NCBI GenBank assembly: GCA_002341165.1
Contig: DDNL01000009.1
Location: forward strand, 4,370 to 19,168
From: Shewanellaceae bacterium UBA2521
Lineage (GTDB): Bacteria > Pseudomonadota > Gammaproteobacteria > Enterobacterales > Shewanellaceae
DNA: 14,799 nt
Direction of reading: 5' to 3'
This document shows positions 1 to 14,799 of this stretch, piece by piece (within the stretch, counting starts at the first letter, position 1; the number at the start of each line of letters is the position of its first letter). The position numbers and the translations under genes are program-made. The notes below the pieces were generated by a model. The model did no database searches and had not been told where the DNA came from. It saw only the letters and a list, made by a program, of their open reading frames with translations.

Positions 1-485
1 ATACCAGCCAGTAGCATCATACTCACAGACACCTGACCATCCACTTTACCCATGTTGTAAATAAGAAGTGTAATAAGCCAGCTCCCCATGAATGCTGAAA
101 TGGGTATAAGCAGTGTACGGACTTCAATAGGCAAACTAGACAAAAAAGTGCTAAAGAACATAATAGCTAGTGCTGCACCTAAACTTGCACCAGCAGAAAC
201 ACCCATAAGACCAGGATCTGCAAGTGGGTTTTTGAACAAGCATTGCATAATAGCACCGCATAAGGCGAGAAGGGCGCCCATACATAAGCATAAAAGTGTT
301 CTTGGCAAACGAATTTCATGTATGATCAAAGCTGTTGTAGACTGTGAATCAGGCTGAATTATGGATTGGAAAAAATCTTGCCAGTCAATTGCAAATGCAC
401 CTGTCCTGATGGATAGACAAGAACATATCAAGATACTCACACACAAACACAACTGTAATAATTTTTGATGAGCTGAACTAAGCAT
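1..485 (-). CDS. hmuU: Heme ABC transporter permease, FecCD family (HmuU-like); N-terminal 161 codons, continues beyond window start
   Basis: Absent from the ORF track because it runs off the edge. The reverse-strand ATG at 485-483 directly abuts the hmuT stop (486-488). Own translation: MLSSAHQKLLQLCLCVSILICSCLSIRTGAFAIDWQDFF...IIHEIRLPRTLLCLCMGALLALCGAIMQCLFKNPLADPGLMGVSAGASLGAALAIMFF... This carries the FecCD signature (RLPR ... MQ.LF.NPLADPGL.GVS.GA). Confidence 0.85.
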   Translation of the reverse strand, partial: MLSSAHQKLLQLCLCVSILICSCLSIRTGAFAIDWQDFFQSIIQPDSQSTTALIIHEIRLPRTLLCLCMGALLALCGAIMQCLFKNPLADPGLMGVSAGASLGAALAIMFFSTFLSSLPIEVRTLLIPISAFMGSWLITLLIYNMGKVDGQVSVSMMLLAG

Positions 486-1343
486 TTAACCCTCTTTTTT
501 GGTCAATAAAAATGTATAAAAGCGTTGTGCTTCATTTAAACTCGCGATGCCAAAACCACCGAGGAGTGCATGCGAATCGATCACAAAAATCTTTTTCTGC
601 TTGCCTGCAGGCGTTGCTTTAAGTGTTGGAATTTTATGAAAAATAGATTGAGCTTCTTGTTTGGTTTTATAAGATCTATTCGTCACAACGATCACATTGG
701 GTTGCATATTCAAGATCGCTTCATGCGATATCGGCTTATATTCGTTTAAGTGTGCAGCTACATTTATGCCACCAGCCAGCTCTATGATGCGATGCATGGA
801 CGTGTTCTTACCTGCAGCTCTCAGTTTTCCTTGACTATGTTTGAGTAAAAATAACACCTTTAATTTTTTATTTTGGTGCATCTGCTGTTGCAAAAGTCGG
901 TGTTCTTGTGCTCTGACTTTCTGAATTAAAATCCCTGCTTCTTTTGGCTTGCGAGCAATTTTTGCAATAGCTTCAATGCGGTGAATCAGCTGATCGATTG
1001 AATTCCCCGAAGGATACTGCACAACATGAACTCCTACTTTTTTTAATTGTCGTAGTGTATCTTCATTACCCATAGCGCTAGAGCCTAGAAGGTGGGTTGG
1101 TCTAAGTGACAATACACCTTCAGTGGATAACATCCTATGGTATCCAACATCAGGTAGCGGATTTTTTGGCTGCTGACTTGTCGTATCTACACCTACAAGA
1201 GTACTTTTGGCATCTAATGCATAAAGAATGTCTGTGATTGCAGATCCTGCACTCACTATCCGTACATTAGCGTTCGTTTGTGTAGCTCCATCATGACTAT
1301 ATGCAATCATGAGTCCCCAGAATAAAAAAATAAAATGTTTCAT
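486..1343 (-). CDS. hmuT: Periplasmic hemin-binding protein of a heme ABC transporter (HmuT/ChuT/PhuT-like)
   Basis: 285-aa ORF with an N-terminal signal peptide. RIVSAGSAITDILYALDAKSTLVGVDTTSQQP...LPDVGYHRMLSTEGVLSLRPTHLL matches the conserved HmuT/ShuT N-lobe pattern (R.V..GGS.TE..YALG....LVGVDTTS.YP......VGY.R.LSAEG.LSL.P.L.). It is coupled stop-to-start to the permease gene. Confidence 0.85.
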   Translation of the reverse strand: MKHFIFLFWGLMIAYSHDGATQTNANVRIVSAGSAITDILYALDAKSTLVGVDTTSQQPKNPLPDVGYHRMLSTEGVLSLRPTHLLGSSAMGNEDTLRQLKKVGVHVVQYPSGNSIDQLIHRIEAIAKIARKPKEAGILIQKVRAQEHRLLQQQMHQNKKLKVLFLLKHSQGKLRAAGKNTSMHRIIELAGGINVAAHLNEYKPISHEAILNMQPNVIVVTNRSYKTKQEAQSIFHKIPTLKATPAGKQKKIFVIDSHALLGGFGIASLNEAQRFYTFLLTKKEG

Positions 1344-1472
1344 AATGCTCTCGAATCCTCCAAAAAAAGTTAATTTTGTGTTTTTTTCTTTGATTATGCT
1401 TTCAGTTTTTTTTAATTAGGTTTAATTTTTTTTAATAAAAAGTTTCAATAAAATAAATATTGAGCTTTAAAT

Positions 1473-1491
1473 GGAAATGATAACAATTATC
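1473..1491. promoter_or_regulatory. Putative Fur box in the divergent hmuT / hutZ intergenic region
   Basis: GGAAATGATAACAATTATC matches the 19-bp Fur consensus GATAATGATAATCATTATC at 15/19 positions, and 14/16 over the core AATGATAAYMATTATC. It lies between divergently transcribed heme genes. Confidence 0.55.
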
Positions 1492-1574
1492 ACTTGTGTC
1501 ATCAAATTTATTTCTCTAGTATAAAAATAGTATTAGTTGGTCACTATTTTTTTCAAAAAGAGTTTATATTTATT

Positions 1575-2087
1575 ATGAATATTCATGTAAGAAAAAAGTT
1601 AATGGATGAAATACATGACTTTAGCCAAGAACAGCAAACTTTAATGCTATCTACGGTTGATAAATTAAAGCATCCTCACATGAGTTATGCGTCTTTTGTT
1701 TCTCACAAAGATTGCTTTTATGTGCTTATTTCTACTCAAGCAAAACATACTATTAATTTATTAGATAACCCAAAAGCTGCCGTCATGTTAATTCAAGACG
1801 AAGTCTTTTCTAAACAAATATTTGCGCGTAAAAGAGTCACTTTCAATATCGATTCAAGAGTTATTCAGAGAGATACAAAGGAGTGGCATAAATATCTATA
1901 TCTCATGGAAAATAAGTTTGGAAATATAATTCGGCAACTTTCTAATTTAGCGGATTTTCTACTTTTTGAATTAAAAACTGATCAAGGAAGATATGTAAAA
2001 GGTTTTGGTAAAGCTTATAACATAAGTCATGACCCAAATGCTCAGTTTGAGCATGTAAATCGTGGTCACCAACCCATAAATAAATAA
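1575..2087 (+). CDS. hutZ: Heme-degrading/heme-utilisation protein, HutZ/HugZ family (PNPOx-like split barrel)
   Basis: Start moved to ATG 1575, with AAAAAGAG 13-20 nt upstream. The 170-aa product matches remembered V. cholerae HutZ blocks: SYA.FV, FYVLIS, A(R/K)H..NL..NP, I(E/Q)DE...KQ(L/I)FARKR(L/V)TF, FG.II..LS.L.DF.LF.L....G..VKGFG.AY, and a C-terminal H...GH. Confidence 0.85.
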   Translation: MNIHVRKKLMDEIHDFSQEQQTLMLSTVDKLKHPHMSYASFVSHKDCFYVLISTQAKHTINLLDNPKAAVMLIQDEVFSKQIFARKRVTFNIDSRVIQRDTKEWHKYLYLMENKFGNIIRQLSNLADFLLFELKTDQGRYVKGFGKAYNISHDPNAQFEHVNRGHQPINK

Positions 2088-2148
2088 AGGATTCTTTTTA
2101 ATATAAATAGTCTTTGTTACTTATACTCCATTTTTGAGATTAATTTTT

Positions 2149-4440
2149 ATGATGTTTAAAAAAAATAACCTTGCAATCCTAGTAGGATTTACTTTTTGTA
2201 CACCAAAGCTCTTTGCTCAGGAAGTTCAGCAGTTAGATACTGCCCATATTCAAGCTGAACATGTTGAAGAAGAGGATGTTATTGCGCCTCAAAGCCTTGT
2301 GACATCGGACGCTATTGATCGTGATTTGATACAAGATAGTGTAGATCTCTTTAAACATGATTCTGGTGTTATCATTACAGAAGGATCACGAGGTGGTATT
2401 GCCTCTATTCAAGTTCGTGGTCTTGGTCAGGATCGAGTGAAGGTCATTATGGATGGACAGTCACAATCAACTTTTACTGTGAAGGGTGGTTCTGTCCCTT
2501 ATATTGATTCAAGTATGCAGCTTTCTGATCCTGAATTTATTAAACAAGCTAAAGCCATCAAGGGTGCGCAGTCGAGTCGTTATGGTTCTGGAGCTATGGC
2601 CGGTGTTGTTAAAATTGATACCAAAGATCCCGAAGACTTAACGAAAGGTAAACCTTTCGGTGGATACCTTAAATCTGGCTATCGATCCAAAGATGCATCC
2701 TTTAAGCAAACACTAGGGTTGGCGACAGAACATGAATCTTTTAGAAGTTTATTGATGCTATCTTATTTACAAGGTGAAGAATTACAGCGTTCAAGTGATT
2801 TCATCTATCAATCAAATGATACAAAGTATTTAGAAAAAAAGAACCTAAATATCCTAGCTAAAATGGCTTACCGTCTAAATGATAGCCATGATCTTAAAAC
2901 CTATTATCTTTCATCACATGGTGATAATGAATCTGACTTAATCCACACAACGAAAAAAGACTACCATTCTGACGACCAAAACAGAAGATACCAGATAGGT
3001 TTAAGTCACGATTGGAATCAAGACTTAACGGTGGCAGACCATATCAAAACACAAGTGACATGGTCAGAGAAAAAGAATCAACAAAAGACAAGCTGGCTTG
3101 AACTTGGATCTCAAGCTCAAGCTCAATCTCCACATGGGCATGTTCATGGGCATGGTGCAGGTGATCATGCACATGGTACAGCCGGTCATGCACATGGGCA
3201 TGTTCATGCACATGGTACAGGCGATCATGCACATGGTACAGCCGGTCATGCACATGGTGCAGGTGGTCATGCACATGGTGCGAATCAAGCAAAAACAGAT
3301 GTAAAAGATAAGTCTAAGCTTAAGGATTATCGCTATAAATCAACCCACCTTTCTATAAAAATCGATGCGGACAAGAAGAACGACGTTTTTGATACGCATT
3401 ATGGTGTAAGTTTTGATACCATCAAGAATGCGAATGATAATACCGAGTATACGACTGTTGACGGCAAAAGGTCTCAAAGGAATATTTTTTATACACCAGA
3501 AGTTAGCACAAACCTTTATGCGGGATACGTTTCAACGGATATTAAATTGTTCGAAGAACAGCTTATCGTGAAGCCATCGATAAGGTATGACTATGTTGGT
3601 ATCAAGCCCCAGAGAGCATCTTTATCAGCAGCAATCAACAAGAAAACGCCTGATTATACATTTTCGCATGTGAGTAAAGGGCTGGCTTTAGAGTGGTTGC
3701 CGACACAACAACACAAGCTTGTTTTATCTGTCAAGGAAGGTTTTAGAACTCCATCTTATCACGATTTATTTTTCCAATGGGAAAACCCGGCATATCAATA
3801 TGCAGTGGTACCTAGTGCTGATTTAAAAGAAGAGACCGCGATCAATTACGGTATAGATTATACCTATAACTCTTTGCAGTCTCGCACGTCGTTAAGGTTA
3901 TTCTACAGTGATTACGATGATTTTATTGATACAAATTCAACAAAAGAAGATGGTATATCTATACAACGTAATACCAATATTGCTAAAGCAACCATTAAAG
4001 GTATTGAGTTTTCTCATGTTGTTTATTGGCAAAGTGACTTAGCTACAGCAGAAGGATTTTCAACAGGTTTCTCTGCTCAATACTACAAAGGTAAAGATCA
4101 GCACGGAAATCGTCTCAGCAGCGTTTCGCCTTGGTCAATGAATTTAAATCTGAGCTATGATGGCGTAGGCAAGATGTGGGGTACAGGCCTTAAAACAACT
4201 TATACAGCGAAGTCAAGCAGTGTTAGTAAGAATAGCATTGAGATTCCAAGCGTAAAGATGATGGACTTTACCCTTTATTATAAGCCTATCGAGCGCATAA
4301 AATTGACGGCTGGAGTCTTCAATATTTTAGATCAAGAGGTTTACAAATGGACAGAAGTCAAAGATGCAAGTAAGCCTTTGACAGATAGAATGAAGCAAGC
4401 AGGGCGTAACTACGGTCTTTCTATTGCTTACCAATTTTAA
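2149..4440 (+). CDS. TonB-dependent outer-membrane receptor, heme/hemoglobin-receptor-like, with a His-rich insertion
   Basis: Start taken as ATG 2149, giving signal peptide MMFKKNNLAILVGFTFCTPKLFA/QEV. The plug motif is IQVRGLGQDRVKVIMDGQ. FRTPSYHDLFFQWENP resembles the FRAP...H...NPNL heme-receptor signature. The C-terminal barrel strand ends ...GLSIAYQF. Heme-gene context supports the call. Confidence 0.88.
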   Translation: MMFKKNNLAILVGFTFCTPKLFAQEVQQLDTAHIQAEHVEEEDVIAPQSLVTSDAIDRDLIQDSVDLFKHDSGVIITEGSRGGIASIQVRGLGQDRVKVIMDGQSQSTFTVKGGSVPYIDSSMQLSDPEFIKQAKAIKGAQSSRYGSGAMAGVVKIDTKDPEDLTKGKPFGGYLKSGYRSKDASFKQTLGLATEHESFRSLLMLSYLQGEELQRSSDFIYQSNDTKYLEKKNLNILAKMAYRLNDSHDLKTYYLSSHGDNESDLIHTTKKDYHSDDQNRRYQIGLSHDWNQDLTVADHIKTQVTWSEKKNQQKTSWLELGSQAQAQSPHGHVHGHGAGDHAHGTAGHAHGHVHAHGTGDHAHGTAGHAHGAGGHAHGANQAKTDVKDKSKLKDYRYKSTHLSIKIDADKKNDVFDTHYGVSFDTIKNANDNTEYTTVDGKRSQRNIFYTPEVSTNLYAGYVSTDIKLFEEQLIVKPSIRYDYVGIKPQRASLSAAINKKTPDYTFSHVSKGLALEWLPTQQHKLVLSVKEGFRTPSYHDLFFQWENPAYQYAVVPSADLKEETAINYGIDYTYNSLQSRTSLRLFYSDYDDFIDTNSTKEDGISIQRNTNIAKATIKGIEFSHVVYWQSDLATAEGFSTGFSAQYYKGKDQHGNRLSSVSPWSMNLNLSYDGVGKMWGTGLKTTYTAKSSSVSKNSIEIPSVKMMDFTLYYKPIERIKLTAGVFNILDQEVYKWTEVKDASKPLTDRMKQAGRNYGLSIAYQF
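3133..3279 (+). repeat. Coding His-rich low-complexity tract (17 His in 49 aa) with an internal ~60-nt duplication
   Basis: HGHVHGHGAGDHAHGTAGHAHGHVHAHGTGDHAHGTAGHAHGAGGHAHG. The string GATCATGCACATGGTACAGCCGGTCATGCACATGG occurs twice, about 60 nt apart (near 3162 and 3222). This tract generates three overlapping shadow ORFs in the track. Confidence 0.9.
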
Positions 4441-4517
4441 ATCAAATTGTTTTGTAAATTGATACCTGATTTTTGTGATATAAATCTTAAACATCATTTA
4501 CGAGCAAGACGCTAAAA

Positions 4518-4553
4518 AATAGCGAAGGTCAGGTTACCTTCGCTATTTTTTTT
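4518..4553 (+). terminator. Rho-independent terminator downstream of the TonB-dependent receptor gene
   Basis: Perfect 12-bp stem AATAGCGAAGGT (4518-4529) / ACCTTCGCTATT (4536-4547), 6-nt loop, then a T-run to 4553. An A-run precedes the stem, so it could act bidirectionally. Confidence 0.8.
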
Positions 4554-4781
4554 GTGCTACACCTATGATGATAGGTGCTGCTTTATTGACTTAATCGTTG
4601 CATATCTAAAAAATGTTGTACGATAATGCACTAAAATTTATATGATAAAAGTAAGCGGTATGCATAATATTTCTTCAACCAATTTATTTCGTATTATTAA
4701 TAAAGCACCTAATAAAGAGATACCCAACTAACATCACTCTATTTAAGTTCATTCAACGAAACCTTTTGACTAAATCATTAA

Positions 4782-4815
4782 ATGGATATCTTTGGAGAAA
4801 ATACAAGACATCCAT
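4782..4815. repeat. Dispersed hairpin-repeat family, site a: right-arm motif followed 8 nt later by left-arm motif
   Basis: AATCATTAAATGGATATCTTTGG (arm at 4782-4795), then CAAGACATCCAT (4804-4815). The same two motifs occur at 5157-5244 in the opposite order. The arms here pair with 11 Watson-Crick pairs, 1 mismatch and 1 bulge. Confidence 0.6.
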
Positions 4816-4844
4816 AGAGTTTAGTTACACCCCAAAAATATATA

Positions 4845-4897
4845 TTTTTTGTTTTTTTTGTTTTTATTTTGTTTTGTTTTTGTTTTTTTATTTTTTT
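4845..4897 (+). repeat. 53-nt T-rich tract (T4-T8 runs interrupted only by single G or A)
   Basis: TTTTTTGTTTTTTTTGTTTTTATTTTGTTTTGTTTTTGTTTTTTTATTTTTTT. It lies between the repeat element and the small GG-leader ORF. Confidence 0.85.
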
Positions 4898-4965
4898 ATG
4901 TTAAGTTAAATGCGCCATCAAAATATGGTTAAAAATAAATTTAAAAAAATAAAGAGGATGTTAAA

Positions 4966-5133
4966 ATGAAAGTCATTCAAAAAGAAAATTTATCTCAAGT
5001 TTCCGGTGGTTTTTTAGAGACTCTATTTGTCTCAACTTTTATTGCTACTGTCGTCAATATGATTACAGAAGATGAACCATCTGTAATTGTCGCTTATGAT
5101 AGCAGCAAAGAAGGTTGGATTAATAATAGATAG
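4966..5133 (+). CDS. Small secreted-peptide precursor with a double-glycine leader (class II bacteriocin/microcin-like), 55 aa
   Basis: Below the ORF-track size cutoff. AAGAGGA (4952-4958) lies 7 nt upstream of the ATG. Translation: MKVIQKENLSQVSGG/FLETLFVSTFIATVVNMITEDEPSVIVAYDSSKEGWINNR. The 15-aa leader aligns position-for-position with the colicin V leader MRTLTLNELDSVSGG, with hydrophobic residues at -12, -7 and -4 and VSGG at -4 to -1. Confidence 0.55.
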   Translation: MKVIQKENLSQVSGGFLETLFVSTFIATVVNMITEDEPSVIVAYDSSKEGWINNR

Positions 5134-5156
5134 TAAATCATTTACATACAATAAAA

Positions 5157-5244
5157 CCAAGACATCCATCTAAAAAAATCGATCTAAGTTTGACGTATTT
5201 TATGTAAAAACTTATTGAATTAATCATTTAATGGGTGTCTTTGG
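5157..5244. repeat. Dispersed hairpin-repeat family, site b: complete ~88-nt unit with terminal inverted arms
   Basis: CCAAGACATCCAT (5157-5169) pairs with ATGGGTGTCTTTGG (5231-5244): 12 Watson-Crick pairs, 1 T-G wobble and 1 bulge. The first ~40 nt align with site c (CAAGACATCCAYCT.....AAATYGATYTARGTTTGA). Confidence 0.6.
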
Positions 5245-5303
5245 TTTATTACTTTGATGATAATGATTACATTATTTTATGACCTGTGCATGCTATATAA
5301 AAA

Positions 5304-5328
5304 CTGAAGCTTGTTAAACAAGCTTCAG
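5304..5328. terminator. Terminator-like perfect palindrome at the truncated end of the IS3 remnant
   Basis: CTGAAGCTTGTT-A-AACAAGCTTCAG, a 12-bp perfect inverted repeat. On the minus strand it is followed by TTTTT. On the plus strand the tail is only TTATAT, so it is more convincing for minus-strand transcripts. Confidence 0.5.
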
Positions 5329-5362
5329 TTATATCGACGTATCAATAAAAATCATAAAAAAG

Positions 5363-6031
5363 GTGTTATGCTCTGTTCAGCCAGATAGTTTTGAAACGCT
5401 TTTGCTAAATATTGAGCACCTTGGTCGCTATGAAACAGCAAAGGCTCCGTCGGCTTACGCAGGTTGATGGCCATTCTTAAAGCTTCGAGCACCAAGTTGG
5501 TGTTTTGGGTAGATTAAATACGCCAGCCAATGACTCGGCGAGAATGCAAATCCGTCACCACCGCCAAATAGCACCAACCTTCTGCGGTTCGCAAGTAAGT
5601 GACATCGCCAGCCCAAGCTTGATTGACAGACTCAGGGTTAAAGCGTTGATTCAACTCTTTTTGAGCTTCTGTTTTGGGTTTAATGAGCGATAAGGGCTTT
5701 TTCGGCGCTGTTTGACCACCAAACCCAGCTTGTTCATGAGACTTCTGGTCTTATAACGGCCAATTTTAAAGCCCTCACGGCGCAAATGCTGCATCATTTG
5801 CCTTGAGCCTAAGCTTTGACGGCTGGCTTTAAAAAGCGCCTTACAACGCGATTCCAGTACTTTTTGGGCAACATAAGGCTGCGATTCTGGCTTCTTGAAC
5901 CAATCGTAAAAGGCGCTGCGACTTACTTTCAAGACCTGACACATCAGCAAAACCGGGTAAACCGCCTGATAAGTCTCAATGAAGCGGTACTTTACTTCAT
6001 TTCTTTGGCAAAAAATGCGCTGGCTTTTTTT
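5363..6031 (-). pseudogene. IS3-family transposase OrfB (rve/DDE integrase), pseudogene
   Basis: Own translation from the A7 site in the -1 frame gives ...KYRFIETYQAVYPVLLMCQVLKVSRSAFYDWFKKP...[10 protein letters not shown]. The frame then breaks at a T5 run (5698-5702; 6 would restore it). Reading resumes as [60 protein letters not shown], followed by an in-frame TAA at 5514-5516. It continues STQNTNLVLEALRMAINLRKPTEPLLFHSDQGAQYLAKAFQNYLAEQSIT and then homology ends. Confidence 0.8.
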
Positions 6032-6282
6032 AAGATTTCATGCTCTTGCTGCAAACGCTTATTTTCACGGCGTAAGCGCATTAATTCAGCGCGTTCTTCG
6101 GGTCTTAAAGCTCCTTCAGCCTGGTTTTTCTCGTACTTGACCTTCCAATTAGAAAGGATTTTTGCGGTCACGCCCACAGTTTCAGAAGCCTCTTTTAGGC
6201 TATAATTATGCTCTAAAACCAGTCTGACTGCTTTGTCTTTAAATTCCTGAGTATAGGTCCTATATTTGCGTTTTTCTGTCAT
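5992..6282 (-). CDS. IS3-family transposase OrfA (HTH)
   Basis: Start taken at ATG 6282-6280, with GAGGTG 4 nt upstream. MTEKRKYRTYTQEFKDKAVRLVLEHNYSLKEASETVGVTAKILSNWKVKYEK...LRRENKRLQQEHEILKKASAFFAKEMK is the canonical IS3/IS911 OrfA pattern, including the leucine-zipper end and the A7 frameshift window. Confidence 0.8.
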   Translation of the reverse strand: MTEKRKYRTYTQEFKDKAVRLVLEHNYSLKEASETVGVTAKILSNWKVKYEKNQAEGALRPEERAELMRLRRENKRLQQEHEILKKASAFFAKEMK

Positions 6283-6341
6283 GATCACCTCGGATTGAGT
6301 GTTTATTGTCCACCATTTAAATGTCCGGTTCAATTAGACCA

Positions 6342-6431
6342 TAATAGTCTTATATTTGCGTTTTTCTGTCATGATTACCTCGGGTTGAGTTTTTATTATC
6401 CACTATTTAAATGTCCGGTTCAATTAGACCA
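6342..6431 (-). mobile_element. Solo left end of a second, related IS3-family copy (IR, 5'UTR and about the first 9 orfA codons)
   Basis: 6351-6431 repeats 6261-6341 with 5 mismatches in 81 nt, at a 90-bp period. It includes the same TGGTCTAATTGAACCGG terminus (ending 6431) and ATGACAGAAAAACGCAAATAT. It stops where the full copy's terminus begins. Confidence 0.75.
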
Positions 6432-6444
6432 TAATATAGCCCAA

Positions 6445-6474
6445 AAACCTGTAAATACCCTTATTTACAGGTTT
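6445..6474. terminator. Terminator-like hairpin between the IS ends and the five-gene operon
   Basis: Perfect 12-bp stem AAACCTGTAAAT / ATTTACAGGTTT with 6-nt loop ACCCTT. The T-run is longer on the minus strand (AGGTTTTTGG) than on the plus strand (GGTTTAG). Confidence 0.45.
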
Positions 6475-6518
6475 AGTAAGATATTGTGTGATGTAAATCG
6501 AGGATTAGTTATTATTAT

Positions 6519-6547
6519 ATGACTTATAGATACACTTAACATAAAAT
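6519..6547 (+). promoter_or_regulatory. Candidate sigma70-type promoter for the five-gene operon
   Basis: ATGACT (6519-6524), a 17-nt spacer, then TAAAAT (6542-6547), about 40 nt upstream of ATG 6588. Hexamer matching in AT-rich DNA is weak evidence. Confidence 0.25.
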
Positions 6548-6587
6548 ACCGCTTAAGTTGTTGTTTTTAAACGAAAAAGAGGTCGTT

Positions 6588-7682
6588 ATGGTGAGTTTTC
6601 TCCGTATTTATAGTGTTTTGGGATTAATGGTAGTAACTTCGGTATTTGCTGAAACTAAAGAGCAGCAAACGAAGCGAACTCTATTACCTATGCACCAATA
6701 TTTATCTCAAGATGAATTATGGTTATCAGCTAAAGATGACATGCATGATAATGATATTAAAACCGTTGCAGTTTATTTCAATGGGCGCACTACACAGGAT
6801 GTCACTCAAGGTCAAGTTGATACGTTTCAATATGCCATTGAAAATAAAATCCAAAATACGGGTTTTACTGTTCGAACATGTATTGAATGTACCAAACAAC
6901 GCGTCCATTTAAGTAAGAAAAAAATAAAATACAAAACCGGTATAGAAAACAACCAAGAACTGCGTTCTTTAGGTAAAAATATTAACGTCGATGCTTTTTT
7001 AGTCTGGCGTTTATCTAAAAACTTCGATGGCTATGATTTAAATATGAAGATTATTAATGCACACACAAATAAGGTTGTGTGGATTCGTAGTTTTCAAGCA
7101 GATACAGCAGCTAAAGAAATCAAAGAGATTAAATATCCTTCACAATGGGGAGTTGCTATTGGTCACTTAGGTTTAAAAGGTGAAGCAAATATTCCTTTCA
7201 ATCCAAATATTGATGGTAGTGGTCAGTGGAAAGATCGTTTTAGCACGGTTCGCGATATCAGTATTCGTTACTACACGCGTCACAAGCCAGGTGAAAATCT
7301 TCATTACGCTATTATCGGTAACTTTTTTATGAGCGTTCCAGAAGCAGACCAAACTGCTAAGGACTTGAAAGGTCTGGGCAAAGCTGACTTTTCTGTACAA
7401 GGCGTTGGTCTTGAAGGACGTGTTTTATACAACTTTTCTCAGGACACTTTTCTAAATCCAAGTGCCTATGTTGGTGTTGGTATTTCCAGTGTAAATGAAA
7501 GACAAAAAATAAGTGCACGAACAGGGTTTGAATTTGCCTTCATGGAAAATGCGTTTGTTGATGTTGGCCTCATTTATATTGACCCTGTTGAGTACGAGTT
7601 CAAAGAGAACAATTGGTCGCAAGATAAAGCAAAATTTGCTGACTCAATCGGTACAGATTTTACCATTGGTATAAGGTTTTAA
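6588..7682 (+). CDS. Secreted protein, 364 aa: FlgO/CsgG/LpoB-like alpha/beta N-domain plus putative C-terminal outer-membrane beta-barrel-like domain
   Basis: Start at ATG 6588, with AAAGAGG 5 nt upstream. Signal peptide MVSFLRIYSVLGLMVVTSVFA/ETK. The N-domain pattern is TVAVYFNG...TFQYAIENKIQNTGFTVRTC...LGKNINVDAFLVWRLSKNFDGYDLNMKIINAHTNKVVW. This resembles the AV.PF.N ... L...G.F.VV.R ... LGADa.l.G.v......y.l...lid..tg.vvW fold family. The C-terminal half has alternating-hydrophobic strands and ends ...DFTIGIRF with a terminal Phe. Confidence 0.5.
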   Translation: MVSFLRIYSVLGLMVVTSVFAETKEQQTKRTLLPMHQYLSQDELWLSAKDDMHDNDIKTVAVYFNGRTTQDVTQGQVDTFQYAIENKIQNTGFTVRTCIECTKQRVHLSKKKIKYKTGIENNQELRSLGKNINVDAFLVWRLSKNFDGYDLNMKIINAHTNKVVWIRSFQADTAAKEIKEIKYPSQWGVAIGHLGLKGEANIPFNPNIDGSGQWKDRFSTVRDISIRYYTRHKPGENLHYAIIGNFFMSVPEADQTAKDLKGLGKADFSVQGVGLEGRVLYNFSQDTFLNPSAYVGVGISSVNERQKISARTGFEFAFMENAFVDVGLIYIDPVEYEFKENNWSQDKAKFADSIGTDFTIGIRF

Positions 7683-7689
7683 GGTGAAG

Positions 7690-8193
7690 ATGATGAAATT
7701 AAACACACTTTTAATTATGACGATGGTCGCTTTAACCGCTACAGCGGCGTCGGCTGAAGAAGCGAGTTCAACGTCTGAAAAACAGCAGAAAAAATCAAAG
7801 ATGATGAATGTGAATGTGAAAGGTCAAGGCAACATGTATAACTCGGATGTTGATTTTGATTTAAACGATCCAAACGTCATCGTTACGATTGAAACAGATG
7901 AAACAGATGAAACAGAAGACAGTATGTTCGATGAGAAAAAAGCGAATAAATTGCATAGTAAAGCTCAAAAGTTAGCGCGAACGGGTCGTTACCAAGAAGC
8001 CTTAACTTTGCTTAAAGAAGCTGAGACTTTAACAGAAAACCCAGCAAAAATTTTATCGTTGCAAGGGAGCGCTCTATACAAATTAAATCGAATTGATAGT
8101 GCGAAAGATGCGTGGAATGAATCACTACGACACGACTCAAAACAGCCTGAAATTAAACGGATGTTGTCTTGGTTAGAGAAGGAGAAGTCATAA
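7690..8193 (+). CDS. Periplasmic TPR-like protein, ~167 aa
   Basis: AAGGTGA overlaps the upstream stop. ATG at 7690 (or 7693). Signal peptide MKMMKLNTLLIMTMVALTATAASA/EE, then an acidic linker with ETDETDETED. Two TPR-like helical pairs follow: ANKLHSKAQKLARTGRYQEALTLLKEAETLTENP and AKILSLQGSALYKLNRIDSAKDAWNESLRHDSKQP. Confidence 0.6.
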   Translation: MMKLNTLLIMTMVALTATAASAEEASSTSEKQQKKSKMMNVNVKGQGNMYNSDVDFDLNDPNVIVTIETDETDETEDSMFDEKKANKLHSKAQKLARTGRYQEALTLLKEAETLTENPAKILSLQGSALYKLNRIDSAKDAWNESLRHDSKQPEIKRMLSWLEKEKS

Positions 8194-9842
8194 TGAGACA
8201 GGTTAAACATATAATTTTATGGGTATTGCTCGTATCTTGTAGCGCTATGGCACAAGACAATACATCGTTAAAACTAAAACAAATGTCGTTTTCGGCAGAG
8301 CTAGAAAGTCGTTTAAACAGCGATGTTGAGCGAGTTATTGGAACCAATAAGCACATTTTATCGGTGCGCTCTGAATTTGTTTATGATGCAAAAACTGCAT
8401 CAAACAAGACTGATTCGATCGATATGGATATATCGGATGCACCTGATTTACCTGGATTATCGGGTATGCCGGCTATCGATGAGCCGAAACCAGCTAAAAA
8501 AGCAGTAAAAGAGCCAATGATTCGTTCGTTTAATACGAAATTAATTTTGGACCAGAGTGTGACCGCTGAACAAGAACAGTTATTACGTGGTTTGTTACTT
8601 CAGAAATTAGAGTACGACCCTATGCGTGGTGACCAATTTAGCATAACGCGTGCAGAACTTGATACAGCATCAGCTGTTGATGAGATTCAATCCTTATGGG
8701 ATGAGTACTGGCCTTTAATAGCTGCCTTAGCTGCTTTATTACTATTGTTACTTATTTGGTTCATCGTACGTCGTTCATCGAAAAAGAAAGATGCTGATGT
8801 TGCACCGGTAACATTAGATAAACCAACTTCGCCAGAAGCATTGCTTGATATGAAAAAAGGTGAGTTAAAAGCGATTCGTGAAAAGCTGGTTAAACAAAGC
8901 TTAAGTGAGCCTGAAAAAACAAAAGAAGTGATGAGCAGCTTGAGTTTAAATGAGCAGAACTTGCCTATGTTGTCGTCAACATACCAAGAGCTTGGACGTG
9001 CTTTATTTACATCGATGTATCCAACTTTGGTACCCAATATTCCAAGTTATTTGAAGTATTTAGAAGAAAATCCAACAGATTACGATGGTTTAGTACGTCA
9101 CTTAACCGATTTAAATCATTTGCTTTCAGATGCGCAATCATCGGATCAATTTGAAAATAAAGTGAAGCCTTTTGGATTCTTAGAGCGCATGACGGATAAT
9201 CAAATCCGTTGGGTACTCGATGACGAATCAGATCGTGTGAAAGCGGTTGTATTATGTCAGTTAAGCACAGACAAAGCGTCTAAATTGCTAACAACTTTTA
9301 ATGCCCAGACGCAAACACAATTAGCCATTGAGATTGCTCAGTTTAAATCGATGCCGATGACAACCTTTAATGAAGTTGCTGCATCATTAGCTGTAAAAGC
9401 ACGTTCAGTGCCAGATTTTAATACGATTGCTGTTGATGGCACACAATTACTTATTAAGATGTTAGATAGTATGAATTTATCGCAAGCAGAAGCTTTGGTT
9501 TCTCAGTTGAAATCGAGCTCGCCAGATATCTATCTAGATCTTCGACAAGTGTATTACATGTTTGAAGACATCTTGAGAACACCTGCGAATGTATTGAGCA
9601 ATCACTTACGTACGATGGAACCAAAAACGTTAGCCTTAGCCCTTTCAGAATTTACGGAAGAGCAAGTGGGTAAAGTATTATCGTCATTCCCTGAGCGTTT
9701 TGTTGCGATGTTGAAGCAAGAAATTCAGCAAGTAACGGATTTAGATAAAGGCAATGTTGAATCTGCTAAGCAGCAAGTCACCTTAGTTATACGTGAAGCG
9801 TTGAAAAACAAGCAGTTCAGTATGAATGATTTAGAGGTGTAA
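8193..9842 (+). CDS. Membrane-anchored FliF-like ring-building-motif / FliG-like (middle + C-terminal domain) fusion protein, 549 aa
   Basis: ATG 8193 overlaps the upstream TAA (TAATG), with GAAGGAG upstream. Signal peptide or lipobox MRQVKHIILWVLLVSC-SAMA-QD. The periplasmic segment 8301-8660 is FliF RBM3-like. One TM helix YWPLIAALAALLLLLLIWFIV (8706-8768) is followed by RRSSKKK. The cytoplasmic segment 9168-9839 matches FliG_M (PFGFLERMTDNQIRWVLDDESDRVKAVVLCQLSTDKASKLLTTFNAQTQTQLAIEIAQ). It also matches FliG_C (FEDILRTPANVLSNHLRTMEPKTLALALSEFTEEQVGKVLSSFPERFVAMLKQEI...VESAKQQVTLVIREAL). Confidence 0.65.
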   Translation: MRQVKHIILWVLLVSCSAMAQDNTSLKLKQMSFSAELESRLNSDVERVIGTNKHILSVRSEFVYDAKTASNKTDSIDMDISDAPDLPGLSGMPAIDEPKPAKKAVKEPMIRSFNTKLILDQSVTAEQEQLLRGLLLQKLEYDPMRGDQFSITRAELDTASAVDEIQSLWDEYWPLIAALAALLLLLLIWFIVRRSSKKKDADVAPVTLDKPTSPEALLDMKKGELKAIREKLVKQSLSEPEKTKEVMSSLSLNEQNLPMLSSTYQELGRALFTSMYPTLVPNIPSYLKYLEENPTDYDGLVRHLTDLNHLLSDAQSSDQFENKVKPFGFLERMTDNQIRWVLDDESDRVKAVVLCQLSTDKASKLLTTFNAQTQTQLAIEIAQFKSMPMTTFNEVAASLAVKARSVPDFNTIAVDGTQLLIKMLDSMNLSQAEALVSQLKSSSPDIYLDLRQVYYMFEDILRTPANVLSNHLRTMEPKTLALALSEFTEEQVGKVLSSFPERFVAMLKQEIQQVTDLDKGNVESAKQQVTLVIREALKNKQFSMNDLEV

Positions 9843-9844
9843 GC

Positions 9845-10627
9845 ATGATCTCCTTTAGTAACATATTTGGATTCTTATTAGCGATTGGACTCATATGTGG
9901 TTCAATCATGATGTCGACAGACAACTATTTGTTGTTTGTCAGCATCTCAAGTTTGATTATCGTTGTGGGTGGCTCTTTTGCAGCTTCTCTGGTTGGTTAC
10001 TCATTTCCGTTGGTATTCAGCGCCTTAAAAGGTATTTTACAAAACCTTATGATTGAAGATAACGACATGAAAACCAAGCACATGTCAATTCGACGTATGA
10101 CCGAGTGGAACAACACGTTTCATTCAGGCGGTATCACTGAGTTAGAAAACTCATTAACAGAAAAAGAAAAGAAAGATTCTTTTATCAAGCTAGGTATCGA
10201 TTTAATCGGTACAGGCTACAAAGGTGAAGAGTTACAAGCACTATTGGAAGAAAGCAATGAAAGCCAATCCATGCAAGACATGCGTCATGCTGAAGTGTTA
10301 AATACTTTAGCTAACTTCGCACCGGGTTTTGGTATGGTTGGTACGTTAATCGGTTTAATCGTGATGCTAGATAATTTAAGTGGCGATATGGCGGTACTAG
10401 GAAAAGGCTTAGCGGTTGCTCTTCTTACAACCTTTTACGGTGTTATTTCAGCGCAATTATTTTTTAAACCAGCTTCTATGCGTGTACAACGTCGTGTTGA
10501 GATGGAAGCACATCGTCGAGAAATGCAAATCAGAGCTTTTATGATGATGACGACTAAACGTCCTTCTCTTCACGTTCAAGATCATATGAATGGTTATTTA
10601 CCCTTTAATAAGCGCTTGGAAGATTAA
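9845..10627 (+). CDS. MotA/PomA-like stator A subunit (MotA_ExbB proton-channel family), 260 aa
   Basis: GAGGTG lies upstream and there is a 2-nt gap after the preceding stop. The protein has four TM segments with a ~100-aa cytoplasmic loop between TM2 and TM3. The conserved core is LANFAPGFGMVGTLIGLIVML...MAVLGKGLAVALLTTFYGVISAQLFFKPAS, including prolines at the positions of E. coli MotA P173 and P222. Confidence 0.8.
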   Translation: MISFSNIFGFLLAIGLICGSIMMSTDNYLLFVSISSLIIVVGGSFAASLVGYSFPLVFSALKGILQNLMIEDNDMKTKHMSIRRMTEWNNTFHSGGITELENSLTEKEKKDSFIKLGIDLIGTGYKGEELQALLEESNESQSMQDMRHAEVLNTLANFAPGFGMVGTLIGLIVMLDNLSGDMAVLGKGLAVALLTTFYGVISAQLFFKPASMRVQRRVEMEAHRREMQIRAFMMMTTKRPSLHVQDHMNGYLPFNKRLED

Positions 10628-10629
10628 TC

Positions 10630-11274
10630 ATGGCTAAGAGCAGAAAGAAAGTTGCACTAGAAGAGAGTAATAGTTGGTTACTGACGTACAGTGATGTTGT
10701 CACTTTATTGGTCGCTTTCTTTGTACTTTTAATTGCAACGTCTCAAGTAGATGAAGGTAAGTTGGAAGATGTTAAGCAAGGGTTATCAATAGTGTCGGAT
10801 TCAGAATCACAAACACCGATGCAAGATTTAAGTGAGCAAGTAGAAACGATCATTAAAGAGCAAGAGTTAGCATCAATTAAAGTTAAAAAAGTCATTGATG
10901 GTATCAAAATCGAACTTGATAGTGAAAACTTGTATGAATCTGGATCAGCATCTTTAAAGCCCGAAGGAAAAAAGATTCTCGTTGAGTTTACCAAGGCTAT
11001 TAATAGTGTTGATTTGGATCATCGTAACATTGTGATTGAAGGTCACAGTGACGATGTGCCAATCCGTAACGCTGAATTTCATAACAACTGGGAATTATCC
11101 TCAGCTCGCGCTATTGAAGTGACGTTACATCTTATTGACTTAGGTGTTGACAAATCTAAGCTACGAGCAGTTTCTTATGCTGATTCTCAGCCTAGAGCAA
11201 ATAAGGAATTACCAATCGCGGAGCAGAGACAACAAAATCGACGCGTTGTTATTTACATAAAACGAGCGATATAA
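10630..11274 (+). CDS. MotB/PomB-like stator B subunit with OmpA-like peptidoglycan-binding domain, 214 aa
   Basis: 2-nt gap after motA-like. The N-terminus SWLLTYSDVVTLLVAFFVLL carries the channel Asp in the MotB context (..TYADLMTLL..). The C-terminal OmpA-like domain reads YESGSASLKPEGKKIL...IVIEGHSDDVPIRNAEFHNNWELSSARAIEV...QNRRVVIYI. Confidence 0.8.
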   Translation: MAKSRKKVALEESNSWLLTYSDVVTLLVAFFVLLIATSQVDEGKLEDVKQGLSIVSDSESQTPMQDLSEQVETIIKEQELASIKVKKVIDGIKIELDSENLYESGSASLKPEGKKILVEFTKAINSVDLDHRNIVIEGHSDDVPIRNAEFHNNWELSSARAIEVTLHLIDLGVDKSKLRAVSYADSQPRANKELPIAEQRQQNRRVVIYIKRAI

Positions 11275-11298
11275 ATTAGCGGTTTTTGATATCCAACA

Positions 11299-11322
11299 GT
11301 ACGAAAACATTCGTTTTCGTAC
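11299..11322 (+). terminator. Hairpin downstream of the operon (possible terminator, weak U-tract)
   Basis: Perfect 10-bp stem GTACGAAAAC / GTTTTCGTAC with loop ATTC, 25 nt after the motB-like stop. It is followed by ATTCTCTG rather than a clean T-run. Confidence 0.45.
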
Positions 11323-11363
11323 ATTCTCTGTCAATACGTACACCTTTTTAGTACCAGTAAAAC

Positions 11364-11878
11364 GGCTCCGTTGCAAAAATTTACTTCGTTTTGCTTAAAT
11401 CATTGCCATCTTTACTAAAAAGAGAATTGCCTTTCTATGAGACGCACTTCTCCTAAGATGCCTTGATTTCGAAGCCATACATTCATCTGTTTCTTTCGAA
11501 ACATTCGCATCACTTCAAATCCTTTTAAGGTTGCAAAGGCTGTCTTCATGGATTGAAAACCTCGGGTAGGCTTAATCATTCTCTTTAGCTTACCATGATC
11601 CGACTCAATCCTATTATTCAAATATTTGACGTGCCTGTGCTGAATGATTTGACGACAGACCCCCTCTTTTTTAGAGCTGATAGAGCAGGTGCATAAGCTC
11701 GATCTTTATCGGATTCAAAACGCGGATTTAATCGCTTAGCTTGGTAGATAGAAGGGTGTGCATCAATAATACCTTGAGCAATCTCTTTCACTTTAAAGGG
11801 TTGATAGGGATGTTGCTTTAAAATTTGGAAAATTTGATCGGTTTGACTTAACTTTGACATATCAAGCTTATGCATCAA
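11364..11878 (-). mobile_element. IS6-family (IS26-like) insertion sequence remnant: one terminal IR plus a frameshifted 3' part of the transposase gene
   Basis: GGCTCCGTTGCAAA (11364-11377) matches the IS26 terminal repeat GGCACTGTTGCAAA at 12/14, in the orientation expected downstream of a minus-strand tnp. The other end is missing, and the M66 gene starts at 12002. Confidence 0.7.
11415..11725 (-). pseudogene. IS6-family DDE transposase, C-terminal fragment with a frameshift
   Basis: ...NPRFESDKDRAYAPALSALKK (frame 1) then EGVCRQIIQHRHVKYLNNRIESDHGKLKRMIKPTRGFQSMKTAFATLKGFEVMRMFRKKQ...GEVRLIERQF (frame 2). This parallels remembered Tnp26: PRFINTDKAPAYGRALALLKREGRCPSDVEHRQIKYRNNVIECDHGKLKRII..LGFKSMKTAYATIKGIEVMRALRKGQ...GEMRLVSRVF. 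The frame switches at the homopolymer block 11660-11672. The first ~50 codons of track ORF 11618-11878 are not clearly IS6-like. Confidence 0.7.
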
Positions 11879-12001
11879 AATGAAAAGGCTTCTGATTATA
11901 CAACTGATATAAATAAGAAAAAAGTCACACCTTAAATTTGATAGATATTTTCAAATAGTTGCCGATATAGCTTTCATGCTATCCAAGAATAAAATTTTTT
12001 T

Positions 12002-14365
12002 ATGTTAAATACTAAGAATTATATATATTTTATTTTTCTTTTTATATTAGGCTGTGCAGACAGTTCTGAATTTAATATTATTGAAGAAATGCAAGGACAA
12101 CCTGCTCAAGGAGGACAACCTGATCAAGGAGGACAACCTGATCAAGGAGGACAACCTGACCAAGGTGGACAACCTGATCAAGGAGGACAACCTGACCAAG
12201 GTGGACAACCTGACCAAGGAGGACAACCTGACCAAGGAGGACAACCTGACCAAGGAGGACAACCTGACCAAGGAGGGCAACCTGACCAAGGAGGGCAACC
12301 TGACCAAGGAGGGCAACCTGACCAAGGAGGAAGCAACTCGAACCCTCAAAAATTTATTTTTTTCAACCAAAACAATCTTGAAAGTGATACCACAGGAGCT
12401 TTAAGTGGTACCGTGCACTTTGCTCAAAGCACAATCATGCCATCTAAAAATAAAATAAAAGATGATATCCAACCGCACCTTGTTTCTCAGCGTAAAGCTT
12501 TAGTTCTATTTAAGTCTCCAGATTTAGCAGAAGATAAAAACTTAAAAATGAGTATCTATGATAAAAATAATACACTTATTTATCAAAGTAATATGAACCA
12601 TCCCTCGAAATTACCTGCTATTGAGGGGGAATCTATAGAACCTATTTCTTTCAAAAATTTTGAACCTAATCAAACTCTAAATCTCAATACTCAAGCCCAA
12701 TTAAATGATCTTAAAGAAGATCTTTCGGGACAAAGATTAAGCTATTTCTTTAATACATTTGACTTTATTCATGTTCAAACCCAAGATGGAATACATATCG
12801 ATGACTTTCATCTACCTCTTCTCGCTAAAGGTTCTGAAAAGCATATACGTTTTTCATCTAGAGCTGGCTATGATTCAACCATTTACTTTTCAGGCTTAAA
12901 AAGATCCCTTAAAACGAATTTTGTCTTCGATTTTAAGTTCCAGAATCAAACTTGGTACATGAAAAGTCATATGAATCGTATAAAATACGGTTATTTTTGG
13001 AGTGCCCCCTTACCTAAGCAACATGTAAAACCTGGTATAAGTATTCGATTTACGCAAAATGGAGAAAATGGTCTGCTCAGTGCTCATGACATCAAAGTAG
13101 GTCCTGAAATCGAGTTACTTTTACACACCATTGACTTAGGGTTTCTGACTCCTTATCGAGATGAGTTTGACTTTCAAAAAAAAGATAAAAATCATATTGA
13201 GTATTATCAAACTATTCCCATAACAAAACTCATTGTGTCACGATATGAACCTCAACACTTTAAGACTGTAGGCTTACCCGATGGAACAGTCTACAACAGT
13301 AAAAGTGCAACCGACGGCGGTGTCTATACAGGTGATATGCGAAAAATTGGAAAAATTCTTATATCACATGGTATTAATTTAGCTAATTATGGTCTGACTT
13401 CATCTCATCCAACGAGTGAAAGTCCGCACAAATATATGGCTAATCAGATTACAATTCATAACTCTCAAGGTATCTATACAGATAAAGACTCAAAAGCATC
13501 AAAAAAAGTGATTCATGGCTTATCTGGAGGCAATGGTATGCTTACCTTGTCCGATTCTGAAGGTAATGAATTCAGTCATGAAATGGGGCATGCACTAAGT
13601 TTAGGACATTACCCAGGTGGCTTTGAAAGAAGTGTGCATCGCCCAGCACATATGATCAACTCAACTTGGGGGTGGGATAGTGTTCGTAATGAATTTACAC
13701 CTAATTTCGAGCATTATCCTACGAATAAACCTACCAAATATGATGGAGGCGCGAAAGATAAAGATAAAGGGAAGACTGTACAGCCTTTTCATGGACATAG
13801 TTTTGGCAAAGACTCTATGGGAGATGGAAGTCCACTCTATTCGAATCATTACACTTTATTTACTCCCTATACCATGAATAAAATGCAAAAATTTTTGGAG
13901 CGAACACCTCGCTTTGATAAGAATTCATCCACGGGCTTTTCTGTATGGGATGCTAATAAACAGGAATATAGAGAGGCTGCTAATAACGTATCTTCTTCAC
14001 GTAGAAAAGACTTCGGTGTACCTGTAGTCACTTTAGTGGGATATTATGATCCAACTAATACCATTAAATCCTTTGCCTATCCTGCTTTATACGGTAGCTA
14101 TGGTCATACTTATTATAGCTTCCCTAAATGGTTCAATAGCAAATGTCAGCTCACCGTCAAAAACGCTCGTAGAAAAAAAGTAACATTCTTCTTAAATGAC
14201 CGTGTCATTTTAAGAAAAAATATGAATAAATATCATGTCAATATTGCGCAATCATTTAAACCTACGAGTTACGATATAAAATGTCATGGTAAATTTGTTT
14301 TGCCTTCGTTTGCTATTAAACCTAAGAAATTTAATTTAAAAACCCATATTGTAGAAAGCCCTTAA
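12002..14365 (+). CDS. M66-family zinc metalloprotease lipoprotein (StcE/TagA-like mucinase family), 787 aa
   Basis: Lipoprotein signal MLNTKNYIYFIFLFILG-C (lipobox ILGC). The motif NEFSHEMGHALSLGHYPGGFERSVHRPAHMINSTWGWD parallels StcE NEFSHELGHNYGLGHYVDGFKGSVHRSAENNNSTWGWD (HExxHxxxGH). Further StcE-like blocks are SSTGFS.W, FGVPVVTLVGYYDP, YPALYGSYG, CQLTV and MNKYHVNI. Confidence 0.85.
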   Translation: MLNTKNYIYFIFLFILGCADSSEFNIIEEMQGQPAQGGQPDQGGQPDQGGQPDQGGQPDQGGQPDQGGQPDQGGQPDQGGQPDQGGQPDQGGQPDQGGQPDQGGQPDQGGSNSNPQKFIFFNQNNLESDTTGALSGTVHFAQSTIMPSKNKIKDDIQPHLVSQRKALVLFKSPDLAEDKNLKMSIYDKNNTLIYQSNMNHPSKLPAIEGESIEPISFKNFEPNQTLNLNTQAQLNDLKEDLSGQRLSYFFNTFDFIHVQTQDGIHIDDFHLPLLAKGSEKHIRFSSRAGYDSTIYFSGLKRSLKTNFVFDFKFQNQTWYMKSHMNRIKYGYFWSAPLPKQHVKPGISIRFTQNGENGLLSAHDIKVGPEIELLLHTIDLGFLTPYRDEFDFQKKDKNHIEYYQTIPITKLIVSRYEPQHFKTVGLPDGTVYNSKSATDGGVYTGDMRKIGKILISHGINLANYGLTSSHPTSESPHKYMANQITIHNSQGIYTDKDSKASKKVIHGLSGGNGMLTLSDSEGNEFSHEMGHALSLGHYPGGFERSVHRPAHMINSTWGWDSVRNEFTPNFEHYPTNKPTKYDGGAKDKDKGKTVQPFHGHSFGKDSMGDGSPLYSNHYTLFTPYTMNKMQKFLERTPRFDKNSSTGFSVWDANKQEYREAANNVSSSRRKDFGVPVVTLVGYYDPTNTIKSFAYPALYGSYGHTYYSFPKWFNSKCQLTVKNARRKKVTFFLNDRVILRKNMNKYHVNIAQSFKPTSYDIKCHGKFVLPSFAIKPKKFNLKTHIVESP
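12092..12331 (+). repeat. 18-bp in-frame tandem repeat encoding QGQPAQ-(GGQPDQ)x12-GG
   Basis: Twelve full units lie between 12110 and 12325, at an exact 18-nt period. They differ only at synonymous positions (GAT/GAC, GGA/GGT/GGG), with variants clustered along the array. The array produces two long shadow ORFs in the track. Confidence 0.95.
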
Positions 14366-14482
14366 CCTTTGTTTTTATATCTGTTCTAAATAGGTTTTGC
14401 ATGGCGCATAAAAACTGTTTTGCCTGCACCGCGAACGCCCGAGATAAAAATTGTTTCATGCAAAAAAACAAAAGGAAAAAAA

Positions 14483-14556
14483 CAAGACATCCACCTCAGT
14501 GAAATTGATTTAGGTTTGAGCCGTGGAACCTTTTCATTAGGATATTAGGTGGGTAT
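14483..14556. repeat. Dispersed hairpin-repeat family, site c
   Basis: CAAGACATCCACCTCAGTGAAATTGATTTAGGTTTGAGCCG aligns with site b 5159-5196. The left arm ACATCCACCT (14487-14496) pairs with AGGTGGGTAT (14547-14556): 8 Watson-Crick pairs, 1 T-G wobble at the same position as in site b, and 1 mismatch. Confidence 0.55.
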
Positions 14557-14607
14557 ACATGTGTATCTAAAATTAATGTAAAATAAAATATTAATAATCT
14601 TTAAAAT

Positions 14608-14644
14608 ATATTTTTTTATATTTTTTTTATATTTTTTTTATATA
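14608..14644 (+). repeat. Helically phased T-tracts (ATA-T7, ATA-T8, ATA-T8; 10-11 bp period)
   Basis: ATATTTTTTT ATATTTTTTTT ATATTTTTTTT ATATA lies directly upstream of the last gene. The period is close to one helical turn, the classic arrangement for intrinsically curved DNA. Confidence 0.8.
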
Positions 14645-14715
14645 TTTGTTTGAATCTAAAATATAAAAAATTAAAAAAAGAATATAATAATGATAAAAAA
14701 ACAAAGTTAGGTTTG

Positions 14716-14799
14716 ATGATTGGCGCTTTATTTTGTTCAAGTTTAACTTATGCTCAAGCAGAGCATAAAGCACCAAAGTTATCTGATGTGCTTGAATCT
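14716..14799 (+). CDS. Secreted protein of unknown function, 5' fragment (continues past window end); start uncertain
   Basis: The open frame reads (KKTKLGL)MIGALFCSSLTYAQA/EHKAPKLSDVLES, a Sec-type h-region with an AQA cleavage motif. In-frame starts are ATG 14716 or TTG 14713, neither with an n-region. The better-placed ATG 14690 is out of frame across an A7 run. Confidence 0.45.
   Translation, partial: MIGALFCSSLTYAQAEHKAPKLSDVLES

Follow-up and report, generated by a model that had tools for sequence, protein, structure and literature searches.

The window analysed here is a 14,799-nt stretch of contig C64 (C64:4370-19168) in the assembly of Shewanellaceae bacterium UBA2521, and the whole of that assembly (2.28 Mb, 95 contigs, 38.7% G+C, 96% complete) was searched in the work described below. 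The genes that neighbor the repeats in the window encode a heme TonB-dependent receptor, HutZ, and an M66 (StcE/TagA-like) peptidase. A preliminary description of this DNA had reported a dispersed element with terminal inverted arms, and copies of this element, which we call E, lie in the window as follows, with coordinates counted from the first nucleotide of the window:

4717-4795, plus strand: degenerate full E copy; left arm AGATACCCA at 4718-4726, right arm TGGATATCT at 4783-4791, span 74 nt
4804-4814, plus strand: solo E left arm CAAGACATCCA, an exact match to the motif, directly 3′ of the degenerate copy
5150-5251, plus strand: full E copy; left arm AGACATCCA at 5160-5168, right arm TGGGTGTCT at 5232-5240
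14475-14569, plus strand: full E copy; left arm AGACATCCA at 14485-14493, right arm TGGGTATAC at 14550-14558, span 74 nt

The copy at 5150-5251 begins 19 nt past the stop codon of a 55-aa double-glycine-leader ORF (4966-5133), and it contains the two motifs first used to bound the unit, CCAAGACATCCAT (5157-5169) and AATCATTTAATGGGTGTCTTTGG (5222-5244), which are present as described and do pair. Its middle has gained 8 nt and lost 1 nt, which makes the span 81 nt, and its palindrome is extended by an A-run and a T-run in the flanks. It is found by nhmmer with an E-value of 9e-14 and by cmsearch with 71 bits (E-value 4.6e-11), and the 102-nt stretch has a minimum free energy of -26.3 kcal/mol (z = -5.2). 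The copy at 14475-14569 is located 112 nt downstream of the M66 peptidase gene (12002-14365) and contains what had been described as a third locus at 14483-14556; the outer half of its right arm is degenerate, and its inner stem, CCACCT/AGGTGG, exceeds that of other copies in length (nhmmer E-value 4e-16; cmsearch 70 bits, E-value 7e-11). The motifs that had been seen back-to-back at 4782-4815 are the right arm of the degenerate full copy followed by the solo left arm. A degenerate left arm had also been suspected at 4728-4740; such an arm does exist, but it is AGATACCCA at 4718-4726, and from this position the distance to TGGATATCT is the standard family span of 74 nt. The degenerate copy is found with E-values of 7e-5 by nhmmer (C64:9086-9164) and 1.5e-4 by cmsearch (C64:9077-9171), and it folds no better than its shuffles (z = +0.19).

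Some other features lie close by. The 55-aa ORF has the double-glycine-type leader MKVIQKENLSQVSGG, and tblastn found no paralogue of it in the genome. At 5302-5330, a short way past the 5150-5251 copy, lies a hairpin that resembles a canonical terminator: it has a perfect stem of 13 bp, a loop of 3 nt, and, on the minus strand, a T-tail. At 6257-6436, a 90-nt tandem direct repeat of 93% identity lies over the 5′ end of an IS3-family remnant, and sequence related to this repeat comes after a truncated E at C64:2433.

In the genome as a whole, iterated nhmmer found 32 non-overlapping copies of a ~95-nt repeat (E-values of 1e-21 to 1e-3) on 18 of the 95 contigs, while cmsearch gave about 21 distinct matches, and metagenome contigs from related strains contain further copies. 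Exact matches to the 11-mers CAAGACACCCA and CAAGACATCCA number 19 and 12, where 0.7 and 1.0 are expected, and the 10-mer AAGACAYCCA occurs 51 times compared with 7 for the reversed control. The three exact matches to CAAGACATCCA in the window (4804, 5158, and 14483) are unremarkable as a count by themselves. Every one of the 32 copies is intergenic, in a genome that is ~86% ORF-covered. Three more copies are on C64 a short way upstream of the window (C64:134, 1972, and 2433), and for eight copies a contig end is no more than about 150 nt away. The genome-wide search proposed in the preliminary description thus shows E to be a real multi-copy family far above chance, and the idea of a dispersed element with terminal inverted arms is supported by its 32 copies, its invariant inverted arms at a fixed spacing, and its intergenic placement.

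The arms of E, AGACAYCCA on the left and TGGGTGTCT on the right, are inverted and nearly invariant, with per-position agreement of 27-29/29 and 20-26/26 in the arm logos, and most full copies have an outer-to-outer arm span of 74 nt. The palindrome can be extended to about 16 bp with one bulged base into A-rich left flanks and TGAWTTT-type right flanks; the A-run before the left arm is conserved, and some copies have a T-run after the right arm. Any general T-rich asymmetry is no more than slight. The middle of E is conserved and polar but not symmetric (..TTGATTTARGTTTG..AACCTTTT..), and the covariance model scores 80-92 bits on the plus strand versus 26-45 bits on the reverse strand. Mean pairwise identity among the 24 full copies is 67.5%, and that 17 of the 24 are free of indels at this level of identity argues for constraint on length. 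The best match to an IHF consensus in the middle of E has 12 of 13 positions in a check by eye only, and we claim no IHF site. A literature search with the arm sequences returned unrelated primers only.

The preliminary description had argued for selection on a paired structure from an apparently compensatory 2-nt indel, in which CC inserted in one arm is matched by GG inserted in the other. The gap-free family alignment shows in-register substitutions instead: in the copy at 14477 compared with that at 5152, CCATCT on the left has become CCACCT and AATGG on the right has become GGTGG. Of these changes, one truly swaps T:A for C:G and two convert mismatches into pairs, and across the family the two pairs concerned are unpaired in 8 of 18 copies. 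A T-G wobble had also been taken as a sign of pairing in plus-strand RNA, but the T at arm position 6 is present in 4 of 18 copies, and over all pairs the count of G·U-type to A·C-type is 39 to 29, so we see no plus-strand RNA signal.

Pairing was also examined over the family as a whole. RNAalifold retains only seven arm pairs, at -1.0 kcal/mol and with 0 compensatory changes. A hand-drawn long hairpin of 26 pairs is 77-78% paired compared with 35-51% in slid controls, but its pairing is mostly a matter of conservation because shuffles give 76-77%. With 18 copies, the covariation score was reached by 19 of 500 shuffles; with 29 model-aligned copies, it was 0.158 versus 0.126 in shuffles and was reached by 0 of 500, in a test that overstates support for related sequences and for model-fitted alignments. 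Nearly all changes on both sides of a pair in the 29 copies fall in the inner helix, where 7 of 8 pairs covary, and z for single-sequence folds of E copies ranges from about +0.2 to -5.2, with typical values close to -2.5. In helix 1, the count of both-side changes in the nine core arm pairs is 0, and mismatches in the arms are uncompensated. A conserved fold is weakly supported, and the covariation of the inner helix means that a folded form, whether ssDNA or RNA, may be under some selection. From the invariance of the arms without compensation, we infer that they point to sequence recognition rather than pairing. We read E as a genuine imperfect palindrome whose arms are recognized as sequence and whose inner stem is under at most modest selection.

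Among the alternatives, E might act as RNA, as a long imperfect hairpin in the 3′ UTR that works as a bidirectional terminator, protects the mRNA 3′ end, or is processed to a small RNA. The position of E is in keeping with this: most copies are 1-110 nt past a stop codon, and spacers between convergent (~7 by manual count) or tandem (~10) genes are favored over divergent ones (~3). Copies are split about evenly, however, between the two orientations with respect to the upstream gene, and at least one copy, C18:1884, lies between divergent gene starts. Because of the conserved A-run before the left arm, RNA from the reverse strand ends in a stem plus U-run, and some copies have a T-run after the right arm as well; folding z values typically of -2 to -5 and the covarying inner helix also fit. 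Against this, the terminator scan called separate canonical short hairpins beside the window copies (4560-4577 and 5302-5330) and left E uncalled. Having been passed over by the scan and having an interior of about 56 nt, E was rejected as an intrinsic terminator, which consists of a short G+C-rich stem, a loop of 3-8 nt, and a U-tract. Homologous genes do keep E after the stop codon in two pairs, in opposite orientations within each pair (the hydrolase paralogues of L045 and a small ORF in L042 and L044), which a 3′-end function would also explain. The Rfam scan of the window gave no match overlapping E at an E-value of 1 or less, and its sole match in the window was a chance mir-15 hit at 4490-4572. 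With the RNAalifold result, the G·U to A·C ratio, and arms that are conserved as sequence and do not covary, we consider an RNA role for E unlikely, and the small structured RNA under pairing selection that had been suggested finds no support in the family.

The hydrolase paralogues of L045 are themselves a tandem pair of alpha/beta-hydrolase genes (L045:1653-3560 and 4034-5920) with ~83% nucleotide identity, each followed by an E.

E is concentrated in accessory and phage-defence islands. Outside the window, it is found next to genes for AT3-SGNH, alpha/beta hydrolase, a beta-lactamase-fold protein, RTX, Sel1, HsdR, and SIR2. In the C35 defence island (L012, C35:10000-29698; L053), which holds RnlA/RnlB, GmrSD, two HEPN proteins, and AIPR and adjoins dcd-radC-rpmB, E lies between systems. 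Co-oriented arrays are present on C64 (six copies, plus), on C35 (four, minus), and on the metagenome contig L043 (four to five, plus), and the copies in these arrays, spaced 0.6-9 kb apart, bound modules of one to three genes in either orientation, with 0.6-5 kb as the spacing of these modules. Single copies are also located beside core genes, namely pdxJ and a flotillin gene. We found no protein family that recurs near E, including any recombinase or cognate protein, and no tRNA near the arrays that would suggest tRNA-linked integration. The orientation of E versus contig GC skew is suggestive but is confounded by gene strand and by the non-independence of arrays.

Co-oriented arrays that delimit small modules are also what would be seen if E were a gene-cassette recombination site, that is, an attC analogue for a non-IntI recombinase or for one absent from the assembly, that reshuffles accessory and defence modules. 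The metagenome scan returned six marine contigs with E, three of them identical to the assembly and three (L042, L043, and L044) absent from it, so related strains carry further E-bounded genes, and cassette content would vary between them. A synteny breakpoint falls exactly at an E in the comparison of L042 with C82, homogenization within an array reaches 95-99%, and the length of E is strongly constrained; both attC sites and REPs are known targets of IS1111-family elements (PMC11187229). Integrons abound in this bacterial family, with the TIGR02249 cut-off for IntI passed by 23 of 31 genomes, none of them in this genus. In the genome itself, the best IntI match is 87 bits against the 265-bit cut-off, and the sister genome also has none; the end logos of E show no conserved AAC or GTT of the RYYYAAC and GTTRRRY cores. 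E also has no likeness to the attC sites of a relative's superintegron, and on these three grounds its identity as an integron attC was ruled out. The covariance model has a match in 0 of 40 relatives, single copies stand beside pdxJ and the flotillin gene, and the same gene with its E was never seen in two different contexts. We therefore hold a cassette site to be rather improbable, and slimmer still is the prospect that E, in a reduced-genome lineage without intI, is the site of another cassette system that replaces the integron functionally with an architecture of its own.

The superintegron of that relative (L067, G013:C1:1708000-1727600) is of the classic type; its 19.6 kb contain at least 33 attC sites, each ~120 nt long.

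Beyond this genome and the marine contigs, we did not find E. The 40 relatives without a covariance-model match include the sole same-genus genome, which is 62% complete and in which the arm motif occurs 9 times compared with 7 for the control, with no enrichment. No match came from two pattern scans over 185,579 species representatives or from searches of plasmid, phage, and viral collections. E is lineage-specific and absent from every other genome searched.

E sits at synteny and rearrangement breakpoints. L042 and C82 have their left flank and the same E in common, with 2 mismatches, and then diverge completely; this pair is one orthologous E copy in two strains. On L043, the second E (E2) abuts a tyrosine-recombinase (integrase) gene that lacks its 5′ half, an intact homologue of which is at C92:50475-51641. 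Partial duplications of E ends are found beside full copies at 4804 in the window, at C9:27-70 and C87:4196, at E2/E3 of L043, and on L042. Three L043 copies are 95-99% identical from AAAACAAGAC through ~12 nt beyond the right arm. There is one clear segmental duplication, of an E plus 134 nt of flank on C43, and the flanks of most copies are unrelated to each other. The E copies are old, with no near-identical pairs that would suggest a recent burst except for the L043 trio and the L042/C82 pair.

The preliminary description had raised the possibility of a MITE-like mobile element and proposed checks for it. The dispersed element with inverted arms stands, but what would mark a strict MITE was not seen: there is no target-site duplication at the ends of 24-29 copies, where the flanks continue the palindrome instead, and neither a parental IS nor an empty site was found. 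In the empty-site search, the window locus was 100% identical in five independent assemblies, and the sister genome (G001) is too diverged and incomplete and has no syntenic or homologous region. For the marine-metagenome contigs that were placed on the window, the E sites are outside their coverage, and the filled/empty comparison among strains showed only breakpoints at E.

An insertion sequence has landed in a number of E arms. Junctions of the form ATGG[G/A]TG followed by ATGAAATGGACGCTCC were found five or more times (C67, C13, C40, C75, C18, and L045), and junctions of the form ..GCGTCCATATA followed by TGTCTTG five times (C39, C35, C31, C75, and L045). Every junction falls in an E-type arm at one fixed position, with the TG apparently duplicated, and the IS has ends of its own in the form of 11-bp inverted repeats, ATGGACGCTCC. 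Transposase fragments match annotated IS110-family genes (tblastn with an N-terminal fragment) and PF02371 (E-value 6.6e-8), and a Pfam search with the 75-aa N-terminal transposase fragment gave no match. The IS110/IS1111 family is recognized by a DEDD-type transposase with a Transposase_20 C-terminus, a single fixed target position, and subterminal inverted repeats, and judged by these characters the IS in the E arms is a member. The assembly holds no intact copy, and the transposase fragments contain stop codons. Insertion of this element in E arms is the reason for several of the contig ends. Stretches of the IS110/IS1111-family element in E arms are as follows:

L014 (C67):12-390
L019 (C13):1-174
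L017 (C40):5600-5695
L018 (C75):1-120
L008 (C18):1-89
L056 (C31):3963-4262

IS110/IS1111 elements target REPs, attC sites, and transposon ends via a guide RNA (PMC11187229, PMC11208160, PMC12288879), and IS621, ISPpu9/10, and ISPa11 insert in REPs (PMC11187229, PMC12288879, PMC11208160).

A ~70-nt miniature that consists of the two IS ends only is present at about L045:5983-6060, where it has inserted into a solo E arm that lies 3′ of the second hydrolase paralogue. The gene for a 630-aa protein (L056:1394-3286; C31:39393-41285) adjoins a remnant of the IS110-family element, and the protein has weak Pfam matches to the diphtheria-toxin T domain and the clostridial neurotoxin translocation domain. 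Other E copies are cut short by another IS-like end (..CTTCTTCCCGCAAAT..), which is likewise multi-copy. The point of truncation varies from copy to copy, so this sequence does not insert site-specifically. It is found at the following places:

L006 (C39):9157-9250 and 18700-18760
C75:865-958
C18:4566-4646
C16
C31:39223-39288

Very improbable, finally, is that E is an inactive, decayed remnant of an old terminator or mobile-element end, passively multiplied by segmental duplication in islands and merely recognized as sequence by the IS; the 67.5% mean identity, the C43 duplication, and solitary short hairpins with the E stem sequence (C80:2127-2158 and C35:27931) would fit, but most flanks are unrelated, the copies are spread over 18 contigs, and near-absent indels and invariant arms at such divergence argue for constraint.

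We favor, with a probability of about 0.55, the reading that E is a lineage-specific, BIME/MITE-like interspersed DNA repeat and not an RNA gene, and that it is a module-boundary marker, a recombination hotspot, and an IS landing pad. The E family is a new case of a well-known type of bacterial repeat and not a new RNA gene. Under this DNA-repeat reading, the arms would be sequence-specific DNA recognition sites for a putative trans-acting recombinase, transposase, or nucleoid protein, possibly in the form of an extruded hairpin or cruciform. Copying or exchange of the unit would take place in DNA, through non-autonomous transposition, recombination between copies, or both. As portable homology, the unit would shuffle and truncate neighboring accessory genes, and it may offer the IS110-family element a safe place to land. 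Any terminator or mRNA-hairpin effect would be secondary.

The analysis provides a sequence model for E, which marks the flexible, defence-rich parts of the genome of an uncultured marine bacterium and explains many breaks in its assembly. E also adds to the natural cases in which an IS110/IS1111 (bridge/seek-RNA) element is programmed to target a palindromic repeat of its host, and it raises the testable question of whether such repeats can organize accessory-gene arrays in a lineage that lacks the integron of its relatives. As a passive repeat and nothing more, E would be an unremarkable part of the genome.

Three kinds of known system bear comparison with E. The attC sites of integrons, among them the VCR-like sites of superintegrons in this bacterial family, are, like E, imperfect palindromes (60-140 nt) in co-oriented arrays that separate strain-variable accessory and defence genes and are homogenized within the array, and some IS1111 elements target attC sites as the IS110/IS1111 element does E. 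The spacing of E is much wider than that of attC, and unlike attC, E occurs as single copies next to core genes.

The MITE-type repeats Correia/NEMIS of Neisseria, ERIC/IRU, and RUP have a bent middle and are units of ~100 nt with terminal inverted repeats and a conserved interior that can form a long hairpin, and they are intergenic and restricted to particular lineages. E is like them in its size, terminal inverted repeats, interior, hairpin, and dispersal, and as a small non-coding unit in many dispersed copies it has these features of a MITE. It differs in having much fewer copies, no sequence similarity to any of them, and neither a target-site duplication nor a parental IS that we could find; no autonomous IS with E termini was found in the assembly, and the IS110-family element uses E as a target.

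The 96%-complete assembly has 0 matches to the RAYT/Y1 transposase (PF01797), and no TnpB gene was found in the genome; an identity of E with REP/RAYT or IS200/IS605 was ruled out on these two counts, and without a RAYT, E is not a strict REP. The BIME/REP repeats of Enterobacteria and Pseudomonas number in the hundreds and are spread over the core genome, whereas E has ~32 copies in islands and co-oriented arrays, lacks a GTAG-type head, and is unrelated in sequence. Like E, though, they are intergenic imperfect palindromes of ~40-150 nt with inverted arms around a conserved linker, they lie mostly after the 3′ ends of genes, and they are rearrangement hotspots and specific insertion targets of IS110/IS1111 elements. 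In its architecture, as far as this can be judged from sequence, E appears closest to a BIME or to a Correia/ERIC-type unit.

Follow-up and report, generated by a model that had tools for sequence, protein, structure and literature searches.

The window is a stretch of 14,799 nt within contig C64 of the Shewanellaceae bacterium UBA2521 genome, which comprises 2.28 Mb in 95 contigs, is roughly 96% complete and has a GC content of about 38%. The host is Gram-negative. Besides a haem-type ABC importer, a TonB-dependent receptor, a FliG/MotAB-like operon and an M66 (StcE-like) protease, the window carries an isolated small intergenic ORF, here called P0001, in the following setting:

4774 to 4815, no strand: short-loop variant of a palindromic element, 5' of P0001, with direct repeats D3 and arm matches
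4838 to 4900, plus strand: T-rich tract (TTTTG-type repeats), between the upstream hairpin and P0001
4951 to 4958, plus strand: Shine-Dalgarno sequence AAAGAGGA, read off the sequence, with 8 nt from its GAGG core to the ATG
4966 to 5133, plus strand: P0001 ORF, intact, with an ATG start, 55 codons and a TAG stop
4966 to 5010, plus strand: double-glycine leader of 15 codons (M K V I Q K E N L S Q V S G G), predicted to be cleaved after G15
5011 to 5133, plus strand: predicted exported core, 40 residues plus stop, with a hydrophobic N-half and an acidic C-half
5153 to 5246, no strand: palindromic element copy of ~75-90 nt directly 3' of P0001, folding at -27.3 kcal/mol (z -3.9)
5352 to 6333, minus strand: fragmented IS3-family transposase remnants with HTH_Tnp_1 and HTH_21 matches, and weak rve fragments in a metagenome copy

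An earlier note on this DNA described a 55-codon ORF preceded by a good Shine-Dalgarno sequence; ATG, frame and ribosome-binding site are indeed all intact, and the factual statements of the note about the sequence agree with the letters throughout. P0001 also behaves as a gene in a coding test that set a three-periodic Markov model, trained on the long ORFs of the genome, against an intergenic model. It scores +0.161 per codon, while the other five frames are negative. Only 3.6% of 604 similar-sized intergenic ORFs score as high or higher, and among the 56-codon N-termini of real genes the P0001 value stands at the 38th percentile. Gene callers in several sources predict the exact 55-aa product. 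A σ70 promoter scan upstream returned sites no more numerous than in shuffled sequence, none of them convincing, an Rfam scan of 4300-6700 returned nothing relevant, and a search for RNA runs listed none.

The exact P0001 protein is present on at least 8 metagenome contigs (Tara, JGI, Logan). The five copies that were compared are identical in DNA over the ORF and for up to 1.5 kb upstream and 1.2 kb downstream, so they are uninformative about selection. One further Logan contig, of 197 nt, has 1 difference.

The hairpins on either side of P0001 belong to a dispersed family of palindromic elements with arms AAGACAYCCA / TGGRTGTCTT and a variable loop, of which at least 8 strict copies align in the host genome; apart from those beside P0001, host sites lie at C12:25087, C18:20738, C39:13763, C64:142, C78:10203, C80:2128 and C82:37. 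The 22-nt direct repeats that flank the gene were considered as cassette-specific ends, an idea that was rejected since the repeats are the arms of this family. The element is not treated here as part of the peptide system. The copy 3' of P0001 may terminate or stabilise the mRNA.

The first 15 residues of P0001 follow, as the earlier note had read them, the double-glycine leader rule position by position, with I at -12, L at -7, V at -4 and G at both -2 and -1, beginning at Met. They agree with the consensus for leaders of PCAT substrates, which comprises hydrophobic residues at -12, -7 and -4, Gly at -2, Gly, Ala or Ser at -1, and a length of about 15-20 residues. The leader ends in VSGG, presumably in common with that of colicin V. 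The TIGR01847 model (bacteriocin_sig) aligns with P0001 end to end, over residues 1-15 of 15, at 14.0 bits (E 0.064), which narrowly misses the curated cut-off of 15.7 bits; in a six-frame search of the whole 2.28-Mb genome with this model, P0001 is the sole match (E 0.39). The PF10439 (Bacteriocin_IIc) model gives 12.4 bits, in the leader only, and does not reach its gathering score of 27.1 bits. Motif 2, a broad pattern from a published signal-sequence screen (PMC12219008), accommodates the leader as well. A degenerate DNA pattern of the leader found no match in 400 genomes of the order and none in metagenome_contigs.

A separate line of evidence comes from the relatives. Orthologues of the host PCAT, described below, are 44-52% identical to it in related genera, and in five loci (L032, L033, L034, L036 and L039) genes for peptides with a 15-residue GG leader lie directly beside these exporters. 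From six such leaders, and no others, an independent profile was built and scored, full length and without gaps, over the 1,912,759 15-mers of the six-frame host genome; local HMMER with the six-leader model was uninformative, as it returned partial local matches, and full-length ungapped scoring was used instead. P0001 ranks first of all 1,912,759 positions at 21.4 bits, with the runner-up at 17.8. The maximum in the reversed sequence is 13.5 bits, and 100 residue shuffles give a mean maximum of 13.8, with 21.4 reached in 2 of the 100. The resulting p of about 0.02 is modest taken alone, and takes no account of the ATG, ribosome-binding site and intergenic position, or of the frame that stays open past the cut site. 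The exporter-adjacent peptides share with P0001 both the leader length and the pattern M-[KR]-x-[IL]...[VI]-x-G-G. They differ in that they adjoin an exporter and mostly have hydrophobic cores rich in Gly and Ala, whereas P0001 is dispersed and acidic.

Two other loci beside PCAT orthologues encode peptides of apparently another kind. At L035 12521-12999(-), in relative G007, three tandem genes have longer leaders ending in ISGG and 20-residue cores rich in Cys, Glu and Phe, and the gene at L040 5044-5178(-), in relative G008, has a short core that contains Cys. Both loci resemble sources of modified-peptide precursors more than of plain microcins.

The large ORFs of the window, examined by Pfam scan or through precomputed Pfam hits, contain no C39 domain, HlyD protein or modification enzyme, in keeping with the earlier statement that no exporter or modification enzyme is visible there. 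The note had proposed that the genome be searched for a C39-peptidase ABC transporter and a HlyD partner, and both are present on contig C84. A Peptidase_C39 search of the host genome returned three ABC proteins, only one of which, at C84:3094-5211 (127.6 bits), is catalytically intact, with its Gln, Cys and His motifs present. This PCAT aligns over its full length with the structures of PCAT1 (4ry2) and ComA. Its partner is:

C84:5284-6558: HlyD-type adaptor, adjoining the PCAT (PCAT and adaptor together, C84:3094-6558)

A TolC homologue lies on contig C48. P0001, the PCAT with its adaptor, and TolC are thus on different contigs of an assembly in 95 contigs, and neither a cargo gene nor a leader-bearing remnant was found beside the C84 exporter. 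The other two C39-like ABC proteins, both on C88, lack the catalytic Cys and flank a HlyD gene. RTX-toxin exporters that have a C39-like domain show the same arrangement. The C88 locus (C88:5012-10615, minus strand) is a type I secretion locus in RtxB-RtxD-RtxE style and differs from the bacteriocin-type exporter of C84.

A homologous leader was found in a sister genome, the one same-genus genome covered, MAG GCA_016779685.1 (Shewanellaceae in the NCBI annotation), which is 62% complete. It carries two tandem GG-leader ORFs, P0003 and P0002, both called as genes by NCBI (L006 49-490(-), the same as L041 9706-10147(+)). The P0002 leader is identical to that of P0001 at 10 of 15 residues, and the first core residue is also the same. 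Two of the identical leader residues are encoded by different synonymous codons, and AAAGAGG lies upstream of P0002 as the equivalent of the P0001 ribosome-binding site. Directly after the cut site the two peptides cease to be related: the P0002 core, 65 aa once cleaved, is glycine-rich and hydrophobic, with a sub-threshold match to Bacteriocin_IIc (PF10439, E 0.007). A shared leader joined to an unrelated core is what is usually seen in cassettes whose export tag is retained while the cargo is exchanged. The P0003 leader resembles that of P0001 only loosely. Like P0001, P0002 and P0003 are away from any exporter in view, and no C39 domain was found in this 62%-complete genome. The two genes lie at the end of a contig, where a cytochrome b561/YceI pair precedes them.

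Together, the genome-wide rank of the leader, the homologous leader in the sister genome, the exporter-adjacent leaders of the relatives and the single intact set of PCAT, HlyD and TolC in the host support the assignment of the P0001 leader, predicted from sequence, to the double-glycine type processed by C39-peptidase ABC exporters, as the earlier note had suggested. That note had staked its reading on a homologue or a cognate exporter being present somewhere in the genome or its relatives, and both an exporter and a leader homologue have been found. The homologue search that it proposed succeeded for the leader, through P0002 (10/15), and failed for the core, which has no homologue in three very large searches.

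P0001 is therefore probably a double-glycine-leader peptide that is cleaved and exported in trans by the C84 PCAT. The pairing is reached by elimination rather than linkage: the genome has one complete exporter for GG peptides, this exporter has no cargo in cis, and P0001 is the best-matching cargo. In the proposed sequence of events, the hydrophobic residues at -12, -7 and -4 would dock in the C39 domain, the peptidase would cut after Gly15, and the 40-residue acidic peptide of 4.5 kDa would leave in one step through PCAT, adaptor and TolC.

The strongest competitor, which we consider unlikely although worth some weight, is a decayed or silent remnant: a real bacteriocin-type cassette that has lost its partners (the immunity gene, the linkage to an exporter and perhaps the promoter) and is no longer expressed or useful. 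The truncated IS3 fragments directly downstream fit a decaying island, and the gene sits in a low-GC segment bracketed by copies of the palindromic repeat. The search for an immunity gene points the same way. No credible candidate is present among the ORFs in 4441-5660 (~500 bp either side) that reach 20 aa, and hydrophobic frames there arise only where the poly-T tract is translated; this bears out the earlier remark that no immunity gene is visible, and neither a clear promoter nor a core homologue was found either. A remnant, however, is hard to reconcile with an intact frame, ATG and strong Shine-Dalgarno sequence, with coding potential like that of a gene, and with the retention of an intact PCAT that has no adjacent cargo and otherwise no evident substrate.

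It is much less probable that P0001 is a small protein of the inner membrane, such as a type I toxin-like or accessory peptide, with a coincidental GG and a transmembrane helix at residues 16-34, and that it undergoes neither cleavage nor export. An isolated small intergenic ORF flanked by stable hairpins would suit this reading. A 19-residue Kyte-Doolittle window peaks at 1.64 in the N-half of the core, and a single-sequence AlphaFold model shows residues 6-34 as one continuous helix followed by a disordered tail (mean pLDDT 70, moderate confidence). Yet the hydrophobicity is borderline, and the putative span contains Glu, Ser, Thr and Asn. Moreover, the leader tops the genome for a profile built independently from PCAT cargos, and is homologous to that of P0002, a canonical bacteriocin-like peptide.

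Least probable of all is a chance ORF in AT-rich intergenic DNA that mimics a leader: AT-rich DNA does favour translations rich in M, K and I/V, and the profile score was equalled in 2 of the 100 shuffles, but chance would also have to produce an ATG at exactly -15, a well-spaced Shine-Dalgarno sequence, a frame that stays open for 40 codons past the cut site, a coding score above those of the other five frames, and a leader homologous to one in the sister genome, synonymous differences included.

If P0001 is indeed an exported peptide, its core is an uncommon one. The computed composition of the core confirms the description of an unusual mature peptide with a hydrophobic N-half, net acidic, and with no Cys and one Gly: it has 6 acidic and 2 basic residues, a mass of 4537 Da (4.5 kDa), a pI of 4.08 and a GRAVY of 0.26. 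The modelled helix is neutral as to a membrane-active peptide, which it neither supports nor excludes. Among the language-model neighbours of P0001, those with a family name belong to Gram-positive double-glycine families (PF10439, PF03047), which is a lead only.

Searches with the core gave no relative. A word-indexed search of 5.8 billion proteins returned only the query itself, and a scan of genome_contigs found no relative of the core. HMMER against 1.84 billion representatives gave a single match, a 5483-aa Calx-beta repeat protein. This relationship was rejected, as the score is a sum over 25 near-identical repeats, single stretches of which show 9-11 identities over 22-25 residues, with an E of about 3e-4 that holds for one pairwise comparison only; the Pfam Calx-beta model itself does not match P0001. 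A RaxX-like sulfated peptide was also considered, given a Tyr beside an Asp, and was dropped because the genome has no Sulfotransfer_3 gene.

As to what the released peptide would do, a class II microcin-like antagonist is the most likely single role, although a doubtful one. Roughly equal in likelihood is a non-toxic secreted or signalling peptide, since no immunity gene accompanies P0001. As far as export goes, P0001 is like the precursor of a class II microcin; strict membership in the class is not established. In common with these microcins (MccV/CvaC with CvaA-CvaB-TolC; PMC12219008, PMC9746304), it is a small precursor with a 15-residue double-glycine signal, encoded by a Gram-negative host with a PCAT, a HlyD-type adaptor and TolC, and a core without similarity to other members is usual within the class. 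The differences lie in the surroundings and in the core. A class II microcin gene is near its exporter and has an adjacent small membrane immunity gene, whereas P0001 is on a different contig from the exporter in this fragmented assembly, with no immunity gene seen nearby. Furthermore, class II microcins are usually 5-10 kDa and often Gly/Ala-rich and hydrophobic, while the P0001 core, at 40 aa and 4.5 kDa and not Gly/Ala-rich, is below the usual size and atypical in composition.

The Gram-positive peptides of ComA/BlpA-type PCATs (ComC, BlpC and class II bacteriocins; PF10439, PF03047) share with P0001 the logic of the leader and the peptidase-ABC exporter. Some of them are reported to be signals without toxicity, and some to be encoded at a distance from the transporter (10.1101/783472). 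Their envelope is different, however, and does not require an adaptor or TolC; in addition, no two-component sensor is seen beside P0001.

P0001 is not the only leader-bearing ORF of the host. The independent profile reaches 13 bits or more at 11 positions of the genome, where shuffles predict 0.88. Five further candidates, P0005 to P0009, are located as follows:

C85:3587-3757, minus strand: further candidate
C67:8377-8490, minus strand: further candidate
C62:18771-18926, plus strand: further candidate
C62:19122-19271, plus strand: further candidate
C78:10357-10518, plus strand: further candidate

All five start with ATG in the gaps between larger genes, in most cases behind a ribosome-binding site, and carry 15-residue leaders of the double-glycine type, one of which ends in AG rather than GG. 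Other sources call them as genes with exactly the same starts. Their cores are unrelated, and one is a 22-residue peptide rich in Arg, Lys and Ser. Each of P0005 to P0009 is a singleton cluster, and none of the six, P0001 included, has a homologue clustering with it at 90% identity or more. The C78 candidate resembles P0001 in being flanked on both sides by palindromic elements; the other four are not.

The C84 PCAT is a candidate exporter of the C62 pair, and under the in-trans reading preferred here it would be shared by at least six dispersed leader-bearing small genes, P0001 among them. A broader proposal, which we put forward only tentatively and think rather unlikely, is that in this genome-reduced marine Shewanellaceae bacterium one PCAT serves at least six unlinked peptides whose cores are unrelated and unlike bacteriocins, and that together they form a secreted repertoire for signalling or for interaction with a host or partner, not for killing. 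Were this so, the double-glycine leader would act as a portable export tag. The search for an immunity gene that bears on this proposal covered the P0001 locus only.

Recent work argues that class II microcin-like peptides greatly exceed, in spread and in diversity, the handful characterised so far (PMC12219008). Of those tested, nearly all come from Enterobacteriaceae and are encoded beside exporter and immunity genes, while P0001 comes from an uncultured oceanic bacterium. Because P0001 is apparently unlinked from its exporter, without an immunity gene nearby and atypical in its acidic core, it would be overlooked by pipelines that depend on linkage or on similarity of the core. By itself P0001 changes nothing known about how such systems work; together with the other dispersed candidates, it makes up a defined group of putative cargos of one exporter that can be put to the test.

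Elsewhere in the window, two small minus-strand ORFs at 11415-11878 have no Pfam match. The M66 (StcE/TagA-like) metalloprotease, at 12002-14365 on the plus strand, is a lipoprotein with about 15 tandem GGQPDQ repeats after the signal peptide. The TonB-dependent receptor, at 2134-4440 on the plus strand, has an insert of roughly 50 residues rich in His, Gly and Ala (HGH.HGHG / AGHAHG units) at about 3130-3300, between plug and barrel, which may be a metal- or haem-binding loop.

Follow-up and report, generated by a model that had tools for sequence, protein, structure and literature searches.

A natural FliF–FliG fusion of about 330 aa is found in the Chlamydiaceae, where a role alongside the injectisome has been proposed for it; it keeps an RBM2-like domain and one further RBM-like domain, carries a FliG_M-like piece only, and has no dedicated MotAB (Bergeron 2016, PMC4768692). 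Full-length FliF–FliG fusions engineered in Salmonella and Vibrio alginolyticus show that one covalent chain of the two proteins is able to form MS-ring-like rings (PDB 8z4d). FliF RBM3 structures are rings of 33–34 subunits (PDB 8ftf, 8zdt and 6sd1). At the periphery of flagellar motors, the FlgO ring of the Vibrio H-ring is anchored in the outer membrane, and MotB works together with TPR proteins, namely MotC and MotK. Ion-driven units of the MotAB family also serve purposes other than swimming, namely in ExbBD–TonB, TolQR–TolA, AglRQS–Glt, GldLM and ZorAB. As a preliminary description of the DNA considered here had held, none of these uses a FliG-like rotor; a FliF-type ring is likewise absent from all five.

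The window, that is, the whole stretch of 14,799 nucleotides analysed, from Shewanellaceae bacterium UBA2521, contains five ORFs (g1–g5) at 6588–11274, all on the + strand and at the positions first given, with junctions that overlap or measure 1–7 nt. The features of the locus are as follows.

5651–6436, − strand: upstream IS3-family remnant (HTH_21 and HTH_Tnp_1 ORFs; fragments at 5651–6333)
6519–6547, + strand: candidate sigma-70-type promoter upstream of g1, ATGACT-17-TAAAAT (consensus scan)
6588–7682, + strand: g1, secreted FlgO-like protein (ORF, signal-like N-terminus, Pfam FlgO in the family)
7684–8193, + strand: g2, periplasmic TPR protein (TPR_2, 2e-8)
8193–9842, + strand: g3, natural FliF(RBM3–TM)–FliG fusion of 549 aa (Pfam, Foldseek, AF2 and profile searches)
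8259–8672, + strand: g3 periplasmic domain, aa 23–160 (AF2 secondary structure, Foldseek, profile and Pfam)
8712–8771, + strand: single TM helix of g3, about aa 174–193 (hydropathy; AF2 helix 162–196)
8832–9140, + strand: g3 helical region at the FliG_N position, aa 214–316 (Foldseek)
9198–9413, + strand: g3 FliG middle domain, aa 336–407 (Pfam FliG_M, 1.2e-16; alignment to T. maritima FliG)
9504–9809, + strand: g3 FliG C-terminal domain, aa 438–539 (Pfam FliG_C, 4.8e-18)
9845–10627, + strand: g4, MotA/PomA-type stator A subunit of 260 aa (MotA_ExbB, 7e-24)
10630–11274, + strand: g5, MotB/PomB-type stator B subunit (MotB_plug, 1e-14; OmpA, 1.2e-16)
11299–11322, + strand: hairpin 3' of g5 with a 10-bp stem and weak T-tail (terminator-like scan, consensus match only)
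11415–11621, − strand: IS6/IS240 DDE transposase fragment (DDE_Tnp_IS240, 6e-12, last 43 profile positions only)

The tight packing of the five genes was borne out in detail. The TAATG overlap of g2 and g3 lies at 8191–8195, with AAGGAG upstream of g3, and 2-nt gaps precede both g4 and g5; the 7-nt gap reported between g1 and g2 is reproduced if g2 starts at the ATG at 7690, to which the GTG at 7684 is an alternative. The ATG of g1 is preceded by AAAGAGG, and a TTG at 6558 offers another start. The candidate promoter matches its consensus at 9 of 12 positions, no better than shuffled sequence, and the hairpin downstream of g5 is a possible operon terminator. The neighbours are as described, with heme uptake, protease and IS debris represented by a heme-type periplasmic binding protein, a PNPOx-like protein, a TonB-dependent receptor, an M66/StcE-like peptidase and the two IS remnants, the upstream one of which is accompanied by a 90-nt tandem duplication (6257–6436). 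The operon had been called IS-bracketed and possibly mobile. The first label is only loosely apt: remnants do flank it on both sides, but the two come from separate IS families and the operon is not enclosed by terminal repeats that match. There is no composite-transposon signature and the bracketing is limited to this one contig. Bracketing and suggested mobility are incidental, and both remnants are context, outside the system.

The proposed rotor subunit is g3. It comprises, in order, a signal peptide, a periplasmic domain, one TM helix followed on the cytoplasmic side by RRSSKKK, and a FliG-like N/M/C part; this whole-protein architecture is common to about 140 cluster representatives, and the fusion is the design of the entire g3 family, not a local accident. 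The AF2 secondary structure of the periplasmic domain follows the alpha-beta-beta-alpha-beta fold of FliF RBM3, with a disordered insert in which an LPGL motif is invariant and an RGD nearly so. Foldseek matches this domain to FliF RBM3 in MS-ring and S-ring structures (E 2e-3 to 9e-3), a profile of the periplasmic part matches Salmonella FliF residues 234–442 (E 6.8e-6), aligning the RGD with FliF KRGDTLNVV, and Pfam YscJ_FliF_C is found in 10 of 16 family members. The ring-building similarity proposed earlier was recovered by all of these searches, and the domain is homologous to FliF RBM3 plus collar.

The FliG similarity was recovered as well, by Pfam (FliG_M and FliG_C) and by Foldseek, which aligns g3 over 306–330 columns to structures of full-length FliG, 3hjl and 8umx among them (E 5e-9). 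Since Pfam makes no FliG_N call in aa 214–316, the assignment of that region is structural only. The C-terminal domain reaches target-normalised TM-scores of 0.82–0.89 against FliG_C structures, including the MotAB-bound 8ucs_H, and contains an MFxF-like hinge (YYMFED) and a torque helix with R502 and E510. The equivalent of rotor R281 is Arg or Lys in 121 of 140 family members and in all 14 complete modules, in which the D288/D289 equivalent is also always acidic (14/14); the equivalents of K264 and R297 show no conservation across the family. The FliM-binding EHPQR motif is degenerate, reading DESD in the window copy, and its Glu alone is conserved (130/140).

Like the Chlamydiaceae protein, g3 joins a shortened FliF (RBM domains plus TM) to a FliG-like cytoplasmic domain and occurs outside a complete flagellar system; however, it is larger, its periplasmic domain is RBM3-like, it has FliG N-like, M and C parts, and it shares an operon with a stator. 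The engineered fusions differ from it in being laboratory constructs that retain all three FliF RBMs and were studied inside a complete flagellar system.

That stator, g4/g5, is by sequence of the flagellar PomAB/MotAB type, not the ExbBD/TolQR type. The best NCBIfam matches of g4 are flagellar stators (PomA, MotP and others, 1e-34 to 2e-35; ExbB, 6e-4), all of which fall short of their equivalog cut-offs, and its matches to MotA/PomA in the PDB reach 3e-28 and 1e-23. The equivalents of PomA T158, T186 and both prolines are kept in 18 of 18 g4 proteins, and that of T185 in 16. The E96/E98 equivalent (PomA E96) is Glu in all 18, and the R88/R90 equivalent is Arg in 14 and His in three, with His in the window copy. 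The anticipated peptidoglycan-anchoring MotB-type partner is confirmed in g5, which carries a plug, the channel Asp (TYSD; present in 15/15 g5 proteins) and an OmpA-like peptidoglycan-binding domain; its best PDB matches are flagellar MotB, PomB and MotS, and an NCBIfam MotD-type match (2.4e-43) stays below cut-off. Judged from these residues, the rotor–stator charge pair is conserved and the FliM-binding motif lost. A Zorya-like anti-phage or envelope-sensing system, with the MotAB-type unit as sensor, is very improbable: g5 matches ZorB models (5e-21) and g4 weakly ZorA (0.004), which are generic MotAB homologies, and mobile-element debris surrounds the window locus, but flagellar stators score far better for both proteins, g4 has only 260 aa and no long ZorA tail, PADLOC gave no match for g1, g2 or g3, and neither ZorC/ZorD nor an effector such as a nuclease is present.

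Compared with the flagellar motor core, the operon has an RBM3-plus-collar homologue, the M and C domains of FliG, in which the main charges of the torque helix are kept, and a flagellar-type stator, but FliF and FliG form one polypeptide, and RBM1, RBM2, FliM/FliN, export gate, rod, hook and filament are absent. The locus had been presented as a stand-alone rotor–stator set. Rotor and stator stand; yet the set exceeds these two parts because g1 is itself related to flagellar FlgO. Pfam FlgO is found in 11 of 17 g1 family members (best E 1.1e-5), the window copy scoring below cut-off (0.04), and g1 is syntenic with g2–g5 in at least 12 lineages. It has the signal-like N-terminus and barrel-type end noted before (…TIGIRF); the family shares a CxEC motif and a C-terminal G-x-R-F, and the AF2 model has a pLDDT of 29. 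With its beta-rich C-terminal part ending in Phe, g1 is a probable outer-membrane component. It differs from Vibrio FlgO in that it is no lipoprotein and that a beta-rich part of about 180 aa is added at its C-terminus, and the operon contains none of FlgP, FlgT, MotX and MotY. The expected periplasmic TPR protein is g2, comparable in kind with the stator scaffolds MotC, MotK, PflA and PflB; its PDB matches are generic TPR ones, with no specific similarity to any solved scaffold. The window copy has a plain signal peptide, whereas the family alignment places a lipobox Cys in most distant homologs, which marks g2 as a predicted lipoprotein in most other lineages.

These outer parts bear on a Ton/Tol-type envelope energy transducer. 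In that reading the stator would work on g3 at the cytoplasmic face, and the TM helix and periplasmic collar of g3 would hand the work on to g2 and outer-membrane g1; a step of transport, secretion or outer-membrane maintenance, for instance, might be gated or powered in this way, with sustained free rotation of a ring not the point. The predicted locations reach from inner to outer membrane, the g1 C-terminus is porin-like (one family member matches OMP_b-brl at 0.0064), TPR domains typically bind extended peptides and might pair with the LPGL-bearing insert of g3, and all other non-flagellar MotAB relatives operate in such a way. We nevertheless regard this as unlikely: the stator is flagellar in type, the protein paired with it combines a FliG torque domain with the ring-building domain RBM3, hardware of a rotating ring, and the operon lacks a periplasm-spanning element like TonB or TolA. 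Its composition is shared with the autonomous rotary machine that we favour; output and kinematics differ.

The same five-gene order occurs in three Aliivibrio species, two Vibrio species and a Marinomonas MAG, and in at least seven further metagenomic lineages with g3 identities of only 25–30%. Counted over distinct lineages, at least 14 keep it, and the arrangement is far beyond chance, the genes staying linked while g3 diverges to about 25% identity and GC ranges from 30 to 67%; the adjacent stator is missing in a few lineages (L007/L008, L017 and L030) and g1 in one (L032). The flagellar homologies and the IS-rich window contig might suggest that the operon is what is left of a second flagellar system in decay and is itself functionless. 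However, all five ORFs are intact, identical copies lie on several independent contigs, and architecture, key residues and fusion are kept family-wide; this conservation effectively refutes that reading, which we give almost no weight. No prior description of a five-gene rotor–stator operon was found in the literature, and this block, conserved in many aquatic bacteria, was apparently undescribed.

At the examined homologous loci, the module never adjoins flagellar genes, including FliM/FliN, and elsewhere has housekeeping genes for neighbours (for example pyrG, eno and ispDF), which also speaks against a Zorya-like role. The identified hosts (Aliivibrio, Vibrio and Marinomonas) are all flagellated, so the module may be linked to the flagellum. 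Dual stator systems are common. The module could be an accessory of an ordinary flagellum; it would then supply an alternative stator set together with a scaffold and a FliG-like ring for docking or parking, and would modulate the canonical motor in response to, for example, viscosity, surfaces, ion type or host environment. Every part is of flagellar ancestry, g1 resembling FlgO of the H-ring, and in one V. fischeri biofilm model motA2/motB2, the second stator pair and orthologue of g4/g5, is down-regulated together with fliA. Yet the V. fischeri flagellum is driven by motA1B1, motA2 and motB2 mutants show wild-type soft-agar motility, and motA2B2 lies outside the FlrA regulon and is not FlrA-activated; the operon is thus not the sole flagellar set of its host. 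The module also brings a ring-building rotor protein, for which an alternative stator would have no need, and the FliM-binding motif is lost. We hold the accessory role to be quite unlikely.

We lean instead, with modest confidence, towards an autonomous flagellum-derived rotor–stator machine with a non-propulsive output, having no export apparatus, rod, hook or filament. The earlier proposal of a non-flagellar rotary or force-transducing machine is supported: none of three outcomes set beforehand against it (failed FliG and FliF searches, a sole and ordinary flagellar set, or homologous clusters always inside flagellar loci) occurred. Against our reading counts that a ring rotating with nothing attached has no obvious use. 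The His at the R88/R90 position of the window stator, the unconserved K264 and R297 equivalents, the poor g1 model with its sub-threshold FlgO match, the lineages that lack an adjacent stator or g1, and the flagellated state of the identified hosts also weigh against it. By homology, the RBM3-like domain would let g3 subunits oligomerize in the inner membrane as a ring resembling the MS/S-ring, which would display the FliG torque helices on its cytoplasmic face because FliG is fused to the ring-forming part. The g4/g5 pair would build 5:2 ion-driven stator units anchored to peptidoglycan by the OmpA-like domain of g5; ions passing the conserved Asp/Thr/Pro channel would turn the g4 pentamer, whose cytoplasmic loop (Glu, plus Arg or His) would engage the g3 torque helix (Arg/Lys plus Glu/Asp) and drive the ring, as in flagella. 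With a degenerate FliM-binding motif and no FliM/FliN, such a motor would lack a switching or chemotaxis response. FlgO-like g1 and TPR protein g2 may form an outer-membrane-anchored periplasmic scaffold or coupling partner, paralleling the Vibrio H/T-rings and the scaffolds MotC, MotK and PflB. We infer that the ring rotates and that its output, rather than swimming, would be mechanical work on the envelope.

The operon consists of five genes (g1–g5), whose reading frames and junctions match the compact same-strand arrangement given in the preliminary description:

6588-7682, + strand, ORF g1 (FlgO-like)
7684/7690-8193, + strand, ORF g2 (TPR protein), starting at GTG 7684 or ATG 7690
8193-9842, + strand, ORF g3 (FliF-FliG fusion)
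9845-10627, + strand, ORF g4 (MotA/PomA-type)
10630-11274, + strand, ORF g5 (MotB/PomB-type)
11299-11322, hairpin with a 10-bp stem, 3' of g5

With the g1 stop at 7682, the 7-nt gap between g1 and g2 holds if g2 starts at the ATG at 7690. The TAATG overlap of g2 and g3 lies at 8191-8195, preceded by AAGGAG, and both g3/g4 and g4/g5 are separated by 2 nt. An Rfam scan of the window returned zero RNA families, and a sigma-28 promoter 5' of g1 was rejected, since inspection by eye gave just a poor match with the wrong spacing. The window belongs to a 121-kb contig from a Tara Oceans marine metagenome, and several other assemblies contain identical copies.

The proposed rotor is g3. Its FliG-like domain was readily recovered, both with Pfam (FliG_M, 1.2e-16; FliG_C, 4.8e-18) and against FliG in the PDB (1.3e-14), although its score against the FliG equivalog TIGR00207 (74 bits) is below the cut-off of 226.7. 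In an AlphaFold2 model from 13 family sequences (mean pLDDT 75), a hydrophobic helix at the N terminus is followed by a periplasmic alpha-beta-beta-alpha-beta unit, within which residues 66-105 form a disordered insert, and then by one transmembrane helix and an all-helical cytoplasmic part. Foldseek aligns this model with full-length FliG structures in the PDB over 306-330 columns (E 4.8e-9 to 3e-7); the region at the position of FliG_N is recognised by fold alone. The periplasmic part, ~140 aa in the window copy, had been read as a FliF ring-building motif, and here Foldseek retrieved about 17 FliF MS-ring, S-ring or RBM3 structures (E 2e-3 to 1.5e-2), with weaker matches to PrgK and SpoIIIAG. 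A profile of this part alone, from 16 family members, matches Salmonella FliF 234-442 (E 6.8e-6), that is, RBM3 plus the collar insertion, and the near-invariant R-G-D of the family aligns with KRGDTLNVV of FliF. Pfam YscJ_FliF_C matches 10 of 16 family members (best 6.3e-9); the window copy by itself gives no Pfam match to it. RBM1 and RBM2, the part of FliF around the export gate, were sought in g3 and family members (Pfam YscJ_FliF) with no match. The FliG domains, the RBM3 fold match, and the FliF profile and YscJ_FliF_C matches together identify g3 as a naturally fused protein, in which the C-terminal half of FliF (RBM3, collar, second transmembrane helix) is joined to FliG and RBM1 and RBM2 are missing. 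FliG itself is a soluble cytoplasmic protein that binds the FliF C terminus through FliG_N, whereas g3 is membrane-anchored and has a periplasmic domain. The closest natural precedent, the FliF-FliG protein of Chlamydiaceae (Bergeron 2016, PMC4768692), is much smaller, with a FliG_M-like piece only and no stator.

Two short periplasmic motifs of g3 are almost invariant family-wide: RGD (R145-D147; window 8625-8633), common to FliF RBM3, and LPGL (L86-L89; window 8448-8459), which lies inside the disordered, highly variable insert. We speculate that the TPR protein g2 docks onto the LPGL peptide.

Positions in the FliG-like part were mapped through an alignment with T. maritima FliG and are cited in E. 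coli FliG numbering. Arg or Lys occupies the R281 equivalent (R502 in g3) in 121 of the 140 family sequences and in all 14 complete modules, and the D288/D289 equivalent (E510 in window g3) is acidic in 14/14 modules; among the 140 sequences, the K264 and R297 equivalents show no conservation. The hinge is MFxF-like (YYMFED). Where FliG carries the FliM-binding motif EHPQR, window g3 has DESD; the Glu is retained in 130 of 140 family members, while the H, P and Q positions vary, a pattern that fits the absence of FliM and FliN.

The assignment of g4 and g5 as a MotA-type protein and a MotB-type protein with a peptidoglycan-binding domain was borne out. The 260-aa g4 (Pfam MotA_ExbB, 7e-24) has the MotA_ExbB channel domain, a large cytoplasmic loop and conserved prolines; among curated models it is most similar to PomA, MotP and an unnamed 'flagellar motor protein' entry (1e-34 to 2e-35), and its closest solved relatives are flagellar MotA and PomA. 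g5 combines a MotB plug, an OmpA-like domain and a transmembrane Asp, and matches flagellar MotB, PomB and MotS best. Against the PomA, MotA, MotP and MotC/D models, the top scores (122 bits for g4, 149 for g5) fall short of the equivalog cut-offs of 237 and 283, respectively, and none of the other curated matches of g4 reaches its cut-off either. These similarities bear on whether the genes instead encode a Ton/Tol-like relay that passes energy to the outer membrane. Matches to ExbB (6e-4) and TolQ (8e-3) do exist, but they compare with ~1e-35 for flagellar stators, and the operon has no TonB- or TolA-like gene; we regard such a relay as unlikely. A defence function resembling Zorya, a later addition to the 5:2 motors that works without FliG, is highly improbable: there are generic ZorB/MotB matches only, and g1, g2 and g3 have no PADLOC match. 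Moreover, ZorA has a long C-terminal tail and acts in a system with ZorC/ZorD effectors, features found neither in the short g4 nor in the operon.

Channel and interface positions of g4 were mapped through an alignment with PomA and are given in PomA numbering. The E96/E98 equivalent is Glu in 18/18 proteins; the R88/R90 equivalent is Arg in 14, His in three (the window copy included) and Asn in one of the 18. Equivalents of P151, T158, T186 and P199 are conserved in all 18 and that of T185 in 16, and the MotB/PomB channel Asp is present within T-Y-S/A-D in 15/15 g5 proteins. One metagenomic locus, L031 (11509-14553; 67% GC, on a 306-kb contig), has g3-g2-g1 followed by two mirrored stator pairs (A-B-B'-A'), with Ala at the PomA T185 position in both A subunits; two stator types may serve one rotor there.

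The two outer components are less readily recognised. Pfam FlgO matches 11 of 17 g1 family members (best E 1.1e-5), with the window copy (14.2 bits, E 0.04) below the cut-off of 22.6. The gene evolves fast, just two word-indexed homologs being found, yet it can be recognised in the syntenic position in many loci. FlgO, the outer-membrane-anchored ring protein of the Vibrio H-ring, is a lipoprotein, whereas g1 homologs have a plain signal peptide, in which a lipobox Cys was sought and found absent, and carry a CxEC motif and, at the C terminus, a beta-rich stretch of ~180 aa ending in G-x-R-F. We infer that g1 is inserted in the outer membrane. The AlphaFold2 model of g1, from three near-identical sequences, was unusable (pLDDT 29), and the family profile matched nothing in the PDB. 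The CxEC motif (window 6879-6890; C98-x-x-C101) is conserved in nearly all homologs, being missing from that of the high-GC locus L031, and suggests a periplasmic disulfide or metal site. In g2, a TPR pair is located at the C terminus; its PDB matches are generic TPR proteins alone, and its identification as a known flagellar TPR scaffold was rejected. A lipobox Cys occurs in g2 of most distant lineages (for example, L018 6686-7405), whereas the window and Vibrionaceae proteins have an ordinary signal peptide; on these sequences, the anchoring mode appears to have changed within the family. At L016, the gene at 12108-13517, immediately after those for the stator, encodes a TraF_2-like outer-membrane beta-barrel protein (469 aa, 6e-6), which may be an extra outer-membrane partner.

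An exhaustive search of 1.84 billion cluster representatives with the g3 profile yielded 189 proteins at E <= 1e-30. About 140 of the 150 matches listed are 500-780 aa long, and the family layout is an N-terminal hydrophobic segment, ~200 periplasmic residues, one transmembrane helix and ~350 FliG-like residues. A word-index protein search with a 54-sequence alignment found Vibrionaceae proteins only. Hosts of the module include Aliivibrio fischeri, A. logei, A. finisterrensis, Vibrio penaeicida, V. nigripulchritudo, V. agarivorans and Vibrio sp. SCSIO 43136, as well as a Marinomonas sp. MAG and a 'Gammaproteobacteria bacterium' MAG. The preliminary description had asked whether the five-gene order is conserved in other genomes. 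Local HMM mapping revealed g1-g2-g3-g4-g5 in the window and in all five species of Vibrionaceae whose loci were retrieved. The full order also occurs at L016, L018, L019, L020/L033, L021, L026, L028 and L029, with g3 identities to the window copy of 25-31% (~21% at the more distant L016), and four loci on short contigs (L022-L024 and L035) fit this order. Other arrangements are listed below.

Variant gene orders at related loci
L031: g3-g2-g1-g4-g5 plus a second, inverted stator pair
L038: g3-?-g2-g4-g5
L032: g2-g3-g4-g5
L037: g3-g4
L007/L008: g3-g2-g1; a nearby stator was looked for and none detected
L017, L030: g2-g3 only

The GC content of the loci ranges from 30% to 67%, with L007 and L031 at the high end. 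A decaying remnant of a flagellar system is contradicted by the conservation of the module and is scarcely credible. The flanks hold housekeeping genes (among them pyrG, eno, ftsB, ispD, ispF, truD and fumarase) and zero recurring flagellar families, in agreement with the lack of flagellar neighbours first observed in the window; likewise, the per-gene Pfam tables of six loci (L001, which is the window's own contig, L005, L007, L016, L017 and L038) contain no flagellar genes. In the three Aliivibrio species, the module is immediately preceded, on the same strand, by genes for an OmpR-type response regulator and a sensor kinase (L005/L015 in A. fischeri). This pair, which could be a dedicated regulator of the module, is absent from the window.

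Around the operon, the heme-uptake-type genes, M66/StcE-like peptidase and IS fragments reported previously are indeed present. The bracketing by IS elements stood in part: IS3-type remnants lie upstream and a single IS6/IS240-type remnant downstream, but no repeat pair flanks the operon. The suggestion of mobility found no support, the window offering no evidence for a mobile unit. A composite transposon was rejected because the IS families differ between left and right, there is no terminal repeat pair, and the module occurs free of IS elements in other genomes. A 90-nt tandem duplication (6257-6436, 93% identical) spans the 5' end and upstream region of an IS3-family orfA remnant, creating two promoter-like TTTAAA-18-CATAAT copies directed toward the operon.

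Several other features of this region were observed. Positions 4450-5000, between a receptor gene and an IS remnant, are intergenic, with 27% GC and T-rich simple repeats, and metagenome annotations call tiny ORFs alone there. Within the gene for the TonB-dependent receptor (2134-4440; predicted heme-type), a His-rich repeat (HGHVHGHGAGDHAHGTAGHAHG...) at 3131-3281 is encoded by a 21/60-nt tandem array. It could form a loop that binds metal or heme, or be a place where repeat number varies. The M66 peptidase gene (12002-14365) contains 13 copies of an 18-nt repeat (12094-12331, 95% matching) encoding (QGGQPD)n directly after a lipobox-like LGC in this M66/StcE/TagA-like metalloprotease; it is likely to form an extended linker and is a possible site of length variation. 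About 5 kb past the operon lies a MARTX-type toxin gene (L001 16502-19842; product of 3911 aa, RtxA and Peptidase_C80). A marine gammaproteobacterium that lives in association with animals is the probable host.

The module of V. fischeri ES114 maps to chromosome II. Its stator genes are motA2 and motB2 (VF_A0186 and VF_A0187), and the whole operon would be VF_A0183-0187, the three upstream tags being assigned by position. Insertion mutants of motA2 or motB2 swim normally in soft agar, and FlrA, the master regulator of the flagellum, does not activate motA2B2 transcription. The real flagellar stator of this organism is motA1B1, and motA2B2 is separate; thus, the module is not its host's sole flagellar set, a point that the preliminary description had left to be checked. 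A role as a conditional accessory of the true flagellum seems quite unlikely. Of the Vibrio genomes that had been completed by 2013, only that of V. fischeri contained motA2B2, and the patchy distribution in Vibrionaceae is compatible with horizontal transfer or loss.

Homologies, conserved linkage, and conserved interface and channel residues were observed directly and lead us to favour, by a modest preference, an autonomous rotor-stator machine encoded by g1–g5; the further steps of the mechanism are a proposal. In this scheme, g3 would assemble into a ring through its RBM3-like domain, and the FliG array would be turned by 5:2 units of g4 and g5 anchored to peptidoglycan. Like the H/T-rings or TPR stator scaffolds, g1 and g2 would serve as a scaffold or coupling partner anchored in the outer membrane. 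The lack of RBM1/2, export gate, rod and FliM/FliN predicts a ring with neither axle nor switching. PDB titles describe solved structures of FliF RBM3 as 33-34-mer rings, and engineered FliF-FliG fusions are reported to form rings. More tentatively, the module may be a widespread, hitherto unrecognised autonomous rotary nanomachine, in which a ring of ~30 FliF(RBM3)-FliG subunits, driven round by its own PomAB-like stators beneath an outer-membrane FlgO-like/TPR scaffold but with no axle, export gate or filament, uses ion-motive force for a non-motility envelope function.

To our knowledge, FliG is regarded as flagellum-specific, and the known non-flagellar MotAB relatives all use other partners. 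Reviews of 5:2 motors list ExbBD, TolQR, AglRQS and GldLM, none of which uses FliG, and the main text of a 2025 phylogeny of MotAB relatives discusses no FliG-linked non-flagellar group. Full-text searches of the literature outside paywalls turned up no description of the module. We classify the novelty as flagellar-motor parts in a new stand-alone architecture; rotation with a non-motility output, if shown, would make it a new class of machine. A conserved operon joining a flagellar-type stator with a FliF-FliG protein away from flagellar genes would take FliG-stator torque beyond swimming and, if the nanomachine reading is true, provide the first FliG-based rotor outside flagella and a minimal natural model of rotor-stator coupling. 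With neither switch complex nor export apparatus, its five proteins would offer a minimal system for structural and single-molecule rotor-stator work. Whether it split off from the motor or is related to a rotor that predates flagella, the module also bears on the debate over the origin of flagellar rotation. V. fischeri is a squid symbiont that is genetically tractable and suited to cryo-ET, and for its unexplained motA2B2 the module supplies a concrete hypothesis.

Follow-up and report, generated by a model that had tools for sequence, protein, structure and literature searches.

In flagella, FliF forms the MS-ring, with about 33-34 subunits, and FliG the top of the C-ring; the ring-building motifs RBM1 and RBM2 of FliF house the export gate, and the EHPQR motif of FliG docks the C-ring switch protein FliM. 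Engineered FliF-FliG fusions of Salmonella and Vibrio alginolyticus assemble rings (PMC6079021, PMC10941966, PMC11481574; PDB 8z4d/8z4g). Outside the flagellum, units of the MotA/MotB family drive the 5:2 ion-driven motors ExbBD-TonB, TolQR-TolA-Pal, GldLM, AglRQS and ZorAB, which have no FliG or FliF partner and rely on the B subunit or on a periplasmic partner to transmit work. The alpha-beta-beta-alpha-beta ring-building fold also occurs in SctJ/PrgK of the injectisome and in SpoIIIAG of the sporulation channel, neither of which is fused to FliG.

In the window (the whole stretch of DNA that was analyzed, 14,799 nucleotides of a Shewanellaceae contig), five genes stand in the order FlgO-like protein, TPR protein, FliF-FliG fusion, MotA and MotB:

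6558..7682, + strand: operon gene 1, secreted protein of 374 aa with a sub-threshold FlgO-like N-terminal domain
7684..8193, + strand: operon gene 2, periplasmic TPR protein of 169 aa (Pfam TPR_2 at 2e-8)
8193..9842, + strand: operon gene 3, FliF(RBM3-TM2-C-terminal helix)::FliG(N-M-C) fusion of 549 aa, reading frame intact
9845..10627, + strand: operon gene 4, flagellar-type MotA/PomA-like stator A subunit of 260 aa (MotA_ExbB 7e-24)
10630..11274, + strand: operon gene 5, MotB-like stator B subunit of 214 aa (MotB_plug 1e-14, OmpA 1.2e-16)
11299..11322, + strand: terminator-like 10-bp hairpin just after motB (consensus match only), likely the end of the operon

Gene 3 is a natural in-frame fusion of a truncated FliF and a complete but diverged FliG, and the operon is a conserved, self-contained module with its own flagellar-type MotA/MotB stator. 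The pairing with such a stator is shared with the flagellar rotor, and the presence of a MotA/MotB-family unit outside the flagellum is shared with the 5:2 motors. In contrast to the latter, the stator belongs to the flagellar clade and is accompanied by a torque-receiving FliG domain on a ring-building protein.

Architecture of the FliF-FliG fusion

The start ATG of the fusion at 8193 is preceded by an AAGGAG Shine-Dalgarno sequence and overlaps the stop codon of the upstream gene (TAATG), and the identical 549-aa protein is called on 7 public contigs. The protein runs from a signal peptide through a periplasmic domain and one TM helix to cytoplasmic FliG_M and FliG_C domains. The original prediction of a FliF-type ring-building motif, a TM helix and FliG middle and C-terminal domains in a single polypeptide was borne out by Pfam, profile and Foldseek searches alike, and the motif can now be specified as RBM3 and the helix as the equivalent of FliF TM2. 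With hhalign, the family gave one colinear alignment of 590 columns to concatenated E. coli FliF and FliG (probability 99.3, E 1.5e-20), so that RBM3, TM2, the FliF C-terminal helix and the FliG N, M and C domains follow one another as in the two flagellar proteins. The best PDB match of the family profile was, again colinearly, the engineered Vibrio FliF-FliG fusion chain 8z4d_1, and a Foldseek search with the AlphaFold model returned FliG entries first and FliF RBM3 rings directly after. Since the two parts are covalently joined, they are present in a fixed 1:1 stoichiometry, as in the engineered fusions, for which ring assembly has been seen. The parts of the protein are as follows:

8193..8252, + strand: signal peptide, residues 1-20 (...SAMA/Q); A-x-A/Q conserved in homologs, cleavage inferred
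8229-8240, + strand: lipobox-like LVSC, residues 13-16, inside the signal peptide
8262..8381, + strand: RBM3 first half, alpha1-beta1, residues 24-63 (AlphaFold secondary structure; aligned to FliF 229-270)
8382..8516, + strand: insertion at the FliF beta-collar position, residues 64-108, predicted disordered
8517..8654, + strand: RBM3 second half, beta2-alpha2-beta3, residues 109-154, aligned to the FliF segment ...LTADQMKQIEDLTREAMGFSDKRGDTLNVV
8706..8774, + strand: TM helix (residues 172-194) corresponding to FliF TM2; RRSSKKK comes next, in the cytoplasm
8775..8945, + strand: cytoplasmic linker and equivalent of the FliF C-terminal FliG-binding helix (…ELKAIREKLVKQSLSEPEKTKEVMSSL), by hmmalign
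8946..9140, + strand: diverged FliG_N-like domain, residues 252-316 (hhalign; alignment to the split short FliG N-terminus)
9168..9413, + strand: FliG middle domain, residues 326-407 (Pfam FliG_M)
9504..9809, + strand: FliG C-terminal domain, residues 438-539 (Pfam FliG_C; alignment to T. maritima FliG)
9690-9734, + strand: torque helix PERFVAMLKQEIQQV, within the FliG C-terminal domain

The periplasmic part differs from flagellar FliF as follows: First, TM1 of FliF is replaced by a 20-residue signal-peptide-like segment. The signal-peptidase I site originally noted at the N-terminus is kept in homologs and is probably cleaved. The lipobox-like LVSC noted beside it is indeed present in the window, but the suggested lipidation did not hold, since Cys16 is found only in the window sequence among the aligned homologs; unlike SctJ, the family has no conserved lipobox Cys. 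Second, RBM1, RBM2 and the long beta-collar are missing, in agreement with the original prediction: PF01514 gave no match to RBM1/RBM2, and every FliF alignment begins at residue 222-229. Third, the collar position, which holds roughly 110 residues in FliF, is occupied by a 45-residue insert with pLDDT <50 over residues 66-105 in the AlphaFold model. The DLPGLSG stretch in this insert (8445-8465) carries an L-P-G-L motif invariant in the family, with L86, P87, G88 and L89 invariant or nearly so among 18-30 diverse members.

The RBM topology that had been sought is found in the AlphaFold model, which consists of alpha(24-49), beta(54-63), the disordered insert (66-105), beta(109-120), alpha(125-138) and beta(148-154). 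The two FliF-like segments quoted earlier from the periplasmic part align to exactly the FliF residues named for them, and an RGD at 8625-8633, within the second half of RBM3, is invariant. The family profile of the periplasmic part, searched against PDB sequences, matched Salmonella FliF with an E of 3.2e-7 and covered FliF 229-479, while the full-length family profile reached 5e-15 against the same protein and a Vibrionaceae-only profile reached 4.6e-7 against FliF. The window sequence alone scored 28.9 against E. coli FliF, compared with 13.6 +/- 2.4 for shuffled FliF, and Foldseek listed about 20 FliF MS-ring/RBM3 entries (E 2e-3 to 1e-2). The PF08345 (YscJ_FliF_C) cutoff of 23.8 bits is exceeded by homologs (P0188, 38.3 bits, 2.2e-9; P0183, 33.1; P0186, 28.6; and others); the window protein itself has no Pfam match to this model and aligns end to end with the matching homologs. 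The match to FliF RBM3 is far better than that to SctJ/PrgK or SpoIIIAG, for which we obtained E values of 0.2 (PrgK), 0.004-0.025 (SpoIIIAG, profile) and 0.54 (SpoIIIAG, Foldseek), even though SpoIIIAG also has an insertion between beta1 and beta2.

Behind the TM helix and its RRSSKKK, the FliG-like part lies in the cytoplasm, as first proposed. The original prediction also held that FliG_N had been dispensed with; this has to be revised, since hhalign, a motif survey and the split genes of Marinimicrobia indicate that a diverged FliG_N and the FliF C-terminal helix are both retained. The FliG-binding helix at the C-terminus of FliF has its putative counterpart at residues about 214-251, and hmmalign sets this region against the C-terminus of a split short FliF, …DLKNTRQAIITLSVGSPETATNILNNW. 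Among 23 distant family representatives, a FliF-type P..VA..L..W motif stands at the helix position, correctly spaced from the TM helix; a P..VA..I..W-type motif is also found in the split short FliF, and the window has SEPEKTKEVMSSL there, without the Trp. Behind this helix, sequence comparison indicates that residues 252-316 are homologous to FliG_N, strongly diverged. This region of the family matched a bona fide FliG_N alignment with a probability of 97% and an E of 2e-10 to 1.6e-11 (hhalign), scoring 46-60 compared with 8-9 +/- 2 for shuffled controls. Against the assignment, the Vibrionaceae-only profile gave an E of just 0.05. The Pfam FliG_N model has no match at residues 252-316, cross-matching the FliG_M region instead, and an isolated FliF_C/FliG_N model gave long helices with no Foldseek match. 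In the subfamily of the window the domain is too diverged to be visible by eye, to Pfam or to Foldseek, which explains why it was overlooked.

The boundary between the two parts is also marked in Marinimicrobia, where two adjacent genes encode a short FliF and a short FliG in place of one fusion. Positions 6-320 of the fusion-family HMM match the short FliF (4e-31) and positions 316-612 the short FliG (1.2e-80), which carries Pfam FliG_N at 4e-20; the break between the genes falls exactly at the point where the FliF C-terminal helix meets FliG_N in the fusion.

The FliG_M and FliG_C matches first noted by eye both lie above the Pfam cutoffs: FliG_M (PF14841) covers residues 336-407 with 61.1 bits (cutoff 25, E 1.2e-16), and FliG_C (PF01706) reaches 65.8 bits (cutoff 23.3, E 4.8e-18). 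In a PDB sequence search, the alignment to T. maritima FliG spans its residues 2-213; the full-length FliG equivalog TIGR00207 scored 74 bits, under its cutoff of 226.7. In contrast to flagellar FliG, the FliM-binding EHPQR motif (E. coli FliG E125, H126, P127, Q128 and R160) is lost, with EHPQ replaced by DESDR (9222-9236) and R160 by Glu in the window, and the rest of the family is similar. The torque-helix charges proposed as a check (K264, R281, D288, D289 and R297) are S, R, Q, E and D in the window and were surveyed in 216 family sequences. The helix is only partly conserved: K or R occupies the R281 position in 197 of the 216 (91%), and E or D the D289 position in 130. The other three are not conserved, the D288 equivalent being E or D in 75 and K264 and R297 lacking conservation across the 216. 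L014, the most distant operon, has changes at the D288 as well as the D289 position.

The operon, its stator and its distribution

Gene 1 contains an invariant CxxC (C108, C111), and its C-terminal half, which ends in ...TIGIRF, is a putative outer-membrane beta-barrel. FlgO matches five of eight gene 1 homologs (best E 7e-4, under the Pfam cutoff), FlgT_M and CsgG-like matches are likewise sub-threshold, and a PDB sequence search with gene 1 gave no match. The gene 1 product may resemble FlgO/FlgP/FlgT of the H-ring and disk. Every Vibrionaceae, Oceanospirillales and L014 locus has a homolog in this place; in Marinimicrobia gene 1 is not conserved and an unrelated protein stands in its place. 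Gene 2 encodes a signal peptide and an acidic ETDETDETE stretch, its stop overlaps the start of the fusion gene, and TPR proteins occupy its position in every related locus. Its product is a small periplasmic TPR protein like Vibrio MotX, a Sel1/TPR-like T-ring protein, but it matches TPR_1 and TPR_2, not Sel1. Such periplasmic TPR partners also recall CpoB of Tol-Pal, and the Marinimicrobia TPR genes weakly match TPR_6 and YfiO, the families of CpoB and BamD. By analogy, it is possible that the TPR and gene 1 proteins scaffold the stators or link them to the outer membrane. The start and stop codon overlaps between the operon genes are consistent with translational coupling.

The best NCBIfam matches of gene 4 are flagellar stator models, all under their cutoffs. 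Its product has the long cytoplasmic loop of the flagellar type and conserved equivalents of MotA P173 and P222; the E98 position holds Glu in the window and in four of six other orthologs and is changed in L014, and the R90 position holds His in the window, where most orthologs have Arg. Gene 5 encodes a plug, the channel Asp (D32 equivalent conserved) and a peptidoglycan-binding OmpA domain. Zorya and other anti-phage models (ZorA long tail, ZorC/D/E, PADLOC) revealed only a generic ZorB/MotB similarity, with ZorA at 0.0039, and no defence-system model matched the other three operon proteins.

The orthologs of the window MotA and MotB on chromosome II of A. fischeri ES114 (L007; E 5e-106 and 3e-82) identify the V. 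fischeri motA2B2 genes, VF_A0186/VF_A0187 (PMC10804989), as the stator genes of the same operon in that species; by position, VF_A0183-0185 are the three genes upstream of them, the FliF-FliG fusion among these. In soft agar, motA2 and motB2 mutants show full motility, and FlrA does not activate the two genes (Brennan et al. 2013, PMC3948606); that study treated them as unexplained flagellar stator paralogs. A stator that is dispensable for swimming and lies outside the FlrA regulon suggests that the operon is independent of the flagellum. No mention of the three genes upstream of motA2B2 was found in the main text of any paper.

At E<=1e-30, the family comprises 193 cluster representatives from several phyla, and nearly all of the 150 matches listed of these 193 are full-length fusions of 550-780 aa. 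The named sources include Gammaproteobacteria and MAGs of Fibrobacteraceae, Elusimicrobiota and Calditrichota. The five-gene operon recurs between differing flanking genes in Aliivibrio, Vibrio, Thalassolituus, Marinicellulosiphila, Bermanella and a distant metagenome lineage. Two gammaproteobacterial orders and a lineage of only 23% identity share its gene order. In one lineage (P0021; L008/L009), homologs of the fusion, the TPR protein and gene 1 are present and no MotAB lies within 9 kb. Flanking genes vary between genomes, and in the window insertion-sequence remnants lie directly upstream of the operon. Rod, hook, filament, export and switch genes are absent from the operon, unlike in flagellar systems, and no flagellar neighbor genes were seen at any locus examined. 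The reading frames of the operon are intact at every locus, and the dN/dS of the fusion is about 0.1 (0.085-0.185), indicating purifying selection, with the lowest values (0.04-0.10) over the linker and FliG-binding helix equivalent (8775..8945), in the FliF_C/FliG_N junction region.

A proposed separate ring motor and the alternatives

The combination of a FliF-FliG fusion with its own MotA/MotB and no other flagellar genes suggests a stand-alone motor module, and the fusion is probably the rotor of a ring machine that MotAB drives outside the flagellum. In such a machine, the fusion would oligomerize through RBM3 into a membrane ring with an S-ring-like face in the periplasm and a FliG ring in the cytoplasm at 1:1. 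Peptidoglycan-anchored MotAB units would conduct ions through the MotB Asp and push the torque helix of FliG_C via the pair of R281 and MotA E98 equivalents, and possibly via the partly conserved D289/R90 pair, and the ring would turn or be loaded without chemotactic switching. The mechanical output would be delivered in the periplasm, likely by way of the LPGL loop, which is invariant, and of the TPR and FlgO-like proteins, and would act on an envelope process; a likely coupling to a periplasmic or outer-membrane process is shared with the 5:2 motors. Against a rotor speak the three unconserved charges out of five (K264, D288, R297), the His at R90 of the window MotA, the L014 changes at MotA E98 and FliG D288/D289, the P0021 lineage without nearby MotAB, the absence of gene 1 conservation in Marinimicrobia, the variable neighbors and the isolated FliF_C/FliG_N model without a Foldseek match.

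Alternatively, nothing may rotate: the system could transduce energy or sense the envelope in the manner of Tol, Ton or Zorya, with FliF-FliG as a static docking platform and with MotAB ion flow powering conformational work or signals that the TPR and outer-membrane partners pass on. We regard this as unlikely, though credible: all known non-flagellar MotAB relatives work without a FliG ring (PMC12505986), and the TPR_6 and YfiO matches, the variable neighborhoods with adjoining insertion-sequence remnants, the resemblance of MotB to ZorB models and the loss of several torque-helix charges would all fit, but a rotor would have exactly this geometry, a ring-building motif joined to FliG. The flagellar-type MotA with its long loop and with R90/E98-equivalent positions conserved in most members, the R281 equivalent of the family and the lack of defence-system matches to the other three operon proteins also argue against it.

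It is rather improbable that the fusion serves the ordinary flagellar motor as an accessory or alternative part, be it as a FliG anchored in the membrane for parking, recruiting or braking stators or as a scaffold found specifically in sheathed Vibrio flagella. Co-assembly with FliF around the export gate would require RBM1 and RBM2, which are missing, and the lost FliM-binding motif, the stator encoded in the operon itself, the absence of flagellar neighbors at the loci examined and the members in a MAG of Fibrobacteraceae, a family not known to be flagellated, point away from such a part, as do the normal swimming of the motA2/motB2 mutants and the position of these genes outside the FlrA regulon. 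What speaks for it is that Vibrionaceae hold a complete flagellar system beside the operon, that gene 1 has its sub-threshold FlgO matches, and that one biofilm model of V. fischeri showed reduced expression of motA2 and motB2 along with fliA. MotX supports stators in real flagella, which counts in the same direction. So do the periplasmic TPR proteins MotC and MotK (PMC13023049).

A decaying remnant of a lost second flagellar system, without present function, is close to refuted: the many missing flagellar parts, the diverged FliG_N and torque-helix charges and the insertion-sequence fragments directly upstream in the window would suit decay, but the dN/dS range with its tightest constraint at the FliF_C/FliG_N junction, the intact ORFs, the 193 divergent clusters, the gene order kept down to 23% identity and the start/stop overlaps do not. 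Finally, a generic MgtE-N-type helical repeat with a chance similarity to FliF is refuted, since its weak Pfam MgtE_N match (0.0073, 17 bits, under cutoff) and the FliG_N cross-match to FliG_M are set against 61 and 66 bits for FliG_M and FliG_C, best PDB matches that are all FliG, a FliF match significant by three independent methods (PF08345, Foldseek and profile) and the adjacent split genes for short FliF and short FliG.

The operon is unstudied, and if the fusion is the rotor of a separate ring motor, FliF-FliG rotor parts would serve a motor outside the flagellum.

The fusion gene and its operon

The fusion gene is an intact ORF of 549 codons and the third of five tightly packed genes, which are listed here together with the features that adjoin them.

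Features of the operon and its borders (window coordinates, strand, feature)
5651-5950, minus strand, further IS3-type transposase fragment
5992-6333, minus strand, HTH_Tnp_1 ORF
6558-7682, plus strand, gene 1, secreted 374-aa protein
7684-8193, plus strand, gene 2, periplasmic TPR protein
8193-9842, plus strand, gene 3, FliF-FliG fusion
9845-10627, plus strand, gene 4, MotA-like protein
10630-11274, plus strand, gene 5, MotB-like protein with plug and OmpA domains
11299-11322, hairpin past the MotB-like gene

The fusion starts with the ATG at 8193, whose A also belongs to the TAA stop of the gene before it, and an AAGGAG ribosome-binding site precedes this ATG; the homologs start at the same point, and a protein identical to that of the window was called on seven public contigs. 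The window itself opens a Tara Oceans contig of 121 kb. The same five homologs follow in the same order in Aliivibrio fischeri, A. logei and A. finisterrensis, in Vibrio penaeicida and V. nigripulchritudo, in Thalassolituus, Marinicellulosiphila and Bermanella, and in a metagenome lineage at just 23% identity. Since the flanking genes vary among these four locus groups, the five genes move together as one block. None of the loci examined carried a fliM, fliN, export, rod or filament gene. In one MAG of high GC content (GCA_021781555.1; L008:5156-11590, L009:717-7012), the genes after the fusion encode a 454-aa TPR-like protein and a homolog of gene 1; the two proteins downstream (238 and 260 aa) had no Pfam match, and MotA/MotB were not found within 9 kb of the fusion. 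Within the window, promoter-like sites were no commoner than in shuffled sequence, and Rfam returned nothing.

The gene 1 product has an invariant C-x-E-C pair (C108, C111), which may form a disulfide or bind a metal, and invariant Trp residues among eight homologs down to 17% identity, and ends in GxRF. Pfam matched FlgO in five of the eight, always below threshold, and the gene 1 profile had no match among solved structures. In gene 2, a perfect 9-bp repeat (TGAAACAGA) present three times at 7890-7916 encodes the acidic ETDETDETE of the TPR protein.

The surrounding sequence has several features of its own. Immediately before the operon, the minus strand carries remnants of an IS3-type transposase (5651-6436), and two copies of a near-perfect 90-bp direct repeat (6257-6436) overlap the transposase ORF at its 5' end; in a sister contig (L016), rve fragments persist at this site. 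Farther upstream, a TonB-dependent receptor gene (2134-4440) has an internal His-rich repeat (…HGHVHGHGAGDHAHGTAGHAHG…), for which a 21- or 60-bp tandem repeat at 3131-3281 codes, and is followed downstream by an intergenic T-rich tract of about 55 nt (4843-4902). Its neighbours, genes for a periplasmic binding protein and a PNPOx-like protein, suggest that the cluster serves metal or haem uptake. On the other side of the operon, there is a gene for an M66/StcE-like metalloprotease with a TagA domain (12002-14365), at whose N-terminus an 18-bp unit coding for QGGQPD is repeated 13 times (12094-12331). Past it, the longer contig has an S41 peptidase gene and a gene for a very large toxin with RtxA/C80 domains.

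An exhaustive profile search for the fusion gave 193 cluster representatives at E<=1e-30, and nearly all of the 150 listed among them were full-length fusions of 550-780 aa. The named sources included Gammaproteobacteria and MAGs of Fibrobacteraceae, Elusimicrobiota and Calditrichota, and NCBI labels the members just "FliG C-terminal domain-containing protein". A homolog search with a 30-sequence alignment returned the Vibrionaceae set and nothing further, and two scans of metagenome contigs for related loci gave no confirmed relatives.

A natural FliF-FliG fusion

The protein is a natural fusion of the RBM3-TM2-C-terminal helix part of FliF to the N, M and C domains of FliG, and we hold the identity of its domains with high confidence. 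As the original prediction had it, the FliG middle and C domains occur in one polypeptide: Pfam found FliG_M at residues 336-407 (1.2e-16) and FliG_C at residues 438-539 (4.8e-18), and the top solved-structure matches were all FliG, the best being T. maritima FliG-MC (1.3e-14). A generic MgtE-N domain was rejected, as MgtE_N reached only 17 bits in Pfam, under its cutoff, and the best PDB matches were all to FliG. The predicted TM helix was likewise found, as a lone hydrophobic helix at residues 172-194 followed by the positive-inside RRSSKKK. Because the N-terminus is a short signal-peptide-like segment and this TM helix is the only one, residues 21-171 are placed in the periplasm and the FliG part in the cytoplasm. 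The lipobox-like Cys to which the original prediction drew attention is found in the window sequence alone; the conserved feature is the A-x-A|Q signal-peptidase I site, and a lipoprotein anchor was rejected since the Cys is not conserved.

The AlphaFold model of the fusion (pLDDT 74.9) gave for the periplasmic part a helix (24-49), a strand (54-63), a disordered segment (66-105), a strand (109-120), a helix (125-138) and a strand (148-154). This modelled layout is that of the alpha-beta-beta-alpha-beta ring-building motif, interrupted between beta1 and beta2 by an insertion at the very point where FliF RBM3 carries its beta-collar. In a Foldseek search of the model against the PDB, FliG entries ranked first, followed by about 20 FliF MS-ring, S-ring or RBM3 entries (E 2e-3 to 1e-2, probability 1.0) and then by PrgK (0.2) and SpoIIIAG (0.54). 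Pfam had no match across the periplasmic region of the window fusion itself; in full-length Oceanospirillales homologs, PF08345 (YscJ_FliF_C) exceeded its gathering score across the entire periplasmic domain, with as much as 38.3 bits (2.2e-9). A profile of 18 diverse periplasmic domains aligned with Salmonella FliF 229-479, from RBM3 through TM2, at 3.2e-7, and reproduced both of the FliF alignments proposed from the window sequence. The full-length family profile matched FliF at 5e-15 and a Vibrionaceae-only profile at 4.6e-7; the lone window sequence scored 28.9 against FliF and 13.6 +/- 2.4 against shuffled FliF. From the AlphaFold layout, Foldseek, Pfam in the homologs and the profiles, the FliF-like part is real. 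RBM1, RBM2 and the long beta-collar are missing, as had been noticed, and TM1 is absent too. All 28 representatives checked have the TM helix with RGD before it and basic residues after it, and L-P-G-L is invariant or nearly so among 30 aligned family members.

FliG_N and the split genes of Marinimicrobia

The original prediction also suggested that FliG-N had been dispensed with. A diverged FliG_N is instead indicated by profile comparisons and by the split genes of Marinimicrobia. About 130 residues between the TM helix and FliG_M were modelled confidently as helices (pLDDT 82-92). Aligned by hhalign to a concatenation of E. coli FliF and FliG, the family alignment gave a colinear match across 590 columns (probability 99.3, E 1.5e-20) that spans the FliF C-terminus and FliG_N. 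The region around window residues 252-316 was compared with a FliG_N reference in which three short FliGs that have a bona fide Pfam FliG_N (4e-20) were aligned with E. coli FliG_N; the probability was 97% and E 2e-10 to 1.6e-11, with hhalign scores of 46-60 vs 8-9 +/- 2 in column-shuffled controls. A significant FliG_N comparison needed an alignment that takes in the short FliGs; against single E. coli FliF_C or FliG_N the cytoplasmic N-region was only weakly significant (0.53, 0.002, 0.005). Furthermore, 23 distant family representatives have the FliF C-terminal signature P..VA..L..W 70-95 residues past the TM helix, and the only three other matches fell in N-terminal or TM hydrophobic segments.

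Marinimicrobia (Neomarinimicrobiota) MAGs have the two parts as separate genes, a short FliF of 386 or 504 aa and then a short FliG of 310 aa, with overlapping stop and start. In the short FliF, a signal peptide is followed by RBM3, which carries an LPGF motif, then by RGD and a TM helix, and the C-terminus reads …SPETATNILNNW; PF08345 is the only Pfam domain of this protein. The short FliG has the N, M and C domains. Positions 6-320 of the fusion-family HMM matched the short FliF (4e-31) and positions 316-612 the short FliG (1.2e-80); judged by these alignments, the HMM splits exactly between the two. With hmmalign, the window's ELKAIREKLVKQSLSEPEKTKEVMSSL aligned to the end of the short FliF and its NLPMLSSTYQELGRALFTSMYP… to the LSGLEKAAILFKVLG… start of the short FliG, which places the fusion junction near residues 255-257. 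We regard this two-gene form as the decisive evidence, at the level of sequence, that FliG-N is kept. The gene order in these loci (L020-L024; for example L021:3167-10933 and L023:1195-9026) is a 326-329-aa protein, three TPR proteins, MotA, MotB, short FliF and short FliG, with no other flagellar genes within 10 kb. The 326-329-aa protein has no relation to the 374-aa product of gene 1 in the window. The fused and split forms document a natural FliF-FliG gene fusion at the very interface used by engineered fusions.

Within the window's own subfamily, FliG_N is highly diverged and escaped three methods: Pfam missed it on the window fusion, a Vibrionaceae-only profile gave E 0.05, and Foldseek of an isolated model of the cytoplasmic N-region (residues 196-335, pLDDT 79.8) returned nothing better than E 3. 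Given this last result, the FliG_N claim rests on the profile comparisons and the split genes, not on fold. The FliF_C/FliG_N region is the most constrained stretch of the fusion gene (dN/dS 0.04-0.10).

The torque interface and a possible free-standing motor

The stator of the operon looks functional from its sequence. The MotB channel Asp and MotA P173 and P222 are conserved, the MotA E98 position is Glu in the window and most relatives, and the R90 position is His in the window and Arg in most relatives. The best NCBIfam matches were PomA and MotP-type flagellar stator models, all under their equivalog cutoffs. On the rotor side, the original prediction proposed scoring the torque-helix charges, which proved partly conserved: the FliG R281 equivalent is K/R in 197 of the 216 family sequences (R in the window) and the D289 equivalent is E/D in 130 of them (E in the window). 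The equivalents of K264, D288 and R297 showed no conservation across the same set. The EHPQR FliM-docking motif is gone, reading DESDR in the window (R160 to E).

We consider it probable that the fusion is the rotor of a separate machine. For the operon as a whole, we give slightly less than even odds to a free-standing rotary motor, a FliF-RBM3/FliG ring with its own MotAB and without export gate, rod, filament or switch, which either split from the flagellum or never joined it, works in the periplasm or at the outer membrane, and exists in several phyla in fused and two-gene forms. Engineered FliF-FliG fusions form membrane rings (PMC6079021, PMC10941966, PMC11481574), and the natural fusion would, like them and like FliF, form one through RBM3. 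MotAB units would turn this ring through the FliG_C torque helix, with neither switching nor a secretion channel, and the output would be periplasmic, perhaps via the invariant LPGL loop and the TPR protein.

The main rival, a static Tol- or Zorya-like transducer, is unlikely in our estimate; defence-system models (PADLOC) found nothing past generic MotB/ZorB similarity. We give still less weight to a flagellar accessory role. The only experimental data touching the operon come from V. fischeri, where motA2 and motB2 (VF_A0186/7; PMC10804989) are dispensable for soft-agar motility and lie outside the FlrA flagellar regulon (PMC3948606). A pseudogene or relic, far less likely than the static transducer, was rejected on the dN/dS of 0.085-0.185 among Aliivibrio orthologs. 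The module is conserved and selected, has its own flagellar-type stator and a periplasmic TPR partner, and occurs across phyla in fused and split forms.

We found no description in the literature of a natural FliF-FliG fusion family or of FliG paralogs with MotAB, nothing on the genes upstream of V. fischeri motA2B2 (VF_A0183-0185), and no non-flagellar machine using FliG. Every use of FliG known to us is within a flagellum, and the known non-flagellar relatives of MotAB (Ton, Tol, Gld, Agl, Zorya) all work, to our knowledge, without FliG. In this operon, rotor and stator parts of the flagellum occur in a new arrangement that is reduced and independent of the flagellum. If the free-standing motor is real, it would be the first known non-flagellar machine with a FliG-MotA torque interface and a natural minimal rotor-stator module bearing on the evolution of the flagellar motor, and if rotation were demonstrated it would merit the name of a new kind of machine. 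Such a minimal system, made up of a single rotor polypeptide, the two proteins of the stator and one or two partners in the periplasm, would lend itself to structural and single-molecule torque studies. The operon also accounts for the motA2B2 "paralogs" of Vibrio fischeri, which had long gone unexplained in this genetically tractable host. Furthermore, it offers a concrete answer to the published question of why rotor proteins persist without a filament in many non-motile species (PMC12199754). This conserved and selected operon has kept just the part of FliF that builds rings, along with FliG and a stator of the flagellar type, and thereby shows that a rotor-stator core can stand alone as a module.

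Follow-up and report, generated by a model that had tools for sequence, protein, structure and literature searches.

A flagellar-type stator pair encoded beside a FliF-FliG-like fusion protein in a conserved five-gene cassette of a Shewanellaceae bacterium

PomA and PomB form the Na+-driven stator of the polar flagellum in Vibrio, and the pairs ExbB/ExbD, TolQ/TolR and ZorA/ZorB fall in the same MotA_ExbB superfamily as the stator-like pair described here. Flagellar ion transporters (FIT; TGI4 subgroup) and generic ion transporters (GIT) have been distinguished as classes by Puente-Lelievre et al. in 2025 (PMC12505986). On the rotor side, the closest counterparts of the fusion protein described here, which carries a FliF RBM3-like periplasmic domain, a transmembrane (TM) segment and FliG domains in one chain, are engineered FliF-FliG fusions (Vibrio FliFG, PDB 8Z4D) and the flagellar MS-ring/FliG rotor. 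We analyzed a 14,799-nucleotide stretch of contig DDNL01000009.1 from Shewanellaceae bacterium UBA2521, hereafter the window, in which two stator-like genes, motA2 and motB2, are the last two genes of a conserved cassette of five, which encodes, in order, an outer membrane (OM)-like protein, a TPR protein, a fusion protein, MotA2 and MotB2.

The window pair is orthologous to MotA2/MotB2 of Vibrio (Aliivibrio) fischeri (VF_A0186/VF_A0187). Along its whole length, window MotA2 shares 61% identity with V. fischeri MotA2 (Q5E140), which is also 260 amino acids long. The MotA of Aliivibrio finisterrensis belongs to the same 90%-identity cluster as the V. fischeri protein and lies in the same five-gene cassette. 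The V. fischeri genes have been named since 2013 and, in the available text of that report, are treated as flagellar motor gene paralogues dispensable for soft-agar swimming: motA2 and motB2 insertion mutants swam normally in soft agar, and motA2B2 was not activated by FlrA (Brennan 2013, PMC3948606). That assay, as described there, represents one condition only. The linked genes for the FliG-like fusion, TPR and OM-like proteins are not discussed in the same available text, nor is a function proposed. When RscS was overexpressed in V. fischeri, the expression of motA2B2 dropped along with that of flagellar genes (PMC10441365). A literature search for a natural FliF-FliG plus MotAB cassette returned only Brennan 2013, engineered fusions and surveys.

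MotA2 (gene 4) is encoded at positions 9845 to 10627 of the plus strand and was identified from profile, sequence, fold and tree evidence as the A subunit of a flagellar-type stator with a predicted 5:2 stoichiometry. A segment scan of its 260 residues gave four hydrophobic segments (residues 7 to 25, 29 to 47, 157 to 175 and 183 to 201). The AlphaFold2 model (pLDDT of 95.1) has helices at residues 4 to 24, 34 to 51, 54 to 69, 74 to 103, 106 to 123, 127 to 176 and 182 to 236. Four helices (54 to 69, 74 to 103, 106 to 123 and 127 to about 150) make up a cytoplasmic domain of about 100 residues between TM2 and TM3, and TM3 is unbroken within the single helix 127 to 176. In the alignment, P160 (FAPGFG) and P209 (FFKPAS) correspond to P173 and P222 of Escherichia coli MotA, and both prolines are invariant across 77 relatives. 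The ion-selectivity residues of TM3 and TM4, which had been singled out for inspection in the preliminary description of this DNA, include T167, T195 and T196, aligned with the PomA threonine triad T158/T185/T186 that is tied to Na+ coupling (PMC10374538). The presence of this triad suggests that the coupling ion is probably Na+, a weak call because the triad is nearly invariant in all PomA-like relatives sampled.

MotB2 (gene 5; positions 10630 to 11274, plus strand; 214 amino acids) has D22 in its TM helix, then a plug region, and a short linker that leads to an OmpA-like peptidoglycan-binding domain. D22 aligns with the channel Asp, D32 of E. coli MotB and D24 of PomB. Pfam matched MotB_plug at residues 11 to 53 (54 bits) and OmpA at residues 102 to 200 (61 bits), and the counterparts of E. 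coli MotB D197 and R258 are retained. The best PDB sequence matches were MotB and PomB. The protein is short compared with E. coli MotB (308 amino acids) and the PomB of the same genome (313 amino acids), and the alignment places the gap in a very short linker between plug and OmpA domain. The two reading frames lie where the preliminary description had placed them, and its account of four TM segments with a TM2-TM3 loop of about 100 residues, of two MotA-type prolines, of a channel Asp and of an OmpA-like domain agreed with our results. A plug was recognized by the profile, but the amphipathicity claimed for the plug segment was not above chance, as the hydrophobic moment of 1.15 was reached in 19% of shuffles.

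MotA2/MotB2 grouped with flagellar stators whether compared by sequence, by profile, by fold or in a tree. A PDB sequence search with MotA2 retrieved only flagellar MotA/PomA chains at an E value of 1e-7 or below; no ExbB, TolQ or ZorA chain was retrieved at an E value of 1 or below, the other matches being chance hits to dUTPase at 0.75 only. NCBIfam models of PomA, MotP and MotA matched MotA2 with E values of 1e-35 to 1e-20, compared to 6e-4 for ExbB and 8e-3 for TolQ. In Foldseek, ranks 1 to 23 were PomA/MotA structures (TM scores of 0.68 to 0.87), and ExbB/TolQ structures appeared from rank 24 (about 0.4 to 0.5). The ion-channel core of TM3 and TM4 is still recognizable in ExbB, with 31 to 32% identity over 56 to 61 residues. 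In the A-subunit tree, the ExbB/TolQ outgroup was separated with 100/100 support. ExbD and TolR of E. coli, at 141 to 142 amino acids, leave no room for an OmpA domain, in contrast to MotB2, which has one. Membership in ExbBD/TolQR was rejected on the NCBIfam, PDB, Foldseek and outgroup results and on the OmpA domain of the B subunit. Membership in Zorya ZorAB was also rejected, as MotA2 has only 260 amino acids and the PADLOC ZorA profile matched it with only 13.9 bits (E value of 0.004) over 88 of 590 profile positions. The ZorB profile scored 73 bits against MotB2, with which it has a MotB-like layout in common, and PADLOC gave no match over the cassette other than those to ZorA and ZorB.

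In architecture, the pair matches the flagellar PomAB/MotAB stator, of which it is a paralogue. MotA2 resembles Vibrio PomA in its four TM helices and in a cytoplasmic domain that has four helices but lacks the E. coli-type insertion, and its fold is close to that of PomA/PomB structures (Foldseek TM scores of 0.76 to 0.81 to 8BRD and 0.68 to 0.69 to 8ZYV). Both prolines, the threonine triad, the B-subunit Asp, the plug and the OmpA domain are common to PomAB and MotA2B2. However, MotA2 is only 27% identical to the PomA of its own genome, MotB2 is approximately 100 residues shorter than PomB in the linker, and MotA2B2 adjoins a private FliG-like gene, whereas PomAB adjoins ispA. Neither protein reached an equivalog cutoff among the NCBIfam families compared (PomA, MotA, MotP, MotB, MotS and MotD); the best scores were 122 bits for MotA2 (cutoffs of 237 to 394) and 149 bits for MotB2 (cutoff of 283). 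The tree places the pair in a separate MotA2 clade with 97/99 support, and a Halomonas/Pseudomonas group branches outside this clade. The clade appears as sister to the canonical stators, with deeper nodes (89/36 and 91/81) too weak to separate sister from nested placement, and a position nested inside proven flagellar stators was not established. The description of the pair as flagellar type, and as neither Exb/Tol nor Zorya type, is thus upheld by architecture, fold and tree and is qualified by the separate clade and by scores far below all equivalog cutoffs. MotA2B2 has the structural features by which FIT proteins are defined, namely, an enlarged cytoplasmic domain with four or more helices, a TM3 without a break, a plug and a peptidoglycan-binding domain of the OmpA type (PMC12505986). 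That scheme equates these features with flagellar motility; in contrast, MotA2B2 is a FIT-type pair in a cassette that is probably nonflagellar and that also occurs in genomes without flagellin.

The host also has a flagellar gene set that looks complete. A canonical PomA (256 amino acids) and PomB (313 amino acids) are encoded next to ispA on another contig, and the same genome encodes a canonical FliG, FliM and FliF and has six flagellin-type matches. MotA2/MotB2 is not the canonical flagellar stator of this genome but an extra copy. The possibility raised beforehand, that these are the only stator genes of the host, displaced by insertion sequence (IS) elements, was rejected given PomAB beside ispA and FliG, FliM, FliF and flagellins elsewhere. 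The complete-looking set leaves room for a conditional flagellar role.

Bacteria can carry more than one stator, such as MotCD and MotAB in Pseudomonas and the paired PomAB sets in Aeromonas. MotA2B2 might likewise be an auxiliary stator of the polar flagellum of the host, used under certain conditions of load, ion, temperature or surface contact, with the neighboring genes as flagellar accessories. The full set of flagellar marker genes in the host and the structural hallmarks of a flagellar stator, every one of which the pair shows, are in keeping with this role, as is the joint decrease of motA2B2 and flagellar gene expression in V. fischeri. However, the normal swimming of the V. fischeri mutants and the position of motA2B2 outside the FlrA regulon, as given in the available text of PMC3948606, argue against it. 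We consider an auxiliary stator unlikely, also in view of the rotor-like protein and the distribution of the cassette.

The rotor-like protein is the product of gene 3 (positions 8193 to 9842, plus strand; 549 amino acids), a fusion that was characterized with Pfam, AlphaFold2 and Foldseek. Behind its signal peptide come a periplasmic alpha-beta-beta-alpha-beta domain like FliF RBM3, a TM segment at about residues 171 to 190 and cytoplasmic domains like FliG N, M and C. Pfam matched FliG_M (1e-16) and FliG_C (5e-18). With the AlphaFold2 model, Foldseek ranks 1 to 13 were FliG and ranks 14 to 31 were the RBM3/S-ring part of the FliF MS-ring. The Pfam YscJ_FliF_C model did not match the window fusion, and its likeness to FliF is therefore one of fold. 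Compared to engineered FliFG and the MS-ring rotor, the fusion is natural and much reduced. Unlike the flagellar MS-ring/FliG, it has no detectable RBM1 or RBM2, it is disordered where the collar would be, and it has lost the FliM-binding motif. The residues of this motif, EHPQR in FliG, are E-S-D-R in the fusion, and R160 is replaced by Glu. At this position, most cassette copies have Glu, those of Sericytochromatia and genome G410 have Ala, and that of Magnetoovum has Asp, compared to Arg in the canonical FliG proteins.

The charged residues by which MotA and FliG make contact are kept in part in the window proteins. The fusion retains the counterparts of FliG R281 and D289 as Arg and Glu, and E101 of window MotA2 aligns with E. 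coli MotA E98. In most cassette pairs compared, Arg or Lys and Glu occupy the positions of MotA R90 and E98, and the fusion has Arg or Lys and Asp or Glu at those of R281 and D289. At the FliG-contacting position of MotA R90 (PomA R88), Arg or Lys is found in most of the cassette orthologs that were compared, whereas the two Sericytochromatia loci have Gln and G410 has Glu. In the Sericytochromatia, one charge pair is neutral on both sides (Gln with Ala). The R90 position is H93 in window MotA2 and in its 96%-identical relative, in contrast to the conserved Arg of V. fischeri MotA2. This His counts against a charge-pair contact in the window protein. A FliG-like protein of the cassette's own, with matching charges and a lost FliM-binding motif, is not what would be expected if MotA2B2 served the polar flagellum.

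Upstream of the fusion are two genes for putative envelope proteins. Gene 1 (open reading frame at positions 6558 to 7682, plus strand, with a likely start near 6588) encodes a secreted protein of about 364 to 374 amino acids, a probable OM protein with an LpoB/CsgG-like N-terminal domain. It has one N-terminal hydrophobic segment and no Pfam or NCBIfam match; LpoB/CsgG and OMP beta-barrel families occur among its neighbors in the atlas and serve as a lead only. Aliivibrio, Moritella, Bermanella and Sericytochromatia have orthologs of gene 1 in the corresponding place. Gene 2 (positions 7684 to 8193, plus strand) encodes a small secreted TPR protein of 169 amino acids, with an N-terminal hydrophobic segment and a Pfam TPR_2 match (2e-8), and its position in the cassette is conserved. 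A terminator-like hairpin with a 10-pair stem lies 25 bases past the motB2 stop (positions 11299 to 11322, plus strand). It probably marks the 3' end of the operon, as judged from a match to the consensus only, with a weak T-run.

All five genes are under purifying selection. Against the 96%-identical relative, dN/dS was 0.24 for gene 1, 0.05 for gene 2, 0.10 for the fusion, 0.057 for MotA2 and 0.09 for MotB2, at dS values of 0.28 to 0.98. Homology to this relative ends exactly at the cassette limits (positions 6554 to 11278). A few short contigs from three metatranscriptomes matched four of the five genes at 92 to 99% identity, thin evidence of transcription for which DNA carry-over or relatives may account. 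It could be argued that the cassette no longer has a function and is decaying, a remnant carried between IS elements in a small genome. Fragments of IS3-type and IS6-type transposases do flank the cassette, the key Arg of MotA2 has become His, and the cassette is rare: among the genomes sampled, few of the 400 from the class carry it, and the 150 from the same GTDB family held no ortholog at an E value of 1e-40 or below, a result that is uninformative on origin. However, the five reading frames are intact, dN/dS lies between 0.05 and 0.24, short metatranscriptome contigs match four of the five genes, and gene order is conserved across phyla. Decay is thus very improbable.

The same five genes occur with unrelated flanks in Aliivibrio, Moritella, Bermanella and Sericytochromatia. 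The gene order of the window was also found at loci L010 to L013, L032 to L034, L118 and L121, and at L052 and L068 the five genes are reordered as fusion, TPR, OM-like, A subunit and B subunit. A fusion adjoining a MotA2-clade pair was further found in three gammaproteobacterial genomes, G179 (one contig, 98% complete), G410 (one contig, 99%) and G449 (810 contigs, 93%), and in a Margulisbacteria metagenome-assembled genome (MAG). None of these four genomes had a flagellin or FliM match. G179, G410 and G449 have no FliG_C-bearing frame besides the fusion; in the Margulisbacteria MAG there is another one, of 367 amino acids. The retention of the module without flagellin or FliM, in three gammaproteobacteria also without a second FliG, two of them represented by single contigs at 98 to 99% completeness, is difficult to reconcile with service to a flagellum. 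The argument of the preliminary description for a novel machine, at the core of which it put a flagellar-type stator beside a FliG-like protein and outside any flagellar locus, gains support from these flagellum-less carriers and from the conserved cassette.

A FliG-like neighbor is not present in every MotA2-clade member. This generalization was rejected, as approximately 40 alphaproteobacterial MotA2-clade pairs, plus some others, lack one, and a private rotor therefore cannot be read off from clade membership by itself. These orphan pairs adjoin genes for methyl-accepting chemotaxis proteins (MCP), Mur ligases, glycosyl hydrolases and the like. Four of the alphaproteobacterial genomes were tested, and each had one canonical FliG and 2 to 5 MotB paralogues. 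Relatives without a private FliG-like partner, some beside MCP genes, would be in line with an auxiliary flagellar stator.

A different use of the pair would be Ton/Tol-like, with output passed through the periplasmic B subunit or the TPR protein to the OM protein and with the fusion as a regulator or scaffold instead of a driven rotor. The OM-like and TPR proteins are always co-encoded, the MotB2 linker is unusually short, and the cassette has no linked genes for rod, export gate or filament, all of which would suit such a system. However, the complete OmpA-type domain of MotB2, with its counterparts of MotB D197 and R258, is that of a static anchor rather than of a TonB/TolA-like transducer. 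The large cytoplasmic torque domain of MotA2 is absent from Exb/Tol proteins, and most cassette pairs compared have retained the charges that would pair MotA2 with the FliG_C-like domain. We regard a Ton/Tol-like output as improbable.

The best explanation, in which we have moderate confidence, is that MotA2/MotB2 and the upstream fusion form a nonflagellar stator-rotor set. By homology, five A subunits would surround two B subunits, the OmpA-like domains of which would hold them to peptidoglycan, and ion flow past D22 of MotB2 would turn the A pentamer. The partner of this stator would be the membrane-anchored fusion, with its FliF-RBM3-like ring-building domain and FliG-like domains. The cytoplasmic domain of MotA2 would push the FliG_C-like domain of the fusion through the charge pairs of the flagellum (MotA E98 with FliG R281 and MotA R90 with FliG D289). 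The driven ring would operate without a FliM/FliN switch, export gate or rod. More speculatively, force or rotation might be passed through the periplasm to the TPR and OM-like proteins. Because the pair is a second copy in a conserved cassette with a rotor-like protein of its own, and because this cassette also occurs in bacteria without a flagellum, it probably powers an undescribed envelope machine. We propose more tentatively, at somewhat short of an even chance, that all five cassette proteins together make up a self-contained machine of the envelope, one that is driven by ions and either rotates or transmits force. Such a machine would be derived from or sister to the flagellar motor core, would lack export apparatus, rod, hook and filament and would have been kept in swimmers as well as in flagellum-less bacteria of several phyla.

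Flagellar-type stators with a large torque-generating cytoplasmic domain, a plug and an OmpA anchor, the FIT class being one example (PMC12505986), are currently taken as diagnostic of flagellar motility, and MotA2B2 has all of these features. Database labels such as "flagellar motor" or "chemotaxis protein MotA" on genes of this type can mislead predictions of motility. V. fischeri, which probably carries the whole cassette, is open to genetic work. Should the cassette prove to be a working motor, no smaller rotor-stator set of the flagellar type would be known, and FliG-MotA torque generation would have a second use; the cassette would also provide a tractable system for the origin of the flagellar motor core and the uses of half a motor.

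Five genes on the plus strand of the window, closely packed with overlaps or gaps of 1 to 3 bases, form the cassette. From the open reading frames and profile searches, they encode a secreted protein of 374 aa with an outer membrane (OM)-like character (6558-7682), a secreted TPR protein of 169 aa (7684-8193), a 549-aa membrane protein carrying FliG_M and FliG_C domains (the fusion; 8193-9842), a MotA_ExbB family protein of 260 aa (MotA2; 9845-10627), and a 214-aa protein with MotB_plug and OmpA domains (MotB2; 10630-11274), with a hairpin 3' of the final stop codon. The cassette is bracketed by transposase fragments on the minus strand, an IS3-type fragment with HTH_Tnp_1 and HTH_21 domains upstream (5651-6333) and an IS6/IS240 DDE fragment downstream (11415-11621). 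The closest relative's locus (L118), whose MotA2 is 96% identical, aligns with the window at 89% nucleotide identity across exactly 6554-11278, limits that fall within these brackets, and no homology to it was found outside this interval. Positions 3-4440 hold a heme-uptake cluster with a FecCD-type permease, a periplasmic binding protein, a HutZ-like heme utilisation protein and a TonB-dependent heme/hemoglobin receptor (TIGR01786, 345 bits). Past the downstream IS fragment lies a 787-aa M66 (StcE/TagA-like) metalloprotease with an StcE beta-sandwich and a TagA C-terminal domain (12002-14365).

The preliminary description had assigned the pair to the flagellar stators rather than to ExbBD/TolQR or ZorAB, and all lines of evidence agree. 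This classification is secure. Against NCBIfam, MotA2 matched the flagellar motor protein, PomA, MotP and MotA models at 1e-35 to 1e-20, compared with 6e-4 for ExbB and 8e-3 for TolQ, and MotB2 matched the MotD, MotB and MotS models at 1e-43 to 1e-28, with the scores of both subunits all well under the equivalog cut-offs. All hits at E<=1e-7 in a PDB sequence search with MotA2 were flagellar MotA/PomA chains; the remaining rows were chance dUTPase matches (E 0.75), and no ExbB, TolQ, GldL or ZorA chain appeared even at E<=1. The best PDB matches of MotB2 were MotB and PomB, and the PADLOC ZorA profile scored 13.9 bits against MotA2. In a Foldseek search with the MotA2 model, PomA/MotA chains occupied ranks 1-23 (TM 0.68-0.87), and ExbB/TolQ followed from rank 24 (TM about 0.4-0.5, E about 1e-2). 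By BLASTP, MotA2 was 27% identical to PomA of its own genome and 24% to Escherichia coli MotA over the full length, and its alignment with ExbB was restricted to the TM3-TM4 core (56-61 aa). The careful maximum-likelihood tree split ExbB/TolQ from all MotA-like proteins with 100/100 support.

The features that had been read from the two proteins were mostly borne out. MotA2 has four hydrophobic segments (7-25, 29-47, 157-175, and 183-201), and its AlphaFold2 model, built from an alignment with 77 relatives (mean pLDDT 95.1), separates TM2 from TM3 by about four helices and shows an unbroken helix (127-176) leading into TM3. The two prolines of E. coli MotA, P173 and P222, correspond to P160 and P209, which are invariant across the 77-sequence alignment. 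Since the E. coli-type cytoplasmic-domain insertion is absent from the alignment, the pair is a four-helix (TGI4, PomA-like) FIT protein as defined by Puente-Lelievre et al. 2025 (PMC12505986). T167, T195 and T196 align with the PomA triad T158/T185/T186, which is conserved in Na+-driven units and has Ala at two positions in H+-driven units (PMC10374538). This triad points weakly to Na+ as the coupling ion, because it is nearly invariant among all PomA-like relatives sampled. In MotB2, the channel Asp (D22, at the MotB D32 position, with the preceding Trp kept) and the OmpA domain, with conserved residues at the positions of MotB D197 and R258, were upheld; in a hydrophobic moment test, the plug helix showed no significant amphipathicity. 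A very short plug-to-OmpA linker makes MotB2 about 95 residues shorter than MotB or PomB.

If IS activity had simply displaced the host's only flagellar stator genes, no other pair would be expected in this genome (2.28 Mb, 95 contigs, 96% complete). Next to ispA, however, lie genes for canonical PomA and PomB (256 and 313 aa), and a canonical FliG (about 355 aa), FliM, FliF and six flagellin-type matches are also present, so this explanation fails. The pair has flagellar-type stator architecture and is an extra copy. Its ortholog is found in Aliivibrio (Vibrio) fischeri: MotA2 shares 62% identity with the representative of the 90%-identity cluster containing A. fischeri MotA2 (Q5E140, AAW87256), and direct BLASTP against the A. 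fischeri "flagellar motor protein MotA2" gave 61% over 258 residues. Brennan et al. 2013 (PMC3948606) reported that in V. fischeri insertions in motA1 or motB1 abolish motility, those in motA2 or motB2 leave soft-agar swimming normal, and FlrA does not activate motA2B2. RscS overexpression lowers motA2 (VF_A0186) and motB2 (VF_A0187) in a V. fischeri transcriptome (PMC10441365).

A-subunit trees grouped the window's MotA2 with those of Aliivibrio, Moritella and Bermanella as a clade of gammaproteobacterial cassettes, enclosed in a larger MotA2 clade (SH-aLRT 99 in a tree of 91 rows, 97/99 in the careful tree of 54). Its sister (91/81) contains the genome's own PomA, E. coli MotA, and Planctomycetota and Gracilimonas stators encoded within flagellar gene clusters; the B-subunit tree recovered the same grouping (support 89). 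The MotA2 clade is heterogeneous. Its members include five-gene cassettes in Gammaproteobacteria and Sericytochromatia (L052 and L068, ordered fusion, TPR, OM-like, A, B), fusion-plus-stator modules of three other gammaproteobacteria, and some 40 pairs from Alphaproteobacteria that lack a FliG-like neighbour. Four alphaproteobacterial genomes tested each have one canonical FliG and 2-5 MotB_plug paralogues, so the MotA2-type pair is an extra there as well. On a Candidatus Magnetoovum chiemensis contig (L028 7001-9939), a pair of this clade precedes a 409-aa cyclic-nucleotide-binding/FliG_C protein without a TM helix. Orphan pairs of the clade lie directly 3' of methyl-accepting chemotaxis protein genes in gammaproteobacterium G475 (L020 23-1396) and Thalassospira (L040 4009-5724). 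The MotA of a 'Flavobacteriaceae' MAG (L048) is almost identical to that of an alphaproteobacterium (L057; branches 0.045 and 0.035), and that contig is probably a binning error and not a Bacteroidota stator. In a Marinimicrobia variant (L030 7001-10884, L072 5992-9829), whose MotA branches outside the clade, MotA, MotB, a FliF-like protein (472-478 aa, YscJ_FliF_C) and FliG (310 aa, with N, M and C domains) are separate genes flanked by several TPR proteins.

The AlphaFold2 model of the fusion, the putative rotor-like partner of the stator pair (pLDDT 73, from a shallow ten-sequence alignment), comprises a periplasmic domain of alpha-beta-beta-alpha-beta topology, in which a disordered insert separates the two strands, one TM helix, and an all-helical cytoplasmic part. 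Foldseek ranked FliG first to thirteenth (213-340 columns), seven of these being full-length FliG chains over 316-340 columns, and FliF MS-ring RBM3/S-ring chains at 14-31 (E about 2e-3). Flagellar MotA-FliG coupling uses two charge pairs, R90 with D289 and E98 with R281 (PMC12505986). In alignment with E. coli FliG and FliG of the same genome, every cassette fusion has R or K at the R281 position. At the D289 position the residue is D or E, with two exceptions: Ala in Sericytochromatia and Leu in the gammaproteobacterium G410, whose MotA carries Gln and Glu, respectively, at the R90 position. The window's own MotA2 has His93 at this position (R88 in PomA). Barring these exceptions, both pairs appear preserved within the cassette. 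In Sericytochromatia the R90 and D289 partners are lost together, which may reflect covariation. K264, D288 and R297 are lost in the fusion, and the EHPQR motif that binds FliM has decayed, most cassette copies having Glu in place of R160. Judged from these residues, the link to the switch complex is lost.

The fusion adjoins a MotA2-clade pair in four carriers: the gammaproteobacteria G179 (2.2 Mb, one contig, 98% complete), G410 (1.9 Mb, one contig, 99% complete) and G449 (3.1 Mb, 93% complete), and a Margulisbacteria MAG (G555, 1.8 Mb). Profile searches found no Flagellin_N or FliM match in any of the four, and the fusion is the sole FliG_C-bearing frame in G179, G410 and G449. The module occurs in genomes that lack genes for the flagellar filament and switch, and there it cannot serve a flagellum. 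G410 has the window's five-gene order. In G179 (L120 4524-11906) the order is TPR, fusion, A and B, a Bat/MoxR-type set of MoxR AAA ATPase, DUF58 and VWA genes comes immediately after, and no OM-like gene lies upstream.

In Aliivibrio finisterrensis, Moritella, Bermanella and several MAGs, these five genes recur between unrelated flanking sequences, as a conserved operon that joins the stator pair to the FliF/FliG-like fusion. Relative to L118, dN/dS was 0.24, 0.05, 0.10, 0.057 and 0.09 for genes 1 to 5, demonstrating purifying selection on all five. The cassette is rare, with no ortholog in 150 sampled genomes of the family and a handful in 400 of the class. Three seawater metatranscriptomes (runs X22-X24, compared over 6300-11500) yielded short contigs of 92-99% identity covering parts of genes 1, 3, 4 and 5, one of which (9724-9874) crosses the fusion gene/motA2 junction. 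These are only a hint of expression, with DNA carry-over or close relatives as possible sources.

By homology, MotA2B2 would be a 5:2 complex anchored to peptidoglycan, in which ions flowing past MotB2 D22 would rotate the A pentamer. MotA2 would engage the FliG_C-like domain via the two charge pairs that are retained, the RBM3-like domain of the fusion would build a ring, and, more speculatively, force might be passed on to the TPR and OM-like proteins. The literature searched contained no description of a natural cassette of this kind or of its rotor-like fusion, and motA2B2 has been named in V. fischeri without an assigned function. Given the flagellum-less, single-contig genomes, we consider it a serious possibility, somewhat short of an even chance, that the cassette is a true stand-alone motor.
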